The notes beneath the pieces are model-generated. The model was given only the letters and a program-made list of their open reading frames with translations, was not told where the DNA came from and ran no database searches. Both the position numbers and the translations under genes were made by a program. A DNA stretch of 64,000 nucleotides from positions 23,714 to 87,713 of the forward strand of contig JAXDKS010000012.1 of the NCBI GenBank assembly GCA_034666985.1, in the 5' to 3' direction. Positions within the stretch are counted from its first letter, which is position 1, and the number at the start of each line of letters is the position of its first letter. This document shows, one piece after another, positions 1-64,000 of this stretch. The stretch is from Acidobacteriota bacterium (lineage in GTDB: Bacteria > Acidobacteriota > Thermoanaerobaculia > Multivoradales > UBA5704).

Positions 1-1411
1 CTTCTCCCGCCACTGGCCATAGCGCACCCAGCCTACGGCCAAGGCCGCGAGGACGAGGACGGCGAGGGCGGCGATCTGGGTGATCTGGAGACGGCGCCGC
101 CCGGAGCCCGCGGCCTGGGCCTTGGCCTTGATGGGGACCGGAGAGGGCGGGGAGGGGATCGGGGTGGTGACGGTCGCCGCCGGCTCCACGGGACGGTCGA
201 GGGCCCGGATCACCTCGGGCGCACTGGCGAAGCGGGCTGAAGGATCGCGCTCCAGGCAGCGCAGGATGGCCGCCTCCCAGCGCGGATCGAGCCCCGGGAC
301 GTGGACGCGCGGCGGCACCGGCGCCTCCCGCAGGCGCTTGACCGCGGTCGAGAGGGCGTTCTCCCCCAGGAAGGGGACGGTGCCGGTGAGCATCTCGTAG
401 AGCACGATGCCGAAAGCGAAGACGTCCGCCGCCGGCGTGATCTCACCCCCCTCGACCTGCTCCGGCGCCAGGTAGGCGGGAGTGCCGACGACGCCCGCCG
501 CGCCCGTGAGGGTGAGGGCCTGTCCGGCCGCGGCCTCGGCGCCGGTCTCCAGGCGGGCAAGGCCGAAATCGGTGACCACCGCACGAGTGGCGCGAGCGCT
601 CCCCCGGCCCTCCACCAGCACCACGTTGCCCGGCTTCAGGTCGCGATGGACCACGCCGGCCTGGTGCGCGGCCTGGAGGGCCTCGGCGATCTGGCTGGCG
701 ATCGGCAAGGCCTCCCCGGTTTGCATGGGGCCGGCGCGGCGCAGCCGTTGCGACAGCGTCTCGCCGGGCAGCAGCTCCATGGTGAGGAAGATGGTCGCTT
801 CCGGCGCGCCTTCGTCCCGGTGGTGGGAGACGTCGAAGATCCGGCAGACGTTGGGGTGGGTCACCTTGCGCGCGAGCTGGATCTCGCGCTTGAAGCGCTC
901 CACCGTCAGAGCATCCCGCGCCACGTCCCAGCGCACGGTCTTCAAGGCAACCCGCTCCTTGAGCTCCAGATCCTCCACCTCGTAGACCTCGCCCATGCCG
1001 CCCCGGGCGATGAAGCGCAGCATCCGGTAGCGGCCGGCGAGCAACTCCCCCGGGGCGAAAGCGGGCTCGTCCACGCCAACCCGCCGCTGGGACGCGGAGG
1101 GTCTGAGCGTCGCGGAGGGCGCCACACTGCGGGGGACGCTTTCGCCGCCGGCGGTGGAGGAGCCTGGAGGTCCGGAGACGGGGAACGCGACGAAAGTCGG
1201 CGGGCTCGTGCCGATGGAGCCCACGGAATTGGCCGGGTCCGCCGGAGGAGCGCCGGGCCGGCGGACGCCGAACACCGTCTTGCACGAGGCGCACTGGAGG
1301 CGCAGCCGTGCCGGCATCTCAGTGGCCACGGAGAACCGCAGCCTCTGCCCGCAACCCGGACAGGGGACGGTGAACGACGACGGCGAAACCGAAGAGCTCT
1401 GACTCATCTCA
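1..1411 (-). CDS. Ser/Thr protein kinase with N-terminal zinc-ribbon (CPGCG...CASC) and C-terminal TM segment; 3' end runs off window start
   Basis: Reverse-strand translation from ATG (cat at 1409-1411) gives MSQSSSVSPSSFTVPCPGCGQRLRF...LQCASCKTVFGV. A kinase domain follows with VALK, HRDLKPGN, DFG, GTPAYLAPE and a hydrophobic tail. The ORF is absent from the supplied track because it has no stop inside the window. Confidence 0.8.
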
Positions 1412-1516
1412 AGAATTTGCCCCCCATCTTACCCTGTCTCTTGCCGCCCCGGCGGGGTTTTGAGAGGATGGCGCGGCCGATTTGACCCGAAGATTGACCT
1501 GAAGGGAGCGCGATCG

Positions 1517-3223
1517 ATGGAGAGGATGCGATGGCTCCGGACCTCCGCCGCCTGGCTTGCCGTGCTGCTCATCGCCGGCGTGCTGACGGCGAGCGCGGCC
1601 GAGACGAAGGAGAAAGACAAGAAGCCCGAGGCAGCGGCCAAGGAGAAGGCCAAGGCCAAGGAGAAGGAGGACGCCTCCATCCTCCCCGCGCCGCCCCGCG
1701 CCGAGGGCGAGGGCCCCTTCAAGCGGCTGATCCTCCGCGGCGTGACGCTGATCGACGGCACCGGCGCCCCGCCCGTGGGACCGGTCGACATCGTCATCGA
1801 GAAGAACCGCATCGTCGACGTCGCGGTGGTGGGGAGCCCGGGCGTGGAGGTCGACCCCAAGCACCGGCCCAAGGCCGAGGACGGCGACAAGGTGCTCGAC
1901 CTCCAGGGCCTCTACGTGCTGCCCGGCTTCATCGACATGCACGGCCACATCGGCGGCAAGGAGCAGGGCACGCCCGCCGAATACGTCTTCAAGCTGTGGC
2001 TGGGCCACGGCATCACCACCGTCCGCGACCCCGGCAGCGGCAACGGCGCCGACTGGACCCTGGATCAGAAAGCCAAGAGCGCACGCAACGAGATCACGGC
2101 GCCGCGCATCAAGGCCTACGTGTTCTTCGGCCAGGGCCGGGAGGCGCCGTTCACCACGCCCGAGGAGGGGCGCAAGTGGGTGGACGAGATGGCGGCCAAG
2201 GGCGCCGACGGCGTGAAGTTCTTCGGCTACCGGCCGGACATCATGCAGGCCGCCATCGACGAGATCAAGAAGAAGGGGCTGCGCAGCGCCTGCCATCACG
2301 CCCAGATGGACGTGGCCCGGGTCAACGTCCTCACCTCGGCGCGCTGGGGGCTCACCACCATGGAGCACTGGTACGGGCTCCCCGAGGCCCTGTTCGCCGA
2401 CCGCACCCTCCAGGATTACCCGCGCGACTACAACTACGCCAACGAGGCCGACCGTTTCGGCCAGGCCGGCCGCCTCTGGCAGCAGGCGGCGCCCCCCTAC
2501 TCGCAGCGCTGGAACGAGGTGATGAACGAGCTCATCGGCCTCGACTTCACGATCGATCCCACCTTCACCATCTACGAGGCCAGCCGCGACCTCGAGCGCG
2601 CTCGCCGCGCCGAGTGGCACGACGAGTACACGCTCCCCTCGCTCTGGGACTTCTATGCCCCCAACCGCAAGTCCCACGGCGCCTACTGGTACTACTGGAC
2701 GACCGAGAACGAGGTGGACTGGAAGAACAACTACCGCCTGTGGATGACCTTCGTCAACGAATACAAGAACCGCGGCGGCCGGGTGACCGTCGGTTCGGAC
2801 AGCGGCTTCATCTACAAGCTCTACGGCTTCGACTACATCCGCGAATTCGAGCTGCTGCGCGAAGCGGGCTTCCACCCCCTGGAGGTGATCCGCGCCGCCA
2901 CCCTCAAGGGCGCCGAGGCCCTGGGGATGGACAAGGAGATCGGCACCGTCGAGCCCGGCAAGCTCGCGGACCTCGTGGTGGTGGAGGAGAACCCGATCGA
3001 AAACCTTGCCGTCCTCTACGGCACCGGCGTCATCAAGGTGACGGAAAAGAACGAAGTCGTGCGCGTCGGCGGTGTCAAGTACACGATCAAGGACGGCATC
3101 GTCTACGACGCCAAGAAACTCCTGGCGGACGTGCGGCGGATCGTCAAGGAAGCCAAGGACAAGGCGAACCGGCCGGTGCTCTACCAGCCGGGGATGGCGC
3201 CGGCCAAGGCGCCCGCGAAATAG
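1517..3223 (+). CDS. secreted amidohydrolase-family metal-dependent hydrolase
   Basis: ATG at 1517 is preceded by GAAGGGAG. The product has a signal peptide (WLAVLLIAGVLTASAA), a Lys/Glu-rich linker and an amidohydrolase fold with metal-binding signatures (FIDMHGHIG, HH...H, D near the C-terminus). Confidence 0.75.
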   Translation: MERMRWLRTSAAWLAVLLIAGVLTASAAETKEKDKKPEAAAKEKAKAKEKEDASILPAPPRAEGEGPFKRLILRGVTLIDGTGAPPVGPVDIVIEKNRIVDVAVVGSPGVEVDPKHRPKAEDGDKVLDLQGLYVLPGFIDMHGHIGGKEQGTPAEYVFKLWLGHGITTVRDPGSGNGADWTLDQKAKSARNEITAPRIKAYVFFGQGREAPFTTPEEGRKWVDEMAAKGADGVKFFGYRPDIMQAAIDEIKKKGLRSACHHAQMDVARVNVLTSARWGLTTMEHWYGLPEALFADRTLQDYPRDYNYANEADRFGQAGRLWQQAAPPYSQRWNEVMNELIGLDFTIDPTFTIYEASRDLERARRAEWHDEYTLPSLWDFYAPNRKSHGAYWYYWTTENEVDWKNNYRLWMTFVNEYKNRGGRVTVGSDSGFIYKLYGFDYIREFELLREAGFHPLEVIRAATLKGAEALGMDKEIGTVEPGKLADLVVVEENPIENLAVLYGTGVIKVTEKNEVVRVGGVKYTIKDGIVYDAKKLLADVRRIVKEAKDKANRPVLYQPGMAPAKAPAK

Positions 3224-3233
3224 GAGACCCGCA

Positions 3234-3641
3234 ATGCCCAGGACTCGCACCGGACACACGGTTGGCGACTGGTTGGAGCTGGCCGATCTGGTCACTCCGG
3301 AGACCATCGCGGGCTCGCCGCTCCTCGAGCGGACGCACGGCGAGCTCCAGGGGTTCGTGGAGGAGATCCGGAAGCTGCTGGTCCAGCGGGACTTCTACGA
3401 GGCCCGCAAGCAGGAGACGACCCAGCGCATCCAGGAGATCCTGCCGGAAGGCCGTCGCACGGCCACTTTCCTGCGGCGGGCCTTGAAGCAGCATTTCGGT
3501 CCTGACAACGAGAAACTGGCCGCCTTCGGCATCCAGCCCTTCCGTGGGCAGAAACGCTCGCGCAAGGACGGATCCGCGTCGTCGCCCGAAACGCAGGCCC
3601 AGAGCGGCGGAGATCCTCGCTCCGGCGGGGACACGGAGTAA
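3234..3641 (+). CDS. hypothetical protein (135 aa)
   Basis: Internal ATG with AGGAGA SD 6 nt upstream. The start overlaps the stop region of the upstream gene (coupling). No recognisable domain. Confidence 0.45.
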   Translation: MPRTRTGHTVGDWLELADLVTPETIAGSPLLERTHGELQGFVEEIRKLLVQRDFYEARKQETTQRIQEILPEGRRTATFLRRALKQHFGPDNEKLAAFGIQPFRGQKRSRKDGSASSPETQAQSGGDPRSGGDTE

Positions 3642-3699
3642 AGCCTGCGCTTTCGCCGCAGATCCCGGGCCGACTGTTCCTTCCTGCGACTCTGAGACA

Positions 3700-4060
3700 G
3701 CGGCGGGAGAGATGCCTCATATCTCCAGATATGGCGCATATCCAGAGGGAAAATCATTTTCCCTTTGGCTATGGCGTATATCCGGAGGGAAAACCACTTT
3801 CCCTCCAGATATGAGCCATATCTGGAGACAACGCCTCATATGAAAAGGGAAAATCGTTTTCCCTTCAGATATGGCCTGTATCCGCGGGGAAAACGATTTT
3901 CCCTCGGGATATGGCCCATATCTGTGGATATGCGGCGTTGGAGAAAGGGAAAATGATTTTCCCTGCGGATATGAGGTGTCTTGGCGGATATGGGCTGCGT
4001 TTCCGGGCGATATCCCGTCTCTCGGGATGAGAACCCACGTTCCGGGATGACGCCTTATCG
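3700..4060. repeat. AT-rich intergenic island with ordered array of two alternating palindromes (GATATG-N3-CATATC; GGGAAAAT-N-ATTTTCCC), unit ~40/60 bp
   Basis: Perfect 15-bp palindromes GATATGgcgCATATC (3728-3742), GATATGagcCATATC (3808-3822) and GATATGgccCATATC (3908-3922). Degenerate copies lie near 3768 and 3868. Perfect 17-bp palindromes gggaaaatNattttccc sit at 3747, 3847, 3886 and 3947, with a variant at 3787. Local GC is ~48% against ~70% for the flanks. The region lies between convergent 3' ends. Confidence 0.85.
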
Positions 4061-4362
4061 GGCGGGATTTCTCTCGAATCCTCGAAGATGAGCCGTCTTT
4101 CCGGAACACGCGCCGACTTTCATGGCGCTCGCGTGTATCACCGAATCCTCTCGGTGAGGGAAGAATCTGCGGCGAAGGCGGTAGAGACGTCCCTGGTCCT
4201 GAACGATACCGGTTCGGCCACCACGGGGACCGCGGGACGTCTCCGCGGCGGCGATACCGGTTCCGATCACCCCACCGGTTGGCGGGCTCGCATCATCCCC
4301 TCGGCGACGTCCAGCGATGATGGATCTCGGGCCGCATCGGCCGCCTCAGAGACTGGAGCGGC

Positions 4363-5229
4363 TCAAGGAGCCGCCTGATGCCGCAAAGCATGGACGTAGT
4401 TGATGGGCGCGTGATCGGCAAGGTCGCGAACGGCGGCGGTGCCTCGTCTCCAGGAATTGTGCAGGAGATATTCCTCGCGTGCCTTCCAACCATCCTCATG
4501 AATGAAACCCTCGGTGGCCCCTGTCTTGATCTCCCCCAACCGGTCGATGTATACGGGGTTCGCCTCGTTCACGTGCACATAGCCCAGGTGGACGAAGGGC
4601 GGAGGCAGGTGGGTGACGATATCGCAGCAATCCACATATCGCGAGACGTCAAATCCCGACAGGGTCTCGACGAAGTCGGAATCTCCAACTCTCGGGGCTC
4701 CGAAGATGACGAGCTTCGCAGGGTTTCTCAAACTCGCCGCGAGAATGCTCAGAGCCGCGCCCAGGCTGTGGCCGGTCAACAGCAGCCGTCCTGGATGCGC
4801 CTGGAGCCAGCGGTCCAGATCCGCCCAGATGAGATCCAAATCGGTCTTGAATCCTTCGTGAACCTTGCCTCCTTTGGGCCAGGGGCGCGCGAAGGCCTCC
4901 AGGTCATGCGCCATGTCGGTGAAATCTTCCTGCTCCGTCCCCCGAAACGCAACCACGGCGGTTGCTGAGTGGGGATTCCATGCAGCCAAGGCTTGTGACC
5001 CGTCCCTGTTGAAATAGGCGACTTCGTCAAATCCGACAGATTGCAGAGCACTGCGAGTCTCGCGCTCCTCCTCTGGGAAGCTTTCACATCGCTTGTATGC
5101 TAGCAAAGAACATTCCGCACACAGCAGATCGTCCGGAAGATTCTCCGTGCGAGGAAAGAAACCGGTTGTCAGGTGTGGACGAAAGAGCGCGTCGCGGGTA
5201 GCGTCATAGAGAATTGTGCGCGTGCTCAT
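4363..5229 (-). CDS. class 3 (fungal-type) lipase / alpha-beta hydrolase
   Basis: GHSLGAA nucleophile elbow. ATG with AAGGAG SD. GC is markedly lower than the genome, consistent with horizontal acquisition. Confidence 0.8.
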   Translation of the reverse strand: MSTRTILYDATRDALFRPHLTTGFFPRTENLPDDLLCAECSLLAYKRCESFPEEERETRSALQSVGFDEVAYFNRDGSQALAAWNPHSATAVVAFRGTEQEDFTDMAHDLEAFARPWPKGGKVHEGFKTDLDLIWADLDRWLQAHPGRLLLTGHSLGAALSILAASLRNPAKLVIFGAPRVGDSDFVETLSGFDVSRYVDCCDIVTHLPPPFVHLGYVHVNEANPVYIDRLGEIKTGATEGFIHEDGWKAREEYLLHNSWRRGTAAVRDLADHAPINYVHALRHQAAP

Positions 5230-5282
5230 AGCAGCTCCTTTCTTTTCGGATCAGTTTGCCCAAGCAAACTACAAGCGGGGGT

Positions 5283-5411
5283 TCAGCTGACCTGTTTCGA
5301 TTCGCTGTCGATGTAGATCTTCTCCTTATAGATGAGCCAGATCCCGCCGACCACCATGATCAGGCCGGCGAAGGAGCTCAGGTAGTAGAGTGGCAGGGCG
5401 TTGGTATCCAT
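5283..5411 (-). CDS. possible small membrane protein (42 aa) upstream of lipase
   Basis: MDTNALPLYYLSSFAGLIMVVGGIWLIYKEK... gives a single hydrophobic helix, same strand as the lipase. Weak RBS. Confidence 0.3.
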   Translation of the reverse strand: MDTNALPLYYLSSFAGLIMVVGGIWLIYKEKIYIDSESKQVS

Positions 5412-5571
5412 CTCGGTCCCCTTCTGGTAGAGATCGCTCTCTGTGCGAGGCGTCTCTGGAGGGGGTGTTCGCGTCCGGGAGCGGGTTTCTGACAGGGGTG
5501 AGTGAAGTGAAGGAACGCCGGCCGATGGAGCCACATCAGCCGGCGTTGAGGAGAGGGTTGCTCAGCGAGCT

Positions 5572-7752
5572 CTAGGGATCGACGTAGACCGGGCTCTGTA
5601 TCGATTTCTCAGACGTAATGCCCTTGGTGTCTGTGACCAGCAGAGTGAAATCCACACTCGCCGTGCAACCGGCGAGCGTTGTCCGTCCTTCGATGGGGCC
5701 GAAGCCCAGCTTCTTCATAGGCGCGGGACTAGACGTCTCTGCTGCATGCCGCGCATCGCTGAGAAGGACTTGGAACTGAGTGGTCAGGTCCAGCCTTTCC
5801 TTGATCGGCGAGTCTGTGCCGCACTCGATGACGAGGATGGCGCTTGAGATCGTCGTATGGGCTGCCAGTCCCAGCCACTCGGAATCGATGGATGCGGCAA
5901 GGCTGTAGGGCTTTGGATCGTCCGTGTCATCGCCTGACAGCTCCTCCAGGGAGAGGGCGAGAGATGCAAGCTGACTCGCTGAGAAGCCGGGAGCGATGGT
6001 GCAGGGTGGACACGGAGTTTCCGGCGGCTGGGGCAGGGACAAGCTGGGAGCGTTCATGTCTGGCCGCGTTTCTATCGGGCACCTGGTCGTGCCGGAGACC
6101 GGGAGCCCGGTCACGTAGACCTGGGTTTTCGGGTCGCAGGAGGGCTTGGGAACGATCGGGATGACGGCGACGGGGGAAGACCGTCGGGGACGGATCCGCG
6201 AAAGGTCGGCCGCCGGGCATTCCTGAAGTTGGCAGTTGATGGATTCCACGGCAGGGCAGCGCCCTTCCGCCGTCCCACAGAGTCTGAGGACGGTCCGGCA
6301 GAGCGACAGCCGCTTCAGGTGGGGCGGCCCGATCAGCCAGGAGAGGGGCTTCCAGACATAGTAAGTTGCCTTGTCGGGAAGAGCTTCCGCCGCATGAGCC
6401 ATCCGCTTCATGACCTGAGCTGGCGCCAAGTCCGGCCGCAGGTGCCAGACCACGGCGGCGGTGGAAGAGGCGACGACGGCGGCAACCGAGCTTCCCGTGT
6501 AGATCTGGGTGGGCTCCACGCCTCCGGCCCCGTCTGACGTCCTGGCCACTGCGTGATCGGCGTAGGCGACGCGCCATGGCATGCCGTCGGGGCGGGCATT
6601 GGGCAGCGGCAGGCCTTGCCAGTCGACTCCCCCCACGGCATAAGCAACCTTCTTGCTGAAAAGGCTGGAAAGCCAGGAGCGCGACTCCCAGCCCGCCGGC
6701 AAGAAGGGCTCTTGGTGCTCATGTGCCCCTGACCGGTTGCCGGCGGCAGTGATCACCAGGACACCGAGGTCATGGGCATAGTCCAGGGCGTCGTAGACCG
6801 CCTTGGCCGAGGCTTCGAGCTCCTCCCTCTTTTTCGCGTCGGGGTCTTGGTATTCGCCGTCCCAACCGATGGAGAGGTTCAGGATGAGCTTCGCTTCGGG
6901 CTGGGAATTCTGCCAGTGCTCGATCTCCGCCAGGATGGCGATCGCGAGGTCGCCGATCCGCCCCTGGTGGCCACCGGTGTCACTTCCGGGATCGTCCGGT
7001 GACGCTGAATGGTAATCATCGTGACGCAGCGCGAGCCGGGTCGCGATGTGAATGGGACAGCCCTGAGGCGAGGTGTCATGGCCGCAGACGATCTCGTTGG
7101 CCAGGTGCGCCATCCCGTAGCCATGCCAGGAGCTCGGAGCCGGGTCCTTGGCGGGCGGCCCTTCGCCGGTGGGATGCGTATCGACGAAGACGAGGCGCAC
7201 CGTCGGCTTTTGTGCAGGACCGAGCCGAACTCTTCCGACCTGATCGAGGAAATGCTCGGCGAGCGGCTCCCAGATCTGATCCCCGAGGGGGCCCAGATCG
7301 GTGGGAGCGCTGGGAGTCAGAGCCATCTGGTCAGGCTCGGCCTTCGAGAGCCCGGCCGGCATTCGAAACTCCTGCCCTTGACCTTCATCCGTGTAGACAC
7401 AGAACCGGTCCAAGCCATGCTTGCGGAACAGGGCGTCTCTCTTCGCCTGCCTCTCTCTGTCGATCAGGGTCCGCTTCGGGGGGGCGCCGTACTGATCGCA
7501 GGCTCTCTTGGCGCCGTCCTCGGCATGAGCGACCGCAAGCTCGAACAGGGATTCCGTTCTCCAGCCGGGCACTGCGGGGCAGGAAGAACCCTTCTTGAGC
7601 ACCCCGATCCAGCGGCCTGGAGTGGGGACAGGTCCGGTCGGCTGTTCAGAGGGCTCTTTGACCTTTGGCTTATAGGAGGCGTCCGCGGCAGCTCCTGCGG
7701 CCGTCCAACTCATCGCCAATCCCAAAAGAACGCAAAGAATCCTGGATCGCAT
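5572..7752 (-). CDS. secreted subtilisin-like serine peptidase (S8 family) with Cys-rich C-terminal extension
   Basis: Catalytic D (VFVDTHPTG), H (HGYGMAH), N (AAGN) and S (GSSVAAVVAS) are present. Signal peptide MRSRILCVLLGLAMSWTAAGAAADA. ATG at 7752 with AAGGAGGA SD. Confidence 0.8.
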   Translation of the reverse strand: MRSRILCVLLGLAMSWTAAGAAADASYKPKVKEPSEQPTGPVPTPGRWIGVLKKGSSCPAVPGWRTESLFELAVAHAEDGAKRACDQYGAPPKRTLIDRERQAKRDALFRKHGLDRFCVYTDEGQGQEFRMPAGLSKAEPDQMALTPSAPTDLGPLGDQIWEPLAEHFLDQVGRVRLGPAQKPTVRLVFVDTHPTGEGPPAKDPAPSSWHGYGMAHLANEIVCGHDTSPQGCPIHIATRLALRHDDYHSASPDDPGSDTGGHQGRIGDLAIAILAEIEHWQNSQPEAKLILNLSIGWDGEYQDPDAKKREELEASAKAVYDALDYAHDLGVLVITAAGNRSGAHEHQEPFLPAGWESRSWLSSLFSKKVAYAVGGVDWQGLPLPNARPDGMPWRVAYADHAVARTSDGAGGVEPTQIYTGSSVAAVVASSTAAVVWHLRPDLAPAQVMKRMAHAAEALPDKATYYVWKPLSWLIGPPHLKRLSLCRTVLRLCGTAEGRCPAVESINCQLQECPAADLSRIRPRRSSPVAVIPIVPKPSCDPKTQVYVTGLPVSGTTRCPIETRPDMNAPSLSLPQPPETPCPPCTIAPGFSASQLASLALSLEELSGDDTDDPKPYSLAASIDSEWLGLAAHTTISSAILVIECGTDSPIKERLDLTTQFQVLLSDARHAAETSSPAPMKKLGFGPIEGRTTLAGCTASVDFTLLVTDTKGITSEKSIQSPVYVDP

Positions 7753-7885
7753 GGTGTTCCTCCTTGATGCCGCAGGCAGCGGTGCCGCTCTTGACCGGCA
7801 CGGTCCTGGAGGCCCCTCGTGCCGCGGCTTTCTCCTTAGGCTTTCGCGGCCGGCTGTTCGTTTCTGACGAACGGCAAGCAAGGAA

Positions 7886-10672
7886 TCAAGGAATAAGGAG
7901 GCGGAAGCTCGCCCAGGCAGCCTTGGGGGACGGATCTTTCTTGCGGCAGGCCAGTTGCGCCCGCCGCAACTGGTGTGGGAGATCCTCCCCTGGCTGCCAG
8001 TGGCGGTACAGCTCGTCCATCAACTCGCTGGCGGAAGAATCGGGGACCAACTGCCTCGCGGCGACGACTTCCTTGGAGCCGGCCAGCAGGAAGGCGTTGG
8101 CGAGGCCGACTCCCTCGCCGGGGGCTTCCTCTGAGGTGCGGCCGGCGTCGCAGGCGGAGAGGACGATCGAAGCGGGCGTGTGGGGGGACAGGGCCAGGAC
8201 GTCGCTCAGCGTCAGGCGGGATTGGTCCGCCAGCGGCAACTCGCTGCTCCAGCCGGCGAAGCCGCCGAAGGTCCCATGGCCGGCATAATGAAAGAAGCTC
8301 GCTCTGGCCAGCGCATCGCTAACCTGCTTGGACTTGGCATCGTTGCCCTTTAAAGACGTCAGTGTCCATGAGCCCGGCCAACGCTTGATGGCGGCGGCCA
8401 CCGTCTCCGCTTCAATGTCGGCCGTACGGAGGTCTCTCGTGGGGTTGGAGACCACGAGGGCTTCGTTCTGGCCGCTCCGGGGTATGGAGGCGAGGCGCAT
8501 CGACAGGTCGAGGCTGTAGGCCACCAGATGGGTCGCGAGCAGTGGCTGACCGTGGGTGAAAGGCAGGGCATGGAAGTCCACAGACCTCAGAGGGCCGTAA
8601 GGTAGGACCTTCACGCTCGTGGCGCTCGCGATGGCTGATTGGAAGGCCAGAGACGGCGTGAGAAGGATCCGCGCGAGTTGATCCAGAGGAGCCGCCGAGA
8701 AGTTCTCGGGAAGCTCGATCCTCTCGACCACGATTCCCCGCTCCGTGGCCGCGAAGGCCGCCCACTGCTTTCCGGGCAAGGGGTGATAGGCCAGGATGAC
8801 CTCGCCGGGCGCTGGGGGGGCGAGCGTTCCCTCGCCGTTGCCGCCGAGAGCATCCAGAGTGCCCAGAGCGCCGTCGAGAGCTTCCTGAGCGCCCTTGAGC
8901 CTCTCGGCCTCCTCTTTCAGAGCGCGCTCTTTCTCGCTGACGGCCAACTGCCAGCGCTTCGCGGCGTCGCTTTCGACGGTCTGGCGAATGGCGTTGTACC
9001 TCGACAAAGATTCAAACCAGGTCTTCTGTTCTGTTTCATCTAAATGGCTCAGGCGGTCGCGGACCGCGAGCTGGCGCAGCAACCGCGAGCGAGACCTGCG
9101 AGCCAGGTCGAAGGCACTTTGCCACTGATCCCCTTCGAGCAGCAGCTTGAGATAAAGGCGGGTCGCTGCCTCCTGATAGGCGAAGAAGGTGTCGCGCCCC
9201 TGATGAACCGGAATGTGTCGGCTCTGCTCTGCGATCTGGCGCTCCGCCTTGGCGAGGGCGTCGATGGCCTCCTGCCGCTGTTTGAGGGCGATGTGAGCGT
9301 TGGCCCTGCCGAGCAGCGCCTGGAGGAGGCCCGCGGGCGACGCGGCGCGCTCAGATCTCTTCTCGAGCTTCTCGTAGAGGCCGCGAGCGAGCTCCGGATG
9401 GCCTTCGTGAAGCGCCGCCCGCGCCGCGAGATCGTCCTGCCAGAGCAGCTCGAGCAGATTCGAATGCTCGGCCAGAGCCTGGGCTCGAGCGAGCTGCCGG
9501 CGCGCCTCGGACCATTGGCCCTGTTGCTGATAAGCCAATGCCAGATTTTGGTGAGCGTTGAGCCGTTGTTCTGACGAGCATCCATTCTGCTCGAATTCGG
9601 CCAAGGCCTGCTGGACGACCGGGACCGGGTTTTCGGCGGTATTGCCTGCCTCGTGCTCCATGAGCTGAAACCAGCCCACATTGGTCCAAAGGGTCCCCAA
9701 CGCGCAACTGGATTTGAGGTCAGGGTCGGCCTGCAGTTTGGCGTACAGCGTGGACGCGTCTTGCAAGCGGCCAAGCTGCTGATATACGAGAGCCAGCATC
9801 TGGCCGGCCTCCCTTTTCAGCTTGGGATTTCCAAACCGCTGCGCGAGATCGATTGTTTCCTGGAGCCGCTTCAGAGCTACGGCGTAGTTGCTGGTCTTCT
9901 GAGCCAGTACGCCCTGGTAGAAGGTCACATTGAACCTGTCGTCGGCCGGCGCTTTCGGAGGGGGCCGGAGCGTCTGGAGAATCTGTCCCGCATCGGCGAA
10001 GCTCCCCTGTTCAATGTAGATTCCTGCGAGCCAGGTTGCTTGCTTGGCTACGCCGCTCCAGCGGTTCTCGCTGCGATTCGCGGAGATTCCTTGATTCAGG
10101 TACAGCTCCTCCTTTTCTCTGTCTCCGGCGAGGTGGGCCAGAATGGCGAGCCGCGACAAGGTGAAGCTCTGCTCTTTGCGTGGAGCCGATCTCTGGATTT
10201 GCTCCAACAGGCTCAGGGCCTCGACTCTCTTGCCGGAGCTGATCAGCTTTTGGACCTCGTCCCACCAGGACGGCTGCTCAGGCTCGGCCAGACGAAGGAA
10301 CCAGCTCGGGCCGGGGCTGCCGTCCGGCGAGAAGGCCTCGACCGTCAGCCGGTCGGCCGGCTTGGGAATGGAGAGCAGGTAGCGTCTGCCGCCGCTCACC
10401 TTCTCTTCTTTCTTTGGCTCCAGGAGCCCCCCGCCGGCGCGGAGCTCCACTTTCCGATCCGGGGGAGTGGTCCTCACCCAGAGGGTGAGCTGGCGCTCGG
10501 GAACGAGGGAGCAGACCTGGTCCGGCAGATAGAAGGCCCAGCATCCGGCATACTCGACTTCCAGGACCGGTGGGGCAGGAGCCGGTTTGCCACAAGCCAC
10601 GAGGAGCCCGGCGAGCGCCCCCAGGCAGAGAGACGCGCGAAGGAGAAGGCCCTGGGCTGGGCTCAGGGTCAT
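7886..10672 (-). CDS. lipoprotein with TPR repeats and C-terminal CHAT (caspase-like His/Cys) domain
   Basis: Lipobox LVAC. Multiple TPR-like helical repeats. The C-terminus has HYAGHG...LSACDAG, a His-Cys dyad typical of CHAT. Start ATGA overlaps the anti-sigma stop. Confidence 0.75.
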   Translation of the reverse strand: MTLSPAQGLLLRASLCLGALAGLLVACGKPAPAPPVLEVEYAGCWAFYLPDQVCSLVPERQLTLWVRTTPPDRKVELRAGGGLLEPKKEEKVSGGRRYLLSIPKPADRLTVEAFSPDGSPGPSWFLRLAEPEQPSWWDEVQKLISSGKRVEALSLLEQIQRSAPRKEQSFTLSRLAILAHLAGDREKEELYLNQGISANRSENRWSGVAKQATWLAGIYIEQGSFADAGQILQTLRPPPKAPADDRFNVTFYQGVLAQKTSNYAVALKRLQETIDLAQRFGNPKLKREAGQMLALVYQQLGRLQDASTLYAKLQADPDLKSSCALGTLWTNVGWFQLMEHEAGNTAENPVPVVQQALAEFEQNGCSSEQRLNAHQNLALAYQQQGQWSEARRQLARAQALAEHSNLLELLWQDDLAARAALHEGHPELARGLYEKLEKRSERAASPAGLLQALLGRANAHIALKQRQEAIDALAKAERQIAEQSRHIPVHQGRDTFFAYQEAATRLYLKLLLEGDQWQSAFDLARRSRSRLLRQLAVRDRLSHLDETEQKTWFESLSRYNAIRQTVESDAAKRWQLAVSEKERALKEEAERLKGAQEALDGALGTLDALGGNGEGTLAPPAPGEVILAYHPLPGKQWAAFAATERGIVVERIELPENFSAAPLDQLARILLTPSLAFQSAIASATSVKVLPYGPLRSVDFHALPFTHGQPLLATHLVAYSLDLSMRLASIPRSGQNEALVVSNPTRDLRTADIEAETVAAAIKRWPGSWTLTSLKGNDAKSKQVSDALARASFFHYAGHGTFGGFAGWSSELPLADQSRLTLSDVLALSPHTPASIVLSACDAGRTSEEAPGEGVGLANAFLLAGSKEVVAARQLVPDSSASELMDELYRHWQPGEDLPHQLRRAQLACRKKDPSPKAAWASFRLLIP

Positions 10673-11562
10673 GGGGCGGCCGGCTGACCCTCGGCGCGAA
10701 AGTCCACGCAGGCCACCTGCCAGGGGCCAGGAGATGGTTTCTCCTGCTTGAGAGCATCGCAGAGGGTCTGCCAGGATTCGTTTTGGGGGCGGTTGGCCCG
10801 CAGCCGCGTCTGGACCTCCTTGGCCTCTGGAAGGCTGTTCCGGGCGACGACGGTCCAGAAGATCCAGTCTCCCGGCGGAACCTTGAGGTCGTCCTCACCC
10901 ATCGTGGCGGTGAGGCGGACACTGCCGGTTTTTCCGGGTTCAAACTTGTCTTCCAGTCCCAAAGGCCTCAAATCCTCCCAGCCGGCGCTGGGGCTGAGGA
11001 AAGCTCTCGCCTTGACTGCTCCGGGGTGCTCGAGGGGTTGCTTCGGATTGATCTCCAGGATGAAAGGCGAGCCAGAGGCAAAGATCCGCTTCTCGTTCGG
11101 CGTCGCGGCCTCGCTCCCTCGGTTCGTCTTGAAGCCGCCGTCCAGACTGGCCTCATAGCTGGGTAGCGGCAGCGCCGGCCCCCGCACCAGAAAGAACACC
11201 CCCGCCGCCACCACCGCCGCGGCTCCAATCCAGACCTCCATCCTGCGGGTTACCCGTCGAAAGGGCAGCACGCGGGGCCTCTCCTCCCGAGGCTCGGGGG
11301 CTGGCGCCTCGCTCGTCCGCTCCGCGTTGATCGCGTTCACCACCCGCGCCTGGAAGTCGGCGCCGAGAGGACGGAACGCCTCATAGGCTTCCCGGGCTTC
11401 GGGAGAGGATTCGGCGAGGGCCTTCAGCTCTGTTTCTTCCTCAGCGGTCAAGGTTCCGGCCGCCAGGCGATCCCAGCGCTCGTCGAGGCGGGCCTTCTCG
11501 GTCTCCTCTTCGCGCCGCGCCAGATCCGCCAGCTCTTTCAAAAGTAGATCATCCATATTCAT
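10669..11562 (-). CDS. anti-sigma factor (single-pass membrane protein)
   Basis: The gene sits immediately downstream of the ECF sigma with a 6-bp gap. It has a charged N-terminal domain, one TM helix (WIGAAAVVAAGVFFLV) and a periplasmic domain. Confidence 0.55.
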   Translation of the reverse strand: MNMDDLLLKELADLARREEETEKARLDERWDRLAAGTLTAEEETELKALAESSPEAREAYEAFRPLGADFQARVVNAINAERTSEAPAPEPREERPRVLPFRRVTRRMEVWIGAAAVVAAGVFFLVRGPALPLPSYEASLDGGFKTNRGSEAATPNEKRIFASGSPFILEINPKQPLEHPGAVKARAFLSPSAGWEDLRPLGLEDKFEPGKTGSVRLTATMGEDDLKVPPGDWIFWTVVARNSLPEAKEVQTRLRANRPQNESWQTLCDALKQEKPSPGPWQVACVDFRAEGQPAAP

Positions 11563-11568
11563 CCCCCT

Positions 11569-12207
11569 CTATGTCTTTCGCACCGGCGCCCGGTTTCCTG
11601 ACATCTCGGCCAGCAGCTTCTGGGCCACACGGCGGAGACGGCTGCGCCAGGCATAGACCGCATCGGCGGAGAGGCCGCTCGCCGCTTGGACCTCCGTCTG
11701 CGACAGTTCCTGGACGAAGAGGAGCTGGAACAGACGCCGGCCCAGGGGGCTCAGCTCTTCGCGCAGACGGTCGAGAAGGAGGGAGAGGTGCTCGCGGCTG
11801 GCGGTGACTTCCTCCGGATCGCTGTCCGGGGCCGCCTTGTCGAGCTCGTCTTCGGCAAAGGCGGAGTCCTCCTTCCAGGGATTCCGCCGGCCGCTACGGA
11901 GGAAGGAGAGCACTTGGCGCTCCGCCACCAAGCCCACGAAGTTTTCGAGCGAGAGGCCCCGCTCGGATTGCCAGGAGCGCAGGATGTGGCCGTCCCGGGT
12001 GAAGAGCGCCAGGAAGACTTCCTGGCTCTGATCCTCCACCTCCTGGCGCAGGTCGCGCCCGCTGGCGAGGAGGGAGCGGCGGGCGAGGAGCGTCCGCGCT
12101 ACGCGGGCCTGGATCACGGGCGTCAGCACGGCCACCAGCCGGCTCAGGGCGGTCTGATCTCCGTCCAGGGCTCGCCATACCAGACCGGCGGTGTCCTCAG
12201 CATTCAT
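11569..12207 (-). CDS. ECF (sigma-70 family, group IV) RNA polymerase sigma factor
   Basis: Region 2 and region 4 helices (...LSQTEVQAASGLSADAVYAWRSRLRRVAQKL). Size 212 aa. Position upstream of the anti-sigma gene. Confidence 0.75.
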   Translation of the reverse strand: MNAEDTAGLVWRALDGDQTALSRLVAVLTPVIQARVARTLLARRSLLASGRDLRQEVEDQSQEVFLALFTRDGHILRSWQSERGLSLENFVGLVAERQVLSFLRSGRRNPWKEDSAFAEDELDKAAPDSDPEEVTASREHLSLLLDRLREELSPLGRRLFQLLFVQELSQTEVQAASGLSADAVYAWRSRLRRVAQKLLAEMSGNRAPVRKT

Positions 12208-12333
12208 GGTTTGCAGCAGCGAAGGATGTCTCCTGATTACTTGAGTATAGAACAGAAGCGAAGCGTCCGGCGGCGCGGGAACTTCGGGCGGTACAGCGCT
12301 GATATCCTACCGGACCTGTCAGAGGGAGAATCT

Positions 12334-13824
12334 GTGACAGAAGTCCCCGAGATCCGCATCCGCGCCTGCAACCAGGGGGAGGTCCGCCCGGACGGCGGCT
12401 ATGTCCTCTATTGGATGACCGCTTTCCGTCGGCTGGGGTGGAACTTTGCCCTGGAGCATGCCGCCGGCTGGGCGCGGAAGCTGGGCCGGCCGCTGGTGAT
12501 CCTGGAGCCCCTGCGCTGCGGCTATCGCTGGGCGAGCGACCGCCACCACCGCTTCGTGCTCGACGGCATGGCGATCCACGCGGCGCGGCTGGCGGGCTCG
12601 GAGGTCCTCTACTACCCCTACGTGGAGCCCAGGGCCGGAGCGGGGAAGGGGCTGGTCGAGGCGCTGGGAAAGCAGGCCTGCGTGGTGGTGGCGGACGACG
12701 CGCCGGTCTTCTTCCTGCCCCGCCTGCTCGCCGCTGTGGCTCCGCGCCTTCGGGTGTTGCTGGAGGCGGTGGACTCGAACGGCCTTCTCCCTCTGCGGGC
12801 CGCGGACCGTGAATTCACGGCCGCCTACCACTTCCGGCGCTTCCTCCAGAGGACGCTCCCCGAGCATCTCGCCCACTTCCCGGAGGAGGACCCCCTGGCC
12901 GAGCCCCTGCCGCCGCGCCTCGCGGGTCTGCCGCGGGAGATCGCCCGCCGGTGGCCGGCCGCCGATCCGGAGTGGCTGCGCAACGGGAGCCTCGCGGCGC
13001 TGCCCATCGATCATGAGGTTCCGGCCGCGGCGGGGATCGAAGGAGGGGACGAGGCGGCGGAGCGCGTTCTCGATCGCTTTCTGGACGAGCGGCTGTCGCG
13101 CTACGGCGAGGGGCGGAATGATCCCGGCAGGCCCGGCGAGGAGGTGACGAGCGGCCTCTCTCCCTATCTCCACTTCGGCCAGGTCTCCATCCATCAGATC
13201 TTCGCCGCGCTGGCCGCTCGCGAGCGCTGGAGTCCGGAGCGGCTGGCCCGGACCACCCGCGGCGCCCGCGATGGCTGGTGGGGGATGGGGCCGGCGGCGG
13301 AGAAGTTCCTTGACGAGGCCGTCACCTGGCGCGAGATCGGCTACAACCTGGCCTCCCGGCGTGGAGACGCGGAGCGCTTCGACTCGCTCCCCGACTGGGC
13401 GCGGGCGACGCTGGCGAAGCATGAGGCGGATCCGCGGGCGTATCTCTACTCCCGGGAAGAGTGGGAGGCCGGGGCCACGCACGACGAGCTGTGGAATGCC
13501 GCCCAGGGACAGCTCCGGGAAGAGGGGCGCATCCACAACTACCTGCGGATGCTGTGGGGGAAGAAGGTGCTGGAGTGGTCGGCGAGCCCGCTGGAGGCGC
13601 TGGAGACCCTGGTGGAGCTCAACAACCGCTGGGCCCTGGACGGCCGCGACCCCAACTCCTACAGCGGCATCTTCTGGTGCTTCGGCCGCTACGACAGGCC
13701 ATGGGCGCCGGAGCGGCCGGTGTTCGGCACCGTGAGATATATGAGCAGCGAGAGCACGCGCCGGAAATTCAAGGTGGACGCCTACGTGGCCCGGTATGCT
13801 TCAGCACAGATGTCTCTTCCCTAG
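12334..13824 (+). CDS. phr: class II CPD deoxyribodipyrimidine photolyase
   Basis: RNDPGRPGEEVTSGLSPYLHFGQVS, HNYLRMLWGKKVLEW and WALDGRDPNSYSGIFWCFGRYDRPW are class II photolyase signatures. The N-terminal EIRIR...VLYWM matches the archaeal/bacterial class II N-terminus. I chose GTG at 12334 with a GAGGGAG SD; the alternative ATG at 12226 leaves only 18 bp to the divergent sigma gene. Confidence 0.8.
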   Translation: MTEVPEIRIRACNQGEVRPDGGYVLYWMTAFRRLGWNFALEHAAGWARKLGRPLVILEPLRCGYRWASDRHHRFVLDGMAIHAARLAGSEVLYYPYVEPRAGAGKGLVEALGKQACVVVADDAPVFFLPRLLAAVAPRLRVLLEAVDSNGLLPLRAADREFTAAYHFRRFLQRTLPEHLAHFPEEDPLAEPLPPRLAGLPREIARRWPAADPEWLRNGSLAALPIDHEVPAAAGIEGGDEAAERVLDRFLDERLSRYGEGRNDPGRPGEEVTSGLSPYLHFGQVSIHQIFAALAARERWSPERLARTTRGARDGWWGMGPAAEKFLDEAVTWREIGYNLASRRGDAERFDSLPDWARATLAKHEADPRAYLYSREEWEAGATHDELWNAAQGQLREEGRIHNYLRMLWGKKVLEWSASPLEALETLVELNNRWALDGRDPNSYSGIFWCFGRYDRPWAPERPVFGTVRYMSSESTRRKFKVDAYVARYASAQMSLP

Positions 13825-13840
13825 AAGGACGAGGACCGCC

Positions 13841-14749
13841 ATGCGATCGATCGTGGGACTGCTACCCGTCTGTCTGCTTCTCCTGGGTTGCGCTTCGGCG
13901 GGAGAGCCGGGCAACCTGGCCGGCCGGCTGCAGCCGTTCCTGCAGCGCCAGGACGTGGACATCGCCATCGCCTACCGCAACCTGGGCACCGGCGCCGTCT
14001 ACTTCCACCATGAGGACGTGCCCTTCCACGCCGCCAGCACCATGAAGCTGCCGGTGATGATGGCTCTCTTTCAAGCCGTCGACGCCGGCGAGATGCGGTT
14101 GAGCGAGCCCTTCGCCGTGCGCAACCAGTTCCAGAGCCTCGTGGACGGCTCGCCGTTCGCCCTCGATCCCAAGGAGGACGGCGATGCCGATTTCTATCAG
14201 GCGGTGGGGAGCACCCGGCCGCTGGAGGAGCTGATCCGGCGGATGATCGTCCGCAGCTCGAACCTCGCCACCAATCTCCTCATCGAGCGCATCGGCGCCT
14301 CGCGGGCCACGGACCTGATGAGGGGCCTGGGGGCCTACCGGATGAAGGTGCTGCGCGGCGTGGAGGACGAGAAGGCTTTCAAGGCGGGGCTCAACAACAT
14401 GGCCACGGCCAAGGATCTGGAGATCCTGCTCACCGCGCTCGCCCGCGGCGGCACGTTCTCTCAAGGCTCGAACGACCGGATGATCGAGATCCTCAAGGAG
14501 CAGGAGTTCAACGAGAAGATCCCCGCCTATCTGCCCAAGGGGACGCCGATCGCTCACAAGACGGGGGACATCACGGGCATCCACCACGACGCGGCGATCG
14601 TCTTTCCGCCGGGAGAGCCGCCCTACGTGCTGGTGGTGCTCACCCGCGGCTTCCAGGATGAGAAGCAGGCCAACCAGATCATCGCCGAGATCTCGCGGAC
14701 GGTGTGGGAGCGGCGGGGGGAAAGGGTTTCGGCGGGAGCGCAGCCATGA
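13841..14749 (+). CDS. class A beta-lactamase-like serine hydrolase (lipoprotein)
   Basis: STMK (SxxK), SSN (SDN-like) and KTG motifs. Signal/lipobox LLLGCASA. Confidence 0.75.
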   Translation: MRSIVGLLPVCLLLLGCASAGEPGNLAGRLQPFLQRQDVDIAIAYRNLGTGAVYFHHEDVPFHAASTMKLPVMMALFQAVDAGEMRLSEPFAVRNQFQSLVDGSPFALDPKEDGDADFYQAVGSTRPLEELIRRMIVRSSNLATNLLIERIGASRATDLMRGLGAYRMKVLRGVEDEKAFKAGLNNMATAKDLEILLTALARGGTFSQGSNDRMIEILKEQEFNEKIPAYLPKGTPIAHKTGDITGIHHDAAIVFPPGEPPYVLVVLTRGFQDEKQANQIIAEISRTVWERRGERVSAGAQP

Positions 14750-16146
14750 TGGATCTCTTGAAACGCACCGCGGATCTCGCCCAGGAGTTCCTCGACGGCC
14801 TGCCGGAGAGGCGGGTGGGGCCGGCCGTGCCGGTCGAGGAGCTGCGGGCGGCCCTGGGCGGATCGCTGCCGGAGCGGGGGGAGGATGCACTCCGAGTCAT
14901 GGAGCACCTGGCGCGGGCCGCGGATCCGGGGCTGGTGGGGATGGCCGGCCCCCGCTACTTCGGCTTCGTCATCGGCGGCCACGTGCCGGCCTCGCTGGCC
15001 GCGGACTGGCTCACCTCGACGTGGGACCAGAACGCCACCCTCTACGTGACCTCGCCCGCCAACTCGGTGGTGGAGGAGGTGGCGGCCGGCTGGGTGCTGG
15101 AGCTCCTGGGGCTCCCGGCCACGGCCAGCGTGGGCTTCACCACCGGCTGCTCCATGGCCAACTTCACGGCCTTGGCCGCGGCCCGCCACGCCGTCCTTGC
15201 CCGCGCGGGCTGGGACGTGGAGGCGCAGGGCCTCTTCGGCGCGCCGGAGATCGAGGTGGTGATCGGCGAGGAGGCCCACGCCACCATCCTCTCCGCCTTG
15301 CAGATGCTGGGTCTGGGGAGGGAGCGAGTGAAGCGGGTGGCCATGGACTCCCAGGGCCGGATGGTGCCGGAGGCGCTGCGCGACGTCCTGGCCGGAGGCT
15401 CGGGGCCGCTCATCGTCTGCGCCCAGGCAGGCAACGTCAACACCGGCTCCTTCGATCCGCTGGAAGCCATCATCCCACTGGTGCGCGAGCGCGGCGGCTG
15501 GCTCCATGTGGATGGCGCCTTTGGACTGTGGGCCGGAGCCGTGCCCTCTCTCGCTCATCTCGTGCGTGGCGCCGACCAGGCGGACTCCTGGGCCACGGAT
15601 GCCCACAAGTGGCTCAACGTGCCCTACGACTCGGGGATCGTCATCGTGGCCCATCCCGAGCCTCACCGCGCGGCGATGACCATTTCCGCCGCCTACCTGG
15701 CCCAGACCGAAGGGCGCGAGCGCGATCCCTTCGACTGGGTGCCGGAGTTCTCGCGCCGGGCCCGGGGCTTCACCGTCTGGGCGGCCCTGCGATCGCTCGG
15801 ACGGGATGGCGTCAAGGAGCTGGTGGAGCGCTGCTGCGCCCTGGCCCGGCGGTTCGCAAAGAGGCTGGGGAGCGAGCCGGGGGTCGAGATCCTCAACGAC
15901 GTGGTGCTCAATCAGGTCCTCGTCCGCTTCTCCTCTCCAAGCGGAGACGCCGGCGCCCTGACGCGAGACGCCTTGACCCGAGACATCATCGCCCGGGTCC
16001 AGGCGGGCGGCACCTGCTGGCTGGGGGGCACCACCTGGCACGGCAAGGCGGCGATGCGGATCTCGGTCTCCAACTGGTCGACGACGGAGGCGGACGTGGA
16101 CGCTTCGGCGGCGGCCATCCTGCGGTGCTTCCGGGCCGCGTGCTAG
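14746..16146 (+). CDS. PLP-dependent group II decarboxylase / aminotransferase-fold enzyme
   Basis: DAHKW is the PLP-Lys motif. About 466 aa. ATGA overlap with the upstream stop. Confidence 0.7.
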
Positions 16147-16170
16147 CATTCTCCTCCCTGGAGGCTTGCG

Positions 16171-18598
16171 CATGACTTCTTCTCTCATGGATCGGGACGC
16201 TTCGCTCCTTCCCGCCGCGCTCACGAAGGAGAGCGTGCTGCGCGATTACCGGATCGCCTTCCAGAGCCGGCATGCGAGCCTCATCGGCCGGCGGGAGGTG
16301 ATCACCGGCAAGGCCAAGTTCGGCATCTTCGGCGACGGCAAGGAGGTGGCCCAGGTGGCCCTCGCCCGCGCCTTCCGTCCCGGCGACTTCCGCTCCGGCT
16401 ACTACCGCGACCAGACGCTGATGATGGCCCTCGGCCTGCTCACGGTCGAGCAGTTCTTTGCCCAGCTCTACGCCGACGCCGACGTCGAGCGCGAGCCCTG
16501 CTCCGCCGGCCGCTCGATGACCGCCCACTTCGCGACCTGCCTGCTGGAGCCGGACGGCAGCTTCAAGAATCTGGCCGACCGCGTGAACGTGGCCTCCGAC
16601 GTCTCGCCCACCGGCTCGCAGATGCCGCGCCTCGTCGGCCTCGCCTATGCCTCGAAGCTCTACCGCGAGCTGCCGGAGCTCGAAGAAGTGGCCGCGCGGT
16701 TCTCCCGCCACGGCGACGAGGTGGCCTTCGGCACCATCGGCAACGCGAGCTGCGCCGAGGGGATGTTCTGGGAGGCGGTCAACGCCGTGGGCGTGCTCCA
16801 GGCGCCCATGCTGCTCTCCATCTGGGACGACGGCTACGGCATCTCGGTGCCCAACGAGTACCAGATCACCAAGGGCGACCTCTCGGCCATCCTCTCGGGC
16901 TTCCGCCGGGAGCCGGGGAGCCGCCAGGGCTACGATCTCTATACCGTCTCGGGATGGGACTACGCCGGCCTCTGCGAGACCTATCTCTCGGCCGTGCAGA
17001 TCGTCCGCCGCGAGCACGTGCCGGCGATCGTCCACGTGATCGAAATGACCCAGCCCCAGGGGCACTCCACCTCCGGCAGCCACGAGCGCTACAAGTCCCG
17101 GGAGCGCCTGGACTGGGAGGTGGAATTCGATCCCATCCGCAAGATGCGGCAGTGGCTGATCGAGCAGGGGATCGCGACCGTCCAGGAGCTTGACGCCGTG
17201 GAAGAGGAAGACCTGCGCTTCGTGCGCGAGGCCCAGCGCCGGGCGTGGGACCAGCTCCGGGCTCCCATCGAGGCGGAGAAGCGGACGGCCCTGGCTCTCC
17301 TCGACGAGCTCGCCCGCGAGTCAGCGCGGGGCGAGGAGGTCCGGAAGATCCGTCAGGAGCTGGAGAAGCAGCCGGCGGCCCTGCGCCGCGACGTCCTTTC
17401 CGCCGTGCACAGCGCCCTGGTGGCCACGGCCGGGGAGGACCTGCCCGCCGCGCGCCGGCTGGTCGAGTGGAAACGGGAGATCGTCCGGGAGAATGAGGAC
17501 CGCTACAGCTCTCACCTCTACAGCGAGGGTCCACGCGCCGCCGTCAACATCCCGCCGGTGCCGGCCGAGTACCGGGACGACTCGCCCCTCCTCAACGGCT
17601 TCGAGGTGGTCAACGCCTGCTTCGACGCCGCCCTGGGCCGCAATCCCAACGTCATCGCCATCGGCGAGGACGTGGGCAGGATCGGCGACGTCAACCAGGG
17701 CTTCGCCGGCCTCCAGGCCAAGTACGGCCCGCTGCGGGTGACGGACACGGGCATCCGTGAGACGACCATCATGGGGCAGGCCATCGGCATGGCCCTGCGC
17801 GGCCTGCGCCCCATCGCCGAGATCCAGTATCTGGACTACATCCTCTATGGATTGCAGATCCTGTCGGACGATGTGGCCACCCTGCACTGGCGCACCAAGG
17901 GGCTGCAGAAGGCGCCGATCATCGTCCGCACCCGTGGCCACCGCCTGGAGGGGATCTGGCACTCAGGCTCGCCCATGGCGGGGATCCTCAATCTGGTGCG
18001 GGGGATGTACGTATGCGTGCCGCGCAACATGACCCAGGCGGCGGGCTTCTACAACACCCTGCTGGAGGGCGACGACCCCGCGATCGTGGTGGAGGTGCTC
18101 AACGGCTACCGGCAGAAGGAGAAGCTGCCGGCCAACATCGGCGAGCTCAAGGTGCCGCTGGGCGTGCCCGAGGTGCTGCGCTTGGGGGACGACGTCACGG
18201 TGGTGACCTACGGCGCCAACTGCCGCATCGCTATGGAGGCGGCGGACAAGCTCGCCCAGGTGGGGATCGACGTCGAGATCGTCGACGTCCAGACCCTGCT
18301 GCCGTTCGACCTCCACGGCCGGATCGTGGAGTCGGTGAAGAAGACCAATCGCGTCCTCTTCCTGGACGAGGACGTGCCCGGCGGCGCCACGGCCTACATG
18401 CTCCAGGAGGTGGTGGAGAAGCAGGGCGGCTTCGCCTGGCTCGACTCCGCCCCGAGGACCCTCACCGGCAAGGCCCACCGGCCGTCCTACGGCTCGGACG
18501 GCGACTACTTCTCCAAGCCCAGCCGGGAGTCCATCTTCGAGGCGGTCTACGACATGATGCACGAGGCCGACCCGGGGTTCCCGGTTTTCTATCGGTAG
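16171..18598 (+). CDS. fused alpha/beta E1 component of 2-oxo acid (branched-chain keto acid) dehydrogenase, TPP-dependent
   Basis: The N-terminal half resembles E1-alpha (TPP-binding). The C-terminal half resembles E1-beta (transketolase-like, ...[16 protein letters not shown]...[10 protein letters not shown]). An 809-aa fusion. Confidence 0.75.
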
Positions 18599-18600
18599 GC

Positions 18601-18741
18601 CCCCTCCCTCCCGACGAACACGGACGAGCAGGGACGAACACGGACGAGCAGGACAGCTCGGACAGTCACGTAGGATGCGCTGTTGCGCACCGTGATCGTC
18701 CGTGATTGTCCGTGCTCGTCCGTGTTCGTCGGAAGGGAGGG
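18601..18741. repeat. ~140-bp imperfect palindrome / long stem-loop between convergent genes
   Basis: Left arm ccctccctcccgacgaacacggacgagcag (18601-18631). The right arm gctcgtccgtgttcgtcggaagggaggggg (18711-18740) is its reverse complement with one mismatch. Inner direct and inverted copies of ggacgaacacggacgagcagg are present. Confidence 0.7.
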
Positions 18742-18751
18742 GGTGAGGGGA

Positions 18752-20707
18752 CTACTTCCGCCGGCGCCGGCGGCGCTTCCGTTTCCGGGGTCCGGTGCCG
18801 CTGCCTGCAACCCCCTCGGCTCCTTCAGCGCCTTCGGTGGCCTCCTCGGGGCCGTCCTCGAAATCGTCGTCCGGCCCTTCGTCGTCCCCCTCGTCGAAGA
18901 AGGGCTCTCCGGGCTCGCCGGCCGCTTCGCGCTCTTCGACGACCAGGGAAACGGCAGCCTGCTCTCCCGCTTCGACCTCCTGGGTGCCGTTGCCGTTCTC
19001 GCCGGGAGCCTTCCGCTTGCGCTTGCGGCCACCGCGACGGCGGCGCTTGCGCTTGCTGAGGGAGCCCGCTTCGCCGGCCGTCCCGGCCTCGCCCTCCTCG
19101 CGGTCTCCAGCCTCGGCGGCCTCGCCGGTCTCGAAGTCGTCCTCTTCCTCGTCCTCCTCGTCCTCGGGCAGGGCGAGGTCCCAGGCCTGGAGGGTGACGG
19201 GCACGGGCTTCTGCTTCACGGGATGGCGCGGGGGCTTCTCCCGCTTCTGCCACTCGATCCGCTCGTCGGGACGGTGGAGGCCGGCCGTGGCGATGATCTC
19301 GATCCGGATGTCGAACTCCTCCTCGATCGAGGCCAGCTCCTGCCGGTAGTGGTTCTGGAGGGCGTCGGCCAGCTCCGGGTGGAGGCCGATCTTCACCCCC
19401 TGGATGGCGCCGGCGGCGGCGCGGGCTTCGATGCGCCGCAACAGCGACAGGCTGACCATCTCCTCGCTCGCCAGACGCCCCGAGCCGCTGCAGGTGGGGC
19501 AGGGGCGATGGGTGCGGAGCTGAAGGGCCTGCTGGATACGCTGGCGGTTGATCTCCAGCAGGCCGTTGGCGCTGATGCGCCCCACGCTGGAGCGCGCCTT
19601 GTCCGCCTTCATGGCGTCTTTGACCGCCTTCTCGACCCGGCGCTGGTTCTTCGAGGCGCGCATGTCGATGAAGTCGACGACGACGATGCCGCCGAGGTCG
19701 CGCAGCCGGAGCTGGCGGGCCACCTCGCCGGCGGCTTCGAGATTGGTGTGGAGGGCGGTCTCCTCCTGGGTAGCGGCGCGGGTCGAGCGGCCGGAGTTGA
19801 CGTCGATGGCGGTCAGCGCCTCGGTGGCGTCGATGACGATCGAGCCGCCGCTCTGCAGCTCCACCCGGCGCTCGTAGATGCGGTCGATCTGCGGCTCGAG
19901 GTCGTAGCGGCTGAAGAGCGGCAACCGGTCCGAGTAGCGGATCAGGCGCGTCTTCGAGCGCGGCATGAAGGCCATGAGGTAGGCCTCGGCCTTCTGGAAC
20001 GCCTCGTCGTCGTCGATCAGGACCTCCTCGATGCTGGTATCCAGGTAGTCCCGCAGCGCCTGGAGGATGAGGTCCTGGTCGGTGTACAGGAGCCGTGTGC
20101 CCTTGCCCTGGATGGCCGCCGCCTGCACCCGTTTCCACAGCCGCAGCAGGGCGGCGAGGTCGCGGGCCAGCGTCGTCTTGGTCTGGTCCAGGGCGTTGGT
20201 GCGCAGGATGACGCCGCAGCCGTCGGGGAGGTCGAGGCCGTTGGCCATCCCCTTGAGCTTCTTGCGCGTGTCCTCGTCCTCGACCTTGCGCGACACGCCG
20301 CGGGTGTCGTCGAAGGGAGTCAGCACGAGGTAGCGGCCGGCGAGGGAGAGGCTGGTGGTGAGGGCCGCCCCCTTGGTGCCCATGGGGTCCTTGGCGACCT
20401 GGACGACGATGGGCTTGCCCTTCTCCAGCACCTCGTCGATGCGGGGGTGGCCGTGATGGGGCTGCTTGTAGAAGGCCTCGGGGACGACGTCCTGGATGGC
20501 CAGGAAGCCGTGCCGCTCGACGCCGTAGTCGATGAACGCCGCATTCAGGCTGGGCTGGATACTGGCGATGACGCCGCGGTAGATGTTGCCGCGGGTCAGG
20601 TCCGACTCGGCGACGTCCACCTTGTAGTTTTCCAGGACGTTCCCCTGGACGATGGCGATACGCAGCTCTTCCGGCCGCTGCGCGTTGATCAGCATTCTGC
20701 GAGTCAA
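18752..20707 (-). CDS. rne: ribonuclease E/G family endoribonuclease (short RNase E with Arg-rich/acidic tail)
   Basis: The N-terminus M(T)RRMLINAQRPEELRIAIV matches the E. coli RNase E MKRMLINATQQEELRVALV. S1 and DNase-I-like catalytic domains are present. The C-terminus has an acidic/poly-Arg tail. Start is TTG at 20707 with a GGAGA SD, or ATG at 20695. Confidence 0.85.
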   Translation of the reverse strand: MTRRMLINAQRPEELRIAIVQGNVLENYKVDVAESDLTRGNIYRGVIASIQPSLNAAFIDYGVERHGFLAIQDVVPEAFYKQPHHGHPRIDEVLEKGKPIVVQVAKDPMGTKGAALTTSLSLAGRYLVLTPFDDTRGVSRKVEDEDTRKKLKGMANGLDLPDGCGVILRTNALDQTKTTLARDLAALLRLWKRVQAAAIQGKGTRLLYTDQDLILQALRDYLDTSIEEVLIDDDEAFQKAEAYLMAFMPRSKTRLIRYSDRLPLFSRYDLEPQIDRIYERRVELQSGGSIVIDATEALTAIDVNSGRSTRAATQEETALHTNLEAAGEVARQLRLRDLGGIVVVDFIDMRASKNQRRVEKAVKDAMKADKARSSVGRISANGLLEINRQRIQQALQLRTHRPCPTCSGSGRLASEEMVSLSLLRRIEARAAAGAIQGVKIGLHPELADALQNHYRQELASIEEEFDIRIEIIATAGLHRPDERIEWQKREKPPRHPVKQKPVPVTLQAWDLALPEDEEDEEEDDFETGEAAEAGDREEGEAGTAGEAGSLSKRKRRRRGGRKRKRKAPGENGNGTQEVEAGEQAAVSLVVEEREAAGEPGEPFFDEGDDEGPDDDFEDGPEEATEGAEGAEGVAGSGTGPRKRKRRRRRRK

Positions 20708-21106
20708 GTTGTCTCCGATTGGCTAGAGCATGAAAGGGCAGGGGTAGGGGACGCGGAGTGGGGTAGACATCACTTGCGGGAGCGTATTCTGACGCAGGCC
20801 CTCGAATTCTGCAACCCCGGGGGCCAAAAGACGCCTAGAGCCACGACGCGGGGGGCCATTCCCCGATCTCCGCACCGGCCGCGGCCGCCAGCAGCCCGAA
20901 GGCGCGGACCATGCGCTGGAACGACCGGCAGCTCCGGTGAGCGGCGGCGAGGTCGAAGAGGGCGGTGAGGGCGGGCTGGTCCAGGGTTTCCCCATAGGAT
21001 CTGTTTTCCATGCAGGCTTCCAGTTTGGCTTTGGCTCCCCGCATCGACTCGGGTGCAGGATGGGACACCGCATCGCCGCGAATCCCGCGTTGGCCCCTTA
21101 GAGACT
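20708..21106 (-). promoter_or_regulatory. long (~400 nt) leader/promoter region upstream of rne
   Basis: This is the non-coding stretch between the rne start and the upstream module. rne genes classically carry long structured autoregulatory 5' UTRs. Only spurious overlapping ORFs fall here. Confidence 0.4.
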
Positions 21107-21454
21107 CTATCGCCCCAAGAACCAAGCCTCGTATTCGTGATAAGGAATGACGACCTCGCACGGGATGGGTCCAGCTTCGGACTGAGCCCAGGCCGTGACC
21201 TTCGGTGCAAGCTCGCGGGGGCAGTCTCTGTCTCCATCGAATAGGATCAGGATTCCGTCACAGCCGTTCACTCTCCTCATGGCTGCTCGAACCGCTTTGC
21301 GGAGCGGCCCTTCAGTTGCCAAGTCCGAACGGTGCCGGCGTATTGGGTGATCGAAGCTGAGGCCAAAGGTCCCGCATTCTCGTTGGAACCTTCGGAGCAG
21401 CTCAGGGAGCGCTCTTTCGTCCCCCTGCCCTTCGACGATGAGTTGAAATATCAA
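21107..21454 (-). CDS. small TOPRIM-like (DUF4276-like) protein, putative nuclease partner of upstream ATPase
   Basis: The N-terminal MIFQLIVEGQGDE supplies a conserved Glu on strand 1, and ILILFDGDRD supplies DxD, giving the TOPRIM Glu-DxD signature. 115 aa. TTG start overlaps the ATPase stop (TTGA). Lower GC. Confidence 0.6.
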   Translation of the reverse strand: MIFQLIVEGQGDERALPELLRRFQRECGTFGLSFDHPIRRHRSDLATEGPLRKAVRAAMRRVNGCDGILILFDGDRDCPRELAPKVTAWAQSEAGPIPCEVVIPYHEYEAWFLGR

Positions 21455-22656
21455 GACAGAGGGCCGAAAAGATCGAGCTCTCCGCTGAACCTTGGCGAAG
21501 AATCGATATCGAGGAGGTTGGAGCGCAACATCTCTCCCGCTCCCATCAGATGTTCCTGAAGGGCCTCTCGCGGGGCTCTTCCGATAAGCGAGACGCGTGA
21601 GGCACCGTCATCCCAATACACCACACGCAAGTTTCGGTCCTCAATCCAACTCGCTGAGTCGAGCAGCTCGGGGCTGTGAGTCGTGATCACCGCCTGCGAG
21701 CAGCGGCTGATATTCCTGATCAAATCCAGAATGATTCCCAGGGCGCCAGGATGAATCGTGGCTTCAGGATCTTCGAGGGCGATCAGCGACGGAGTAGGTC
21801 TCTGGTACGCTGCGAGCAGCAGACCCAGGGTGCGCAGAGCGCCGTCTGACATGCTGAGCGCGCTCAGGGTGATCGGCTCTTTCGTTCTCCCCTCTTCCAC
21901 GAATTCCAGCCAAAGCTTGTCCCCGACCTCAACGGGGTGCACTTCCGTCCTATAGGGCAACAAGACGCTCATGAATTCGTTGATCTCCGAGAAGTCCTCC
22001 GGGAATTCACTCCTGAGAGACAGGAGCACGCTGGCCGCATTGCTGCCATCAGCTTTCAGCCTGGAGTTTCCATTCGGTTCCTGCATCTGGCGCAGCTTGG
22101 CGGGCTCGATCGAGTAAGCCAGCATCGCTGCGATCGTACGAACGACGGGAGCGAATGCCTTATGGCCGCCCACGAGTGGCAGGACCAGGGAGCTGGAATG
22201 CGTCAGCGGAATCAAATTTGCGAAGCTTGAGTCCGAAACTGAGCCGTGGATTGGATCTTCGGTGCGAGCAAAATAGATCCGGCCCTCTGAGCCCATGATG
22301 ACGCACTGCTCCCGCGTCACTTGGAACCCCCTCTGTGGCAAGGCCTGAACCTCGAATCCATACTGTGCCGACGAGATCTCCTCGGAAGGAATCTCAAGCT
22401 CCAAGGCAAGCCCGAAGCCGGAGGCGCCGGCGGCGGAAGGGGGCCGGTGACAGAGAGCGGAAATTCCTCCTCTGCGAGTGATGACCGAGTTGAGCGGGGA
22501 GGTCATGGCCTCGGCCATGAACGCCAATGCGTCGACCAGGTTGCTTTTTCCCGCCCCGTTCCGCCCCACAAAGAAAGTCGGGTTATCGAGCTCGATCCGT
22601 GCCGAGTCGAAACTGCGGAATCCCTTGAGGGTCAGACTACGTACGACAGGTCTCAC
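21451..22656 (-). CDS. ABC-type / AAA_21-like ATPase (OLD/SMC-like)
   Basis: Walker A GRNGAGKSN, Walker B LIALEDPE, Q-loop and H-loop (ITTHSPELL). GTG start at 22656 with a GGAGGA SD. About 55% GC against ~70% for the genome. Confidence 0.7.
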   Translation of the reverse strand: MRPVVRSLTLKGFRSFDSARIELDNPTFFVGRNGAGKSNLVDALAFMAEAMTSPLNSVITRRGGISALCHRPPSAAGASGFGLALELEIPSEEISSAQYGFEVQALPQRGFQVTREQCVIMGSEGRIYFARTEDPIHGSVSDSSFANLIPLTHSSSLVLPLVGGHKAFAPVVRTIAAMLAYSIEPAKLRQMQEPNGNSRLKADGSNAASVLLSLRSEFPEDFSEINEFMSVLLPYRTEVHPVEVGDKLWLEFVEEGRTKEPITLSALSMSDGALRTLGLLLAAYQRPTPSLIALEDPEATIHPGALGIILDLIRNISRCSQAVITTHSPELLDSASWIEDRNLRVVYWDDGASRVSLIGRAPREALQEHLMGAGEMLRSNLLDIDSSPRFSGELDLFGPLS

Positions 22657-22761
22657 AGATTGTCCTCCAAATTCGCAGTATAGCGTCCGGATGCTTGTTC
22701 TGCCACCTTTTGCTAGACTCCCCCCAACCGTCCGCCTCCGGGCCGGCGGCCCAGGAGCCTC

Positions 22762-24318
22762 ATGAAGCACTACGACGTCATCATCCTCGGCGGCGCGTTC
22801 AGCGGCGCTTCGGCGGCCATCCTGCTGCGGCGGGACCGGCCGGACCTCTCCGTGCTCATCGTCGAGAAGGCCGTGGCGTTCGACGCCAAGGTGGGGGAGG
22901 CGACGACGGAGATGTCGGGGATGTTCCTCACCCGGCGGCTCGCCCAGTGGCAGCACCTGGAGCGGGAGCACCTGCCCAAGGAGGGGCTGCGCTACTGGTG
23001 GCACAACGAGCACGTCCACTGCCACGCCGAGGCGAGCGAGGCCGGGGCCTTCCAGCGCAGCACCACCCCGTCCTTCCAGCTCCGCCGCGACACGCTGGAC
23101 GAGCACCTGCTGGCCACGGCGGTGGCGGAGGGGGCCGAGCTCCTGCGGCCGGTCCGGGTGCGGGAGGTGGAGCTGGGGGAATTCGATCACCGGGTGACCC
23201 TGGAGAGAGAGGGGGGCGAAGAGGAGGCCGTCGCCTGCCGCTGGGTGCTGGATGCCACCGGGCGGGCCACCTTCCTCGGCAAGCGCCTGGGCCTCATCGA
23301 GCGCAACCGCGAGCACCCCACGGCCGCCATCTGGTGCCGCTGGGAAGGGGTACGCCACCTCGACGACGTCGCCGCCCGGGGCCCTCTCGCCTTCTCCCGT
23401 GGCAACGTCACCTCCCGCCGGCTCGCCACCAATCACTACATGGGGTTCGGCTACTGGGTCTGGTTCATCCCCCTGGGCAACGGCGAGACCTCGATCGGGG
23501 TGGTCTTCGACATGCGCCTGGTGGATCTCGACCGGGGGAAGAACCTGGCGAGCGACTACGTGGCCTTCCTGAAGGCGATCCCCGCCGCGGCCGAGCTGCT
23601 GGAGGGGGCGCAGATGAAGGCCGAGGATCTGCGGACCTTCTCCAATCTGGCCTACGTCACCCGCCAGTACATGGGGAGCGGCTGGGCCCTGATGGGCGAC
23701 GCGGCGGCGTTCCTCGATCCCTACTACTCGCCGGGGCTGGACCACGCCTCGTTCTCCGTCGAGGCCACGGTGGAGATCGTCAAGGCCCAGACGGCGGGCG
23801 AGCTGGCGGGGGAGGCCCTGGCGGCCCGCATCGCCGAGCACAACGCGACCTTCCTGCGCTCGTACCACCGCTTCTTCCAGGCCGTCTATCAGGACAAGTA
23901 TTACTACATGGGCGAGCACGACCTGCTGTCGGCCTCGTTCCTCATCGACACGGCGCAGTACTACATCTTCGTGGTCATTCCTGCCTACCGGCTGTTCGGG
24001 AAGTTCCACTGGATGCCGGTCCTCGGCCCCAAGCCGGCGTTCTTCAGCTATCACATGATGCGGATCTACAACCGGCGCTTCAAGGCGATCGCGCTCGCCC
24101 GCCGCGCCGCAGGCGAGGCGGGCCGGCGCAACCACGGCCGGCGGGTGAAGGTCCTCTTCGACCTCAAGGTCGCCCCCTTCCACATGGCTGCCCGGGGCGT
24201 CAAGCTCTGGGCCTGGGCGGAGCTGGACAACGTCCGGCTGTCGCTGAAGCGGCTGTTCGGGCGTCGGCCAGCGGCGGCCCCGGCAGAGATCCCGAAGATC
24301 CCAGTCAAAGAGAGCTGA
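22762..24318 (+). CDS. flavin-dependent halogenase-family (tryptophan-halogenase-like) FAD oxidoreductase
   Basis: N-terminal dinucleotide-binding VIILGGAFSGA. The diagnostic WxWxIP motif appears as YWVWFIPL. C-terminal FLDPYYSPG (Fx.Px.Sx.G-like). AGGAG SD. Confidence 0.65.
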   Translation: MKHYDVIILGGAFSGASAAILLRRDRPDLSVLIVEKAVAFDAKVGEATTEMSGMFLTRRLAQWQHLEREHLPKEGLRYWWHNEHVHCHAEASEAGAFQRSTTPSFQLRRDTLDEHLLATAVAEGAELLRPVRVREVELGEFDHRVTLEREGGEEEAVACRWVLDATGRATFLGKRLGLIERNREHPTAAIWCRWEGVRHLDDVAARGPLAFSRGNVTSRRLATNHYMGFGYWVWFIPLGNGETSIGVVFDMRLVDLDRGKNLASDYVAFLKAIPAAAELLEGAQMKAEDLRTFSNLAYVTRQYMGSGWALMGDAAAFLDPYYSPGLDHASFSVEATVEIVKAQTAGELAGEALAARIAEHNATFLRSYHRFFQAVYQDKYYYMGEHDLLSASFLIDTAQYYIFVVIPAYRLFGKFHWMPVLGPKPAFFSYHMMRIYNRRFKAIALARRAAGEAGRRNHGRRVKVLFDLKVAPFHMAARGVKLWAWAELDNVRLSLKRLFGRRPAAAPAEIPKIPVKES

Positions 24319-24322
24319 GCGC

Positions 24323-24862
24323 CTAGAACAGCCCGAGCTCCAGCCGGGCGGCCTCGCTCATCATGTTCTGGCTCCACTGCGGATCGAAGACGATCTCGAC
24401 GTCCGCCTCGTCGATGCCCGGGAGGCGCTCGATCTTCTCCCGGACGTCCTGGGCGAGGACGGGCCCCATGCCGCAGCCGGGGGCGGTGAGGGTCATCTTG
24501 ACGTCCACCCGGCGGCCGCCCTCGGGCCGCTCCACCACCTCGCAGTTGTAGACCAGACCCAGATCCACGATGTTGACCGGGATCTCCGGGTCGAAGCAGG
24601 TCTTGAGCAGTGCCCATACCTGGTCTTCCAGAGGCGAGCCGGCGACGTCCGCGATGAGGTCGACCGCGTCCTTGCCGAGGGCGTCCGCGTCCCGGGAGTC
24701 GATGCGCAGCAGGTGGCCGCGGTCGGTCGCCACGGTGTAGGTGCCGCCCAGCGACTGGGTGATGCGGACCCGGGTGCCGGGGGAGAGGAGGGCCGGCGTC
24801 CCTTCGGGGATCTGGACGGCGCGGCACTCGCGGTTGACGACGGTGTACTCGGGGGCTTGCAT
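24323..24862 (-). CDS. SufT-like / DUF59 (MIP18-family) Fe-S cluster assembly protein
   Basis: N-terminal RECRAVQIPEGTPALLSPGTRVRITQSLGGTYTV with a C-terminal DUF59-like region (DPEIPVNIVDLGLVY...PGCG). About 179 aa. Confidence 0.55.
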   Translation of the reverse strand: MQAPEYTVVNRECRAVQIPEGTPALLSPGTRVRITQSLGGTYTVATDRGHLLRIDSRDADALGKDAVDLIADVAGSPLEDQVWALLKTCFDPEIPVNIVDLGLVYNCEVVERPEGGRRVDVKMTLTAPGCGMGPVLAQDVREKIERLPGIDEADVEIVFDPQWSQNMMSEAARLELGLF

Positions 24863-25025
24863 GAGATTGATGTTCAAACTCCAGTGCTGAGCTCCGGTGT
24901 GCCGGGGGGAACCCCCCCAGGGAGCCTCCGAGCTTAACATGGCGACGGTGAGGCACCAGTTTTGAATGCAAGAACGTGGGGAGACCCGCGTCCGCGTCTC
25001 CCGAGTCTCAACTGGAGGAGCCTCG

Positions 25026-28000
25026 ATGTCCGACTCTTTCCCCCTCCCTCTCCGCCGGGCCGCCCTTCCGCTGGCCATCGCGCTCGTCGCACTGACCGGC
25101 CTGCCGGGAGTCGCCTCCGCCCAGTACTTCGGCCGCAACAAGGTCGTCTACGAACAGTTCAAATGGCAGGTGCTCAAGACCGAGCACTTCGACATCCACT
25201 ACTACCCCGAGGAGGAGCCGGCCACCCAGGAGGCCGCCCGCCTGGCGGAGCGCTGGTACGCCCGGCTCTCCTCCATCTTCGGGCGCGAATTTACCGAGCG
25301 GAAGACCATTATCTTCTATGCCGATCAGGCCGACTTCCAGCAGACGACGGTGACCCGAGGGCTGATCGGCGAAGGGACCGGCGGCTTCACCGAAGGGCTG
25401 CGCACGCGCGTGGTCCTCCCCTTCACCGGCGACTTCGAGGACACCGATCACGTCCTCGGCCACGAGCTGACCCACGTCTTCCAGTACGACATCCTCAACG
25501 ACCGCAAGGGCCGCGAGCAGGGGACCCTCGTCCGCAGCGCGCCCGTGGATCTGCCCCTGTGGTTCGTCGAGGGCATGGCCGAGTACCTGTCCCTCGGGCG
25601 CTTCGCCCCGCAGACGGCCATGTACCTGCGTGACGCCCAAGCCCGCGACGTCCTGCCGGACCTCAACAAGCTCTCCCGCGATCCCCGCTACTTCCCTTAT
25701 CGCTGGGGCCACGCCTTCTGGGCCTACGTCGGCGGCCGCTGGGGGGACGCCGTGGTCGGCCGCCTGTTCGCCAGGGCCACCCGCTCCGGCATCGAAAGCG
25801 CTCTGCAGGAGGTGCTGGGCACGGACATCAAGCAGTTCTCCGAGGACTGGAAGGGGGCCATCCGAGCGGCCTACGGTCCGGTCACCGAGGGACGGCAGAC
25901 GCCGGCGGTGCTCGGTAAAAAACTCCTGCCCAGGGAGCAGAAGACGATCGACACCTACGTCTCGCCGGTGTTGAGCCCGGACGGCAGCCAGTTCGCCGTG
26001 TTCTCCACCCGCAGCCTGTTCAGCTTCGACCTCTATCTGGCGGACGCCAAGACCGGGGAGCTCAAGGGCAAGCTGTTCTCGGCCGACTCCGATCCCCACC
26101 TCGACTCGCTGCGCTTCCTCGATTCGGCCGGCGCCTGGTCGCCGGACGGCACGAAGTTCGCCCTGGTGGTGCAGACCAAGGGGGATAACGAGCTCGCCAT
26201 CCTCGACGTGCACTCCCGCCGCATCGAGCGGCAGATCGGTGTTCCCGAAGCAGGGCAGCTCTGGAATCCGGCCTGGTCGCCGGACGGCCGCTCCATCGCC
26301 CTCTCGGGCTCGGTGGGGGGATGGACGGATCTCTTCCTCGTCGACCTGGAGAGCGGCCGGTCACGGCGGCTGACGCAGGACCCCTACTCCCAGTTCCAGC
26401 CCGAGTGGTCGCCGGACGGCAAGAGCCTCGCCTACATCTCCGACCGGGCCTCCGGGGGAGATCCGGCCAACCGGGGTTATTCCGACGTGGGCATCTGGCT
26501 CCTGGACGTGGCGAGTGGCCAGAGCCGCCAGGTGGTGGCGCCGATGACCGGCGCGACGCAGATCAATCCCCGCTTCGGTCCGGGCGGCCAGGACCTCTAC
26601 TTCCTCTCGGACCGCGCCGGCGTGAGCGATCTCTACCGGCTGAGCCTGGGCAGCAACGAGCTCTTCCGCGTCACCCGGGCCGCCACCGGTGTCGCGGGCA
26701 TCACCCGCCTGTCGCCGGCCCTCTCGGTGTCGCAGCGCACGGGTGAGGTCCTGATCTCGGTGTTCACCGACGAGCGCTACGAGGTGCACGCGATCGACGC
26801 CCAGACGGCCAAGGGAGAGGCGGTGGTGGCGACGCGGGACGAGGCGGCCGAGGCCCGGGCGGCCCTGCTGCCGCCCCAGCAGCCGCAGACCCGGAGCCTG
26901 GTGGCGGATTACCTGCAGCAGCGCTTCCTCCCGGCCGAGCCGGCCAGCCAGACGCCGACCGAGCAGGCGTACCGCCCGCGCTACAAGCTCGACTGGGTGG
27001 GCCCGAGCATCGGGGTGGGCTACAGCACCACCTACGGCACGGGGGTGGGCGGCGACGTCGCGGCCATCTTCAGCGATGAGCTGGGCCAGCACGAGATCGG
27101 CTTCGCCATCCAGGGCGAGACCGGCTCCGGCACGTTCAGCGAAATCGGCTTCCAGGGCTACTACCTGAACCTGGGCCGCCGCCTCAACTGGGGCGGCGCC
27201 GTGAGCCGCGTCCCCTACGTCACGGGCTTCACCACGGTGACCAACGGCACCGTGGATACCGGCGGCGGCACCCTGGTGCCGGCCACCATCGTCCAGCAGG
27301 AGCGGGACATCATCACTGAGAACCGGGCGGACTTCATCACCCAGTACCCGTTCTCCACCACCCAGCGCATCGAAGCCTCGGCCGGCGTCACCCGCATCGA
27401 CTTCGACAGCCAGCTCGAGACGGTGACCCTGGTCGGCGACGCCATCGTGGACGACACGCGGCATCACCTGCCGACCGTGAGCGGGCTGCAGCTCTACCAG
27501 GGCTCCGTCGCCTTCGTAGGCGACAGCAGCTACTACGGCTTCACCGCGCCGGTCCGGGGCCGCCGCTACCGCATCGGGGTGGAGCCCACCTTCGGCGACC
27601 TCCAGTTCCAATCCGTGACGGCGGACTACCGGCGCTACTTCTTCCTGCGGCCCGTGACCCTGGCGGTGCGGGGTCTGCACTTCGGCCGCTATGGCCGGGA
27701 CGCGGAGAGCGGCCGCCTGAGCGCTCTCTACATCGGCGAGCCCACCCTAGTGCGCGGCTACGAGTTCGGCGACATCGGCCTGTCGGAGTGCACGCCGGTG
27801 CCGGGCAACACCTCGGCCTGTCCCGAGTTCGACCGCCTGGTGGGGAGCCGCCTGGCGGTGGCCAACCTCGAGCTGAGGGTGCCGCTGCTGGGCGTTCCCG
27901 GCTACGGCCTCATCAAGGCCTCGTTCCTGCCCACCGACCTGGCGTTCTTCGTCGATGCCGGCACGGCCTGGAGCAAGGGCACGAGCCCCACGCTGCGTTT

Positions 28001-28160
28001 CGACCGCAACACGACCGAACGCGTCCCGGTGGTGAGCGCCGGCGCCTCGGCCCGCATCCTGCTCGGCGGCTTCGCCGTGCTGGAGTTCTACGTGGCGAAG
28101 CCGTTCCAGCGGCCGAAGGAGAACTGGGTGACGGGTTTCCTGATCTCCCCGGGCTGGTAG
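25026..28160 (+). CDS. large secreted multidomain protein: HExxH metallopeptidase-like N-domain, TolB-like PD40 beta-propeller repeats, C-terminal beta-rich (barrel-like) domain
   Basis: Signal peptide. HVLGHELTHVF contains HExxH. Repeated SPDG(S/T/R/K) (SPDGSQFA, SPDGTKFA, SPDGRSIA, SPDGKSLAY). A Gly/Tyr/Thr-rich C-terminal ~400 aa with alternating hydrophobics. GGAGG SD before ATG at 25026. Confidence 0.7.
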   Translation: MSDSFPLPLRRAALPLAIALVALTGLPGVASAQYFGRNKVVYEQFKWQVLKTEHFDIHYYPEEEPATQEAARLAERWYARLSSIFGREFTERKTIIFYADQADFQQTTVTRGLIGEGTGGFTEGLRTRVVLPFTGDFEDTDHVLGHELTHVFQYDILNDRKGREQGTLVRSAPVDLPLWFVEGMAEYLSLGRFAPQTAMYLRDAQARDVLPDLNKLSRDPRYFPYRWGHAFWAYVGGRWGDAVVGRLFARATRSGIESALQEVLGTDIKQFSEDWKGAIRAAYGPVTEGRQTPAVLGKKLLPREQKTIDTYVSPVLSPDGSQFAVFSTRSLFSFDLYLADAKTGELKGKLFSADSDPHLDSLRFLDSAGAWSPDGTKFALVVQTKGDNELAILDVHSRRIERQIGVPEAGQLWNPAWSPDGRSIALSGSVGGWTDLFLVDLESGRSRRLTQDPYSQFQPEWSPDGKSLAYISDRASGGDPANRGYSDVGIWLLDVASGQSRQVVAPMTGATQINPRFGPGGQDLYFLSDRAGVSDLYRLSLGSNELFRVTRAATGVAGITRLSPALSVSQRTGEVLISVFTDERYEVHAIDAQTAKGEAVVATRDEAAEARAALLPPQQPQTRSLVADYLQQRFLPAEPASQTPTEQAYRPRYKLDWVGPSIGVGYSTTYGTGVGGDVAAIFSDELGQHEIGFAIQGETGSGTFSEIGFQGYYLNLGRRLNWGGAVSRVPYVTGFTTVTNGTVDTGGGTLVPATIVQQERDIITENRADFITQYPFSTTQRIEASAGVTRIDFDSQLETVTLVGDAIVDDTRHHLPTVSGLQLYQGSVAFVGDSSYYGFTAPVRGRRYRIGVEPTFGDLQFQSVTADYRRYFFLRPVTLAVRGLHFGRYGRDAESGRLSALYIGEPTLVRGYEFGDIGLSECTPVPGNTSACPEFDRLVGSRLAVANLELRVPLLGVPGYGLIKASFLPTDLAFFVDAGTAWSKGTSPTLRFDRNTTERVPVVSAGASARILLGGFAVLEFYVAKPFQRPKENWVTGFLISPGW

Positions 28161-28183
28161 GGCCAGGCTGGTAGGATGACGGC

Positions 28184-28579
28184 ATGAGATATCTGGTGAC
28201 GGCCCGCGTGCGGCCCGGCCGTGAGGCCGCGCTGCTGCGGGCCCTCGACGATGGCACCCTCGGCCTCGGCTCGGTGGCCGGGGACGAGTACGAAGCGGAT
28301 CTGGCCCAGGCGCGGCTCACCGGCGACGGCGCCGTCAAATGGGTCGAGGTCTGCTTCTGCGCCGAGCCGCTCGACGAGGAGCGGCCCTACTGGGAGGAGT
28401 ACTTCGAGCTCGTGCGGGTCCAGGACGCCCACAGCCGGCAACGCTGCCGCGACCTCACCGGCGAGGAGCCCTGGGCCTGCTGCGACTGCGACTGCACGAA
28501 CCGGCTGGAGGCGCGGATGGAGGGGTGGGGGAGGCCGTTCCTGGAGGTGTTGCGGGAGGCGGTGGGGGCTCCCTCTTAG
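28184..28579 (+). CDS. hypothetical Cys-rich small protein (131 aa)
   Basis: Follows the large gene with a 24-bp gap. Contains a CCDCDC cluster. No domain recognised. Confidence 0.45.
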   Translation: MRYLVTARVRPGREAALLRALDDGTLGLGSVAGDEYEADLAQARLTGDGAVKWVEVCFCAEPLDEERPYWEEYFELVRVQDAHSRQRCRDLTGEEPWACCDCDCTNRLEARMEGWGRPFLEVLREAVGAPS

Positions 28580-28597
28580 AAGGTATCTCCAAAGCTG

Positions 28598-28810
28598 GCG
28601 ACTTGCCCTCCGAAACCTCACCCCCGGCCCCTCTCCTAAAGGAGAGGGGTGACTCCTGCGAGCGATCTTGCCGTAGGGTGCGCTATGCGCACCGTGAACG
28701 TTGATGGTGCGCACAGCGCACCCTACAAAGCTCTCCCAGTCCGGCTAAGACCCCCCTCTCCCCCGGGAGAGGGGCCGGGGGTGAGGTTTCGAAGGGCAAG
28801 CCGCCGGATT
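28598..28810. repeat. MITE-like element: two inverted ~45-bp copies (each with its own hairpin) flanking a central palindrome
   Basis: cttgccctccgaaacctcacccccggcccctctcc-taaa-ggagagggg (28598-28653) and its reverse complement at 28763-28810. The central gtagggtgcgctatgcgcacc...ggtgcgcacagcgcaccctac palindrome lies at 28674-28728. Confidence 0.65.
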
Positions 28811-28887
28811 CATCACGGACTTTCAAGACGCCCGTCCTTCCCCGCCTTGCCAATCCCCCCGCCGCCCTGTATCGTGGCGGGGTTGCG

Positions 28888-29955
28888 ATGTTGAAGCTCC
28901 GCTGTCTCCTGCTGCTCGCTCTCCTGGCGGTCCCGGTCCCCGGGCTGGCCGCTCTCGATCCCGGTTGGGGCCGGGTGGATATCCCCGCCACCCACTCGTT
29001 CTTCTGGCGCTACATACCGGAGAGCCTGGACGCCTCCCGGCCGGCTCCCGTCGTGCTCTTCTTCCACGGCGCGGACACCGGGCCGACCCCCTACAAAAAT
29101 TTCGTGTCCGGCGCCGCGGAGAGGGCCCGCTGCGTGGTGGCGATGCCCCAGTCTTCCGGTCTGGCCTCCGGTCTGGGTCTGGGGTGGGGAGGGGAGACGG
29201 ACGAGCGGACCGTAACCGAGACCCTGCGGCTGCTGCGCCAGGATCTGCCGGTAGACGACCGGCGTATCGCCGTGTCAGGCCACTCGGCCGGAGGCGCCTG
29301 GGCCTATCTCCTGGCCTACTCCGGCTCGACCTACAGCGCCGTCTTCACCCTGGCCTCGCCCGCGTACCCGGTGAGCTCCATCGCCGATCCGGCCTACAAG
29401 CCGCCCATCCGCATGTACTACGGCACCCAGGATCCCAACTACACCGCGGCCCGGCCGCAGCTCGAAGCGCAGTGGAGCCGGCTCGGGGTCTCCTGGGAAG
29501 AGGACGTGCAGGCGGGGTATGACCACAGCTCCTGGCCCGACAGCTCGATGGCGGACGGCTTCCTTTTTCTCGTCAGCCATCCCCGTCCGGAGACGGCCTC
29601 CAGCACGTGTGTGGCGGGAGCGACGACCCTCTGCCTCAACCACGGCCGCTTTCGGGTCGAGGTCTCCTGGGACGCCAACGGCACCTCCGGCCCCGGCCGG
29701 GTGGTCCCCGGGGCCGCCGCGGACTCGGGGCTCTTCTGGTTCTTCGGCCCCGACAACTGGGAGCTGCTGGTGAAGGTGATCGACGGCTGCGCCTTCAACG
29801 GCAACTACTGGGTGTTCTCGGCCGCCACCACCGACGTCCACTACGCGCTGACGGTGACCGACACCGCCTCCGGCCGGGTGGCGGGCTACGAGAATCCGGC
29901 CGGCAAGGCGGCGGAGGCGATCACGGACACCGGCGCCTTCCCAACCTGTCCCTGA
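28888..29955 (+). CDS. secreted alpha/beta hydrolase (esterase/depolymerase-like)
   Basis: Signal peptide. GHSAGG nucleophile motif. Phospholipase/PHB-depolymerase-like layout. Confidence 0.65.
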   Translation: MLKLRCLLLLALLAVPVPGLAALDPGWGRVDIPATHSFFWRYIPESLDASRPAPVVLFFHGADTGPTPYKNFVSGAAERARCVVAMPQSSGLASGLGLGWGGETDERTVTETLRLLRQDLPVDDRRIAVSGHSAGGAWAYLLAYSGSTYSAVFTLASPAYPVSSIADPAYKPPIRMYYGTQDPNYTAARPQLEAQWSRLGVSWEEDVQAGYDHSSWPDSSMADGFLFLVSHPRPETASSTCVAGATTLCLNHGRFRVEVSWDANGTSGPGRVVPGAAADSGLFWFFGPDNWELLVKVIDGCAFNGNYWVFSAATTDVHYALTVTDTASGRVAGYENPAGKAAEAITDTGAFPTCP

Positions 29956-30004
29956 TTGCTTGCCGATCCGGTATACTCCTGGCGAGCCTGGACAGCTTGC
30001 CAGT

Positions 30005-31906
30005 ATGGAACCCGCCGTCAATCCGACCCCGAGCTGGGATGAGTGTGTGGAGCTCCTCGAGCAGCTCCCCTCGATGCCGCTCGACACTCGCGTCGAGGCG
30101 CTGGAGCGCCTGGTGCGCAATCCCAGCCCCGGCATTCGCGAGCAGGCCCTGCGCATCAGCGCCGCGGTGCTCCCCGACTCGCGGGTCATGGAGTACCTGC
30201 GCGACCCGGCCGACGCCGTGCTGCGCAGCGCCGGCTCCGAGATCTTCCGCCTGCGCGGCGTCCGCAGCGTGCCCGTGGTGGTGGACCTGCTGCGGGACTC
30301 CGATCCCGACGTCGTGCTGCAGGCCGTCCTCATCCTCGACCGCCTGCGCGATCCCCGCGCCCTCGAACCGCTCCACGCGACACTCGCCCATCTCGATCCC
30401 AACGTTCGCCAGGAGGCCATCCTCGCCATCGGCCGGCTCGGGGACGGACGGTCGATCCCCCATCTGCTGCCGTTCCTCACCGCCGACTTCTGGGTGCAGA
30501 TGGCCGCCGTCCAAGCCCTCGGGGACCTGCGTTCCCCGGAGGCGGTGCCGCATCTGACCGGTTGCCTGACCGATCCCCTGGTGGGAGGGCTGGCGGCCGA
30601 GGCCCTGGCGCGGATCGGGGGCGAGCCGGCCTTCCACGCCCTCGCCGCGCACTGGCCGGCGGGCGGCGTGGAGATCGATGACGAGACCATGCTCGGCCTG
30701 CTCGCCCACGTGCTCGAAGGGCTCGCGAGCCCGGAGGAGTTGGGCGAGCTGCCGGGCGGCTTCCGCGAGGCCCTCTCGGCGCGGCTCCACGACCGTTCGT
30801 CCGAGGTGCGCGCGGCCGCGGCCCGCTGCCTGCTGGTGCTGGGGCCGAGCCCTTGGGATGGCCCCGCGCTGCAGGCCCTGGTGAGCTCCCGGCCGGCTGG
30901 CCGCCCTGCGGCTCTGGCCCGCCGCCGGGACCTCCTCGGGCCGCTCCTCGCCGCCCCGGGCGAGCCCCGGGCCTGGGGCCTCCAACTCGCCGCCCGCTAT
31001 CCCGAGGAGGTGCCGGCAGACTCCTTCCTCGCCGCCGTGCGCGAGGCCGGCGAGCATCCGGAGCTGCTGTCGCCCTTGCTCCAGGCCCTGGAGAAGGTCC
31101 ACGTCCCGGGCTTGCTGGAGGCGCTGCTGGACCTCTACCTGCGGCTGCCCGCCGGCTCGCGCGAGGCCCTGGTCCCCACCTTCCAGGCCCACGCCGAGGA
31201 GACGCAGCTCGCCGTGGCGGCGCGCCCGGACCTGGAAGCCGCCGACCGGCTCGTCCTCTCGGCTCTGCTCGGTCTGCCCATCGACGAGGCCGTGATGGCC
31301 ATCCTGGACCTCGACGCTCCCCTGCGGCCGGGGGTCATCTCCCGCCTCATGCGGATCGAGGGGCTGGTCCCGCTCCTGCCCTGGGACGAATGGCTGACCG
31401 AGGCTCCGGAGCTCTACGGCACCCTGGCCGCCGAAGCCGCGGCTCGCTGCGGTCTTCGCGAGTTGCTGCCGGCTCTGCGGGCAAGGCTTGCGGCGGCCCC
31501 TTCCCTTCCTCTGGTGCGGGCTCTGGGCGTCCTGGGGGATCGCGAGGCCGTGTCCGTCCTGACGCCTCTCCTGGAGTCGCGGGAGGATCTGCGCGCCGCC
31601 GTCCTGGAGAGCCTGGGGAGGATCGGCGGGCCCGCGGCGTGCGGCGTGCTCAGAGCCGCGGTGCGCGACTGGGGCCCGCGGCCGGAGGGCCGGACGGCCT
31701 ACAAGGCGCTGGCCGCCTGCGCTGGTGCGGAGGACGACGAGATCTTCCGCGATGCCATGGCGCATCCCGACTGGCAGGTGCGCATGGTGGCGGTCGAGGT
31801 GCTGGCGCGCTCCGGCCGCTCCGAGAACAACGCCGCCCTGGCCCAGCTTGCCGGAGACCCTGTCCCGGCCGTGGCTCACCGGGCGCTGGCGGCCCTGGAA
31901 GCCTGA
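30005..31906 (+). CDS. HEAT/PBS-lyase-like repeat protein
   Basis: Many ~30-aa repeats of the form DP.VR..A..ALG.LGD. Alternative TTG start at 29960. Confidence 0.6.
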   Translation: MEPAVNPTPSWDECVELLEQLPSMPLDTRVEALERLVRNPSPGIREQALRISAAVLPDSRVMEYLRDPADAVLRSAGSEIFRLRGVRSVPVVVDLLRDSDPDVVLQAVLILDRLRDPRALEPLHATLAHLDPNVRQEAILAIGRLGDGRSIPHLLPFLTADFWVQMAAVQALGDLRSPEAVPHLTGCLTDPLVGGLAAEALARIGGEPAFHALAAHWPAGGVEIDDETMLGLLAHVLEGLASPEELGELPGGFREALSARLHDRSSEVRAAAARCLLVLGPSPWDGPALQALVSSRPAGRPAALARRRDLLGPLLAAPGEPRAWGLQLAARYPEEVPADSFLAAVREAGEHPELLSPLLQALEKVHVPGLLEALLDLYLRLPAGSREALVPTFQAHAEETQLAVAARPDLEAADRLVLSALLGLPIDEAVMAILDLDAPLRPGVISRLMRIEGLVPLLPWDEWLTEAPELYGTLAAEAAARCGLRELLPALRARLAAAPSLPLVRALGVLGDREAVSVLTPLLESREDLRAAVLESLGRIGGPAACGVLRAAVRDWGPRPEGRTAYKALAACAGAEDDEIFRDAMAHPDWQVRMVAVEVLARSGRSENNAALAQLAGDPVPAVAHRALAALEA

Positions 31907-32001
31907 ACCGCGAGCGGGAGGCGTTCCCCGGCGCGCCGAGGCGCGAAAAAGATCTTGTCCAGAAGTCCTGATCTGCAGTAAACTTTGTCTGGAGGTGTAC
32001 G

Positions 32002-32313
32002 TTGACCTACACCGTTGAAGAGTTGCGGGAGCGGCTGGACGAAATCCTGGATCAGGTCCGTGCGGGTGAGCGCGTCGAAATCCTGGAGAACGGCCGGGCG
32101 ATCGCCAGGATTCAGGGGGTCCGGAGCACGGCTGCCGGGGATGGCGACCCGATCGAGGACACCCTACGTCAACTCGAAGAGGAGGGGATCATCGGCCGCG
32201 CGGCCGAGCCTCGGCCCAGTCTTGAGGATATACACCGCGAGCTCGAGGAAGTATGGCGCGACAATCCTCCGAAGCCAGGAGGTTTAGCGCGGTTCCTGGA
32301 ATCCCGAAGGTGA
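32002..32313 (+). CDS. Phd/YefM-family antitoxin
   Basis: MTYTVEELRERLDEILDQVRAGERVEI is a typical Phd N-terminus. TTG start with a GGAGG SD. Lower GC. Confidence 0.65.
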   Translation: MTYTVEELRERLDEILDQVRAGERVEILENGRAIARIQGVRSTAAGDGDPIEDTLRQLEEEGIIGRAAEPRPSLEDIHRELEEVWRDNPPKPGGLARFLESRR

Positions 32314-32696
32314 AGATCGGGTACGTTGACAGTTCTTGTCTGATCTCCATCGCGCTCGGTGAGCCAGGCTCACGGGAGTTGGAGTTCCGTCTTTCACGAA
32401 TTGAAAAATTCTTCTCCTCCAATCTCCTTGAAGCAGAGTTCAGGGCAGCTTTGGCCAGGGAAGGAACCCGGGGAAGAGTTCGGAACCTCCTTGCCTGGGT
32501 CAACTGGATCTATCCCCGTCGCCGGCTGAAACCGGAAATCGATCAGATCCTCGGAGTGGGTATATTGAAGGGAGCGGATCTCTGGCATCTCGCCTGCGCT
32601 CTCTTTATGCGCCCCCAAATTGAAGTCACCCACTTCCTGACGCTCGACGACAAGCAGTCCGCAATCGCCAAGTCACTCGGCTTCAGCGTCCTCTGA
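32310..32696 (+). CDS. PIN-domain toxin (VapC-like)
   Basis: GTGA start/stop overlap with the antitoxin. IGYVDSSCLI (first Asp), EAEF and TLDD acidic residues. 128 aa. Confidence 0.65.
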   Translation: MKIGYVDSSCLISIALGEPGSRELEFRLSRIEKFFSSNLLEAEFRAALAREGTRGRVRNLLAWVNWIYPRRRLKPEIDQILGVGILKGADLWHLACALFMRPQIEVTHFLTLDDKQSAIAKSLGFSVL

Positions 32697-33554
32697 CGCC
32701 AGTGGCCCGCCAGCCGTGAGCGGCCTCAGCCGGAGGATCGGGATCTCCGGCGGCACCAGGAAGCGGACCGGCAGGATGCTCATCCCCACCCCCGACGTGA
32801 CGAAGAGGTGCCGGCCCCCCTCCACCACGGAGCCGCTGGCGTAGCGCTGGCCATAGCGGGAGGGGACGACGAGGCGGCCGAAGAAGGGGAGCCACACCTG
32901 GCCACCATGGGTGTGCCCGGCCAGCGTCAGGCTCACTCGGGAAGGAACGGTGGGGAAGATGTCCGGATTGTGGGTGAAGAGCAGCACCGGATCATCGCTG
33001 GTCACCTGGGCCAGGGCGCCCCGCACGTCGTGTCGCCCCGTCCAGTCGTCGCTCACCCCCACCAGCCAGAACGGGGGACCGCCACGAGTGATCTCGACCG
33101 CCCGGTCCTCCAGTGACGGAATGCCGGCCCGCGTCAGGGCGCCGATCACCCGCGGCGCCTCCAGCCAGCGATCGTGATTGCCCAGCACGGCGTAGACTCC
33201 CAGTGGCGCTCGCAGCCGGCCGAGAATCGGCGTGATCTCCTCCGGCGGCACGAACCGTCCGCCCATCACGTCCTGGATCACCAAGTCGCCCAGGATCAGG
33301 ATGAGGTCGGGCCGGGTGGCGTTGGTGCGCGCCACCACCTCGTCCAGCTTGTCGAGGCCGTTGTGAGGCGAGCCCACGTGCAGATCGGAGAGGAGGGCCA
33401 CCCGCATCCCGGCGCGGCCGGCCGGCCAACCCGGAACGGCGAGCGCCACCTCCCGCGTCCGCAGAGTTCCCGGCTCGATACCGAACGCCCAGACGCCCAG
33501 GACGAGCGCGGCGAGGAGGAGAGCGAGGGCGAGATTGCGGAATCGGCGTCGCAC
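32673..33554 (-). CDS. membrane-anchored calcineurin-like metallophosphoesterase
   Basis: LSDLHVG, GDLV, GNHD and GHTHGG motifs. N-terminal TM anchor. GTG start. Confidence 0.75.
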   Translation of the reverse strand: MRRRFRNLALALLLAALVLGVWAFGIEPGTLRTREVALAVPGWPAGRAGMRVALLSDLHVGSPHNGLDKLDEVVARTNATRPDLILILGDLVIQDVMGGRFVPPEEITPILGRLRAPLGVYAVLGNHDRWLEAPRVIGALTRAGIPSLEDRAVEITRGGPPFWLVGVSDDWTGRHDVRGALAQVTSDDPVLLFTHNPDIFPTVPSRVSLTLAGHTHGGQVWLPFFGRLVVPSRYGQRYASGSVVEGGRHLFVTSGVGMSILPVRFLVPPEIPILRLRPLTAGGPLASEDAEAE

Positions 33555-33587
33555 GACGAGGATTCTAGAGGTCTTTCCCCGCTCATG

Positions 33588-33716
33588 CAGGCCTCTCCCC
33601 GTTGGTACCGGAGGCCGCCCCCAACAGGTACAGGCCTCTCCCCGTTGGTACCGGGGGCCGCCCCCAACGGGTACAGGCCTCTCCCCGTTGGTTCAGTGGG
33701 CTCCCCGCCTGGGGAC
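33588..33716. repeat. 43-bp tandem direct repeat x3 (each copy hairpin-forming) in divergent promoter region
   Basis: caggcctctccccgttggtaccggRggccgcccccaacRggta at 33588, 33631 and 33674. The third copy is degenerate. Internal inverted repeat cccgttgg/ccaacggg. Confidence 0.8.
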
Positions 33717-33810
33717 CTCAAGGACTGCAAGGACGAAAACCTCCGAGACCGAGGTTGACTCGTCCTTGAAGTCCTTGCTGTCCTTGCTGTCCTTGCAGTC
33801 TTGAGGTCCT
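33713..33810. repeat. large nested stem-loop with gtccttgct triple direct repeat
   Basis: ggacctcaaggactgcaaggacg pairs with cgtccttgcagtcttgaggtcc. Inner aacctccgagaccgaggtt hairpin. gtccttgct occurs three times. Confidence 0.65.
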
Positions 33811-33889
33811 TGTTCCGGCTTTTCTGCCGCGCAGGATACTAAGGTCCCCCCTCCCCGGAATCCCTCCGGTCGGGATAGAGTCCCCCTCC

Positions 33890-34411
33890 GTGCGCAAGAT
33901 CACCCTCATCACCACCGGCGGCACCATCGAGAAGACGTACGACGAGCATACGGGCGAGCTCGCCAATCGGCAGTCCATCGTCCGGCGGATGCTGGCCGAG
34001 CTGCGGCTCGAGGAGGCGGAGGTCAACGTCTTCGAGCTGATGAGCAAGGACAGTCTGGAGATGACCGAGGCGGACCGCAACCGCATCCTGGAGGCCGTGC
34101 GGGCCACCGGCGCCTGCGAGGACGGAGCGACCACCGGCATCGTCCTCCTCCATGGCACGGACACTCTGGCCCTCACCGGCGAGCACCTCCACGCGAACCT
34201 CGGCGATCCGCGGGTGCCCATCGTCCTCACCGGCGCCATGCGGCCCTTCGAGATGAAGCAGTCCGACGCCTTCCAGAACCTCACCGAAGCCCTCTTCGCC
34301 ACCGGCGTCCTGACTCCCGGCGTCTACTGCGTGGCCCACGGGCGGGCGCTCGCTTTCCCCGGAGTACGCAAGGACACCGAGCGCGGCACGTTCGTCAAGC
34401 CTGATCCCTGA
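33890..34411 (+). CDS. short L-asparaginase/glutaminase N-domain-like protein
   Basis: TGGTIE threonine motif and HGTDT motif. GTG start. 173 aa. Confidence 0.65.
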   Translation: MRKITLITTGGTIEKTYDEHTGELANRQSIVRRMLAELRLEEAEVNVFELMSKDSLEMTEADRNRILEAVRATGACEDGATTGIVLLHGTDTLALTGEHLHANLGDPRVPIVLTGAMRPFEMKQSDAFQNLTEALFATGVLTPGVYCVAHGRALAFPGVRKDTERGTFVKPDP

Positions 34412-34426
34412 CTCTTGGAGAAACCC

Positions 34427-34789
34427 ATGGCCGACACCCTCGACGAGTTCCGCAGCTACCGCCAGCGGATGAACGACCGCATCATGGAATCCGAGCACCT
34501 CGGCATCAAGCGCTTCTTCAACCTGGACACCGCCGCCTACCGCGACGGCGCCCTCGACGGCAAGACCAAGGAGCTCCTGGGCCTCGTCGCCTCCGCCGTG
34601 CTGCGCTGCAACGACTGCATCGACTACCACCTCGACCAGTGCGTCGAGGTCGGCTGGACGAACGACGAGCTCTACGACGCGCTGAACGTGGCCCTGGTGG
34701 TGGGAGGCAGCATCGTCATCCCTCACCTGCGGCACGCGTTCGACACGATCGACCAGCTTCGGGGGGAAGGGGAAGAGGCGAATAAGTAG
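34427..34789 (+). CDS. carboxymuconolactone decarboxylase / AhpD-like family protein
   Basis: CxxC-like RCNDCIDYH core typical of AhpD/CMD. GGAGA SD. Confidence 0.65.
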   Translation: MADTLDEFRSYRQRMNDRIMESEHLGIKRFFNLDTAAYRDGALDGKTKELLGLVASAVLRCNDCIDYHLDQCVEVGWTNDELYDALNVALVVGGSIVIPHLRHAFDTIDQLRGEGEEANK

Positions 34790-34821
34790 CGGGTCCGTCG
34801 TTCCACGCACGCTACGCGGTT

Positions 34822-35256
34822 CTATCCGACCTCATCCGGAGGATGGAGCCCTGCATCCAGCAAGATTCGTCGCAGGTTGACGATGCCGATCCTATTGAGC
34901 TGCAACTTCTCGATCGTCGCCCTGCCGGTCGATGTCACACCGACCATCATCGTGTAATCAGCATTCCATACGAAGTGATCGCCCCATCGATCCCGGCGCG
35001 GGTGGAACAGGGAGACTCTTTCACCATTGACAGGATCCTCGCCCTCCACACTGATGAATTTCCTATTGTTACAACCCTGACAGGACAGCGCCAGGTTGGA
35101 GAGGTCGTGGCTCCGGCCTCGAACCAGCTGAATAATGTGTTCGATAGAAAAGGTGTCTGGGGAGTACTGCGCGTGGCACTTACAATACTCACAGCAGCCA
35201 CGAGCGCGCTGCGAGACCGTTTCCTTGTCGCGCGCCGTTGGGCGACGACTACTCAT
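34822..35256 (-). CDS. HNH endonuclease
   Basis: CEYCKC...H..N...N..LSCQGCNNRK is an HNH zinc-finger core. About 50% GC, i.e. foreign composition. Confidence 0.75.
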   Translation of the reverse strand: MSSRRPTARDKETVSQRARGCCEYCKCHAQYSPDTFSIEHIIQLVRGRSHDLSNLALSCQGCNNRKFISVEGEDPVNGERVSLFHPRRDRWGDHFVWNADYTMMVGVTSTGRATIEKLQLNRIGIVNLRRILLDAGLHPPDEVG

Positions 35257-35659
35257 AGGGCGGTGATTTGATACCGAGGTCGTCCATCAAAGCATCGACG
35301 GACGTCTGCCGCAGACGTGCGAGCTGAATGACGCTCTCCATGCGCTTAACGTTCATCTCTTCCATCTGGTCTGACAATGCGATGAGCTCGGCCTGCTCCT
35401 GTAGCGTCAAGGTCTCGGCCCGGCGCTTTGCCTTGAGGGCTGTGTAGCGCTGCCAGGTCTTGCTGGAGAACCCGCGGTTGATGGCCTGCAACAGTGCTGC
35501 CTCATCTGCGGGCAGTCTGGGTGCAGCGATCTGTCGTGCAGCCAGCCGTTCGCGCAGAGTACGGAGGATGTACCCCTGGGCGTCGAGCCCCTGCTTCGCC
35601 GCCTCTTGGCGAAGTGCGGACTCGAGGTCCGGGGTGATTTCGAGGGTGAGAGCCGCCAT
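35249..35659 (-). CDS. hypothetical protein, RHH/ParD-like N-terminus, overlapping HNH gene start
   Basis: MAALTLEITPDLESALRQEAAKQGLDAQGYILRTLRERL resembles a ribbon-helix-helix. 8-bp overlap with the HNH start. Confidence 0.45.
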   Translation of the reverse strand: MAALTLEITPDLESALRQEAAKQGLDAQGYILRTLRERLAARQIAAPRLPADEAALLQAINRGFSSKTWQRYTALKAKRRAETLTLQEQAELIALSDQMEEMNVKRMESVIQLARLRQTSVDALMDDLGIKSPPYE

Positions 35660-35703
35660 GCACTTAGTCTACCGGCTCAGCAGGGGCTGGACAAGACCGG
35701 GAG

Positions 35704-36564
35704 CTATACCTTGCCCTTCATCCGCAACAACTCCTCCGGCGGCTCTCCCAGGAACAGATCCGGGTGCAGACGCTGACCCGGCTGGACCGCATAGCTCTCG
35801 AAATCGGTGACGCCCGCCTCGCGCAGCACGTCCTCGTCGATATAGAAGTTGCCCGTGCAGCAGCGGCTGTCCCGCGTGAGGATCACGTGGGCGGCGTCGG
35901 CTACGATCTCGGGCTTGCGGCACTTTTCGGGAGGAGTGAGGCCGCCCAGCATGGCGAGGGCGGCGGTGGCGATCACCGTACGCGGCCAGAGGGCGTTGAT
36001 GGCGATGCCGTCGTCCCGGAATTCCTCGGCCATGCCCAGCACGCACAGGCTCATGCCGTACTTGGACATCGTATAAGCCGTGTGCAGCTTGAACCAGCGG
36101 GGGTCCAGGTTGAGCGGCGGCGAGAGGGTGAGGACGTGCGGGTTGGGCGATTTCCTGAGGTGGGGGATGCAGGCCTGCGAGCACAGGAAGGTGCCGCGGG
36201 CGTTGACCCCCCACATCAGGTCGAAACGCTTCATCGGCGTCTCCAGCGTCCCCGTGAGGTTGATGGCGCTGGCGTTGTTGATCAGGACGTCGATGCCGCC
36301 GAAGGTCTCGATGGTCTTCGCCACAGCGCCGTAGACCTGCTCCTCGTCGCGGATGTCCACCGCCAGGGGGAGCGCCTTGCCTCCCGCCTTCTCGATCTCT
36401 TCCGCCGCCGAGTAGATCGTCCCCGGCAGCTTGGGGTGGGGCTCGGTCGTCTTGGCCACGACGACGATATTGGCGCCATCGGCCGCGGCACGCAGGGCGA
36501 TCGCCTTGCCGATGCCCCGGGAGGCACCGGTGATGAACAGAGTCCTGCCCTTCAGGTCAGCCAT
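35704..36564 (-). CDS. SDR-family short-chain dehydrogenase/reductase
   Basis: TGASRGIG Rossmann motif, NNAS and YxxxK (YTMSK). GGGAGA SD. Confidence 0.8.
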   Translation of the reverse strand: MADLKGRTLFITGASRGIGKAIALRAAADGANIVVVAKTTEPHPKLPGTIYSAAEEIEKAGGKALPLAVDIRDEEQVYGAVAKTIETFGGIDVLINNASAINLTGTLETPMKRFDLMWGVNARGTFLCSQACIPHLRKSPNPHVLTLSPPLNLDPRWFKLHTAYTMSKYGMSLCVLGMAEEFRDDGIAINALWPRTVIATAALAMLGGLTPPEKCRKPEIVADAAHVILTRDSRCCTGNFYIDEDVLREAGVTDFESYAVQPGQRLHPDLFLGEPPEELLRMKGKV

Positions 36565-36599
36565 GAGATCTCCCAGGGTCCAGCCGGGTGGAGGCGCCT

Positions 36600-38630
36600 T
36601 CAGGGCGTCCAGCGCCAGGCGCCCTGACTGCGAAAAGCTGCGAGGAGAGCCGTGGGATCCCCGGGATCGAGCGCGATCGCCGGAGCGTCGAGGTCCGGCG
36701 CACCGGCCAGGAGCGTCCACTGGGCTCCGCCGTCGAGGCTGCGATAGATCCCGGCGCCGGCCGTCGCCGCGTACCAGGTCGCGGACCGCGCATCGTAGAG
36801 CAACTGGGGGATCGCCACGTCGTCCGGCAGGCCGCTGCCGGTGAGGAGCCAGTGAGCGCCGCCGTCCTGGCTGACGAAGAGCCCTCCGTCGGTCCCGGCC
36901 AGCAGCCGGCCTTCGACCTTGGGATCCGGGACCAGCGCCAGGGCCGGGAGATCGGCCGTCACCACATGCCAGGTGAGGCCCGCATCCTCGGATCTGAAGA
37001 TGGAGGTCTGCGGGAAAGGGAACGTGGGGAGCCCGAACGCGATCCATTGCCGGTTCGGATGGAAGGGGTCGACGGCATAGGCGTTGGCGAGGATCCTGGG
37101 ACAGACGTCGATGGACGCGTAGTGGCCGCAGGCGATGGGCAGCCCGTCGCTCGACCGGCGCCAGGTGGCGCCGCGGTCCGGGCTGATCCAAAGCGCGATC
37201 TTGCCGGAATTCTCGTCCGCTTCGAATACCAGGAGAGCCACGAACTGCGGCTGCGTCTGGTTGGCCCGCAATCCAGCCAGGCTGGTCCCGAATCCAAAGA
37301 AACGCGGGGCAGGCGCCGACGGCGAGAGGTTCCAGGTATTGCCCGCATCCGGGCTCCAGAGCACGCCGCGCGAGTCCACGGCGACGAGGGCAGAGCCCCC
37401 GGCGCCGGCCACGGCAGTGGGCTGCTGCCGGGAGAGCATCTCCCAGTCGCGGCCGTTAGGGCTGCGAGACAGGATGTTGAGCTCGGTGCCGCTCGGCGGC
37501 GTGTTCAGCCCGAACAGCGAGCCCTGAGCGACGAAGCCGCGGCGCAGCTCGCCGGTGGCGATCCCGCGATCGGCTGGACTCCAGGTGCGCCCGCCGTCGC
37601 GGCTTACGGAAATGCCTTTGCCTTCGGCGGCGTTGCTGATGGAGGTGTAGAGAACGCTGCCGCCGGCCGCCACGACGCCAAGGGCCGGCAAGGGGAACGG
37701 GCGCGACCAGCGCCGGCCACCATCCTGCGATTCCATCAACACCTCGAGCCTGGAAACGCGCGTGTAGACTTCGGCGGCGACCCAGACGTGCCGGGCGTCC
37801 CGCGGGTCGATGGCGACGGCGGTACACGAGGAATGGGCGGAGGGGATGGGCGGGTAGGCCAGGGTCTGCCAATGGGCGCCGGCATCGTCGCTGCGAGTCA
37901 CGCAATGGCCCAGACCGAAAGGCAGGCCGTAGAGGACGTCGGGAGCCGACGGCGCCACGCTCCCGCCCGCGAAGCCGCCGCGACGGAACGGGCGGCTGCG
38001 GACGTGCCAGGTCTGGCCGCCGTCGGCGCTGAATTCGAGCCCCTTCTCATCGAAGGACAGGAGCTCGTCGCCCCGCAGATGGAGGAAGATGCCGTCGAAC
38101 CGCGAGCGGAGAGGAATGGAGGCGCCTGCCTTGAAGGTCGCGCCGCCATCCCGCGACACCGCCACGTGGGACTCGCTCCCGAGCTCGACCCGGTAGACGG
38201 TGCCGAGGTGCCGTGGGTCCGCCAGGAGCTGAGCCACGCGGGGCAGGGGATCGGTATCGGAAGGCGCCGTCGCGAACCGCTGGGCCCAGGAGCCGCCGGC
38301 GTCCGTGCTGCGCCAGAGCTGGCCGTCCACCGTCCAGGCCCAGAGGATCTGCGCGTCTGCCGGATCGACTCCCAGCGCGCTCACGGGGCGTTCGAGCCCG
38401 ATCTGGAGGCTGTGCCACGTCGAGCCGCCATCATCGCTGCGCCAGAGGTAGCTTCCCTCCGGTGCCGAGACCTGGGCGTAGACGACTTCAGGAGCATCGG
38501 CCGTGAGGATGGCACCGGGCCGCACCGGGCTGCCGAGAGGCAACCAGCCGGCCGAGACGGGTACGGACGTCGCGAGCGCGAGGACCGCGCAGAGCCAGCG
38601 ATGGATCCCGGACCTGTATTTCATCTTCAA
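36600..38630 (-). CDS. secreted BNR/Asp-box repeat beta-propeller protein
   Basis: At least 12 S-x-D-x-G-x-T-W repeats (SDDGGSTW, STDAGGSW, SRDGGRTW and others). Signal peptide. Confidence 0.8.
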   Translation of the reverse strand: MKMKYRSGIHRWLCAVLALATSVPVSAGWLPLGSPVRPGAILTADAPEVVYAQVSAPEGSYLWRSDDGGSTWHSLQIGLERPVSALGVDPADAQILWAWTVDGQLWRSTDAGGSWAQRFATAPSDTDPLPRVAQLLADPRHLGTVYRVELGSESHVAVSRDGGATFKAGASIPLRSRFDGIFLHLRGDELLSFDEKGLEFSADGGQTWHVRSRPFRRGGFAGGSVAPSAPDVLYGLPFGLGHCVTRSDDAGAHWQTLAYPPIPSAHSSCTAVAIDPRDARHVWVAAEVYTRVSRLEVLMESQDGGRRWSRPFPLPALGVVAAGGSVLYTSISNAAEGKGISVSRDGGRTWSPADRGIATGELRRGFVAQGSLFGLNTPPSGTELNILSRSPNGRDWEMLSRQQPTAVAGAGGSALVAVDSRGVLWSPDAGNTWNLSPSAPAPRFFGFGTSLAGLRANQTQPQFVALLVFEADENSGKIALWISPDRGATWRRSSDGLPIACGHYASIDVCPRILANAYAVDPFHPNRQWIAFGLPTFPFPQTSIFRSEDAGLTWHVVTADLPALALVPDPKVEGRLLAGTDGGLFVSQDGGAHWLLTGSGLPDDVAIPQLLYDARSATWYAATAGAGIYRSLDGGAQWTLLAGAPDLDAPAIALDPGDPTALLAAFRSQGAWRWTP

Positions 38631-38661
38631 AGCATACCGGATTTCGCCGGACTTGGCCGCG

Positions 38662-39891
38662 CTAGGCCCGGCCGCGCGACGATTTTTGTGAATACTCGGC
38701 GAGCTTGGCGTAGGCCTCTTCCAGGACCTCTTCCTGCGGCAGGAAGACGATCCGCACGTGATTCATGTCCGGCTGGCCGAAGCCCGAGCCGTGGACCATC
38801 ACGACCCCGTAGTCGAGGATCATGTCGCGCACCAGCTCGACGTCCGTCAGATCGCCCAGGGAGAAGCGGGGAAAAGCGTAGAACGCCCCACGGGGCGGCA
38901 CGCAGCTCCAGCCCGGGATGGCGTTGAGCCGCGCCACCGTGAGGTCGCGCCGGCGGCGGAGGATGGCGCTGACCTCCGCGAGGTGGGGGTTCGGCCCTTC
39001 GAGCGCCGGCTTGATGGCCCACTGCACGGGATGGCTCGCGCACAGACGCGCCCGCACCAGCCGCCCCATGGCGTCGATCAGCGGCGCCAGGGCATCCTCC
39101 GGACCGGAGAGGATCGTCCAGCCCATGCGCAGCCCCGGACCGAGCCACACCTTGGAGAGGCCGGCGAAGGTGGCCACCGGCACGTCGTCGCGCAGCGAGG
39201 CGGTGGAGACGAAGCCCGTGTCGCCGTCGATCAGCATGCGATCGTAGATCTCGTCGGAGAGGACCAGGAGCTGGTGCCGCGCCGCGATCTCCAGCAGCAC
39301 CTCCAGCGTCTCGCGGTCAGCCACCGATCCCGTGGGATTGTTGGGATTGATCACCACGATGGCGCGGGTGCCGGCATCCACCTGCCGTTCGATGTGGGCG
39401 AGGTCGGGCTGCCAGCCGTTCGACTCGTCGAGGTCGTAGGGCACGGGCCGGCCGCCGACCTTGGCCAGGACGGCCGAGTAGAGCGGGTAGCCGGGGCTCG
39501 GGACCAGCACCCCCTCGCCGGGCTCCAGCAGGGCGGTGAGCAGCAGCTCGATGGGCTCGGAGGCGCCATGGCCGATGAAGACCTCGCGCACGCCGCGGAT
39601 CCCCTTGCGCTCCTCGGCGTCGCGGCGGATGGCCTCGAGCGCCTCGGGGATGCCCTCGGAGGCGGAGTAGGAGGTCTTGTTGTCCCGCAGCGCCTTGACG
39701 ATGGCCTCGACCACCACCTCGGGGGTGCGGAAATCGAACTGGCAGGGGTCGCCGATGTTCAAGCTGATGATCTTGCGGCCGGCGGCCTCGGCCTGGCGGG
39801 CCAGGGCGACGACGTCGCGCACGGCGTAGGTGACGTCGTCGATCCGCCGGGCGGTGCGGATGGGAGGGAAGAGGGTGGTGGTAGCGCTCAT
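38662..39891 (-). CDS. PLP-dependent class I aminotransferase
   Basis: NPNNPTG and SKxW (LSKVWLGPGLRMGW) with a Lys-containing motif. 409 aa. Confidence 0.8.
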   Translation of the reverse strand: MSATTTLFPPIRTARRIDDVTYAVRDVVALARQAEAAGRKIISLNIGDPCQFDFRTPEVVVEAIVKALRDNKTSYSASEGIPEALEAIRRDAEERKGIRGVREVFIGHGASEPIELLLTALLEPGEGVLVPSPGYPLYSAVLAKVGGRPVPYDLDESNGWQPDLAHIERQVDAGTRAIVVINPNNPTGSVADRETLEVLLEIAARHQLLVLSDEIYDRMLIDGDTGFVSTASLRDDVPVATFAGLSKVWLGPGLRMGWTILSGPEDALAPLIDAMGRLVRARLCASHPVQWAIKPALEGPNPHLAEVSAILRRRRDLTVARLNAIPGWSCVPPRGAFYAFPRFSLGDLTDVELVRDMILDYGVVMVHGSGFGQPDMNHVRIVFLPQEEVLEEAYAKLAEYSQKSSRGRA

Positions 39892-39914
39892 GATGGGTCT
39901 CAGGGTGGGATTTC

Positions 39915-40913
39915 TCACAGGGCGGACGTGCCAGGCGGCACCAGCTCGTCGATGCGCGCCGCCTCCTCGCCGGTCAACTGGACGTCGAGAGCGCCCAGAC
40001 TGTCCTCGAGCTGCTCCAGGGTGCGCGGACCGATGATGACAGAAGTCACGGCCGGATGGCGCAGGGCCCAGGCATTGGCGAGGCGGGCGAGGGAGACCCC
40101 CTTCCGCTCGGCGAGGGGAGCGAGCTGCTCCACGACGTCGAGGCGGCGCTGGAACTTGGGGTTCCCGATGTCGCCGACCCAGGTCTCGGAGCGCGTGCTG
40201 TCCTTGGGGTTGCCGGTCTCGCGGCGGTACTTGCCGGAGAGCCAGCCGCCTTCGAGGGGGCTCCAGACGATGTTGGCGAGGCCGAGCTTCCGGGTCATGG
40301 GGAAGTGCTCCAGCTCCATCGCCCGGCGCAGGATGCTGTAGGGCGGCTGCAGCGAGACGAACCGCTCCCAGCCGTGCCGCTCGCTGATCCACAGGGTCTC
40401 CACGATCTCCCAGGCTGAGAAGCGCTTCTCCCACAGCGCCTCGCCGGCGTAGTGGTTGGTGGAGAGGCCGAGATAGCGCACCTTGCCCTGGCGCACGAGA
40501 TCCGTCAGTGTCGAGAGGGTCTCCTCCATGGGGGTCGTCGGGTCCGGACGGTGGATCTGATAGAGGTCGATCACGTCCGTGCCGAGGCGGCGCAGGCTGT
40601 GCTCCACCTGCTCCTGAATGGCCTTGCGGGAGAGCCCCCGCTGGTTGGGGCCGGGCCCCACGGGCGCCCACACCTTGGTGGCGAGCACAACCTCCTCACG
40701 GCGGTCCTTGAGAGCCTTGCCGACGATGATTTCGGACTCGCCTTCGGAGTAGCCATTGGCGGTGTCGATGAAGTTGATGCCAGCCTCCAGGGCGCGGTGG
40801 ATGATGCGGATGCTTTCGTCGTGGTCCGCGTTGCCCCACTTGCCGAACATCATCGCCCCCAGGCAGAGCGGCGAGACCTTGAGGCCGGTGTGACCCAGAT
40901 TCCGGTAGTCCAC
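39915..40913 (-). CDS. aldo/keto reductase
   Basis: GLKVSPLCLGAMMFG and IDTANGY signatures. Confidence 0.85.
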   Translation of the reverse strand: MDYRNLGHTGLKVSPLCLGAMMFGKWGNADHDESIRIIHRALEAGINFIDTANGYSEGESEIIVGKALKDRREEVVLATKVWAPVGPGPNQRGLSRKAIQEQVEHSLRRLGTDVIDLYQIHRPDPTTPMEETLSTLTDLVRQGKVRYLGLSTNHYAGEALWEKRFSAWEIVETLWISERHGWERFVSLQPPYSILRRAMELEHFPMTRKLGLANIVWSPLEGGWLSGKYRRETGNPKDSTRSETWVGDIGNPKFQRRLDVVEQLAPLAERKGVSLARLANAWALRHPAVTSVIIGPRTLEQLEDSLGALDVQLTGEEAARIDELVPPGTSAL

Positions 40914-40976
40914 GCTTTCAAACCCCCGTTCGAAGATGTCCGCCCGCCAGCGCGGTCATCCTATTATGATTACCCC

Positions 40977-43061
40977 CTACCCCGTCGCCTGGTATTCCGC
41001 CCGCCGGATGCGCTCGTCGACGCTGCCGTGGAGGATCATCTCCCGGCATTCGAAGGCGGGCAGGGGCGGGCTGAAGAGGTAGCCCTGGAAGCGGTGGCAG
41101 CCCAGGCCCTCCAGCCAGCGCCACTGCTCCAGGGTCTCCACCCCTTCGGCGATGACGCCGATCGCCAGGCTCACCGCCAGGGCGATCACCGCCGCGGCCA
41201 CCTCCTCGCTGCCGCGCCCCCGGCCGAGGGTGTGGACGAAGGAGCGGTCCACCTTCAGCGTGTCGATGGGGAAGGTGGTCAGGTAGGAGAGGGAGGAATA
41301 GCCGGTGCCGAAATCGTCGATAGCGATCCCGATGTCCAGGTCCTTGAGGTCGCGCAGCACGGCGAGCGTCGCTCCGGCGTTCTGCATGGCGAGCGTCTCG
41401 GTGATCTCCAGCACCAGGGCCGCGGGGGGGAGGCCCGTCTCCGCCAGCACGCCCTGGATGCGCTCCAGCAGGTCCGGCTGCTGGAAGGAGCGGGGAGAGA
41501 GGTTCACCGCCAGCCGCAGCTCCCCGGCCCCCGCCTGCCGCCACTCCTGGATCTCCCGGCAGGCGTGGCGCAGCACCCAGAGGTCCAGGGGCACGGCGAG
41601 GCCCGAGACGTCCGCGAGCCACAGGAACTCGCCCGGCGTCATCAGCCCGCGCACCGGGTGGCGCCAGCGCAGCAGCGCCTCGACCCCGTCGAGCACGCGG
41701 CGCCTGCCGTCGAGCACCGGCTGGTAGAAGAGCACCAGCTCGCCGGGTCCCTGAGCCAGGGCCTTGCGCAGGTCCGCCTCCAGGGAGAGCTGCTCCAGGG
41801 TGTTGGAGTCCATGCTGGCGGCATAGATCTGATAGTCGTCCCGCCGCGTCTCCTTGGCCCGGTACATGGCGATCTCGGCCCGCTTGAGGAGGTCCTCGGC
41901 GTTGTCGCCGTCCTCCGGGAAGCGGCTGATGCCCAGGCTCGCCGTCAGGTAGATCTCCCGTCCCTGGAGGGCGAAGGGGAGGCGGATGATCTCCAGCAGC
42001 TTCTCGGCGACGCGGAAGACCGCGGCCTCGCTCTCCGCCGACACGATCAGCACGGCGAACTCGTCCGCCGCCAGGCGCGCCAGCAGGTCGGCGTCCGGCA
42101 GGTGGGTGCGCAGCCGCTCGGCCACCGACTTCAGCAGCTCGTCGCCGTAGCGGTTGCCCAACGACTCGTTGACTTTCTTGAAGCGGTCGAGGTCGAGGAA
42201 GAGCACCGCCACCCGGTCGCCGCGGGCGGCCGTGCGCGCGAGAGCCGCAGCGAGCGACTGCACCAGCAGGTTGCGGTTCGGCAGGTCGGTGAGGACGTCG
42301 TGGTAGGCGAGGTGCTCGATGCGGTCCGAGGCGGCGAGCACCCGCTGCCGCTCGTCCTCCAGCAGCCAGACGACCATGCCGAGCCCGATCAGCGCCTCGA
42401 GCAGGAAGTCGAACGGACCCAGGTAGACGACGTAGGACAGGGACTGCGGCAGGATGCGCGGGGCCAGGAGGATCAGCAGGTAGTGGAGCTGATGCAGCCC
42501 GAAGAGCAGGAAGGAGCCCGCCACCAGGCCGCGTCCCATCCCCGGCGCGGGAGCGCGGCTGCGGCGGCGACTGCGGCGACTGCGCCAGACGCCCCAACTC
42601 GCGGCGAGGAACGCCACTCCCTGGAAGAGCAGGCGCAGGCCCACCCGCGCCAGCTCCCGCGAGTGGGAGTCGCTGCCGAGCGACGCGAAGACCGAGACCA
42701 GGGCGAGGAGGGCCAGAGCACCGAGCACGGCCGTCCACAGCCGCGCCGGAAGCTCCTGGCCGGTGACCACCTCCCAGGTGCCGAACAGCAGCAGGACCGC
42801 CTGCCAGTAGCCCGCCACCAGCCAGAGGATGGAGACGGCGAGGCGCAGCGGCACCGACGCTCCCATGTGGGAGGAGACGAGCAGCAGCGCCACGGCGCCG
42901 CCGGCCTGGGCCACGGAGAAGGCCCACCAGCTCCAAGCCCAGGTGAGGAGATAGTGCCGCCCGTAGGTACGGTAGAAGCCCACCAGCACCATCGCGAGGA
43001 CGACGGCGCCGAGGGCCTGGGCGAGATTGCTTGTGAAGATCACAAGCGTGCCGCTGACCAT
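40977..43061 (-). CDS. membrane sensor with degenerate GGDEF (AADEF) and EAL domain: probable c-di-GMP phosphodiesterase
   Basis: About 7 N-terminal TM helices. RLAADEF stands in place of GGDEF. The EAL domain has EALLRW, DDFGTGYSSLSYL and QGYLFS. Confidence 0.75.
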   Translation of the reverse strand: MVSGTLVIFTSNLAQALGAVVLAMVLVGFYRTYGRHYLLTWAWSWWAFSVAQAGGAVALLLVSSHMGASVPLRLAVSILWLVAGYWQAVLLLFGTWEVVTGQELPARLWTAVLGALALLALVSVFASLGSDSHSRELARVGLRLLFQGVAFLAASWGVWRSRRSRRRSRAPAPGMGRGLVAGSFLLFGLHQLHYLLILLAPRILPQSLSYVVYLGPFDFLLEALIGLGMVVWLLEDERQRVLAASDRIEHLAYHDVLTDLPNRNLLVQSLAAALARTAARGDRVAVLFLDLDRFKKVNESLGNRYGDELLKSVAERLRTHLPDADLLARLAADEFAVLIVSAESEAAVFRVAEKLLEIIRLPFALQGREIYLTASLGISRFPEDGDNAEDLLKRAEIAMYRAKETRRDDYQIYAASMDSNTLEQLSLEADLRKALAQGPGELVLFYQPVLDGRRRVLDGVEALLRWRHPVRGLMTPGEFLWLADVSGLAVPLDLWVLRHACREIQEWRQAGAGELRLAVNLSPRSFQQPDLLERIQGVLAETGLPPAALVLEITETLAMQNAGATLAVLRDLKDLDIGIAIDDFGTGYSSLSYLTTFPIDTLKVDRSFVHTLGRGRGSEEVAAAVIALAVSLAIGVIAEGVETLEQWRWLEGLGCHRFQGYLFSPPLPAFECREMILHGSVDERIRRAEYQATG

Positions 43062-43101
43062 GTGAAGCTATCTTAGTGCATCAGGAAGAGAGCAAGCGAA
43101 C

Positions 43102-44058
43102 CTACGAGCGCAACAGGAAGAATCCCGCCAGGGCCAGCGCGATCACCAGGACCGCGAGCCCGATCCAGACGAGCGTCTTCTTGCCGCTCCCCTCACCGCC
43201 CCGCAGCAGCGAGCCGGCTTCGCGGATCTCGGTGAGCACCCGCAGGCTCAGGGTCTCCTCCAGCCGCTCCAGGGCGGCCAGCAGGTCGTTCGCGCTGGCG
43301 TAGCGCTCGTCGGGCCGGCGCGCCAGGCAGCGCAGGGCCACCACGTCCACCTGCGGCGGCAGCTCGGGGTTGAGCTGGCTCGGCAGGCCGAGCTTGGGGC
43401 CGGGCGAGCGGCCGGTGAGCATCTCGTGGAAGATGGCGCCGGCGGAGTAGAGGTCCGCGCGGGCGTCGACCGCGGCGCTGCCCTCCAGGATCTCGGGCGC
43501 CAGGTAGTAGAGGGCGCCGAGGCGGATCTCGCCGGTGGAGAGCGTGGCCGTGAGGTTCTGGCCCGAGATCGACTCGAAGCCGCTGACCCCCAGGTCCGCC
43601 ACTTTGACGGTGGCGAAGTCGGGCGAGATCAGGACGTTGCGCGGCGTCAGGCTGCGGTGCAGTTGGCCGTGCTGATGGGCGTGGGCCAGCCCCCGGCAGA
43701 CGCCACGCATCACCGCGAAGGCCTCGGGCAGGGAGACGCGCCGCTGCTTCAAAACCCGATCGAGGGACGTCCCCTCCACCATCTCCATGGCGAGGTAGAG
43801 CTGCTCGCCGTGCTGGCCCGTCCCCAGGACGCGCACCAGGTGCGGGTGCCGGGTGATCGGGGCCACCGTGGCCAGCTCGCGGTGGAAGCGCTCCACCGTG
43901 GCGGGATCGCCCGTGAGGCGGGGCGGGAAGAGCTTGAGGGCCACGGGGCGGCCCTTGGGATCCTCCCCCCGGTAGACGGTCGACTGCCCGGCCTTGCCGA
44001 GCAGCTCGCGCACGCGGTAGGGACCGATGGCGTCAGGAATTGGAGGTGGCTGTGGCAT
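43102..44058 (-). CDS. membrane-anchored Ser/Thr kinase-like protein, predicted pseudokinase
   Basis: Kinase fold with VALK, E in alphaC and DLG. The catalytic loop reads HRSLTPRN, not HRDLKPxN (Asp and Lys missing). C-terminal TM. Confidence 0.6.
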   Translation of the reverse strand: MPQPPPIPDAIGPYRVRELLGKAGQSTVYRGEDPKGRPVALKLFPPRLTGDPATVERFHRELATVAPITRHPHLVRVLGTGQHGEQLYLAMEMVEGTSLDRVLKQRRVSLPEAFAVMRGVCRGLAHAHQHGQLHRSLTPRNVLISPDFATVKVADLGVSGFESISGQNLTATLSTGEIRLGALYYLAPEILEGSAAVDARADLYSAGAIFHEMLTGRSPGPKLGLPSQLNPELPPQVDVVALRCLARRPDERYASANDLLAALERLEETLSLRVLTEIREAGSLLRGGEGSGKKTLVWIGLAVLVIALALAGFFLLRS

Positions 44059-44070
44059 CGCTCTCGAAGA

Positions 44071-45366
44071 TCAGTTGACCTCAAAGATCATAACCGTGTC
44101 CCCGATCGCAATGCGATCGAAAGGCTTCAGAGCCGCCCGGGCCTCCAGCTTGCCGTTGACGCGGGTACCGTGGCTGCTGCCCAGATCGGTCATCACCCAG
44201 GAGCCGCCCTCCCAGGCGAGTTGGAGGTGCTCCTTGCTGGCGTTGGGATCGGTGAGTGGCAGGGCGCAGGCGCGGGAGCGGCCGACCAGGACCGGCTTGC
44301 CGCCGTCGAGGGCCACGGACCGGCCGCGCTCCGCCCCTTCGGCCACGTAGAGCCGGGCTGGCGGCGGGCCCTCCTGCGCCGCCTTCCGTGCCGCCGCGTG
44401 CCGTGGGTGCTCCGGCCGCGAGATCTCCAGCGTCTGGATGGGGTAGGGGATGACGATCCCTTCCTTGTGGAACTCCTCCCAGACGCGGGACCGCACGTCG
44501 CTCGCGATCTTCGGCCCCTGCGCCATGTCCTCGATCCAGATCCGCAGCTCGTAGAGGACGGCGCTGGGATCGAAGGAGAGGAGATAGACGTCCGGCGCCG
44601 GCTTGTCCAGCACCCCCATCACGGCGGCGGCGCAGTCGAGCAGCACCCGGCGCACGTGGTACGGCGGCTCGTCGAAGTGGGCCGCCACCTTGACCCGCTC
44701 CAGGTGCAGCGGGTGCGGATAGTAGAAGTTGAGCACCCGCTCGTCGGCCAGCTTGCTGTTGGGGATCACCAGGTTGTCGTTGTCCCGCGTCCGCAGGTGG
44801 GTGGTGCGCCAGGTGATGGCCATCACCCGCCCCTCCTGCTCGCCCACCCGGATCCAGTCGTTGATGCGGAACGGCTTTTCGACGCTGATCACCAGGCCGG
44901 CGAAGAAGTTGCCGAGGATCGGCTGCAGCGCGAGGCCCAGCACCAGCGAGGTGACGGCGCTGGTGGCGATGAGCGGCGCCACGTCCAGCCTGGGGAAGGA
45001 AATGCGCAGCGTCACCAGGGCGGTGACCAGGTAGACGAGCAGCATGGTCACCGCCGGCAGCAGCGGCGGCAGGCGCATCCCCCGGCGGGCCGTGAGGTGC
45101 ACCTCGAACAGGTACATCCCCAGGAGCCGGAAGACGGCGATCAACCCGAGGAAGAGACTGGCCCAGCCCAGGATCTCCGCCATCGCGGCCGACTGATAGG
45201 CGGGCTCGATGAGGCGGAAGACCTCCAGCGCCGCCACCCCGGCTCCCACGTAGAGCGGGAAGGCGAGCTGGCGCACCCAGAAGAAGCGCCGGCCGAACGC
45301 GGCCACGGCCACGATCAGCAGCGAGAGCAGGCCGGCGCTCCCCAGGACGGCGAGGGTCATCCGCAA
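44071..45366 (-). CDS. MscS-family mechanosensitive channel fused to C-terminal FHA domain
   Basis: TM helices plus the MscS beta-domain (GLVISVEKPFRINDWIRV). C-terminal FHA (GRSRACALPL...SKEHLQL...GSSHGTRVNG...IGDTVMIFE). Confidence 0.7.
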   Translation of the reverse strand: MRMTLAVLGSAGLLSLLIVAVAAFGRRFFWVRQLAFPLYVGAGVAALEVFRLIEPAYQSAAMAEILGWASLFLGLIAVFRLLGMYLFEVHLTARRGMRLPPLLPAVTMLLVYLVTALVTLRISFPRLDVAPLIATSAVTSLVLGLALQPILGNFFAGLVISVEKPFRINDWIRVGEQEGRVMAITWRTTHLRTRDNDNLVIPNSKLADERVLNFYYPHPLHLERVKVAAHFDEPPYHVRRVLLDCAAAVMGVLDKPAPDVYLLSFDPSAVLYELRIWIEDMAQGPKIASDVRSRVWEEFHKEGIVIPYPIQTLEISRPEHPRHAAARKAAQEGPPPARLYVAEGAERGRSVALDGGKPVLVGRSRACALPLTDPNASKEHLQLAWEGGSWVMTDLGSSHGTRVNGKLEARAALKPFDRIAIGDTVMIFEVN

Positions 45367-45397
45367 GACGGCACCTCCAAAGAGATCAGGAAGGATT

Positions 45398-48262
45398 CTA
45401 TCCCGCGGACTCCGTCTTCGCCGTCCGCCGGATGCGGCGCCAGGCGATCGCCACCATCAGGACGATCAGGAGGATCAGGGCGCATCCGGCGATCATCCAC
45501 ACCCAGGGCGGCACGTTCCAGCCCTTGCGCCCGCCGGGCAGGGGCACGAGGTCGCCGTCGCCCAGCACGACGATGCCGGCCCAGGCCGCGGCCGGAGCGC
45601 CGGCGGCGATGAGGTCCTTCTGGGCAGCCTGGGCCGCGGCGGCCACGGAGAGGCCGTGGCCCAGGTGGCGATAGAAGTGGTCGAAGAAATCCGCGGCCTC
45701 GTCGTCCCGCAGCCGCCACAGGCTCGCCACCACGGTGTTGGCTCCGGCCTGGAAGAAGGCGCGGGCGAGGCTCATCACCCCCTCGCCCCGCAGCACCACG
45801 CCGGTGTTGCTGCTGCACGCGGAGAGGACGACGATGCGGCCGCGCAGGTCGAGGTCCACGATCTCGCGGATCTGGAGCAGGCCGTCCTGGTTCGCGGCCC
45901 CGGGAGCGAGGAGCACGCCGGAGCGGTCGGGGTTCACCTCGTCGGTGACGGCGTGGGTGGCGAAGTGGAGGACGCCGAAGCGTTTGAGGGGGGCCGACTT
46001 GACCCAGGATTCCGAGGCTTCGTCGCCCAGGCGCCGGACGCTGCCGCCCCCCATCTCGCCGACCACGGAGTAGCTCTCGCGGCGGGCGTAGGGGAGCGGC
46101 CCCAGGCGCATGCCCGAGCCGAAGACGGCGGCCCTCTCCTTCGCGGCGACCACCCGCGGGCCGCCGCTGTCACCGCCGGGCAGGGGAGGATCGGCGAGGG
46201 CGAGGGCGGGCACCGCGGCCACGGCCGGCCGCTCCCCCGTCCAACTCAGCCAGAGGGTGGCGGAGGGGATCTCCGTCAGCTCGAAGCGGACGGCGAGAGG
46301 CGGCGCCTTGGGATTTGCCCGCAGTGCCGCGAATGGGAGCTGATGAAGGACGTCGTCGGGAATGATCGTCAGCCTGCGAATCCCCGGAGGCAGCTCGGCG
46401 AGGGGGCGCTCCAGGAGCTGCCGGTAGAGGCTCGCGGCCGGCGCGGCTTCGGAGCCGTCCCGCCGGTCGAACATGCCGGTGAAGAGACGCCCGGCGGCCC
46501 GCAGCTCGCCGCGGCCCGGCAGGCGATAGACCCGGGTGCCGCCGCGAGTGGTCACCAGGAGCCAGGAGCCGCCGGCGAAGCCGCCCCGTTCATCCTCCCA
46601 GGAAGCGACCTGGAAGGAGAGGAGGGCTTCGTCGGCACCCAGCGCCCGGCGTACCCGGGAGAGGGTGGCGAAGTCGGGCCGGCGCGGGCTCGCCAGGGCC
46701 GGTGCCGTCCGGGCGAGCTGATTTCGGAGCTCCGCCTCCTGGATCTCCAGCGCCTCGAGCTCCCGCATCGCCGTCGTCCGCTCCGCGGCGGGAAGATCGG
46801 GGTTCATGAGCTGCCGCTGGACGCCGGAGATCCGCTCCATCACGGCGCCGCGCCGCTGCCGGAGGGGAGCCGCCGCTGCCGGAACGGCGTGAGCGGCTTC
46901 GAGGGTGTCGACGAGGCTCCGGGACCGGAGGCGCTCGGCGACCTGGAACGCCCGCTCCAGATCTTCGAGTCTGGTGCTGGCGGCTTCGAGCAGGCGGCCG
47001 GAGAGCCAGTAGTAATCCTCGGACCAGGTGGAGAAGGCTTCGGCCTTGCCCGAGGTCGCCGCCTGCTGGTCCCGCAGGGCTTCGATGGCGCTCAGCGCCG
47101 AGCGCGAGTCTTCCATGGCCCGGTCTCCCGAGCCCGAAGCCCAGCTCACGCGCATCCTCTCCCGCCAGGCGTAGGCCATGGACCAGTAATCCTCGGAGCC
47201 CCGGGCCAGGGCCAGAGATCGATCAATAGACTGCTGGGCGGCGCGGGGATCGGTGGGTGCCAGGAAGCGGGCGAGGGCGTTGAGACAGTAGCTCTGATCG
47301 CGCGCCGTATCGACCGCGGCGAGGCAGGCCTCGAAGTGCTGGCGGGCGTCGGTTCCCTTGGCTAGCATCCCGAGGATTAAATGTGCCTTGGACTGGATGC
47401 CGCGATTGGGGGCCGCGATCGCAGCGTCCAAGGCCGCCTGCGCTAATCGCGCGACCTCCTGCCGGCCTTCTTCGCTAGGTAGCTCCGCCGTCCGATCAAG
47501 CACGGCGCGGGCCATGCCATAGCGGGCTCCGGCCTCGCCATAACGATCTCCTTCCGTCACCGCCAGCTCCGCCATCCTGCGGAAAGCCTGCAGCCCCTCG
47601 TCATAGCGTCCGAGCTCCAGGCTCAGGTTGCCCAGTGCGCTCAGATAGTCACGCTTCATGGAAGAGGTGACGCCGGGGAATCCGGGGAAGAGGACGGCTT
47701 CGGTCTGGCGGAGCAGGATGTAAGCTTGCTCCAGGTCCTTGCCCACGGCCCAGAGGTGCCGGGCCTGGAGGGTCCGGGCGCGGGCGATCAGCTCGGGCTG
47801 GCCCGAGGCCTCCGCGACCTTCATGACCCGCTCGGCCTGGGCTCCCGCTTCCTCCACCTTCCCGGCATTGAACAGGAGGCGGTGGACGTTGGACCTGGCG
47901 AGGACCTCACCCCGGGCTTCCTGCCGGGTGGCGAATCCCTCCGCGGCTGCGCGGAACAGCTCGCCGGCATGGGCCGTGTCCAGGTAGGCCAGGTAGAGGG
48001 TGGGCCAGGGGCTTCCCGGATACTGTTTCAGCAAGCCCTGGAGATGCGCCGCCCCCTCCTCCGGTTTTTTCAGCGCCTCGCCGGTCTCCTCGAAGCACTT
48101 GGCGGTTTCCTCGCCCTCCGGCCGGCTGCCGGCGAGCCGCTCGCAGACGTCGAAATTTGCCGGCGGCTGCGGCGGAGGCGCAGCCGCCGTGGAGGGAGAA
48201 GCTGCCAGAAGGAATGCCAGGATCGCCGAGAGCATCGTGGAAAGTCTACCGTAGCGCGGCAA
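45398..48262 (-). CDS. TPR-repeat protein with CHAT (caspase-like) domain and C-terminal TM anchor (paralog of 7886-10672)
   Basis: Signal peptide (alternative start 48235). TPR repeats. HFATHAV...VVLSACSS gives the His/Cys dyad. Terminal hydrophobic helix. Confidence 0.7.
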   Translation of the reverse strand: MPRYGRLSTMLSAILAFLLAASPSTAAAPPPQPPANFDVCERLAGSRPEGEETAKCFEETGEALKKPEEGAAHLQGLLKQYPGSPWPTLYLAYLDTAHAGELFRAAAEGFATRQEARGEVLARSNVHRLLFNAGKVEEAGAQAERVMKVAEASGQPELIARARTLQARHLWAVGKDLEQAYILLRQTEAVLFPGFPGVTSSMKRDYLSALGNLSLELGRYDEGLQAFRRMAELAVTEGDRYGEAGARYGMARAVLDRTAELPSEEGRQEVARLAQAALDAAIAAPNRGIQSKAHLILGMLAKGTDARQHFEACLAAVDTARDQSYCLNALARFLAPTDPRAAQQSIDRSLALARGSEDYWSMAYAWRERMRVSWASGSGDRAMEDSRSALSAIEALRDQQAATSGKAEAFSTWSEDYYWLSGRLLEAASTRLEDLERAFQVAERLRSRSLVDTLEAAHAVPAAAAPLRQRRGAVMERISGVQRQLMNPDLPAAERTTAMRELEALEIQEAELRNQLARTAPALASPRRPDFATLSRVRRALGADEALLSFQVASWEDERGGFAGGSWLLVTTRGGTRVYRLPGRGELRAAGRLFTGMFDRRDGSEAAPAASLYRQLLERPLAELPPGIRRLTIIPDDVLHQLPFAALRANPKAPPLAVRFELTEIPSATLWLSWTGERPAVAAVPALALADPPLPGGDSGGPRVVAAKERAAVFGSGMRLGPLPYARRESYSVVGEMGGGSVRRLGDEASESWVKSAPLKRFGVLHFATHAVTDEVNPDRSGVLLAPGAANQDGLLQIREIVDLDLRGRIVVLSACSSNTGVVLRGEGVMSLARAFFQAGANTVVASLWRLRDDEAADFFDHFYRHLGHGLSVAAAAQAAQKDLIAAGAPAAAWAGIVVLGDGDLVPLPGGRKGWNVPPWVWMIAGCALILLIVLMVAIAWRRIRRTAKTESAG

Positions 48263-48335
48263 TCCTCACCTGAAAACACAAAGCGGGCGGCTCCGGGGAG
48301 TCGCCCGCTTTGTGGAAGAGTCGCTGGCGAAGACT

Positions 48336-48464
48336 TCAGGGCTTGATCGGGCCCGGATCGGTATCCGGCGGAGCGGTGCAGCAGAGCTTGACCGGGTCGT
48401 CCTTGCCGTTGCCGCCAGTGCCGGTGGGTACAGTCGTGTTCTTAGGGTCGGTCGCGGTGCTCAT
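48336..48464 (-). CDS. small peptide ORF (41 aa, Thr/Pro/Gly/Asp-rich, KLCC) with canonical SD
   Basis: AAGGAG sits 8 nt before the ATG in an AT-rich pocket. Product MSTATDPKNTTVPTGTGGNGKDDPVKLCCTAPPDTDPGPIKP. Confidence 0.4.
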   Translation of the reverse strand: MSTATDPKNTTVPTGTGGNGKDDPVKLCCTAPPDTDPGPIKP

Positions 48465-48718
48465 GAGATATCTCCTTCAAGGATTCAGATCGTTTTTGTC
48501 TAGCTTTTTCAAGTCTCTCGGGTGGCTTCTCTGCCCCCGATGGGAGTAGCAACGAAGGCCGAGCCCCGATCCCCTCACTTCTTCCGACATAACGTATGAG
48601 ACGGGAGAAAGTTTCTTTTGGTTCCCATGTAAGTCGTTGATATAAAGCAGTGAAAGCGTTTCCAGTCCAACACCGGAAAAAGGCGGGCCGTGGCCCGCCC
48701 CGAGCTTCGGGCGATCGA

Positions 48719-49393
48719 TTACTGCAGGAGGGTGGTGAAGGTGGGGGAGGTCACGCGGTGGCCGTCGGGGAAGACGGCCTCGACCTGCCAGAGGAGCTTC
48801 GCGCCCGCCGGCAGACCGGCGAGGGCGGCCTCGGGAAGGCGGTACTCGGCAGCCGTCCGGCCCTGGGCGCTGGCGACCTGACGGAGATCCTCGGTGCTGA
48901 CGCTCACGTCGTAGGAAGCGGCGCCGGCGAGGGGAGTCCAGCGCAGCACGGCGCCCTGGCGCGGCAGGGCCTGGCCCGCGGGAAGGAGGGAGCGCACCTG
49001 CGCCGCCTCGCCCTCGCGATAGGTGGGAGGCTGGGTGGGCACGATCGCCTCGCGGTAGACGCCCACGGCGACCAGCAGGCCGGCGGCCAGGGCAGCGGCC
49101 GCGAACAGCGGGCGCCACTGCCCGAAGCGGCCCACGATCACCTTGCCGGGTGCCGTCTGCATCTGCTCGGCGCCCTGGCGACCGACCTCTACGGCCAAGC
49201 GCCAGTCCTCGGCACAGGCCTCGCAGCGGGCAGTGTGGTCCACCACCTCGCGCATCTCGTGCGGCGGCAGCTCGCCGCGCACGGCGGCCCAGATCGTTTC
49301 GGGGGCCGGGCAGTCTTCGGGCGCCGGGGTGGCTGCGGCCGGGGCGGTGAAGGCGGCGCGCAACCAGGCGAGATCCTGATTGTCCTGAGTCAT
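48719..49393 (-). CDS. zinc-binding (ZAS-like) anti-sigma factor, single TM
   Basis: H-x3-C-x2-C (VDHTARCEAC), then TM (AAAALAAGLLVAVGV). Directly downstream of the ECF sigma. Confidence 0.6.
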   Translation of the reverse strand: MTQDNQDLAWLRAAFTAPAAATPAPEDCPAPETIWAAVRGELPPHEMREVVDHTARCEACAEDWRLAVEVGRQGAEQMQTAPGKVIVGRFGQWRPLFAAAALAAGLLVAVGVYREAIVPTQPPTYREGEAAQVRSLLPAGQALPRQGAVLRWTPLAGAASYDVSVSTEDLRQVASAQGRTAAEYRLPEAALAGLPAGAKLLWQVEAVFPDGHRVTSPTFTTLLQ

Positions 49394-49531
49394 GGCTGCA
49401 CCTCTCTTTGGTCCTTCCTCTCGCAACCGAAATCAGAGTGCTTCAAGGGATTCCTGCTGCCGCTCCGGCAAGCCCACGGGGCGCCTCGGCGGGTTCGTCA
49501 AGAGAGGAACGCTCCGGCCCGGCCCTTTCCC

Positions 49532-50125
49532 TCACTGCGCAACCTGGTTGCGAATCCCCTTCGTGCCCAGGCAGTCGCGCAGGTCGGCCATCCCCCGGTA
49601 GACCAGGTTCTCGGCCTTCTTCGCCGTCCAGCCCATGAGCTTGCCGACCTCGGGCACGCTGTGGCCCTGGAGGTTGAGGGTGACGGCGTGGCGCCGGGGC
49701 GGCACCATGAGCCCCAGGCAGTCGCGGATGGCCCGTCCGACCTGGCGTCCGGCCGAGGCGCGCTCGGGGTCCGGGTCCGGCGCGGCGGGATCGTAGGAGA
49801 TGGGCTCGTCCTCGTTGCTACCCCCCTCGAAGGAGACCTCCTGACGCCGTCGCAATCGCCGGACCTCGTCGATCATGGCGCTGTAGGCCGCCTTGCGGAG
49901 GTAGAAGGCGTTGAGCTCGGCCGTCCCCTCCTTCTTGCGCTGGATCTCCATCACCCGCATCATGGCGACCTGCACCAGGTCGTCGGCCTTGTCGGCCATC
50001 CAGCGCGGGCAGACGCGGTCCACCGCGCGCACCAGGTCCCGGTGGATCTGCGCGTAGTCCTTCGAGCTTCCCCAGGGTCCTTTCTGTGAGTCTGAGATCA
50101 CCGTTCTCCACCCGAGACGGCGCAT
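49532..50125 (-). CDS. ECF RNA polymerase sigma factor
   Basis: Region 2 (DLVQVAMMRV) and region 4 HTH (LQGHSVPEVGKLMGWTAKKAENLVYRGMADLRDCL). Confidence 0.7.
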   Translation of the reverse strand: MRRLGWRTVISDSQKGPWGSSKDYAQIHRDLVRAVDRVCPRWMADKADDLVQVAMMRVMEIQRKKEGTAELNAFYLRKAAYSAMIDEVRRLRRRQEVSFEGGSNEDEPISYDPAAPDPDPERASAGRQVGRAIRDCLGLMVPPRRHAVTLNLQGHSVPEVGKLMGWTAKKAENLVYRGMADLRDCLGTKGIRNQVAQ

Positions 50126-50330
50126 AGCCTACTACGACGGCGGCTGTGCTGAGAGCGGCGAGGGGAGTTGGCGGCGGAGAGGGACCCCCGCCGCCAGAGA
50201 GCTTCGGGGCCCGGGCATCCGGAAAGCGCGGGCGGGCTCATCCCATCCGGCTCAATCACCAGGACGAAGGAAGGGGGCGACGGTATTAGAACAGCCCTGG
50301 CAAGCAGGCCAGTTGCCGATCCCGTCATAA

Positions 50331-50783
50331 ATGCTGCGGACTCTGCTAGACTCTCTGCGGATGAAGCCAGAGACTGAGCATATCGTCCAGATCCTCAAGA
50401 CCGCGATGCGGATCCTGGGTTGCACCAACCGGGAGATGGAGCGGAGGCTGGGCGTGTCCGGCGGCTATCTCAGCCGTCTGTTCGCGGGCACCATGGAGCT
50501 CAGGTTCGAGCACGTCGTGGACATCGCGGAGGCCCTGGGGCTCTCCGTCGAGGAGATCTTCCGGTTCGCCTACCCGGAGCCTCGGGCGCCATCCGGCGCG
50601 GCCGTGCGCCTCCAGGAGGCCACGGGAGGATTCCAGTCCCGGAGCGCGGCTCCCCTCGGCGTGCCGCCGGCGGAAGCCCTGGCTCCCTCCACCAGCACGG
50701 TGCTGGAGGCCGAGTTGGAGAAGATGATGCTGCGCACGTTCCGCAAGTTCTTCACGAATATGGCGAAGACCGCCGACGAGTAG
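50331..50783 (+). CDS. XRE-family HTH transcriptional regulator
   Basis: Cro/C1-type HTH (TNREMERRLGVSGGYLSRLFAG). Alternative start at MKPETEH (50361). Confidence 0.6.
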   Translation: MLRTLLDSLRMKPETEHIVQILKTAMRILGCTNREMERRLGVSGGYLSRLFAGTMELRFEHVVDIAEALGLSVEEIFRFAYPEPRAPSGAAVRLQEATGGFQSRSAAPLGVPPAEALAPSTSTVLEAELEKMMLRTFRKFFTNMAKTADE

Positions 50784-50795
50784 GGGAGGATCGCG

Positions 50796-51005
50796 ATGAA
50801 GAAGGCCCAGATTCCGGAGGCCAGCCGGGAGGCCCTGCGCCGCGCCGTCCATGCTGGATTCGGCGAGACGCCGCGATCCGAGGGACTGGTGGACATCCTG
50901 TGCGAGGTGGCGGCGATCGGCGGGCTGGAGGAGGCCCTCAGCACGCTGGCCAAGGCGCAGGAGGAGGTGGACCGAGTGGAGGCCGCCGGCGGGCTGATGG
51001 CCTGA
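50796..51005 (+). CDS. hypothetical small protein (69 aa)
   Basis: GGGGAGGA SD. Follows the XRE gene with a 12-bp gap. Confidence 0.4.
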   Translation: MKKAQIPEASREALRRAVHAGFGETPRSEGLVDILCEVAAIGGLEEALSTLAKAQEEVDRVEAAGGLMA

Positions 51006-51028
51006 TGACCTGAGGGTGGCGAGCGGTC

Positions 51029-52396
51029 CTACCGCCCGGGTGTCTCCCAGGCCCGGGCTTCGAAGGCTGTCAGCGGCCCGTGCTCGATCCGTCGCAGATA
51101 GCCCTTCACCTCTTCCACCATCGCCACCGTCGCGACCCTCACCTCACAGGCGGTGCGCAGCAGCATCACGGCTCCCAGCGCTTCCCGCTCGATCCCCAGC
51201 CGGAGGAATGCCTGCGAGGCTTCGAGGACGACCTCCCCGGCCTCCCCGGCCTTGTGTTGCGCCAGCAGGGCCGCGGCCAGATCGAGGGAGAAGAGGGCCG
51301 CGTCGTAGGGCCGGTCCGCCTCGGTGAAGCCCCGCACCACCTCCCGGAAGATCGCCTCGGCGCGGTCCCGCTTCTGAAGGCCGTAGTCGATGCGCCCCTC
51401 GAGCACGCGGAGGCGGAGGCGGTTGAGCCGCCCCTCGACGGCGGCGAAGGCGGCGGAGTGGAGGAAGAGGAACCTGCGGGCCTCGCCGTAGCGGCCGCAG
51501 TCGACGAGGAAGTGGAGCTGGTTGTGCAGCGCCGCGTGCTCCAGGGCGGGATCGCGGCCCAGCTCCAGCAGGTCCGCGCCGCGGCGCACGAGGCTGATCC
51601 CCTCTTCCGGATCGCCCGCGTTGCCGGTGTAGAGACCCAGGGTGATCAGCGCCCGGCCGGTGAGGTGGGCGTCGCCGCTGTCCTGATGGAAGGCGAAGGC
51701 CTTGAGGAGGTTGTTGCGGGCGGGGCCGAACTGCCGCCGGTCGGCGAACAGGGAGGCCTCCAGCTCGAGCATCCGGACCTCCAGGAAGCGGTCCCCCGTG
51801 CCCAGCTCGAAGAGCCGGCGGGCGTCGTCCAGGGAGATCCTGGCCGAGTCCAACTGGTCCAGCACCCGGTAGGCGTTGCCCAGCTCCGCATGCGCCCGGC
51901 ACTGGAAATCGGAGACTCGCTCCGCGCCGTAGCGCACGGCGTCGAGCCGCTCGGCGGCCTTCACGGCCAGCCAGGCGAACTGCGCCATCAGCCGGGGATT
52001 CTCGTGGCGGAGCGACCAGCTCCGGGCGAGCAGGGCCTCGAACAGGGCGAGGTCGCCGGTCTTGCGGGGGAGCTTCTCCACTGCCTCCAGCCCACCCTGC
52101 GCCAGGATCCGCTCCAGCTTCCGGGCCTCGGTCCGCTGCCCCTGCAGGTGGCGGTCGAGCTTGCAGGCGGCGCGGATGGCCCGCTCGATCGCCGTGTCGT
52201 ACGCGGCGTCCTCCTCGGCCGTGAGCTCGGGGGGGCCCGGCTCGAGGCCGAGGAGAAGGCGCAACGAGGTGGGAGCGGCGTCGAGGCAGCTCACGCAGGG
52301 CGCCAGCAGGTGAGAGAGGATCTCCCGCGCCCGCGCGGCGGACAGGCTGCCTGGAGTCAGAGCCGAGAGCTCTTCACGGCTCGGATGGTCGTTCAA
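51029..52396 (-). CDS. TPR-repeat protein (putative regulator) with Cys-containing N-terminus
   Basis: TTG start with AAGGAGG 5 nt upstream. N-terminal ...LLAPCVSCLD, then many TPR-like helices. Confidence 0.55.
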   Translation of the reverse strand: MNDHPSREELSALTPGSLSAARAREILSHLLAPCVSCLDAAPTSLRLLLGLEPGPPELTAEEDAAYDTAIERAIRAACKLDRHLQGQRTEARKLERILAQGGLEAVEKLPRKTGDLALFEALLARSWSLRHENPRLMAQFAWLAVKAAERLDAVRYGAERVSDFQCRAHAELGNAYRVLDQLDSARISLDDARRLFELGTGDRFLEVRMLELEASLFADRRQFGPARNNLLKAFAFHQDSGDAHLTGRALITLGLYTGNAGDPEEGISLVRRGADLLELGRDPALEHAALHNQLHFLVDCGRYGEARRFLFLHSAAFAAVEGRLNRLRLRVLEGRIDYGLQKRDRAEAIFREVVRGFTEADRPYDAALFSLDLAAALLAQHKAGEAGEVVLEASQAFLRLGIEREALGAVMLLRTACEVRVATVAMVEEVKGYLRRIEHGPLTAFEARAWETPGR

Positions 52397-52509
52397 TCCC
52401 GCCTCCTTTTGGAGCAGGTATTGTCTCACAACCGGGAAAAAAAGACGACGGGAAAAAGGCCGGGGGCGGAGGGGTCGGCCCCGCCCCGGATTTTCGCGTG
52501 CATGACGCT

Positions 52510-52812
52510 TCACTTTTGGGGATCGACGCCCACGCTCGTCTCCGAAGGGGCCGGTGAAGGGGCGAGGGTGAGGTAGGCTCCGTTGGGATCGATCCCCGCG
52601 CTCCGCTTGCTCTCGATCCTCGAGTCCTGCCGGGCTGCCGGCGCTTGTTGCGCGCCGCCGGTCCATGGCCAGATCGCCGTGAGCCACTGCCACCCTTTGC
52701 CGAAGAGCCCGGGCTCGATCCTCATTCCGGCGGCGTGGGCCGGAGGGGCGAGAGCCAGGGCCAGGGTGAGAGCTGCCGCGGCGATCACGCGCCGATTCCG
52801 TCGCTGATCCAT
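52510..52812 (-). CDS. small secreted protein (100 aa)
   Basis: AGGAGGA SD. Signal peptide VIAAAALTLALALAPPAHAAG. Trp-rich mature part. Confidence 0.5.
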   Translation of the reverse strand: MDQRRNRRVIAAAALTLALALAPPAHAAGMRIEPGLFGKGWQWLTAIWPWTGGAQQAPAARQDSRIESKRSAGIDPNGAYLTLAPSPAPSETSVGVDPQK

Positions 52813-53110
52813 ATCTCCTCCTGATTCCGCGGAGCTGGCGGGGGCCGCCATGGCTCCACCGCCCGCGGATGCAACGTCCGTTGCCTGGGCATCCAGTTTG
52901 GCATGCCCCGGGAGCATTCCCTCCAGCCATGCCGCCAGAAGGAGTCCCTTCAATACGAAAGGTGTCCCGCTCTCGCTCGCTCGCGCCACCTACTTACCGA
53001 AGCACATGAACTTTTAGTCCGTGGCGACTCATGGTGCCGCGGGGTCCGAGCCGGAGGGAGCGGCCGCGGCGCCGGGGGACGACACGGCGATCCTTATGGG
53101 GGGAGACAAC

Positions 53111-54334
53111 ATGAATCCTGTCGTCAATTTCGGAGGGAACGTCGACTTCGAGTACCTGATCCTGGGGGCGGGGCCCGCGGGCCTGCAGATGGGCCACCAT
53201 CTCTCCCGTGCCGGCCACAGCTACCTGATCCTCGAAGCGGGGGACTGCCCCGGCCACTTCTTCAAGACGTCCCCACGGCATCGCACCCTGATCTTCGACC
53301 GGAGCTCGCTGCTCAGCGAGGGGGACGGCCGGCTGCTGTTCGAGGACTACAGCCGCAAGGGTTTCCCTTCCGCCGACGAGATGGTGCGGTACCTCGGCGA
53401 CTACGCCGACTTCCACGAGCTCAACGTCCGCTGCAACGCCCGTATCCTGCGGGTGGAGAAGCCCCGGCCGAGCCAGTTCCGTCTCCACGACGCCGCGGGC
53501 GTCCTCTACACCTGCCGCCGCCTGATCGTGGCCACCGGGGTCAACAAGCCCAACATCCTGGCGATCCCCGACATCGAGCCGGCGGAGAGCGATGTCGAGG
53601 TCCCGGTCGATCCCTGCGCCGGCTTCCGCTTCGACGACTCGATCTTCGCCGCGGACTGCCGGCCGGAGCTGGTGAGCGACGGCCGCTTCCCGGCCCAGAC
53701 GCCGGAGTGGGAGTCGGTCAACATACCCGGTCTGTACTTCGCCGGCGCCCTGATGCGGGCCAACGACGATGAGAAGCACACCTGCGGCTTCATTCACGGC
53801 TTCCGCTACAACGTGCGCTGCCTGTTCCGCATGCTGGAGAAGAAGCACCACCACCGGCAGTGGCCGGCGCGGGAGATCGAGCCCACGCCCGAGGGGCTGG
53901 TGGAGGCGGCGCTGGAGCGCATCAACCGCACCTCGGCCCTGTGGCAGCAGACCGGCTTCCTCCACGACGTCATCATGGTGGACGAGGGCTGGGACCGCGC
54001 CGTCTACTACGAGGAGATGCCCCTCGCCTACGTCCACGCCAGCGCGATCGGCGACAGCCGGCACTACTACACGGTCACCCTGGAGCTCGGGAAGGTCGAG
54101 GGCGGCCCCCTCCACCCGGCGATCCGGCGCTGGTGCGGCCGCCACCTCGTCTCCGAGCAGCGCCTCCTGGAAGACCTTTCCGGCGAGTGGAAGAAGCCGG
54201 ACTCCCACGTCGCTCCCCTGCGCTTCTTCTTCATGGAGCAGCTCCTGGAGACTGCCGAGATGGGCGGTCCCGAGATGGAAGAGATGATGGAGGAGGCCGT
54301 CCTGCAGCGCGAGCTGCACCGCGTAGCGGTGTAG
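53111..54334 (+). CDS. FAD/NAD(P)-binding flavin monooxygenase-like oxidoreductase
   Basis: YLILGAGPAGL (GxGxxG), a second dinucleotide motif (LIVATG) and HTCGF. FMO/pyridine-nucleotide-disulfide oxidoreductase-like. Confidence 0.65.
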   Translation: MNPVVNFGGNVDFEYLILGAGPAGLQMGHHLSRAGHSYLILEAGDCPGHFFKTSPRHRTLIFDRSSLLSEGDGRLLFEDYSRKGFPSADEMVRYLGDYADFHELNVRCNARILRVEKPRPSQFRLHDAAGVLYTCRRLIVATGVNKPNILAIPDIEPAESDVEVPVDPCAGFRFDDSIFAADCRPELVSDGRFPAQTPEWESVNIPGLYFAGALMRANDDEKHTCGFIHGFRYNVRCLFRMLEKKHHHRQWPAREIEPTPEGLVEAALERINRTSALWQQTGFLHDVIMVDEGWDRAVYYEEMPLAYVHASAIGDSRHYYTVTLELGKVEGGPLHPAIRRWCGRHLVSEQRLLEDLSGEWKKPDSHVAPLRFFFMEQLLETAEMGGPEMEEMMEEAVLQRELHRVAV

Positions 54335-54338
54335 GGGT

Positions 54339-56942
54339 TTATCGGGTTTTATCCCGGCCCGGCCCGCTCAGGTGGAGCAGGAATTCGGCGGCGTAGCGGC
54401 CCCGCTCGTCCGCGATCCACATTTCGTCCGGTCCCGGGAGCATCTCGGTGACGTGCAGGGTGGGTGGGGCTGCGCCTTCCTCGGCAGGGAGGAGGGCGCG
54501 GCGGAGGAGGTCGACGGCGAGAGGGGAGTCGAGGTCGGCGTAGAAGGGCTTGGGCTCGGCGGGGGTGTGGAGGAAGACGTGGCTGGGGAGGGAGCGAGCG
54601 CGGCGCCAGCGCTGGGCCTGGGCGAAGAAGCGGGCGGCCTCCGCGTCGGCCCCCTCCCGGGAAGCCTCCGGCGCTTCGCCCGGGTTGAAGATCCAGCGAC
54701 GGCGGAAGAGGACTACCTGGCCGCTGGTGAAGCGGGGCCAGCGGGAGAGGTCCGGGACGTCGAAGCCCGGGAACACGGCGAGCGGCTGGAGACCCTGGCG
54801 GCCGATCTCCACCAGGAAGGAGACGAACCCCTCCGGGCTCACGCCGCTGCTGATGAGCGGCACCACCTCGGCGCCGCGCGCGGCCCAGCGCAGGACGAAG
54901 CGACCGGCCGCCGAATCCCAGCGCACGGTCAGCTCCGCGAGGGGGATCACCTCGGCTTCGGGGTTGGCCCGTTCGCCCAGCAGCTCGATCTCATGGCGGA
55001 AGAGGGTGGGGCGCAGGCCGGCATTGGCGCTGCGGCCGAAGTGGTTGTAGGTGACCTCGGCGAAGATCGCCCCCTCCCGCGCCAGCGGCTGCCAGCTCCG
55101 CGCCACCTCGCGGGCCACGGGGTTGTCCGCCGGGTTGTCCGGCCCGGGGCCGCCGTGGAGGTGGGCGAAGCGGGCGAGGGCGATGCCGGCGCCGAAGAGG
55201 GCGTTGAGGACGATGCGGTAGCGGCCGGCCCCGATGCCTCTGACGTCCTCGGGGCCGCGGGCCGCGATCTGGAAGAGGACGCCCGCCGACCAGGTGGGCT
55301 CGGGAAGATCGCCCACCAGGGCCTCCCAATCCTCGTCGGTCAACGCGACCTCCTCCCGGCCGGCGGCGAGCGCGGCCCGGGCGCGGGCGGCGAAGAGGTC
55401 CCGCGCCCGATCGAGGACCGCAGCGGCCTGGGCTGCGCCCGGCGGCGCCGGGGGAAAGGCGTCGGGGCGCTCCTGCGGCTCGGGCTCGAAGAGGCCGTGA
55501 TAGAGGTCGAGAAGGGGGACCTCGGTGTCGGCCGGATGGCGCGAGAGGAAGCGCGTGGCGTAGGCGTTGCGGAAAGCGACCTCGGGGTAGAGGGCGGCGA
55601 AGAGGCGCACGTAGCGGCGCAGCGGGACCTCCAGGTCGGCGCGGACGCGCTCGGGGAGGATGACCTCGATCCCTGAGGCCGTGTCCAGCCGGAACAGGAC
55701 GTCCCCCTTGAGCGGGAGAACGTGGGGAAGAACCGAGAGGCGCTCCTCAAGGCGGTCCATGGCGGGGATCCGCTCCTCGGGCGGCAGGACGGTCAGGGCG
55801 TCGACGTCCCGCTCGACGGCTTCGATCTCCGGCAGCCAGGGCGCGTCGCAGCCGGCCGCGCGCATCGTCTCCGCCACGAAGGCCAGGGGCCGGCGGGCAT
55901 TGTAGGGCGGCTCGATCTCGGCGATCAGGAATCCCTTGTCCACCAGTTGCTCGAAGAAGGGGGTGAGCTCCTCGACGTCCATCTCGTAGCGCCCGGCCAC
56001 GGCGGCGAGCAGGGCAGGGAGATTGAGGGTCCCCTTCGCGGCCTCTTCATGGAAGAGATCGAGGATGGGCTGCGCCCGGGTGCGGGAGAGGACCTCCATG
56101 TCGGTCTCACGCCGGGAGGTGATGGGGCGCCAGAAGATCCAGGAGCCCCCTTCCTCCTCGCGCCGCAGCGTGGGATTGAGCCGCGGCACGATGGCCGGCC
56201 GGGCCGCGGGTTCGGCCCCGAGGCAGGCGGAGATCTTGCGCGCTTCGCCCACGGAGAGGAGGACGTCGACCCGCGCCGGGAGGTTGGCGCCGGCCACGGC
56301 GGCCTCGTCCCCCAGGATCCACGCCAGGGCCGTAGCGCAGAAGACGGAGTTGGGGCTGGTCTTGGTGGCGAAGCGGGCAGCGTAGGCGGTGAGCTTGGCC
56401 GCGGCGTGTCGCTCGTCGTGGCGCCAGCGTCCGGGGTCTATCCCCGCCATGGCCTGGAGCCGCTCGAGGAGCGCCCGGCTGACCAGCCGCATCCCCTCCT
56501 TGAAGACGGGCCGGCCGGCGAGGGCCAGCAGGGCACGGCGGGCGCGCAGGAGGTCGACTCGGTAGGCACGGTCGAAATCCAACTGAAGATCGGCGAGCTC
56601 GGCGCGGCGGGCCAGGTGATCCGTGACGGCGGCGAAAAGCTCCGGCGGCAGGGGATCGCGGAGGGCTTCGAGCTGGGATTCCGGGACGCGGCGCCGGTTG
56701 TGGAGGGCGCGGCGCAAGGAGATGACGGCCAGACGGATGCGCGCCGCTTCGGGGTCTCCTTCGCCCGGAGGCTCGCCGGCCACCCTGTGAAGAGCGTCGG
56801 TGAGGCGCGCCACCTCGGCGTCGATCCGATCCTCCATCTCCTGGACGGCGGCGAGGCGGTTGAGGGCCTCGGCCGCGGCCAGGGGGGCCAGCGTCTCGAA
56901 GGGGAGCGCCGCGATGCGCAGGAGGACGAGTTGGCCGGTCAC
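54339..56942 (-). CDS. lanthipeptide/thiopeptide-type dehydratase, LanB glutamylation (N-terminal) domain protein
   Basis: 867 aa. The N-terminus LVLLRIAALPFETLAPL has the LanB-like R-x-P-x-x-P pattern. Size and architecture match Lant_dehydr_N-only split LanB. GTG start 8 bp after the upstream stop. Confidence 0.65.
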   Translation of the reverse strand: MTGQLVLLRIAALPFETLAPLAAAEALNRLAAVQEMEDRIDAEVARLTDALHRVAGEPPGEGDPEAARIRLAVISLRRALHNRRRVPESQLEALRDPLPPELFAAVTDHLARRAELADLQLDFDRAYRVDLLRARRALLALAGRPVFKEGMRLVSRALLERLQAMAGIDPGRWRHDERHAAAKLTAYAARFATKTSPNSVFCATALAWILGDEAAVAGANLPARVDVLLSVGEARKISACLGAEPAARPAIVPRLNPTLRREEEGGSWIFWRPITSRRETDMEVLSRTRAQPILDLFHEEAAKGTLNLPALLAAVAGRYEMDVEELTPFFEQLVDKGFLIAEIEPPYNARRPLAFVAETMRAAGCDAPWLPEIEAVERDVDALTVLPPEERIPAMDRLEERLSVLPHVLPLKGDVLFRLDTASGIEVILPERVRADLEVPLRRYVRLFAALYPEVAFRNAYATRFLSRHPADTEVPLLDLYHGLFEPEPQERPDAFPPAPPGAAQAAAVLDRARDLFAARARAALAAGREEVALTDEDWEALVGDLPEPTWSAGVLFQIAARGPEDVRGIGAGRYRIVLNALFGAGIALARFAHLHGGPGPDNPADNPVAREVARSWQPLAREGAIFAEVTYNHFGRSANAGLRPTLFRHEIELLGERANPEAEVIPLAELTVRWDSAAGRFVLRWAARGAEVVPLISSGVSPEGFVSFLVEIGRQGLQPLAVFPGFDVPDLSRWPRFTSGQVVLFRRRWIFNPGEAPEASREGADAEAARFFAQAQRWRRARSLPSHVFLHTPAEPKPFYADLDSPLAVDLLRRALLPAEEGAAPPTLHVTEMLPGPDEMWIADERGRYAAEFLLHLSGPGRDKTR

Positions 56943-56950
56943 GGATGGGT

Positions 56951-57814
56951 TCAGGCCGGACCCCCGCCGTCTTCGAGCAGGCGGTGCATGTAGTAGCGCA
57001 GCAGGGCCTCGGGGGTGGGATCGATCCCCAGGCGGTTGCAGCTCATGTGAGCGTAGGACCAGGCGAGGTAGACGAGGTCCTGCTGGATGCGCCCGGCCCC
57101 GTGCGCCTCGACGATGGCTTCAGCGACGGGCCGGCTCGCCTCGACGTAGCGCTCGGCGATCCGCACCCCCTCGGCGCCCCCCCAGAGCAACTCGGGGTCC
57201 CGGCTCTGCTCGCCGGAGAAGAGGTCCTGGAGGCCGTCCTTGAGCGCCTGGTATTTGGCCTCGATGGTCTCGATCTCCTTGTCACCCCAGGTCCCCATCT
57301 CATGGGTCCAGCGGTGACCGTGGGCGTAGAAGGCCAGGCGCTGCTGGCGGTCGAAGCGCAGCAGGTCGAGGAGCCGCTCGGTCATCAGTATCGAGATTTC
57401 GCGCCGGGTCTTGGCGAGGAGCCCCTGCCGCTCGGCCGCCATGAGGTCGAGGCAGGCGAGCGAGTCGTGGAGGAAGAGCTTCTCGGCGAGCGCCATGCCT
57501 TCGTCGCCGCCGTAGCGCTCGACCTCGCGGTCGTACTGGGCGTATTCGACCCCTTCGACGGCGCCCGAGTCGCGGAGGGGACCGAGGTCGCGGTCCACCC
57601 GCTCGAACACGGGGCCCGAGACCCAGTCGGGCTGGCCCAGGACGCGGAAGCGCACCTGCCAGCTCGGCACGTTGTAGCGGGCGAAGAAGAGGGAGTGGAG
57701 CTCGGGAGCGTCGCGGACGTCGCGCGCGATCGGCGTCACGAAGTCGGCGAGGATGCGCTCGTGCTGCTCGCGGGGGGCGTAGAGCAGGGTGAAGAGACAG
57801 AGCTGATCGTCCAA
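56951..57814 (-). CDS. LanB C-terminal elimination-domain protein (SpaB_C / thiopeptide-type bacteriocin biosynthesis domain)
   Basis: FFARYNVPSWQVRFRV and YDREVERYGGDEGMALAEKLF match the conserved core of the elimination domain. 287 aa. TTG start. Confidence 0.65.
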   Translation of the reverse strand: MDDQLCLFTLLYAPREQHERILADFVTPIARDVRDAPELHSLFFARYNVPSWQVRFRVLGQPDWVSGPVFERVDRDLGPLRDSGAVEGVEYAQYDREVERYGGDEGMALAEKLFLHDSLACLDLMAAERQGLLAKTRREISILMTERLLDLLRFDRQQRLAFYAHGHRWTHEMGTWGDKEIETIEAKYQALKDGLQDLFSGEQSRDPELLWGGAEGVRIAERYVEASRPVAEAIVEAHGAGRIQQDLVYLAWSYAHMSCNRLGIDPTPEALLRYYMHRLLEDGGGPA

Positions 57815-57886
57815 GTGGGGAGACCTCCGATCGGGAACCTCAAGGCCGGGCCGGCGGCAGTCCTGCCCGCCGGCCCGGGGACGGGC

Positions 57887-58054
57887 TCAGTTCGTGGTCC
57901 GGGCCGTGAACAGGCTGCCGGTCGTGGTGGCGGAGATGGGACAGGTGCACTTGTGGCTGGTGGTGGACGTGCCGCACCCCGGGTTGCAGATGACCTCGAG
58001 CTCTTCGACCTCGAGATTCAGGGCCTTCGGCTTGGTGTCGATCTTCTGGGACAT
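57887..58054 (-). CDS. RiPP precursor peptide A (55 aa), leader with LNLE(V) box, Cys/Ser/Thr-rich core
   Basis: AAAGGAGAA SD. Product MSQKIDTKPKALNLEVEELEVICNPGCGTSTTSHKCTCPISATTTGSLFTARTTN. Confidence 0.7.
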   Translation of the reverse strand: MSQKIDTKPKALNLEVEELEVICNPGCGTSTTSHKCTCPISATTTGSLFTARTTN

Positions 58055-58095
58055 GGAGTTCTCCTTTCGCGGGGGCTTGCGAGCCCCCCAGACGG

Positions 58096-58263
58096 CTAGC
58101 GGGTGGTCCGCGCCGTGAACAGGCTGGCGGTCGTGGAGGCGGAGATGGGGCAGGTGCAGAGCCGGCTGGTGCTCGACGAGCCGCACCCCGGATTACAGCT
58201 CACCTCCAGCTCCTCGATTTCGAGGCTCAGGGCTTTCGACTTGGTCTCGACCTTCTGGACCAT
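58096..58263 (-). CDS. RiPP precursor peptide B (55 aa), paralog of A
   Basis: GAAAGGAG SD. Product MVQKVETKSKALSLEIEELEVSCNPGCGSSSTSRLCTCPISASTTASLFTARTTR, about 70% identical to A. Confidence 0.7.
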   Translation of the reverse strand: MVQKVETKSKALSLEIEELEVSCNPGCGSSSTSRLCTCPISASTTASLFTARTTR

Positions 58264-58556
58264 GGGCACTCCTTTCTCGGTCGGGGGCGCAGTTGCCCCA
58301 TATGAAGAAGTGCATCAGAGCGTATGGATCGGGACTGCGGAGGGGCCGCGAGGTTCAGATCTGACAGATTCGGGTGCGCACCGGCGCCCTTGAGTCTGGC
58401 GGGTGGACACTGGCGGAGGTGGGCGGACTCTCCGGGCGGCTCCCACTGGAGCGAGATGGCTTTGCCCTGCAGTACTCGAAGTGCCTGGTCCACGACCCAT
58501 AGGCGTTCAAATTCGTTTCCGTCCTTGTCGGCACGGCCTCCAGTCTCTCTGGACAT
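58227..58556 (-). pseudogene. possible degraded partner (toxin remnant) of RHH antitoxin
   Basis: The ORF starts 10 bp after the RHH stop. Its 3' end overlaps precursor B and becomes low-complexity. No toxin fold recognised. Confidence 0.2.
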
Positions 58557-58565
58557 GAACAGTGC

Positions 58566-58802
58566 CTACTCCGACCGCGGATTGCGTGCTTCGATCCGCT
58601 CTTCCTCAAGCAGCGAAGCCGCTGAGACGCCGAGGTCTGTCTGCGGGCGCCCAGCGAGACGTTCATACCAGTCGCAGCGATCGAGCTCGCGCTCAATGGC
58701 GTCCAGCACGACATGGCTCAGCGTTCGGTGATGCTGCCGCGCATAGCGTCGCAGGCGATTGTGGAGAGGCTCGGGGAGGTCCCTGATCTGAAGGCTCACC
58801 AT
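58566..58802 (-). CDS. ribbon-helix-helix (FitA/VapB/Arc-type) antitoxin-like protein
   Basis: MVSLQIRDLPEPLHNRLRRYARQHHRTLSHVVLDAIEREL is a classic RHH plasmid-stability antitoxin N-terminus. Confidence 0.65.
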   Translation of the reverse strand: MVSLQIRDLPEPLHNRLRRYARQHHRTLSHVVLDAIERELDRCDWYERLAGRPQTDLGVSAASLLEEERIEARNPRSE

Positions 58803-58874
58803 AGAGAGAGTCTAGTACGCTGTCACATCCACATCGACACTGATGCCTGGCCAACACGGGGCGTCGGGAGACAG

Positions 58875-59215
58875 TATGAAGAGGCTGCCACCTTGGTGGC
58901 AGCGGCCGCCACCTCGATGGGAGTGACTGCCATCTTGGTGGCAGTGGCTGCGACCGCGGTGGGAGTGACCGCCATCTTGGTGGCAGCGGCTGCTACCTTG
59001 ATGGGAGAGGCTGCGACCTTGGTGGGAATGACCGCCACCTTGGTGGCAGCGGCTGCCATCCCGGTGGGAGTGATCGCCATCTTGGTGGGAGTGGCTGCCA
59101 CCTTGATGGGAGCGGCTGCCACCTTGGTGGGAGCGGCTGCGACCTTGGTGGGAGTGATCGCCACCTTGGTGGCAGCGGCTGCCATCCCGGTGGGAGTGAT
59201 CGATACCTTGGTGGG
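58875..59215. repeat. 16 tandem copies of 21-bp unit gccaccttggtgggagcggct (heptad in any frame: ATLVGAA / PTKVAAA)
   Basis: Regular 21-bp periodicity with point variants. Lies immediately downstream of the M50 protease stop and ends ~70 bp before the RHH gene start. Confidence 0.85.
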
Positions 59216-59230
59216 AGTGGCTGCAACCCC

Positions 59231-59950
59231 TCAGTGGTACCCCGCCCCCGGGTACAGCAGGTTGAGGGCCAGGGTCTGCAGCGGGTCGGAGATGAAGGGG
59301 AAGACGCGCCAGGCGGCGAGCAGGCCGATGAAGGAGAACATGGGCTGGTGCAGGAGCGCGCGGTAGCGGGCGGCCGTGGAGTCGCTCATGAAGCCGGGCA
59401 GGATGGCGCTGCCGTCCAGCGGCGGCAGGGGGAGGAGGTTGAAGGCGAAGAGGAGGAGGTTCAGGGAGAAGAGGATGGACAGCGGCTTCGCCGCCGCGGC
59501 GGCCAGGCCGGGGCCGGTGGCGGCCGTCACCGTGGTGAAGTTGGCGATCTCGGGCGAGTCGAAGACCCCGGCCGCCATGCCGGCGCGGATCGCGAGGCCC
59601 GACGCCAGCACCAGCAGGAGGTTGGCGGCCGGCCCGGCGGCGGCCATCAGGGCGGCACGCTTGGGATAGCGGTGGGCCCAGGAGGGGTCGTAGGGGGCGC
59701 TGGCCCAGCCCATCATCCAGTGGTTGATGGCGAAGGAGATCAGCGGGACGAGCACCATCCCCACCGGCTCCCGCCGGATGTGGGGGATCGGATTGAGGGA
59801 GACCTGCCCCCCCTCGTAGGCGGTGGGATCTCCCAGCTTGTAGGCGGCGAAGGCGTGACCCGCCTCATGGAGCGTGGTCGAGAAGATGAAGACCACGAAC
59901 CAGGTGAGGCCGAGGACGAGGATGTCGGGAGTCAGACCGTCGGGGGACAC
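59231..59950 (-). CDS. site-2 protease family (M50) membrane zinc metallopeptidase
   Basis: HEAGHA (HExxH) in the first TM region. Multi-pass. LDG motif (PLDGSAIL). GTG start. Confidence 0.75.
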   Translation of the reverse strand: MSPDGLTPDILVLGLTWFVVFIFSTTLHEAGHAFAAYKLGDPTAYEGGQVSLNPIPHIRREPVGMVLVPLISFAINHWMMGWASAPYDPSWAHRYPKRAALMAAAGPAANLLLVLASGLAIRAGMAAGVFDSPEIANFTTVTAATGPGLAAAAAKPLSILFSLNLLLFAFNLLPLPPLDGSAILPGFMSDSTAARYRALLHQPMFSFIGLLAAWRVFPFISDPLQTLALNLLYPGAGYH

Positions 59951-59957
59951 GCGGGGG

Positions 59958-60515
59958 TCACGCCCGGCTCAGGTACTTGTCTTCGCGGGTGTCGATGATG
60001 ATCTTGGTGCCCACCTCGATGAAAGGCGGCACCTGGACGACGAGCCCGGTCTCCATCTTCGCCGGCTTGTAGGACGCGCTGGCCGTGGCCCCTTTCATGC
60101 TGGGCTCGGTGTCCACCACCTCCAGGATGACCGTGTTGGGCAGCTCGATGCCCACCGGCTTTTCGTCGTAGAAGTCGATCTGGAGGACGGTGTTGGGCAG
60201 CAGGTAGAGCACGTTGTCGCCCAGGGTCTCGTCGTTCAGGGTGATCTGCTCGTAGGTGTCCTGGTTCATGAAGTAGTGGCCGGAGGGGTCGGAGTAGAGG
60301 TACTCCATGGGCTGCGTGTCGAGGATCGCCCTCTCGACCTTCTCGGTGGAGCTGAAGCGGTGCTCGAAGCTGTTGCCGTTGCGCAGGTTGCGCATCTTGG
60401 CCTGGACGAAGCCGCGCAGGTTCCCGGGCGTGACGTGATGAGAGCTCATGACGCGGCAGATGTCGCCTTGAAAGAGGACGCACATGCCGGTACGTAACTG
60501 CGAGGCTTGAATCAA
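59958..60515 (-). CDS. efp: translation elongation factor P
   Basis: 185 aa. KPGKG-loop region equivalent. Overall EF-P three-domain sequence. Confidence 0.85.
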   Translation of the reverse strand: MIQASQLRTGMCVLFQGDICRVMSSHHVTPGNLRGFVQAKMRNLRNGNSFEHRFSSTEKVERAILDTQPMEYLYSDPSGHYFMNQDTYEQITLNDETLGDNVLYLLPNTVLQIDFYDEKPVGIELPNTVILEVVDTEPSMKGATASASYKPAKMETGLVVQVPPFIEVGTKIIIDTREDKYLSRA

Positions 60516-60605
60516 GGTCGGATCTCCCGTGATCTGGTCTGGAATTCAGGACCGGACGCCTGGCAGGGAGGCGCCCGGTCGCTGAAGATTGTACAACCGG
60601 CTTCC

Positions 60606-62696
60606 CTACTCCTGCTCTTCCTTCCGGTGCTTCTGGTACTCGGCGATGAGCTTGTCCTGCACCAGCTTGGGGACCTCTTCGTAGTGCGAGAACTCCATGT
60701 GGAAGCTGGAGCGCCCCTGGGTCATGGCGGTCAGGTGGCGGTCGTAGTCGAGCATCTCGGACATCGGCACCGAGGCCTTGATGACCTGATTGCCGTTCAC
60801 CGAGTCCATGCCCTGAGGCCGGCCGCGGCGGTGCGACAGGTCGCCCATGATGTCGCCCATGAACTCCTCGGTGGTATGGATCTCCACCTTCATCACCGGC
60901 TCCAGGATGGTCGGCTTGGCGTTGGCCATGGCGTCCTTGAAGGCCAGGGAGCCGGCAATCTTGAACGCCATTTCCGAGGAGTCGACGTCGTGGTACTGGC
61001 CGTCGAGCAGGCGGACCTTGAAGTCGACCATGGGGTAGCCGGCGAGGTAGCCCCGGCGCCGGGCGTCCTGGATCCCCTTCTCCACCGCCGGGCGGTAGTT
61101 GTTGGGGATGGCGCCGCCGAAGATCTCGTCGGCGAAGGAGAAGTCCTCGCCGCGGGGGAGCGGCTCGACCTTGATCCGGCAGTCGGCGAACTGGCCGCGG
61201 CCGCCCGTCTGCTTCTTGTGCCGGCCGTGGCCGTCGGCGGGCTTGAGGATGGTCTCGCGGTAGGGGACCTTGGGCGGGTGCAGGATCAGGTCGACGTGGT
61301 AGCGGTGCTTCAGCTTGGCGACCGCGATCTCGATGTGGAGCTGGCCGGTGCCCGAGAGCAGGTGATCGTGGCTCTCGGGATCGCGGCCCGCGTGGAGGCT
61401 GGGATCCTCGTCGATCAGCCGGTGGAGCGCGTCGCCGATCTTCTCCTCGTCGCCCTTGGACTTCGGCTCGACGGCGAAGGTCATGGCCGGCTCGGGGATG
61501 GGAATCCAGGCGATCCGCACCGGCCGCTCCTTGGCGCACAGGGTGTCGCCGGTGACGGTGCTCTTGAGCTTGGCGACGCCCACGATGTCGCCGGCCACCA
61601 CCTTCTGGACGTTGCTCCCCTGCTTGCCCTGGAGCAGCATCAGATGGCCGACGCGCTCCGAGTCCTCGGCGCGGGGGTTGTAGAGCGGCGAGTCGGAGGA
61701 GAGCGTGCCGGAGACGACGCGCAGGATCGAGATCTTGCCCGTGAACGGGTCGGACAGGGTCTTGAACACCAGGGCGGCCGGTGGGCCGGCGGGGTCGGCC
61801 TTCAGCGCCACGTCCTCGCCGCCCAGGCTCTTCGCCGGGAAGCCTTCCCGCTCGGCGGGGGAGGGGACGAGGGCGAGGAGGGAGTCGAGCAGGGCCGAGG
61901 TGCCGATGCCGCGGGCGCCGGCGGTCAAGGTCAAGGGGAAGATCTGGCGATGCGCCACCGCCTTGCGCAGGCCGGACTCGAGATCCTGCTGGGAGAGGGT
62001 GCCGCTCTCGAAGAACCCCTCCATCAGCATGTCGTCGGTCTCCGCCACGGCCTCGACGAGACGGGAGCGGTGGGCCTCCACCTCGTCGGCGAGCTCGGCG
62101 GGGATCTCCGCCGGGGTGGCCTTGCCGTTGCCGTCGCGGGTGTAGCGCCAGGCCTTGAGGCCCACCAGGTCGACGACGCCGGTGAAGCCGGCCTCCTGGC
62201 CGATGGGGATCTGGACGGGCAGCACCAGACGGCCGAAGCGACTTTGCAGCGCCTCCAGGGTACGGCCGAAGTCGGCGCGCTCGCGGTCCATCTTGGTGAG
62301 GTTGACCAGCAGCGGCAGCCCGATCTCGGCCGCGTAGCTCCATACCCGCTCGGTGTTGACCTCGACGCCCGAGACGCCGTTGATACAGAGGACCACGGAG
62401 TCGGCGGCCCGCAGGCCGGCCTTGGTCTCGGCGAAGAAGATGCCGTAGCCGGGGCAGTCGAGGAGGTTGACCTTGTGCTGCTGCCAGGGAACGAAACAGG
62501 GGGCGAGGCCGATCGAGATCTTGCGCTCGATCTCCTCGTGGTCGAAATCGGTGAAGGTATTGCCGTCCTCGACCCGGTGCATGCGGGTCGTTACGCCGCC
62601 GGCGTAGAGTAGCGAGCTGACCAGAGTGGTCTTGCCGGTGTCGTTATGGCCTGCAACAGCGACGTTGCGAAGTCTCTCCGGGCTGTCCACCTGCAT
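60606..62696 (-). CDS. elongation factor G family GTPase (EF-G paralog)
   Basis: G1 AGHNDTGKTT, G3 DCPG, G4 NKMD. Domains II-V. 696 aa. Confidence 0.85.
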   Translation of the reverse strand: MQVDSPERLRNVAVAGHNDTGKTTLVSSLLYAGGVTTRMHRVEDGNTFTDFDHEEIERKISIGLAPCFVPWQQHKVNLLDCPGYGIFFAETKAGLRAADSVVLCINGVSGVEVNTERVWSYAAEIGLPLLVNLTKMDRERADFGRTLEALQSRFGRLVLPVQIPIGQEAGFTGVVDLVGLKAWRYTRDGNGKATPAEIPAELADEVEAHRSRLVEAVAETDDMLMEGFFESGTLSQQDLESGLRKAVAHRQIFPLTLTAGARGIGTSALLDSLLALVPSPAEREGFPAKSLGGEDVALKADPAGPPAALVFKTLSDPFTGKISILRVVSGTLSSDSPLYNPRAEDSERVGHLMLLQGKQGSNVQKVVAGDIVGVAKLKSTVTGDTLCAKERPVRIAWIPIPEPAMTFAVEPKSKGDEEKIGDALHRLIDEDPSLHAGRDPESHDHLLSGTGQLHIEIAVAKLKHRYHVDLILHPPKVPYRETILKPADGHGRHKKQTGGRGQFADCRIKVEPLPRGEDFSFADEIFGGAIPNNYRPAVEKGIQDARRRGYLAGYPMVDFKVRLLDGQYHDVDSSEMAFKIAGSLAFKDAMANAKPTILEPVMKVEIHTTEEFMGDIMGDLSHRRGRPQGMDSVNGNQVIKASVPMSEMLDYDRHLTAMTQGRSSFHMEFSHYEEVPKLVQDKLIAEYQKHRKEEQE

Positions 62697-62883
62697 CCTG
62701 AACCTCCTTCAGGGCTTGAGAGCGGTCAAGGGGGCGCAAATATACCACAAGGAAAAAGGTGCAAGCCGCCCTGGAAATCGACTCCTAAACCCCGAAAGTA
62801 CCAGGATTTACCGCCGCCGTTCCGGTTTGACCTGGGGACCGGGTCCGGCCTAGAATTCTCCCGCGTTCAAAAGTATTGCCGCC

Positions 62884-64000
62884 ATGCTCCCTCTGACGCC
62901 GACCAAGCTGGGCCGTTACGAAATCACCGACGAGATCGGCAAGGGGGCCATGGGTGTGGTCTACCTGGCCCGCGATCCGCTCATCGGCCGGCTGGTGGCG
63001 CTCAAGACCTTCCGCATCGGCTACTCCGTCCGCGACCAGGAGATGGAGCAGTTCCGCATCCGCTTCATGCGCGAGGCGCAGAGCGCGGGCATCCTCACCC
63101 ACCCCAACATCGTCACCATCCACGACGTGGTGGAGTCGAGCGAGGAGGGGATGGCCTTCATCGCCATGGAGTACGTGCGGGGGACCAACCTCAAGCTGCT
63201 CCTCCAGGGCGACCAGGCGCTGGGCCTGCCGTTCGTGCTCGACGTCATCGCCCAGGTGGGCGACGCCCTCGACTACGCCCACTCGAACCGGGTGGTGCAC
63301 CGCGACGTCAAGCCGGCGAACATCCTCATCACCACCGACAACCGGGTGAAGATCACCGACTTCGGCATCGCGCGCCTGGACAGCTCGAACCTCACCCAGG
63401 AGGGGCAGCTCCTGGGGACGCCCAACTACATGGCTCCCGAGCAGATCCAGGGCAAGGAGGTGGACCACCGGGCCGACCTCTTCTCCCTGGGCGTGGTGCT
63501 CTACGAGCTGCTCACCCGCCACAAGCCGTTCCAGGGCGAGAACCTGACGGTGGTGAGCCACCGCATCGTCTACGACCACTTCACGCCACCCCGGGAGTAC
63601 GTCCAGAACCTGCCGCCGGGTCTGGAGCCGATCCTGATGAAGGCGCTGGAGAAGGACCCCGCCCGCCGCTACCAGCGGGCGCGGGAGATGGTCGACGACC
63701 TGCGCCGGCTGGTGGATGCGAGCCGGCAGCGCGACGACCTCAACGAGACGCAGAGCCTCTCGTCCACGATGGTGCTGCCGCCGCCGCCGGTCCCTACGCC
63801 CCCGGCCGCGGCCGCGAAGCCGTCGATGTTCAGCCGGTGGCGCAAGGAGCCGGCCCCGCAGCCCGTTCCTCCGGCGCCTCTCCCGGCGGCCGGACCGCCC
63901 CCCCTTCCGCCGCCTCCGCCGGACATTGCCTCAGGCGTCTCAGAGGACACGATCTCCTCCGGTGTGACGCCCCCGCCTCCACCGTCCCTATCGGACACCA
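62884..64000 (+). CDS. Ser/Thr protein kinase with Pro-rich C-terminal region (3' end beyond window)
   Basis: GKGAMGVVY, VALK, HRDVKPANIL, DFG and GTPNYMAPE. The track omits it because it has no stop in the window. Confidence 0.85.
   Translation, partial: MLPLTPTKLGRYEITDEIGKGAMGVVYLARDPLIGRLVALKTFRIGYSVRDQEMEQFRIRFMREAQSAGILTHPNIVTIHDVVESSEEGMAFIAMEYVRGTNLKLLLQGDQALGLPFVLDVIAQVGDALDYAHSNRVVHRDVKPANILITTDNRVKITDFGIARLDSSNLTQEGQLLGTPNYMAPEQIQGKEVDHRADLFSLGVVLYELLTRHKPFQGENLTVVSHRIVYDHFTPPREYVQNLPPGLEPILMKALEKDPARRYQRAREMVDDLRRLVDASRQRDDLNETQSLSSTMVLPPPPVPTPPAAAAKPSMFSRWRKEPAPQPVPPAPLPAAGPPPLPPPPPDIASGVSEDTISSGVTPPPPPSLSDT

Follow-up and report, generated by a model that had tools for sequence, protein, structure and literature searches.

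The DdvS/DdvA pair of Myxococcus xanthus (NAR 2018, PMC6061681; Sci Adv 2024, PMC11506125; PDB 8rot and 8rw5) is among the closest described counterparts of the locus considered here. The periplasmic TPR-CHAT region of DdvA has been proposed to act as a site-1 protease ahead of RseP; CHAT-mediated cleavage has never been observed for it, and mutants of its dyad were without a phenotype in unstimulated cells (PMC11506125). In the type III-E craspase, the TPR-CHAT protein Csx29 cleaves Csx30 and thereby releases the ECF-like CASP-sigma (PMC10028731). ECF54 (Huang et al. 2015; summarized in PMC8999054 and PMC7826278) is described with proteins carrying carboxypeptidase, subtilase and CHAT domains in its gene neighborhood, and proteolytic control has been proposed for it. 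Here we describe a cassette that we read, with a probability of about one in two, as a self-contained envelope-signaling unit, namely a split ECF switch of the DdvS/DdvA type with an S8 subtilase and downstream genes as its outputs.

The four-gene cassette and its phyletic spread

The window, i.e., the entire 64 kb stretch of DNA that was analyzed, derives from a contig of a Thermoanaerobaculia (Acidobacteriota) MAG. As the original prediction held, four open reading frames occupy positions 5572-12207 of its minus strand: sigA, asA, chatA and S8, coding respectively for an ECF-type sigma factor, a single-pass membrane protein, a TPR-CHAT lipoprotein and a secreted S8 subtilase. A gap of 6 bp (12 bp with the NCBI start of asA) lies between sigA and asA, the asA/chatA junction is an ATGA overlap, and the chatA-S8 gap is 133 bp rather than the 134 bp given earlier. 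For comparison, we used a sample of 80 further loci from GTDB species genomes. A same-strand sigma homolog lies 5' of the CHAT gene in 62 of the 73 loci with at least 2 kb of flanking sequence, an anti-sigma is detectable in 55 of these 73, and an S8 gene is found 3' of the CHAT gene in 56 of the 75 loci whose flank is long enough. Related loci repeat the order sigma, membrane protein, CHAT, the 4-nt asA-chatA overlap is the commonest junction (15 loci), and neighbors beyond the four cassette genes are common to no more than 4 loci each.

ECF sigmas and CHAT proteins are both numerous in high-GC genomes, and two distant CHAT proteins (P0040 and P0038) do occur in unrelated contexts, which would be compatible with chance or mere synteny lacking a common function. 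However, the cassette is kept in two phyla with unconserved flanks, and the translational coupling, the gene fusions and a common strand-specific promoter motif (see below) all speak against such an explanation. It is already refuted by the comparative data and we give it next to no credence; the co-occurrence of the sigma and S8 genes with CHAT upholds the earlier contention that the adjacency is not accidental. Instead, these comparisons support the view that the four genes form a conserved functional unit in two phyla, the soil Acidobacteriota and the Myxococcota.

The first gene, sigA (11569..12207, minus strand), codes for a divergent ECF-type sigma factor of 212 aa. With 44.7 bits against TIGR02937 (sigma70-ECF; cut-off 42.9) it is assigned to the ECF (group 4) sigma-70 factors, and in Pfam it gave a weak region-4 match only, the region models being weak or below cut-off. 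We recovered 1363 SigA homologs at E <= 1e-8, and the identity of SigA across the 80 loci (45-87%) is above that of CHAT. A sigma-70-type -10-like hexamer, TCTATACT (12244..12251, minus strand), is found 37 nt 5' of the sigA ATG, and the pattern YCTATAMT has its single occurrence in the window at this very site. Hexamers of the form TATAAT, TATACT or TATGAT precede the sigma start in 42 of 63 loci, at a distance of 23-97 nt (mostly 23-57); the loci bearing them are all of the Acidobacteriota type, with no Myxococcota locus among them. No match to a -35 element was found for the TCTATACT hexamer, which we infer to be the putative promoter of sigA.

The TPR-CHAT lipoprotein and the candidate anti-sigma factor

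The chatA gene (7886..10672, minus strand) codes for a TPR-CHAT protein of 928 aa, predicted to be an exported lipoprotein from its signal peptide and LLVAC lipobox, with lipidation predicted at Cys27, a position whose Cys is aligned in 65 of 81 orthologs. It comprises a beta-sandwich (residues 36-129), a TPR superhelix (137-602) and a CHAT domain (624-927; Pfam CHAT, E = 9e-34) with the His799/Cys841 dyad. Of the 81 loci, 79 have both dyad residues, and C44 and C54 are found equally often; the conservation of the dyad under selection speaks against CHAT being a sensor with no catalytic function. At the level of sequence, DdvA was not matched. When the chatA model (pLDDT 85, pTM 0.82) was compared with the PDB, DdvA was recovered first (8rw5 and 8rot, E = 2e-14), followed by Csx29 and then separase. 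Envelope-localized proteolytic signaling, as first suggested, is still the best reading of the locus.

The product of asA (10669..11562, minus strand; 297 aa, or 295 aa in the NCBI call, which starts at the third codon, 11556) is the candidate anti-sigma. It consists of a four-helix cytoplasmic N-terminus, a single transmembrane helix and an Ig-like periplasmic domain; in the AlphaFold model (pLDDT 83) helices 2-33, 38-50, 52-61 and 66-81 precede the transmembrane helix. The juxtamembrane segment carries the motif PLPxY-x5-GG-x4-R148-[G/S/A], in which R148 is invariant in 64 of 64 anti-sigma orthologs amid a variable linker. AsA gave no match to Pfam or NCBIfam families, Foldseek recovered weak Ig-like matches and no anti-sigma fold, and comparison by hhalign with the ZAS-type anti-sigma encoded in module B (see below) returned a probability of 11%. 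Residues 1-100 have neither a Cys/His motif nor a zf-HC2 match, and a zinc-binding motif is absent. This lack of an anti-sigma family match and of a zinc-binding motif counts against the split switch. In the proposed scheme, AsA would bind and hold the sigma. With 2157 representatives at E <= 1e-3, AsA would define a candidate anti-sigma family of about 2000 representative clusters for which there is no Pfam model.

Natural fusions of AsA and TPR-CHAT were found in four independent 50%-identity clusters (P0378, P0411, P0412 and P0427). They join AsA straight to the beta-sandwich-TPR-CHAT region, with no lipoprotein signal peptide in between, and R148 is present in all four of them. The fusion loci have the order sigma, fusion, S8, i.e., the same cassette. 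By analogy with the systems above, the CHAT domain would cleave the anti-sigma AsA.

The window contains another CHAT locus, module B (45398..50125, minus strand), which comprises sigB (49532-50125; TIGR02937, 47.6 bits), asB (48719-49393), coding for a zf-HC2 (ZAS) anti-sigma with an HxxxCxxC motif, a predicted ECF promoter (48589-48615), an ORF for a 42-aa Cys-Cys peptide (48336-48464), and chatB (45398-48235), whose product starts with a signal peptide, carries a transmembrane helix near its C-terminus and is not a lipoprotein. The original prediction had described it as a second, paralogous module. A sigma, an anti-sigma and a CHAT gene are indeed there; however, the two modules have almost no sequence in common and are only analogous. 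ChatA and ChatB can be aligned over a mere 61 aa around the catalytic Cys, SigA and SigB over 66 aa, and AsA and AsB not at all. Within the asB-chatB spacer of about 480 bp are two terminator-like hairpins, a separate ECF-type promoter and the small ORF, and chatB appears not to be co-transcribed with sigB-asB. Against the Csx29 model of NCBIfam (NF041237), chatA gave no match and chatB scored 26 bits (cut-off 300), and no CRISPR genes were found.

A bipartite promoter motif, the subtilase and the downstream genes

A bipartite ECF-type motif, TGTCAGAAA-N13-GCGAA, precedes the anti-sigma gene, S8 and variable downstream genes. In the form TGTCAGAAAc-N12-GCGAA it is present in three copies in the window and conforms to the AAC (-35)/CG(T/A) (-10) type. 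Across 51 acidobacterial loci (980 kb) the operon strand carries it 132 times and the opposite strand not once, as against 0-6 occurrences in shuffled sequences. The first copy, P1 (GTCAGGAAACCGGGCGCCGGTGCGAA; 11577..11602, minus strand), lies within the 3' part of sigA, with the asA start following after 14-20 nt, and 37 loci have an equivalent in this position. It keeps a fixed spacing from the start codon of the anti-sigma gene (22 nt for 21 loci, 19 nt for 6 and 25 nt for 4), whereas relative to the sigma stop codon it is found anywhere from -26 to +30. The second, P2 (GTCAGAAACGAACAGCCGGCCGCGAA; 7843..7868, minus strand), is in the chatA-S8 spacer, and is retained in register in 48-49 of the 57 S8-carrying loci, 47-157 nt 5' of the S8 ATG. 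The third exact copy, P3 (GTCAGAAACCCGCTCCCGGACGCGAA; 5468..5493, minus strand), lies 3' of the S8 stop; other loci have 39 P3-like sites 3' of S8 and 22 more further downstream, all on the operon strand. The predicted sites are thus at these three places and not, as had been expected, upstream of 12207 and 10672.

Variants of the P1 motif occur in Myxococcota and in fusion loci, and in the fusion lineage the -10 element of P1 as well as of P2 reads GCAAAG instead of GCGAA, alongside the divergence of the sigma. This co-variation, together with the co-occurrence of sigma and motif, suggests that SigA reads the motif. The motif is not found 5' of sigA, and the sigma would seem not to control its own gene.

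The variable cargo 3' of P3 comprises, in the window, an ORF for a hydrophobic peptide of 42 aa (5283..5411, minus strand), which begins 56 nt after P3, is called as a gene in the source contig and has a homolog 3' of S8 in locus L004, and a Lipase_3 gene (4363..5229, minus strand; Pfam Lipase_3, E = 1e-19). The latter is common to only 3 loci and is probably the last member of the P3 transcription unit. Among the loci, the downstream genes code for hydrolases (trypsin-like, papain C1, a second S8, lipase) and large proteins of unknown function, and some contain CarboxypepD_reg domains. Whereas DdvS/DdvA controls an antiviral CBASS/CRISPR island, no CBASS or CRISPR genes were found here, and PADLOC gave no matches for the core proteins and five downstream-gene families. 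A single TIR protein was seen, in locus L022.

Both proteases could be mere outputs, because asA-chatA and S8 alike stand behind the motif. AsA would then sense alone via its Ig-like domain and be degraded by generic envelope proteases, and CHAT, S8 and the downstream genes would be effectors of the regulon that do not contribute to activating the sigma, such as hydrolases secreted or displayed at the surface for nutrition, predation or remodeling of the envelope. The motif before asA-chatA, S8 and the downstream genes and the further hydrolases among the latter fit this account, and Casas-Pastor et al. have warned that context alone cannot separate regulators from targets. However, the anti-sigma and CHAT are translationally coupled and form one polypeptide in several lineages, three independent architectures (DdvA, the cassette or module A, and module B) link a periplasmic TPR-CHAT to an anti-sigma, and so strict a one-to-one linkage is unexpected for an effector while other downstream genes vary. 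We consider this account unlikely.

The S8 gene (5572..7752, minus strand) starts at a Met and codes for a secreted subtilase of 726 aa with a signal peptide. It scores 30.4 bits against Peptidase_S8 (PF00082; cut-off 21.8), with a mycosin-like match at E = 5e-14. D191, H210, N339 and S422, i.e., the Asp-His-Ser triad and the oxyanion Asn, are invariant in 56 orthologs, and four Cys pairs are kept across them. Some 160 N-terminal residues ahead of the catalytic Asp form a region that is likewise conserved and includes conserved Cys and Trp residues; the Pfam scan of S8 revealed no inhibitor or pro-peptide domain. The gene is not adjacent in 19 of the 75 loci with sufficient flank, mostly those of Polyangiales and Sorangium, which retain sigma, anti-sigma and CHAT, and it is also absent from module B and DdvA.

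The eukaryotic site-1 protease acting on SREBP is a subtilase, and the S8 enzyme could similarly be the site-1 protease that cuts AsA at Arg148, with TPR-CHAT as a sensor or gatekeeper shielding or presenting the site; positive feedback would follow, because S8 is predicted to be sigma-dependent. The invariance of R148 and the small residue next to it, the invariant catalytic residues and predicted export of the enzyme, and its own sigma-type promoter are in line with this. The loci without an adjacent S8 that keep the other three genes, the lack of S8 in module B and DdvA, and the selection on the CHAT dyad are against it and make it unlikely. Still more improbable is a two-protease cascade in which CHAT and S8 activate one another (e.g., by processing of the S8 pro-region) and the sigma/anti-sigma pair only sets the level of expression, a view close to the protease-activation cascade of the original prediction. 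The conserved N-terminal region of S8 could be a pro-domain and both proteases occur together in most Acidobacteriota and Myxococcaceae loci; however, S8 is dispensable in many lineages and no recognizable Pfam pro-peptide or inhibitor domain was detected in it. As ECF-type promoters precede the anti-sigma gene, S8 and the downstream genes, S8 resembles an output or a component of feedback more than a step on which the switch depends.

The proposed split switch and its relatives

The split switch is supported by the synteny, the ATGA overlap, the fusions (a Rosetta-stone argument), the structural match to DdvA, the dyad, R148, the motif and the precedents. In outline, the sigma gene would be expressed from a housekeeping-type promoter and AsA, as a single-pass anti-sigma, would keep the sigma at the inner membrane. 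The TPR-CHAT lipoprotein, translationally coupled to AsA, would form one periplasmic sensor unit with it. The caspase-like His-Cys site would be activated by a periplasmic cue, probably a protein that binds to the TPR or Ig-like domains, and CHAT would cut the juxtamembrane segment of AsA, where Arg148 and the small residue after it mark the candidate site. The clipped AsA would be open to intramembrane proteolysis and the sigma freed to drive three kinds of promoters carrying TGTCAGAAA-N13-GCGAA: P1, giving negative feedback through asA-chatA; P2, giving the secreted S8 subtilase; and P3 with the later copies, giving the variable downstream genes. A bolder reading, which we hold unlikely, is that CHAT and the subtilase form a two-step proteolytic cascade for envelope surveillance. 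On detecting a foreign periplasmic protein (of a phage, predator or competitor), it would break down an anti-sigma of a new class by cleavage at the invariant Arg and so turn on a hypervariable island coding for large, uncharacterized proteins; if true, it would be an Acidobacteriota-wide counterpart of the DdvS/DdvA defense island with entirely new effectors.

Among canonical systems, the proposed clipping of a single-pass anti-sigma in the periplasm before site-2 cleavage resembles the action of DegS/RseP on RseA and of PrsW/RasP on RsiW, and the anti-sigma gene would, as in canonical regulated intramembrane proteolysis, be under negative feedback. In contrast to these, the role of site-1 protease would fall to a caspase-fold enzyme that is encoded in the cassette and dedicated to the task, not to a serine protease of the housekeeping kind, and the sigma gene is seemingly not autoregulated. 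With respect to ECF54, the cassette has CHAT and S8 genes next to its sigma, and some of the downstream genes contain CarboxypepD_reg; whereas ECF54 is reported from Actinobacteria and without an anti-sigma, the cassette has a conserved membrane protein, the candidate anti-sigma, between the sigma and CHAT. The craspase offers a parallel in that a TPR-CHAT protease (here proposed) cleaves an inhibitor of an ECF-like sigma to turn on a local regulon, and Csx29 is the second-best group of structural matches to chatA. However, Csx29 is cytoplasmic, bound to Cas7-11 and activated by target RNA, and Csx30 is soluble, whereas here the TPR-CHAT protein and the sensor part of the anti-sigma are predicted to be extracytoplasmic.

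The cassette shares with DdvS/DdvA an ECF sigma, a single-pass anti-sigma and a periplasmic TPR-CHAT with a His-Cys dyad (here predicted), as well as several sigma-dependent promoters (also predicted here) downstream in the same locus, and its fused relatives have the domain order of DdvA. It differs in that the anti-sigma and TPR-CHAT are separate genes, the CHAT protein is a predicted lipoprotein, the cytoplasmic domain of AsA is without the CHCC zinc site, and an Ig-like domain, a beta-sandwich and an S8 subtilase are added. The predicted promoter is TGTCAGAAA-N13-GCGAA as against GTAA-N16-CGT for DdvS, the spacing of GAAA-N14-CGAA being 2 nt shorter than that of GTAA-N16-CGT, a point that counts against the split switch; and no copy of the motif lies ahead of the sigma gene, unlike in DdvS. 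Variable, predictedly sigma-dependent proteins may reveal what the switch responds to. Whereas in DdvA the enzyme and substrate are one dimeric polypeptide, the cassette splits the protease from its presumed substrate, there is a single invariant candidate cleavage residue, and the predicted target promoters provide a read-out; because the proteins are separate and a candidate site and promoters are at hand, trans cleavage, specificity and signaling become testable in vitro and with reporters. The main host phylum of the cassette is Acidobacteriota, and the range of periplasmic TPR-CHAT/ECF coupling is widened from a few Myxococcota to include a major soil phylum.

Gene content and phyletic spread of the cassette

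The cassette (module A) lies on the minus strand of the window, whose G+C content is ~68%. Its first gene, sigA (11569-12207), encodes an ECF-type sigma factor that is barely detected by Pfam and scores narrowly over the cut-off of the ECF superfamily model TIGR02937 (44.7 vs. 42.9 bits). The product of asA (10669-11562), the candidate anti-sigma factor AsA, shows no family matches and contains one hydrophobic helix at about residues 110-126. The chatA gene (7886-10672) codes for a signal peptide with the lipobox LLVAC, followed by TPR repeats and a CHAT domain (E = 9e-34), and the S8 subtilase (5572-7752) opens with a Met start and signal peptide and exceeds the Peptidase_S8 gathering score. 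Of the junctions in the original prediction, the 6-bp gap and the ATGA overlap stand, whereas the spacer before S8 measures 133 bp rather than 134 bp.

We aligned 26 CHAT homologues (alignment A1) and scanned the alignment against one genome per GTDB species, which returned 80 loci with 10-kb flanks. The closest relatives of the window CHAT protein are from Thermoanaerobaculia MAGs, and the loci include both Acidobacteriota (Thermoanaerobaculia, Holophagales and others) and Myxococcota (Myxococcaceae, including Pyxidicoccus caerfyrddinensis, as well as Polyangium, Sorangium, Byssovorax, Kofleriaceae, Labilithrix and Bradymonadia). The genes around CHAT were counted by tblastn with the four window proteins, taking loci with enough flank as denominators. 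The expected co-occurrence in related genomes was borne out: a same-strand sigma gene is found upstream of CHAT in 62/73 loci, the anti-sigma gene is detectable in 55/73 and S8 lies downstream in 56/75. Loci without S8 are mostly those of Polyangiales and Sorangium, and these retain the sigma, anti-sigma and CHAT genes. Across loci, identity to the window proteins is 45-87% for sigma and 28-75% for CHAT, and the commonest anti-sigma/CHAT junction (15 loci) is a 4-nt overlap of stop and start codons. Since these genes are kept together while each of the remaining window genes is common to at most four loci, the unit comprises exactly these four genes, which travel together between unrelated contexts. 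The predicted four-gene arrangement is real, and richer than it first appeared.

A photolyase-like gene was considered as a fifth member and rejected, as it accompanies the cassette on the source contig only; it lies divergently from sigA on the plus strand (12334-13824), encodes a 496-aa protein with sub-threshold photolyase/FAD-binding matches and is absent from related loci. ECF linkage as a general property of CHAT proteins was likewise rejected, the distant homologues P0040 and P0038 both being encoded outside such a cassette. In two related loci, L013 and L036, tblastn recovers the sigma gene in two frames, and in L036 the CHAT gene as well; these are either decaying copies or assembly indel errors.

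The exported proteins and the AsA-CHAT fusions

In the CHAT protein, His799 and Cys841 are conserved in 79/81 loci, as is the Cys44/Cys54 pair of its N-terminal domain, a disulphide-like pair consistent with an extracytoplasmic location. The AlphaFold model of the chatA product (pLDDT 85, pTM 0.82) comprises a beta-sandwich (36-129), a TPR superhelix (137-602) and the CHAT domain (624-927). A Foldseek search of the PDB with this model placed the DdvA entries 8rw5 and 8rot at the top (E = 2e-14), followed by Csx29 from several craspase structures and then by separases; the low global TM-scores (0.24-0.34) are what flexible multidomain proteins would be expected to give. When the PDB was searched by sequence, the single protein and a 26-sequence profile both retrieved TPR proteins only, and neither DdvA nor Csx29. 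Kinship with DdvA and Csx29 is visible at the fold level only.

AsA belongs to a sizeable family: 446 homologues from a 90%-identity collection were scored at E <= 1e-3, none with a Pfam domain, and a profile searched against 1.84 billion representative proteins matched 2157 at E <= 1e-3, of which 1078 reach E <= 1e-10. Its best-conserved part is the cytoplasmic N-terminus (DERWDRLAAGTLTxEEExELKALAxSSPEAxEAYEAFRPLGADFQARVV), modelled as four helices and followed by the transmembrane helix and an Ig-like beta-sandwich (pLDDT 83). A fold search with the model yielded only weak Ig/nanobody-like matches (E ~1e-3) and none for the helical N-terminus; a Pfam scan of 37 homologues at E <= 1 found no consistent family, and profile-profile comparison with the ZAS anti-sigma factor of module B, the second sigma/anti-sigma/CHAT set, was not significant (probability 11%). 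As the fold and profile searches returned nothing specific, we base the label 'anti-sigma' on position, topology and gene fusions. The juxtamembrane linker of AsA is variable except for Arg148, which is invariant in 64/64 orthologues from both phyla in the context PLPxY-x5-GG-x4-R-[G/S/A].

The AsA profile search also yielded fusions: of its 150 top-scoring representatives, four (1156-1249 aa) combine AsA-like and CHAT regions in one polypeptide. Each has the full AsA-like part, with helices, transmembrane helix, Arg motif and Ig-like domain, from which a short linker leads directly into the beta-sandwich, which opens with (L/V)xVxYAGC and has the TPR and CHAT domains behind it; residues 278-1174 of one of them, P0411, align with 37-928 of the chatA product at 34% identity (E = 3e-98). 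The junction lacks the lipoprotein signal peptide, which marks these proteins as genuine fusions rather than read-through of the ATGA overlap. In the fusion loci L094, L095 and L096 the order sigma, fusion, S8 is kept. In the classical Rosetta-stone sense, the fusions are evidence for AsA and the TPR-CHAT protein working as one unit.

In the S8 subtilase, Asp191, His210, Asn339 and Ser422 are invariant and four Cys pairs are conserved among 56 orthologues. The best reading of S8, given its own promoter and its absence from several lineages, is that of an output or accessory of the system; a role as site-1 protease, or as part of a protease cascade of the kind first proposed, is a possible alternative. 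One locus, L002, has tandem S8 paralogues (12913-15090 and 15344-17440) with 62% and 58% identity to the window S8.

A shared promoter motif and the genes behind it

Use of the ECF classification to predict a promoter upstream of 12207 had been suggested, and none was found there: a search for an ECF-type motif upstream of sigA, as an autoregulatory promoter, gave only a TATAAT-like hexamer. Instead, a bipartite motif, yTGTCAGAAAc-N12-GCGAA, recurs in the CHAT-S8 spacer, in perfect register in 48-49/57 loci and 47-157 nt before the S8 ATG. The window has three copies, all on the minus strand, against a chance expectation of 0.58 (4/100 shuffles reach three): P1 (11577-11602), with one mismatch, lies within the last codons of sigA; P2 (7843-7868) precedes S8; and P3 (5468-5493) follows S8, 56 nt before a 42-aa ORF and then a Lipase_3 gene (4363-5229, minus strand). 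That ORF (5283-5411, minus strand) encodes a hydrophobic peptide (MDTNALPLYYLSSFAGLIMVVGGIWLIYKEKIYIDSESKQVS), a homologue of which follows S8 in L004.

Over all loci searched, the motif occurs at the 3' end of the sigma gene in 37 loci, before S8 in 46, at 39 sites up to about 1.2 kb downstream of S8 and at 22 same-strand sites further downstream. The 980 kb of the 51 acidobacterial loci hold 132 copies on the operon strand and 0 on the opposite strand, with block shuffles giving 0-6. Positions left free by the search pattern are conserved too: GTCAG is preceded by a T (86%) and followed by an A, and GCGAA extends to GCGAA-R-R-N-C. P1-type sites lie 22 nt (21 loci), 19 nt (6 loci) or 25 nt (4 loci) from the anti-sigma ATG, with a Shine-Dalgarno sequence in between, whereas relative to the sigma stop codon they are offset by anything from -26 to +30; the site is constrained as DNA rather than as coding sequence.

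Variants of the motif follow the lineages: Polyangium has TGTCAGAAA-N13-TCGTAG at the P1 place, Myxococcaceae have GCATAA, GCAAAT or GCGAAT, and the -10 element of the fusion lineage is GCAAAG at the sigma 3' end as well as upstream of S8, which indicates that the two promoters co-vary with the sigma factor. In sequence, the AAC and CG(A/T) cores with a short variable spacer fit the ECF promoter type; the DdvS promoter is GTAA-N16-CGT, and spacers of 14-17 bp are reported for ECF sigma factors. In Myxococcaceae, S8 starts 9-27 nt after CHAT and P2 is missing, and its transcription there would come from P1.

The sigma gene itself is preceded by TATAAT, TATACT or TATGAT at 23-97 nt (mostly 23-57) before its ATG in 42/63 loci, all of the Acidobacteriota type, and by no such hexamer in any Myxococcota locus. 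In the window this hexamer (12244-12251, minus strand) is the sole YCTATAMT in 64 kb, and it suggests that the sigma gene is constitutive and not autoregulated. Such hexamers occur despite the ~68% G+C, with no recognisable -35 element. Over 4200-12500, a consensus sigma-70 scan found no two-hexamer promoter and terminator-like sites were no more frequent than by chance; an Rfam scan of the whole window gave 0 matches. We predict a regulon in which P1 would drive asA-chatA, P2 S8, and P3 and later copies the downstream genes, with the sigma gene on a housekeeping-type promoter.

The ORFs behind the downstream motifs group into recurrent families: one of ~770 aa with EPERxHFxALVLxNPNYFGN, one of ~605 aa with SYIFKGRLCGxICPxCPEP and a transthyretin-like domain, one of ~750 aa with EGRYRVRLE, and a secreted, Pro-rich family of ~270 aa. 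Others turn up sporadically, among them a trypsin-like and a papain-like protease, a second S8, a TIR protein, an outer-membrane beta-barrel and DUF6345; most of the downstream proteins lack a Pfam match. A PADLOC scan of core and downstream proteins gave no defence-system match except for one TIR protein. The large Pfam-less families (~600-770 aa) follow S8 in L003, L004, L008, L012, L014, L016 and L025, and also in L027, L033, L034, L038, L047, L060 and L072, each such protein being preceded by TGTCAGAAA-N13-GCGAA; together they constitute a variable island on the operon strand.

Module B and comparison with known switches

In module B (45.4-50.1 kb), sigB encodes an ECF sigma factor that adjoins a classical ZAS anti-sigma gene (HxxxCxxC), and chatB encodes a CHAT protein (E = 4e-58) that carries a C-terminal transmembrane helix in addition to its signal peptide. 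The original prediction regarded it as a paralogous copy of a reusable module. The link of a sigma/anti-sigma pair with an exported TPR-CHAT protein holds, but paralogy does not, as the modules resemble each other only over ~60 residues flanking the catalytic Cys and over part of sigma region 4. In a metagenome scan, the order sigB, asB, chatB was found in 4/5 loci with enough flank, asB adjoins chatB in three short contigs, and the flanks differ between loci. Module B supports the linkage from a separate lineage with different wiring. Immediately after chatB come genes for an MscS protein with a C-terminal FHA domain (44071-45366, minus strand) and, beside it, a Ser/Thr protein kinase (43102-44058, minus strand), neither of which is conserved beside chatB in other loci.

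The asB-chatB gap of ~480 bp (48263-48718, minus strand; also L082, L083, L084 and L086) contains several conserved elements in a row: a terminator-like hairpin on the asB side; a textbook ECF-type promoter element, GAAAC-N16-CGTTAT (48589-48615, minus strand), in its sole copy in the window; a conserved leader of ~120 nt; a 42-aa ORF (48336-48464, minus strand; MSTATDPKNTTVPTGTGGNGKDDPVKLCCTAPPDTDPGPIKP) that ends in CCTAPPDTDPGPIKP and is present as two tandem copies in L084; and a second hairpin. The peptide lacks a signal sequence and has a conserved Cys-Cys/Pro-rich C-terminus; it could serve as a substrate of CHAT, act as a regulator or be a modified peptide.

Of the models for module A, a split DdvA-like switch has the most support. 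What we observed is the architecture with its conservation, the folds, the catalytic residues, the fusions and the promoter motif. We infer that AsA would sequester SigA, and that the co-translated TPR-CHAT lipoprotein would serve as both periplasmic sensor of a signal and protease, clipping AsA, with Arg148 as the candidate site. Intramembrane proteolysis would then release SigA, which would recognise the motif and transcribe asA-chatA (as feedback), S8 and the downstream genes.

Related arrangements have been described in several systems. In type III-E systems, the ECF-like CASP-sigma is inhibited by Csx30, which Csx29 cleaves (PMC10028731). The ECF54 group is, per review, actinobacterial and without a recognised anti-sigma factor; carboxypeptidase, subtilase and CHAT proteins occur in its conserved neighbourhood, and proteolytic control has been proposed for it (PMC8999054, PMC7826278). 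The ECF classification paper (Casas-Pastor et al.) gives it no clear regulator and is silent on CHAT in its main text. In DdvA, a single-pass anti-sigma factor, the periplasmic part is a TPR-CHAT (PMC6061681, PMC11506125); its authors proposed that, on a signal, CHAT cuts the juxtamembrane linker in trans before RseP acts (PMC11506125). Their search, which required a zinc-binding N-terminal domain that the AsA family lacks, recovered DdvA-like proteins from some Myxococcota and one Comamonas only (PMC11506125). The AsA-CHAT fusions reproduce the domain order of DdvA, and the cassette belongs to this already known kind of switch.

Follow-up and report, generated by a model that had tools for sequence, protein, structure and literature searches.

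A candidate HEC-01 defence cassette with a one-base deletion in its TOPRIM nuclease gene, at a putative insertion hotspot of Thermoanaerobaculaceae genomes

A short stretch of low G+C content between rne and an FAD/halogenase-like gene encodes an ATPase and a very small TOPRIM protein, and it raises the question of which system this pair represents and why its TOPRIM partner is so short. We analyzed the pair within a 64,000-nucleotide stretch of an Acidobacteriota contig (JAXDKS010000012.1; here called the window), in comparison with related loci (L001 and following numbers). Our overall reading is that the window very probably holds a two-gene HEC-01 hotspot cassette of ~1.9 kb, with a PARIS/OLD/Gabija-like mechanism that we infer and a 1-nt deletion in the nuclease gene. 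The features are listed in Table 1.

Table 1. Features of the cassette in the window
Feature	Coordinates	Strand	Basis
Inserted cassette, approximate extent ~1.9 kb	20825..22700	.	blastn comparison with empty-site loci; low-GC stretch
HEC-01A, ABC-type (AAA_21/AAA_15/SMC_N) ATPase, 401 aa, intact	21451..22656	-	PADLOC, Pfam
HEC-01B N-terminal segment, codons 1-114, TOPRIM core	21114..21454	-	Pfam DUF4276, positions 1-109/192
HEC-01B C-terminal segment, codons 115-206 plus stop, helical domain	20835..21113	-	-1 frame relative to the N-terminal segment
1-nt deletion (frameshift) site in HEC-01B	21113..21114	-	DNA alignment with L001
TTGA overlap, HEC-01B TTG start on HEC-01A TGA stop (translational coupling)	21451..21454	-	sequence
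Shine-Dalgarno GGAGGA, 6 nt 5' of the ATPase GTG start	22663..22668	-	read from sequence
Sigma-70-like promoter candidate GTGGCA-18-TATACT, upstream of the ATPase gene	22677..22706	-	consensus scan

The gene pair and its split TOPRIM gene

The ATPase matched the PADLOC HEC-01A model PDLC04178 at 7.3e-97 (residues 2-388 of 401, profile positions 6-386 of 399) and the Pfam families AAA_21 and AAA_15 at 1.5e-25 and 1.2e-16, respectively. The Walker A (GRNGAGKS, aa 31-38), Walker B (region LIALEDPE, 291-298), and H-loop (TTHS, 325-328) motifs described in the earlier note are present, together with a signature-like MSDGALR (269-275), although the protein has 401 aa and not the 402 given there. In a profile search, the only solved structures matched by the ATPase were SMC, Rad50, GajA, and PtuA, all in the Walker A region, and the exact ATPase sequence had no record in the assembly collection. 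The dN/dS of the ATPase relative to L001 was 0.20, indicating that the gene is apparently under purifying selection. Its start was placed at 22656 because the homologues share the start position of the window GTG and a Shine-Dalgarno site precedes it. A 910-aa open reading frame (ORF) (21451..24183, minus strand) was therefore rejected, as it reaches spuriously into the GC-rich DNA upstream and overlaps the FAD gene. The sigma-70-like consensus scan returned one site against 0.3 expected; this promoter candidate is a pattern match only and lies inside the stretch that is missing from empty-site relatives.

The second gene is co-oriented with the first in one operon, and the 4-nt overlap reported earlier is present in the sequence as well as in L001, L013-L016, L018, L020, and L021. 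As sequenced, it forms an ORF of 115 codons (21107..21454, minus strand) with a premature TAG at 21107-21109. The Glu...DxD signature of TOPRIM enzymes that had been read in this ORF was confirmed, with E8 in VEGQGDE and D73, D75, and D77 in FDGDRD; the core residues of the segment further include E107/E109. In a 40-sequence alignment, for which 39 homologues of 204-219 aa were aligned, all colinear across the junction, E8 and D73 were invariant, and D75 and D77 were conserved in at least 90%. In the profile comparison proposed in the earlier note, the 115-aa ORF alone matched Pfam DUF4276 (PF14103) with 30.9 bits over profile positions 1-109 of 192, above the gathering threshold of 30.2 bits. 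AriB and DUF4435 gave no match at E<=1 in PADLOC and Pfam, and the match to Pfam Toprim (PF01751), at 13.1 bits (E of 0.11), fell short of the 23.1-bit threshold. No NCBIfam model matched HEC-01B, and a profile search of solved structures with the DUF4276 alignment returned no matches at E<=1.

The small protein had been described as an unusually short, minimal TOPRIM. This description did not hold, as the ORF covers codons 1-114 of a DUF4276 gene of 206 codons that is split by a 1-nt deletion. The remaining 92 codons continue directly downstream in the -1 frame to 20835, so the lower bound of 21107 previously set for the module cuts it in half. With one base restored, a 206-aa ORF is obtained, which matched DUF4276 with 56.9 bits (4.4e-15) over positions 1-189 of 192 and PADLOC PDLC04196 at 1.7e-61 (residues 4-189, profile positions 5-191 of 197). 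At the junction, the window reads TTGGG-GCGATA where the DNA of the close relative L001 reads TTGGGCGCGATT (in shorter form, TTGGG-GCG against TTGGGCGCG), and tblastn breaks HEC-01B into frames -1 and -3 at the same site. A total of 280 homologues of HEC-01B were found; among the 120 listed, nearly all are 204-219 aa long and colinear across the junction, and intact homologues of 205-211 aa span 100% of the restored protein. Two database entries of 148 aa (P0019 and P0026) were considered as further truncated forms and rejected: in both cases an intact 206-aa ORF with a TTG start is present in the DNA, so the short entries are only gene-calling artefacts. Judged by these alignments, the short nuclease is a frameshift artefact in a DUF4276 gene of normal length. 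The main value of this analysis is this correction; the PADLOC models already capture the pair.

The AlphaFold (AF2) model of restored HEC-01B (pLDDT of 93.9) has a TOPRIM fold, with strands at residues 2-7, 67-71, and 99-102, E8 after the first of these, and the DxD motif after the second. The top four Foldseek matches of the model were OLD C-terminal regions, and 160 of the 206 residues aligned with the OLD catalytic region. The model most closely resembles the TOPRIM-plus-helical catalytic region of OLD nucleases. In the 40-sequence alignment, the invariant residues of the C-terminal segment are S118, L119, R120, P135, E136, Y154, Q160, R177-S178-F179, and W200-P201-P202. As sequenced, the effector is probably inactive, being truncated after the TOPRIM core with loss of the conserved helical domain.

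The rne-FAD insertion site

The proposal of a low-GC island was borne out, with a G+C content of 0.59 in the cassette and 0.69 in the neighbors and with GC3 values of 0.64 to 0.70 in the cassette genes compared to 0.93 to 0.95 in the neighboring genes. Recent horizontal transfer as the only cause of the low GC was rejected. An ATPase G+C content of 0.55 to 0.62 is common to all alleles at the rne-FAD site, indicating that low GC characterizes the cassette pool in general and is no sign of recent arrival here.

The cassette is bounded by the rne leader and, before the FAD/halogenase-like gene, by a TGCTAGACT motif that is conserved upstream of this gene. When empty-site loci were compared with the window by blastn, the homology on the rne side ended at most at ~20820-20824 (at ~20720 in some loci) and restarted at ~22753-22762. 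Signs of a mobile-element insertion were absent: the cassette flanks carry no repeats, direct or inverted, other than short matches at chance level, no tRNA was present in the window, and no Rfam family was matched at the locus.

A survey of related genomes agreed with the earlier view of a horizontally inserted islet, as the rne-FAD site was variable. The site is empty in at least eight related contigs (L025/L038, L026, L028, L030, L033, L035, L037, and L070) and is occupied by at least four highly divergent HEC-01 alleles in others. In further contigs, it holds other, in part toxin-antitoxin-like, cargo, including PIN/HicB, Uma2, an AbiEii-like nucleotidyltransferase, and a 1472-aa P-loop protein. 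The identity of the ATPases between allele types is 40 to 63%, whereas the flanking FAD and rne proteins are 75 to 95% identical. Presence and absence are also seen at close range, in that L022 carries the cassette and L039 does not, with flanks that are 97% identical in DNA. From this distribution, the cassette is an accessory islet in an insertion hotspot of Thermoanaerobaculaceae genomes, and the rne/FAD intergenic region is a clean, narrowly bounded one. The empty sites, the four or more divergent alleles, and the other cargo lend independent population-genomic support to HEC-01 as an accessory defence cassette, and divergent HEC-01 alleles in near-isogenic flanks could guide work on specificity.

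Within the allele group of the window, HEC-01A is intact in two lineages that differ in the state of the nuclease gene, which is frameshifted in the window and entirely deleted in L002/L024.

Origin of the frameshift

The out-of-frame C-terminal half of HEC-01B had a dN/dS of 0.12 to 0.15, compared to 0.11 between two intact relatives. This lack of relaxed selection points either to a very young frameshift or to an error of assembly.

It may well be an assembly or sequencing error, in which case the organism would carry an intact, functional HEC-01 pair. The 92 out-of-frame codons contain no stop codon and retain every invariant family residue, and their dN/dS matches the value between intact relatives. 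Just one base is missing, beside a G-run, and the metagenome-assembled genome L003 in the same set has a split housekeeping E1 gene, indicating that such errors occur in this kind of data. However, what has been lost is a C flanked by G's (GGGCGCG to GGGGCG), which is not a simple change in homopolymer length, the five flanking genes (~3,450 codons in total) give single unbroken matches to relatives, and the nuclease partner has really been lost in this clade, in L002/L024.

With nearly the same probability, the frameshift could instead be a real, very recent, and inactivating mutation. The cassette would then be a decaying defence system in which the ATPase persists and the loss of a costly or autotoxic nuclease is tolerated or favored. 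Such a mutation takes the sequence as given and is consistent with the independent absence of HEC-01B beside an intact HEC-01A in L002/L024, as well as with the presence or absence of the whole cassette between 97%-identical backgrounds. The helical domain lost by the truncation belongs to the part that aligns with the OLD catalytic region. However, there is no second lesion and no relaxed selection downstream, and a real mutation must therefore be very young.

A -1 ribosomal slip on the G-run could, in principle, yield low-level full-length HEC-01B, so that a toxic nuclease would be expressed in a leaky or regulated manner, but we regard this as extremely unlikely. The P-site tRNA-Gly on GGG would re-pair one base back on GGG, with GCG as the next codon. 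In TTG GGG CGA TAG, a -1 shift on G_GGG does restore the ancestral ...FLG-AIESL... with no substitution, and a CGA codon and the stop follow directly. However, there is no canonical X_XXY_YYZ heptamer, and a run of only four G's is not long enough for transcriptional slippage to be efficient. The intact relatives are all in frame here (L001 and L003 across the junction; L013-L016 and L018 by ORF), which argues that there is no conserved programmed slip signal. Taken together, the notions that HEC-01A works without a TOPRIM partner in cis or that -1 slippage on G_GGG throttles a toxic nuclease are quite improbable. If true, a partner-free HEC-01A might use an effector encoded elsewhere or be a stand-alone sensor or decoy.

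Predicted function and relation to known systems

We know of no biochemical mechanism or trigger for any HEC-01. In a mechanism modelled on PARIS, OLD, and Gabija, the ATPase would serve as a sensor and regulator that holds or activates the TOPRIM nuclease. HEC-01B would be a metal-dependent nuclease that joins a TOPRIM fold to a C-terminal helical domain, much as in the catalytic region of OLD nucleases. In response to a phage cue, it would cleave nucleic acid, and the infection would be aborted or blocked.

A role outside defence, as a selfish or housekeeping module (for example, a nuclease paired with a RecF/SMC-like repair ATPase, or an addiction, toxin-antitoxin-like, cassette), appears improbable. 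The ATPase also matches SMC_N, RecF, and Rad50 N-terminal profiles, and the pair adjoins conserved core genes in at least seven distinct genomes. In addition, Payne et al. saw no protection in Escherichia coli from the HEC-01 representative that they tested (bioRxiv 10.1101/2024.01.29.577857). However, the SMC/RecF matches are limited to a region of ~50 residues around Walker A, and the empty sites in many close relatives, with presence or absence at the strain level, indicate that the pair is dispensable. The divergence of the alleles is far above that of the flanks, and the co-resident cargo of the hotspot is toxin-antitoxin- or defence-like. In contrast to the representative of Payne et al., another one gave E. 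coli B protection from one or more of the phages T4, T5, and T7 (PMC12881386). A role in addiction would nevertheless be compatible with these data.

When the pair was checked against PADLOC profiles, as the earlier note had advised, it was recovered as HEC-01 (with one base restored in HEC-01B), and by these matches it belongs squarely to this existing candidate family. The broad class proposed earlier, a split ABC-ATPase and TOPRIM module of OLD/PARIS/Gabija type, is upheld by profile and structure matches. However, the narrower assignment to OLD, PARIS, or AbiL is not: by marker profiles, the pair is none of PARIS, AbiL, Gabija, OLD, and MADS. DUF4276 has been placed in the Toprim superfamily (PMC12065111), and DUF4276-associated ATPases fall in the same AAA15/21 tree as PARIS-type ATPases (PMC11464382). 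PARIS likewise consists of a split ABC (AAA_15/AAA_21) ATPase (AriA) and a separate TOPRIM effector (AriB). However, the window ATPase matched the PADLOC AriA models at 2e-25 and 1.5e-17, far more weakly than HEC-01A, and its effector is of the DUF4276 type, whereas AriB is DUF4435. PADLOC AbiLii gave no match, and AbiLi gave only a partial one (1.4e-17, profile positions 52-247 of 326).

In OLD proteins (class 1, P2 Old; class 2, e.g., Burkholderia pseudomallei OLD, PDB 6NK8), the ATPase and TOPRIM parts are fused, whereas the window has two genes, and the sequence identity is only ~14 to 16%. The PADLOC Old match (7e-14) covered the ATPase N terminus only, and the PADLOC Old and GajA matches were limited to Walker A and the C-terminal ATPase motifs. 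Gabija combines a fused GajA with the helicase GajB, in contrast to the two ORFs of the window, which have no adjacent helicase gene. The Mad3/Mad4 pair of MADS and the NsnB/NsnC-DUF4276 variants of Menshen share an AAA_21-type ATPase and a DUF4276-type TOPRIM effector with the window (PMC12065111). The window ATPase matched PADLOC mad3 at 4e-21 and NsnB at 1.4e-17, and NCBIfam MAD3 (NF047739) with 103 bits against a cut-off of 420. However, no methyltransferase or other mad or nsn gene lies beside the window pair, the neighbors of which are rne and the FAD enzyme gene.

HEC-01 (Hma-embedded candidate 01) was defined as an ABC ATPase and TOPRIM candidate (Payne et al., bioRxiv 10.1101/2024.01.29.577857). 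The window shares with it the order of an ABC ATPase gene and a DUF4276/TOPRIM gene of ~200 aa, the stop codon of the first overlapping the start codon of the second. In contrast to the definition, the window cassette stands alone between rne and the FAD enzyme gene and is not Hma-embedded, and only HEC-01A is intact, as HEC-01B is split into 114 and 92 codons. The Walker B motif of the window-clade ATPases is LEDPE, which is unusual compared to DEPE or EEPE.

Assignment of the gene pair to HEC-01

Between rne (RNase E/G) and a FAD/Trp_halogenase-like gene (the FAD gene), the earlier note had described two low-G+C ORFs joined by a TTGA overlap, with FDGDRD in the smaller protein. All of this was recovered, except that the ATPase is 401 aa rather than 402 aa. 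A 910-aa ORF with the same stop was rejected because it extends spuriously into the FAD gene, which runs in the opposite direction; the homologues start at the equivalent of position 22656, with the N terminus M-[KR]-P-V-[VI]-R-S-L-T-L-K. The ATPase matched AAA_21 (1.5e-25), AAA_15, and SMC_N in Pfam. In PADLOC-DB, residues 2-388 matched HEC-01A, the ATPase of a candidate defence pair, at 7.3e-97, and matches to PDC-M07A, AriA (2e-25), mad3 (4e-21), NsnB, AbiLi, GajA, and Old were far weaker. The NCBIfam MAD3 match (103 bits) fell far short of its cutoff of 420. The pair therefore belongs to HEC-01 and not to PARIS, AbiL, or OLD, the families proposed earlier. The broader class, an ATPase coupled to a TOPRIM protein, was supported by full-length HEC-01A and HEC-01B matches and a TOPRIM-like partner model. 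The pair adds one member to a candidate family that is already known, and existing models suffice to detect it.

The canonical Walker B motif of AAA_21/OLD ATPases is DEPE. HEC-01A of the window clade has LIALEDPE, compared to EEPE in other alleles at the site; the Asp/Glu order of LEDPE is thus reversed relative to DEPE, and it is kept in four sequences under purifying selection.

Coordinates of features in the window and motifs of the HEC-01A protein
Feature	Position	Strand	Remarks
HEC-01A ATPase ORF	21451..22656	-	GGAGGA, 6-nt spacer, GTG start; 401 aa
Walker A GRNGAGKS	aa 31-38		
ABC-signature-like MSDGALR	aa 269-275		
Walker B region LIALEDPE	aa 291-298; 21763-21786	-	
H-loop TTHS	aa 325-328		
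115-codon ORF (HEC-01B N-terminal part)	21107..21454	-	TTG start overlapping ATPase stop as TTGA
Insert	~20825..22700		From comparison with empty sites; 10 nt past HEC-01B stop to ~45 nt upstream of ATPase start
Candidate promoter-like site	22706..22677	-	
Class-3 lipase	4366-5229	-	In 3500-10700 stretch
Subtilase	5575-7881	-	In 3500-10700 stretch
TPR-CHAT protein	7889-10672	-	In 3500-10700 stretch
Putative sigma/anti-sigma pair ORFs	10669-12207	-	By appearance
PIN-domain ORF	32253-32693	+	Low GC (0.56); Pfam PIN 1.1e-06
HNH endonuclease ORF	34825-35256	-	Low GC; Pfam HNH 4e-11; overlaps end of 136-aa ORF
136-aa ORF	35252-35659	-	No Pfam match

A frameshift in the partner gene

The 115-codon ORF begins (M)IFQLIVEGQGDE, and Pfam DUF4276 covers it only at model positions 1-109 of 192, barely over the threshold (30.9 bits). 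Family sequence carries on in the -1 frame in an ORF at 20835..21161 (...AIESLRGQRGIR...CRSFQRMVRAFGLL...WPP..W), and tblastn with the joined sequence placed residues 1-114 in one frame and residues 112-206 in the other. The closest intact relative, locus L001, has TTGGGCGCGATT at the junction where the window has TTGGG-GCGATA, which shows that one base is missing between positions 21114 and 21113. With this base restored, the 206-aa partner matched DUF4276 positions 1-189 of 192 (56.9 bits, 4.4e-15) and HEC-01B over its full length (1.7e-61), indicating that the "unusually short" TOPRIM protein reported previously is a frameshift artefact. Hits to the partner in PADLOC-DB were essentially HEC-01B models only (the sole other match, PDC-M25B, was nonsignificant at an E value of 0.067), and the NCBIfam search gave no match. 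In a database search, 280 homologues were found; of the 120 listed, almost all were 204-219 aa, covering 98-100% of the reconstructed partner at 53-71% identity. Two 148-aa database proteins, considered as further short forms, were gene-calling artefacts; in their DNA, the 206-codon ORF is intact and begins at the same TTG/TTGA start.

The junction EYEAWFLG/AIESLRG was colinear across a 40-sequence alignment, and the 15 invariant residues 3' of the frameshift were all kept in the out-of-frame segment of the window. The dN/dS of this segment against relatives (0.12-0.15) was indistinguishable from that between two intact relatives (0.11), so the lesion is either very recent or an assembly error. 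The exact ATPase sequence was absent from the assembly index, so there was no second copy of the strain for comparison. A bypass by a -1 ribosomal slip on G_GGG would give back the exact ancestral reading; however, the frame is intact at the slip position in every intact relative examined, and nothing suggests that such a slip is programmed. The effector of the window is probably nonfunctional as sequenced.

The AlphaFold2 model of the reconstructed partner was confident (pLDDT 93.9, pTM 0.91). Its core is alpha/beta, with strands at residues 2-7, 67-71, and 99-102 and helices between them, and a helical domain (residues ~109-192) follows. The best four Foldseek matches were all OLD C-terminal regions (E values of 3e-3 to 9e-3, TM 0.39-0.46), with a small margin over generic Rossmann-like folds; two methods agree, and the helical domain can be aligned to a portion of the catalytic region of OLD. 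In the 40-sequence alignment, E8 and D73 were invariant and D75 and D77 nearly so, a pattern that fits the TOPRIM Glu...DxD signature. HEC-01B and DUF4276 have been placed in the TOPRIM superfamily (bioRxiv 10.1101/2024.01.29.577857; PMC12065111), in agreement with the model. Since the truncation at residue 114 comes directly behind strand four of the core, the partner as sequenced would keep the metal-binding core and lack all of the conserved helical domain.

Analogy with PARIS, OLD, and Gabija, discussed in PMC11464382 and in the HEC paper, suggests a mechanism in which the ABC ATPase would sense an infection cue and control the TOPRIM nuclease, which would cleave nucleic acid. Experimental support for HEC-01 defence is sparse and mixed: a representative tested in E. 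coli K-12 with a BASEL subset was not protective (bioRxiv 10.1101/2024.01.29.577857), and in E. coli B a different one gave protection from at least one of T4, T5, and T7 (PMC12881386).

Occupancy and composition of the insertion site

Locus titles indicate that the source organism is a Thermoanaerobaculia/Thermoanaerobaculaceae relative. Distinct related genomes or contigs with the ATPase at the site number at least seven (the window, L001=L013, L002=L024, L003, L014, L016, and L018), all with HEC-01B except L002=L024. The gene order is a Tricorn/PD40-like 1,064-aa protein, FeS_assembly_P, FAD/Trp_halogenase-like, HEC-01A, HEC-01B, optional ROK and GH44, and RNase E/G. In L002/L024 (~9190-9910), HEC-01A is intact with an altered C-terminal tail, HEC-01B is wholly lost, and the ATPase stop directly adjoins a ROK-family gene.

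A conserved housekeeping context, apparent at first and named in the earlier note as a finding that would refute its reading, was overturned by allele divergence, variable occupancy, and strain-level presence/absence. Between the ATPase-bearing genomes, flanking proteins were 75-95% identical, compared to 40-89% for the ATPase and 62-92% for HEC-01B; L016 shares 89% identity with the window in the FAD protein but only 44% in the ATPase. At least four divergent allele types occur at the one site. Occupancy was surveyed at 66 loci in metagenome contigs with the FAD protein as the anchor. The site was empty (FAD start 145-210 nt from the rne start) in L025/L038, L026, L028, L030, L033, L035, L037, and L070; it held ROK only in L023, ROK and GH44 without the cassette in L039, HEC-01 alleles in L022 and L031, and Uma2 with an AbiEii/DUF6036-like nucleotidyltransferase in L029. 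In L022 and L039, the DNA to either side of the site is 97% identical, with the 1.9-kb cassette lying between in the former and 478 palindrome-rich nt in the latter. The cassette is therefore dispensable and hypervariable at a hotspot, which bears out the inserted islet of the earlier note; the picture of the hotspot and its alleles is a useful minor by-product.

The 478 nt of L039 (6520-7000) look like a MITE/REP-type element, with a pair of long palindromic copies that are GC-rich (GTAGAGACGCCCCGTGCCGGGGGG... and the inverse). At the same site in L027 (2059-6966; 58.5% G+C), a 1,472-aa P-loop protein (GEPGIGKST) lies beside a PIN_3/HicB-like pair; the P-loop protein had no Pfam or PADLOC match and may represent a STAND-like defence gene that is so far uncharacterised. 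Distant homologues occur in unrelated neighbourhoods (L019-L021, and L004-L012 from ATPase and DUF4276 matches alone), always in the order ATPase then DUF4276, with a 4-nt overlap where gene calls existed (L016, L018, L020, and L021).

The cassette ORFs have a G+C of 0.59 and GC3 of 0.64-0.70, compared to 0.69 and 0.93-0.95 for rne and the FAD gene. Because lower G+C is common to all alleles (ATPase 0.55-0.62), it characterises the cassette pool rather than marking a recent arrival. The insert in the window was not marked by any tRNA, Rfam element, or meaningful repeats at its flanks.

Other stretches of the window

Lower G+C (0.55-0.61 in 500-nt windows; ORF GC3 of 0.67-0.78) also marks a second and larger stretch at 3500-10700, which may be another accessory island. 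The PIN-domain ORF is probably a VapC-like toxin, and the HNH and 136-aa ORFs may form a two-gene accessory module. At its C terminus (18752-19200, minus strand), the RNase E/G homologue encoded by rne ends in an extended low-complexity tail with many acidic residues, arginines, and lysines (EEDEEEDD...RKRKRRRRRRK), which accounts for the strong AT skew there.

Follow-up and report, generated by a model that had tools for sequence, protein, structure and literature searches.

In M. tuberculosis, the FHA-bearing ABC transporter Rv1747 is encoded in an operon of two genes with PknF, the Hanks-type kinase that regulates it (PMC3138270), and the pseudokinase of MviN is phosphorylated in trans by PknB and then bound by the FHA domain of FhaA, thereby regulating a membrane process (PMC12599244). 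MscS channels of the bCNG type reportedly give no protection against osmotic downshock (PMC13591265). In M. xanthus, the ZAS anti-sigma factor DdvA is fused to a periplasmic TPR-CHAT protease whose His-Cys dyad has been proposed to act as a site-1 protease, and DdvA may be its own site-1 protease (PMC11506125). In Craspase, Cas7-11 with the TPR-CHAT protein Csx29 cleaves Csx30, the controller of an ECF-type sigma factor (PMC10028731). A 2026 review of MscS-like channels makes no mention of FHA domains, kinases or phosphorylation, and no pseudokinase family in the review PMC12599244 is described there as coming from Acidobacteria or named together with an MscS or mechanosensitive channel.

We analyzed a 64-kb stretch of DNA (the window) from a member of Thermoanaerobaculia (soil Acidobacteria). 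Six genes named in the original prediction, encoding a sigma factor, an anti-sigma factor, a 42-residue ORF, a TPR-CHAT protein, an MscS-FHA channel and a kinase-like protein, were recovered at their predicted coordinates; they, the EAL gene and the promoter, leader and terminator features described below lie on the minus strand. Our best explanation, to which, mechanisms included, we assign a probability of about 60%, is that the region consists of two independent signaling units that became neighbors by happenstance in the present lineage. Unit A is the sigma/anti-sigma/small-ORF/TPR-CHAT cassette (45406-50160, given as the extent of the indel relative to close relatives), and unit B comprises the MscS-FHA channel, a tail-anchored pseudokinase and a facultative EAL gene (40977-45366). 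Both are undescribed, though of known kinds: Rv1747-PknF, MviN-FhaA and bCNG are the known kin of unit B, and DdvS-DdvA that of unit A.

The channel gene of unit B (44071-45366) encodes a 431-residue MscS-like protein with at least four hydrophobic helices, matches to the Pfam families MS_channel_2nd (8.9e-22) and MS_channel_3rd (3.5e-11), and alignment to E. coli MscS, MscK and MscM over TM3, the beta domain and the C-terminal domain. Its closest relatives lacking FHA are MscS+cNMP_binding proteins of the bCNG type. The C-terminal cytoplasmic FHA domain (~44080-44346) proposed earlier was recovered by profile search (1.2e-12), with the Yop-YscD_cpl model of non-canonical FHA domains scoring slightly above the FHA model (53.4 vs 48.5 bits). 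The domain aligns to those of FhaA, GarA and Rv1747, and the phosphate-contacting Arg and Ser (motifs GR and SxxH, the latter SKEH) are invariant across orthologues. The Asn of the S-x-N-G-T motif, which normally contacts the peptide backbone, is not conserved in the MscS-FHA family (H, K, F, Y, R or G instead), even in members paired with active kinases, and binding may for this reason be atypical or phospho-independent.

The kinase-like gene (43102-44058) begins 12 nt downstream of the channel stop codon and encodes a 318-residue protein with a Pkinase match (7.9e-33) and a C-terminal TM helix (residues 296-314). Aligned to PknE and StkP with HMMER, its catalytic loop HRSLTPRN (43636-43659) falls on HRDVKPEN/HRDLKPQN, so that the HRD Asp is replaced by Ser136, as had been suspected. 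Consistent with the prediction that the protein is catalytically dead, no Asp occurs anywhere in the catalytic loop, and in about 120 homologues, where the loop reads HR[S/N/G/H/A/R]LTPRN, the Asp is present in 1 of 120. The accompanying claim of a lost Lys holds for the catalytic-loop Lys, which is Thr138 here and Thr in every member, but not for the ATP-binding beta3 Lys (VALK, K42), which is kept together with the alphaC Glu, the DFG Asp (as DLG), the catalytic-loop Asn (N141) and the APE motif. Two of the three G-loop glycines are gone. The residues K42, D155, T170, T172, T175 and I178 do not vary and E61 hardly does (mean column identity 78%), and the Thr-rich activation segment LTATLSTGEI, which contains a pT-x-x-I-type motif, is invariant. 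By its sequence, the protein is a pseudokinase. It seems highly improbable that it remains active by a non-canonical mechanism and phosphorylates the channel or itself; the retained beta3 Lys, alphaC Glu, DxG Asp, Asn and APE, the very high conservation, and a deeper clade that keeps HRD (as HRDLTPRN) and DFG alongside a degenerate G-loop would all suit such an activity, but the Lys-to-Thr change throughout the family and the lost glycines speak against it, and no substitute catalytic base is conserved because S, N, G, H, A and R interchange freely at the Asp position.

Among Thermoanaerobaculia loci with enough sequence, the MscS-FHA gene lies directly upstream of the pseudokinase gene in 42 of 42 (estimated gaps -21 to +42 nt), and on the strength of this adjacency the two proteins very probably function as partners. 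In several orthologue pairs the two genes share a few nucleotides, suggestive of translational coupling and of stoichiometric assembly. A gene left out of the original prediction belongs with them: located 40 nt downstream of the pseudokinase gene (40977-43061), it encodes a membrane-bound protein with a degenerate GGDEF domain (AADEF; 4.9e-44) and an intact EAL domain (3e-71). It follows the pseudokinase in 19 of 37 loci; AADEF and EALLRW occur in 15 of the 17 orthologues examined, and in the other two the EAL motif alone was found.

More distant MscS-FHA relatives (35-42% identity) adjoin, in three of five lineages, kinase-TM-TPR proteins of 576-647 residues that carry GxGGxG, VAIK, HRDLKPSN or HRDIKPTN, DFG and APE and share 37-41% identity with the pseudokinase. 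Since these channel genes pair with canonical receptor Ser/Thr kinases, the pseudokinase appears to descend from an active partner. We propose that unit B arose long ago from such a channel-kinase pair and has been inherited vertically in Thermoanaerobaculia as a membrane module, and that its kinase lost the ectodomain, the glycine-rich loop and the catalytic-loop Lys, with additional loss of the HRD Asp in the clade of the window; the ATP-site Lys/Glu/Asp, the C-terminal anchor and the activation segment were retained.

The pseudokinase may then regulate the channel as one of its subunits. The activation-loop Thr of the pseudokinase would be phosphorylated in trans by one of the active Hanks kinases of the genome, for which two canonical Hanks kinases within the window are candidates; that unit B itself encodes neither a phosphatase nor a dedicated kinase speaks against this. 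The phosphorylated Thr would dock the FHA domains of the channel beneath its cytoplasmic vestibule and tune gating or clustering, akin to the role that the cNMP-binding domain is thought to play in the sister bCNG channels, and the EAL phosphodiesterase, where present, could couple the module to c-di-GMP turnover. Possible, though we consider it unlikely, is that the pseudokinase acts as a constitutive, phosphorylation-independent channel subunit or as a nucleotide sensor, the FHA domain binding it or the channel's own linker without phosphothreonine. The family-wide loss of the canonical FHA Asn, the higher Yop-YscD_cpl score, the retention of the nucleotide-binding K42, E61, N141 and D155 and the overlapping gene pairs are all in keeping with that alternative; the invariance of the phosphate-contacting Arg and Ser and of the activation-loop Thr with its pT-x-x-I-type motif, together with an ancestry of active kinase partners, points instead to the phosphorylation-dependent docking that we favor.

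Unit A is headed by a gene for a 197-residue ECF sigma factor (49532-50125) that scores 47.6 bits against TIGR02937 (sigma70-ECF; cut-off 42.9), with weak Pfam Sigma70_r2 and r4_2 matches and a match to M. tuberculosis SigE chains at 4e-06; it stands first in every cassette (68-94% identity), and the order sigma/anti-sigma/small ORF/CHAT is kept in nine loci. The next gene (48719-49426) encodes a single-pass ZAS anti-sigma factor with one TM helix (residues 106-124) and a periplasmic domain of ~110 residues. Its zinc-binding character was correctly foreseen, with zf-HC2 scoring 24.0 against a cut-off of 22.2 and the ligands arranged as C39...H64-x3-C68-x2-C71. Because orthologues begin at M12, with the sequence M(T/I/N)QD, the true start is probably M12, at 49393.

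The TPR-CHAT ORF was first listed as 45398-48262, beginning at an upstream TTG that lacks in-frame conservation; public annotation and orthologues place the start at the ATG at 48235, giving 945 residues (45398-48235). The CHAT profile match is strong (E = 3.6e-58), and H757, H761 and C807, including the His/Cys dyad, are invariant in 43 sequences. A hydrophobic N-terminus (residues 1-19), read as a signal peptide, and a C-terminal TM helix (residues 912-930) followed by RRIRR lead us to predict a periplasmic, membrane-anchored protease. Foldseek searches with an AF2 model (pLDDT 81.6) returned Csx29 (1.3e-11), DdvA (3.4e-10) and separase as leading matches, at low global TM-scores to Csx29 and DdvA (0.25-0.35), and the protein also has a weak NCBIfam match to Csx29. 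Sequence comparison detected no similarity of the anti-sigma or CHAT proteins to DdvA, and no CBASS or CRISPR genes lie near the cassette, for which PADLOC reported nothing specific.

Between the anti-sigma and CHAT genes lies the 42-residue ORF (48336-48464), annotated as a hypothetical protein in the source MAG and preceded, as originally noted, by a Shine-Dalgarno sequence (AAGGAG, 7 nt upstream of the ATG). The Pro-rich C-terminus, CCTAPPDTDPGPIKP, is conserved: the last 15 residues are kept across seven loci with synonymous third-position changes, the N-terminus is variable, and variants in further cassettes have been called as genes of 45-46 residues. This conservation, together with an ECF-type promoter motif and terminators on both sides, establishes the small ORF as a real gene. 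Lacking a signal peptide, its product could not easily meet the periplasmic protease. Upstream, a terminator-like GC hairpin with a U-run follows the anti-sigma gene (48676-48701; MFE -27.4 kcal/mol, z = -1.9), and other cassettes have a GC hairpin and T-run at the same spot. The motif GAAAC-N16-CGTTAT (48589-48615), which we take to be a promoter from its resemblance to the consensus of other ECF sigmas, is the sole match in the window (0.01 expected), and RMAAC-N16-CGTWWT occurs at the equivalent position in 10 of the 10 loci with the spacer and twice in the other 66 loci. The 5' leader (48465-48588) shares the blocks GTGAGGGGATCGGG, TTCGTT and GGGGCAGAG-AGCC-CCCG among eight loci, where indels disrupt any reading frame; its consensus fold is weak (one compensatory pair), and it has no match in Rfam. 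Between the small ORF and CHAT, an intrinsic terminator or attenuator (48270-48314; MFE -30.2 kcal/mol, z = -5.5), whose hairpin is followed by UUUGUGUUUU, shows compensatory changes in 7 of 16 pairs across eight loci, a result matched by none of 500 shuffles.

From these features we suggest that a signal is perceived by the TPR array of the CHAT protease, which would cut the periplasmic domain of the anti-sigma factor (site-1 cleavage), that the freed sigma factor would fire the GAAAC-N16-CGTTAT promoter ahead of the small ORF, and that read-through of the attenuator would boost CHAT expression. The module at 7.9-12.2 kb of the window had been described as paralogous to this arrangement; the shared architecture stands, but the word overstates the sequence relation, since no more than 97 residues of the two CHAT proteins align (39% identity) and there is practically no alignment between the two sigma factors or between the two anti-sigma factors.

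The original prediction further held that a phospho-dependent FHA/pseudokinase scaffold relays membrane-tension sensing to the sigma/anti-sigma/CHAT switch in one circuit. All genes share a strand with short gaps, CHAT and MscS-FHA being 31-37 nt apart with no terminator-like hairpin found between them, and the arrangement is shared with one related species (L033), where blastn homology spans 38664 to 50160 at ~87% nucleotide identity. Comparative genomics, however, gives such a circuit little room: the CHAT cassette adjoins the channel unit in 1 of 32 other loci, two complete chromosomes have the units separated by ~45 kb and ~1.8 Mb, and homology to the nearest cassette-free relatives (L002 and L003) stops sharply at 45405 (8 nt from CHAT's stop codon), marking the cassette as an indel. 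The flanks of the cassette differ at every locus and it recurs at unrelated sites in other genomes, each unit is complete and conserved alone, and the predicted location of CHAT is the periplasm, across the membrane from the cytoplasmic FHA and pseudokinase domains. As judged from synteny, the one-circuit model is largely refuted, and we regard it as very unlikely.

A regulatory link of recent date is a different matter. Homology to the cassette-free relatives begins just 39 nt before MscS-FHA starts, which means that an ancestral intergenic stretch of ~115 nt has been lost, and with the native upstream region replaced, the short gap and no terminator, transcription of MscS-FHA may be coupled to cassette A here. 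On this reading, the units are distinct, the insertion displaced the promoter of the channel operon, and MscS-FHA, pseudokinase and EAL would be read through from the ECF-dependent small-ORF/CHAT transcript under envelope-stress control. L033 has retained the arrangement, but an internal promoter within the 3' end of CHAT is possible, though a sigma-70 consensus scan detected none in either direction, and we consider such capture doubtful. We favor instead cassette A as a self-contained, relocatable envelope-signaling unit, separate from the channel circuit.

Compared with described systems, unit B resembles Rv1747-PknF in combining a membrane transport protein bearing a cytoplasmic FHA domain with a kinase gene alongside, a logic matched closely by the distant MscS-FHA relatives with canonical kinase neighbors. 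Rv1747 is an ABC exporter with two N-terminal FHA domains, whereas unit B has an MscS-type channel with one at the C-terminus, and in contrast to PknF the Thermoanaerobaculia partner is catalytically dead and truncated after the TM helix. With MviN-FhaA it shares a membrane-associated pseudokinase and an FHA partner; the MviN pseudokinase, however, forms one polypeptide with a flippase, its motifs are fully degraded, its ATP site is occluded and its phosphorylation falls on the C-terminal tail, and its FHA protein is soluble, whereas the unit B pseudokinase is standalone and tail-anchored with ATP-site residues kept, and its FHA domain is on the channel. The bCNG channels share the MscS core and likewise append a ligand-binding domain beyond the cytoplasmic vestibule, but carry cNMP_binding in place of FHA and have no known partner gene. 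Unit A shares with DdvS/DdvA an ECF sigma factor, an N-terminal cytoplasmic zinc-binding domain, a single TM helix and a periplasmic TPR-CHAT of the separase/craspase type, DdvA ranking third among structural matches to the CHAT model. It resembles a split DdvS/DdvA in which anti-sigma and TPR-CHAT are separate polypeptides, the latter with its own signal peptide and C-terminal anchor, and differs further in interposing a gene for a small Pro-rich protein with its own promoter and terminators. Craspase likewise ties a TPR-CHAT protease genetically to a sigma/anti-sigma-like switch, and Csx29 matches the CHAT model best in structure; it works in the cytoplasm, is activated by RNA and is tied to CRISPR, whereas the CHAT protein of cassette A shows none of these traits.

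Profile searches across positions 40977-50125 on the minus strand recovered every gene named in the original prediction, whose description of the gene content proved accurate, within a run of seven co-directional genes encoding an ECF sigma factor, a zinc-binding (ZAS) anti-sigma factor, a 42-aa small protein, a TPR-CHAT protein, an MscS channel with a C-terminal FHA domain (MscS-FHA), a kinase-like protein and a GGDEF-EAL protein. Relatives were gathered in a scan of species-representative genomes, which yielded 52 loci (47 from Acidobacteriota relatives), and from metagenomes queried with the CHAT protein, which yielded 10 further loci; these fetched loci carry L numbers below. Membrane topology was assigned from hydropathy and the positive-inside rule rather than with a dedicated predictor, and functional statements throughout draw on sequence, synteny and one predicted structure. 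PADLOC returned no evidence of a defence system, only generic kinase matches (PD-T4-6, mad6) and one weak CHAT match.

Comparison of loci separates the run into two unlinked units. The original prediction had cast the MscS-FHA channel and the kinase-like protein as a phospho-dependent scaffold tying membrane tension sensing to the sigma/CHAT circuit. That proposal is not supported, because the four-gene sigma-to-CHAT cassette adjoins an MscS-FHA gene in just one of the other 32 loci whose upstream sequence is long enough, and because the two units occupy distant chromosomal sites in relatives (cassette at 279-292 kb and channel at 330-351 kb in OY970330.1; cassette at 6.25 Mb and channel at 0.96-0.98 Mb in OY969112.1). 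The break is also visible in blastn comparisons: homology to L002 and L003, the closest loci lacking the cassette (86-87% identity over the channel unit), ends at window position 45405, which is 8 nt from the CHAT stop codon, and homology to the cassette-bearing locus L033 extends to 50160. Finally, the predicted topology places the catalytic parts of the two units in different compartments. Since the ancestral promoter region of the MscS-FHA gene has been replaced and no terminator follows the CHAT gene, read-through transcription in this lineage is possible as the sole remaining link. Here the adjacency of genes in a single genome misled, a lesson for annotation more generally.

Within the channel unit (40977-45366, minus strand), the MscS-FHA gene (44071-45366) lies directly upstream of the kinase-like gene (43102-44058) in all 42 loci with at least 1.3 kb of upstream sequence, a count that includes closely related MAGs, all of them species representatives. 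The gaps between the two genes range from -21 to +42 nt, values that are estimates, start codons in the fetched loci having been set by simple rules. The usual upstream neighbour of the unit is a divergent DinB gene, and its downstream synteny is conserved (aldo-keto reductase, aminotransferase, SDR).

The kinase-like protein (318 aa; Pkinase, 7.9e-33) was predicted to be catalytically dead, and HMMER alignment confirms the loss of both residues concerned: its HRSLTPRN lies opposite HRDVKPEN and HRDLKPQN of PknE and StkP, which places Ser136 at the catalytic Asp and Thr138 at the catalytic-loop Lys and leaves the protein without the HRD Asp and HRDxKxxN Lys that define a competent Hanks-type Ser/Thr kinase. 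The glycine-rich loop is degraded as well, reading GKAGQS with the second and third glycines of GxGxxG lost. The protein still has the Lys of beta3 (VALK), the Glu of alphaC, the Asp of DLG and an APE motif, so that a kinase fold without the HRD Asp, retaining the Lys of VAIK and the Asp of DFG, marks the protein as a predicted pseudokinase. A C-terminal hydrophobic helix (residues 296-314) is followed by four residues outside the membrane, and the protein is therefore assigned as tail-anchored. An exact look-up of the window pseudokinase sequence returned no record; its homologues at 68-95% identity all come from MAGs of Thermoanaerobaculia (Acidobacteriota). Among the 120 homologues listed as matches, the catalytic-base position is Ser in 75, Asn in 22 and Gly in 11, with His, Ala and Arg also occurring and Asp in a single sequence; the catalytic-loop Lys position is Thr in nearly all of the homologues listed and in every locus-derived sequence. 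Mean column identity in the family is 78%, and a catalytic base that drifts within so conserved a family fits a loss of catalysis under strong selection for another role. Full invariance is seen at K42 and D155 and, in the activation segment, at T170, T172, T175 and I178; E61 and N141 come close to it. T170 and T172 correspond in position to the autophosphorylation sites of PknB-type kinases, and T175-G-E-I178 matches the pT-x-x-I preference of many FHA domains.

The channel is predicted to belong to the MscS family, with a pore-lining TM3 followed by a beta domain and an alpha/beta C-terminal domain. It matches MS_channel_2nd (8.9e-22) and MS_channel_3rd (3.5e-11), aligns with residues 38-281 of E. 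coli MscS and likewise with MscK and MscM, and is nearly invariant among orthologues in TM3 and the beta domain. The FHA assignment withstood profile searching (PF00498 over residues 359-422, 48.5 bits against a threshold of 20.7, E = 1.2e-12), and the FHA domains of FhaA, GarA and Rv1747 align with that of the channel. The phosphothreonine-contacting residues are kept, the GRSR and SKEH motifs that supply the Arg of GR and the Ser-x-x-His being invariant in approximately 40 orthologues. The backbone-binding Asn of the S-x-N-G-T loop is absent: the window residue is His, and H, K, F, Y, R, S or G occupies the position across orthologues and distant MscS-FHA proteins. This atypical loop makes a constitutive, phosphorylation-independent complex of channel and pseudokinase the main alternative to a phospho-dependent pair.

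The evolutionary background of the pair was traced with an exhaustive HMMER search, in which MscS-FHA proteins of full length turned up at identities as low as 35%. After these, the closest relatives are proteins of approximately 500 aa in which MscS is joined to a cNMP-binding domain, that is, of the bCNG type; bCNG relatives reportedly give no protection against downshock (PMC13591265). The cNMP_binding domain was not found in the window channel, where the FHA domain stands at that position, and is present in neighbouring related proteins (P0144, P0147, P0155). Five distant MscS-FHA lineages were examined, and in three of them a Pkinase-TM-TPR gene lies directly beside the channel gene. The kinases of the distant lineages carry GxGGxG, VAIK, HRDLKPSN or HRDIKPTN, DFG and APE motifs and share 37-41% identity with the window pseudokinase; a deeper clade of the pseudokinase family, at 46-50% identity, retains HRDLTPRN and DFG with a glycine-rich loop that is even more degenerate. 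The simplest reading is that the ancestral pair consisted of an MscS-FHA channel and a receptor kinase, and that the Thermoanaerobaculia kinase would then have been stripped of its ectodomain and, in steps, of the residues needed for catalysis, with the two genes still paired. Co-evolution of the FHA Asn loss with the death of the kinase was considered and ruled out, because distant channels whose partner kinases are canonical lack the Asn too.

The third gene of the unit is facultative. A GGDEF-EAL gene (40977-43061) follows the kinase-like gene in 19 of 37 loci, at a distance of 40 nt in the window, and its product combines an EAL domain (3e-71) with an intact EALLRW motif and a GGDEF domain (4.9e-44). 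In 15 of 17 orthologues examined AADEF replaces GGDEF with the EAL motif intact, and in the other two the EAL motif alone was found. Because the motif is AADEF, cyclase activity is unlikely, and an intact EAL beside a degenerate GGDEF points to a c-di-GMP phosphodiesterase with a regulatory pseudo-cyclase domain. The RxxD I-site is lost in the window protein (PDAD), and most orthologues keep RSTD or RGTD.

FHA domains dock on phosphorylated PknB activation loops. In the likeliest mechanism for the channel unit, which follows such a route, an active Hanks kinase would phosphorylate the activation-loop threonines of the tail-anchored pseudokinase, which would then dock on a ring of seven FHA domains beneath the MscS vestibule and alter how the channel gates or clusters. 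In loci that have the EAL enzyme, this enzyme would turn the docking into a change in c-di-GMP. Candidate trans-acting kinases lie at both ends of the window, where two canonical Hanks kinases are encoded (62884-63999, plus strand, HRDVKPAN/DFG; 1-1407, minus strand, HRDLKPGN/DFG). Precedents for the arrangement are offered by Rv1747-PknF (PMC3138270) and by the MviN pseudokinase with FhaA (PMC12599244). We put at roughly one in four the chance that MscS-FHA and the pseudokinase form a partner-gated heptameric channel, in which docking on the FHA ring acts instead of or besides tension and the pseudokinase is trans-phosphorylated or nucleotide-loaded. With such a channel, Hanks-type phospho-signalling would for the first time be tied directly to an MscS channel, with output into c-di-GMP turnover.

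The cassette has a different character. Its four-gene order is kept in L033, L054, L055, L056, L058, L074, L075 and L076 and partially in L061-L063, and its flanks differ every time (ribosomal protein genes, an ABC permease, an NRPS-like gene or a second CHAT gene). The sigma factor, of approximately 200 aa, matches TIGR02937 over residues 27-186 (47.6 bits against a cut-off of 42.9), and its Pfam r2 and r4_2 matches are present below the gathering score; it has sigma-2 and sigma-4 regions only, as expected of the ECF group (group IV), and the ZAS anti-sigma gene adjoins it 105 nt downstream, a pairing kept in all cassettes. The anti-sigma factor (zf-HC2, 24.0 against 22.2) carries the H-x3-C-x2-C motif, with predicted zinc ligands C39, H64, C68 and C71, and spans the membrane once through a TM helix at residues 106-124. 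In the TPR-CHAT protein (45398-48235; CHAT domain, 3.6e-58), for which the ATG at 48235 is most likely the start, the His-Cys dyad is preserved, H757, H761 and C807 being invariant in 43 sequences, as are Cys47, Cys304 and Cys317, with Cys31 nearly so. A signal-peptide-like N-terminus, a C-terminal TM helix followed by RRIRR, and the conserved Cys/His pattern together indicate a periplasmic, membrane-tethered protease. In an AF2 model (pLDDT 81.6), residues 28-531 are entirely helical and alpha/beta structure follows, a predicted helical-repeat superhelix followed by CHAT that conforms to the TPR-CHAT fold. Foldseek with this model ranked Csx29 first (1.3e-11), followed by DdvA (3.4e-10) and separases (~1e-9), all with low global TM-scores (0.25-0.35); neither the CHAT protein nor the anti-sigma factor gave relevant matches when the PDB was searched by sequence, so that the likeness to DdvA and Csx29 is one of predicted fold only.

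Between the anti-sigma and CHAT genes lies the small ORF, which is a real gene judging from its conserved C-terminus, its invariant SD-ATG context, the versions called elsewhere and the presence of a separate Pro-rich small ORF in the more distant cassettes and for each CHAT paralogue. Its C-terminal 15 residues (CCTAPPDxDPGPIKP) are kept through synonymous third-position changes as the N-terminal half diverges, an AAGGAG stands 7 nt upstream, and gene callers report 45-46-aa versions in other assemblies; in the annotation of an Acidobacteriota MAG the 42-aa ORF is QOF89_899 and the CHAT protein QOF89_898. Homologues were found through tblastn and regular expressions in the fetched loci, a homology search with the 42-aa peptide having matched only itself. 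Each TPR-CHAT paralogue examined has its own small SD-bearing ORF upstream (L056 4060-4414; L057 2491-2643 and 5590-5829; L058 8860-9036) encoding a Pro-rich acidic C-terminus, the endings comprising two tandem ...CCSPPPKDPPDG copies, ...MPPQDPPKF..., ...MPPKEPPPPN and ...AAPPPETE. Neither the small protein nor any paralogue small ORF examined has a signal peptide. Candidate roles for the small protein are those of a cytoplasmic regulator, of an EF-P-sensitive leader peptide (through APPD and DPGP) and of an exported ligand or substrate of TPR-CHAT. The Pro-rich small ORFs may encode peptides that serve the TPR-CHAT paralogues behind them as cognate ligands, substrates or arrest peptides, in a securin-like or pheromone-like manner. 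A termination-stall role linked to a terminal Pro or Gly just ahead of the stop codon was also considered and is weakened by the distant small ORFs, which end otherwise.

The small ORF is set between two hairpins. A GC hairpin with a U-run stands 3' of the anti-sigma gene, and a strong second hairpin, likewise with a U-run, follows the small ORF (-30.2 kcal/mol, z = -5.5) with seven compensatory pairs, matched in none of 500 shuffles; a simple terminator scan of 40.8-50.5 kb caught the hairpins only in part. A promoter-like motif, GAAAC-N16-CGTTAT, occurs once in the window (0.01 expected) and recurs at the equivalent position in each of the 10 loci with the anti-sigma-to-CHAT spacer. It resembles the consensus of ECF promoters of the B. 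subtilis sigma-W/X/M type. No sigma-70 consensus sites were found in 40.8-50.5 kb, and no GAAAC-N16-CGT motif was found upstream of the sigma gene, for which reason the sigma factor may not be autoregulated. The small-ORF leader of ~125 nt (48465-48588) contains strongly conserved sequence blocks and is non-coding, since indels break coding; Rfam gave no match to the anti-sigma-to-CHAT spacer, and the consensus fold of the leader, which has one compensatory pair, is too weak for a claim of structured RNA. Two further elements lie at gene starts. The first, CGTCGTAGTAGGCTATG (window 50123-50140 and the sigma starts of L033, L054-L056 and L058), is conserved at the start codon in all cassettes, and the sequences upstream of it differ among cassettes. 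The second, TTGCCGCGCTGCGGTAGACT (window 48236-48262, with equivalents in L054-L063), lies 8-10 nt upstream of the CHAT ATG and is kept whatever the reading frame, including an in-frame stop in L054. This marks it as a signal in DNA or RNA rather than coding sequence, and it may be a -10-like TAGACT serving a near-leaderless transcript. The likeliest mechanism for the cassette is a circuit in which the periplasmic TPR-CHAT protein would act as a signal-activated site-1 protease of the anti-sigma factor, the freed sigma factor would drive the small-ORF promoter, and read-through of the attenuator would feed back on CHAT.

The surroundings of the cassette were also inspected. A divergent XRE-type HTH gene (50331-50783, plus strand) and a gene for a 633-aa protein with a weak match to NsdA-like TPR regulators (51029-52930, minus strand), the likes of which recur in several related loci, separate it from a RiPP-type cluster (53021-58269). 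This cluster comprises a flavoprotein (53021-54334, plus strand), a split LanB-type dehydratase (54339-56942 and 56951-57814, minus strand) and two tandem Cys/Ser/Thr-rich precursor genes ending in ...CNPGCGTSTTSHKCTCPISATTTGSLFTARTTN (57887-58051 and 58096-58269, minus strand), with an M50 peptidase gene (59231-59950) beside it. Membership of the cassette in this cluster is unsupported, LanB genes not being near the cassette in other loci. Directly upstream of sigma in L033 (3586-3834) and L054 (3582-3926) is a gene whose Cys-rich peptide product has the leader KLKLNRETLRNL...AAGG and looks like a bacteriocin or RiPP precursor, a hint that peptide-natural-product genes may in some cases be neighbours of the cassette. 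The cassette had also been described as paralogous to the sigma/anti-sigma/CHAT module at 7.9-12.2 kb; the shared architecture holds, the close paralogy does not, and sequence comparison rules out recent paralogues. The region containing that first module and its neighbours (4000-12200) has a GC content of 0.60-0.65 and a GC3 of 0.75-0.78, against a GC3 of at least 0.9 in the rest of the window, and the lower GC and GC3 suggest horizontal acquisition. Its CHAT protein, CHAT1, bears an LLVAC signal of the lipoprotein type, and an S8 subtilase gene comes next, at 5572-7881.

MscS-like channels carrying appended sensor domains are poorly understood, and a 2026 review describes bCNG channels as being without a structure or a known physiological role and leaves FHA domains and kinases unmentioned. 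Neither that review nor a 2025 review of bacterial pseudokinase families refers to a fusion of MscS with FHA or to a pseudokinase associated with MscS, and full-text literature searches for either returned nothing, though absence there proves little. The strict pairing of MscS-FHA with a kinase or pseudokinase gives rise to the testable idea that Ser/Thr phospho-signalling controls an MscS-type pore, and the evolutionary series from active receptor kinase through HRD-retaining degenerate kinase to Asp-less pseudokinase is well suited to studying the scaffolding role that bacterial pseudokinases keep after catalysis is lost. For the cassette, the nearest known system is DdvS/DdvA, of which it is at most a split analogue (PMC11506125). 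DdvA joins ZAS, TM and periplasmic TPR-CHAT in one polypeptide, whereas the cassette divides these parts between two separate genes with the small ORF and two terminators in between. DdvA was described as the sole characterised TPR-CHAT anti-sigma factor, with homologues only in Myxococcota and one Comamonas (PMC11506125). The cassette thus extends the DdvA idea of a CHAT protease that triggers an ECF switch to a split and widely distributed arrangement outside Myxococcota, with a small-protein component that had previously gone unnoticed.
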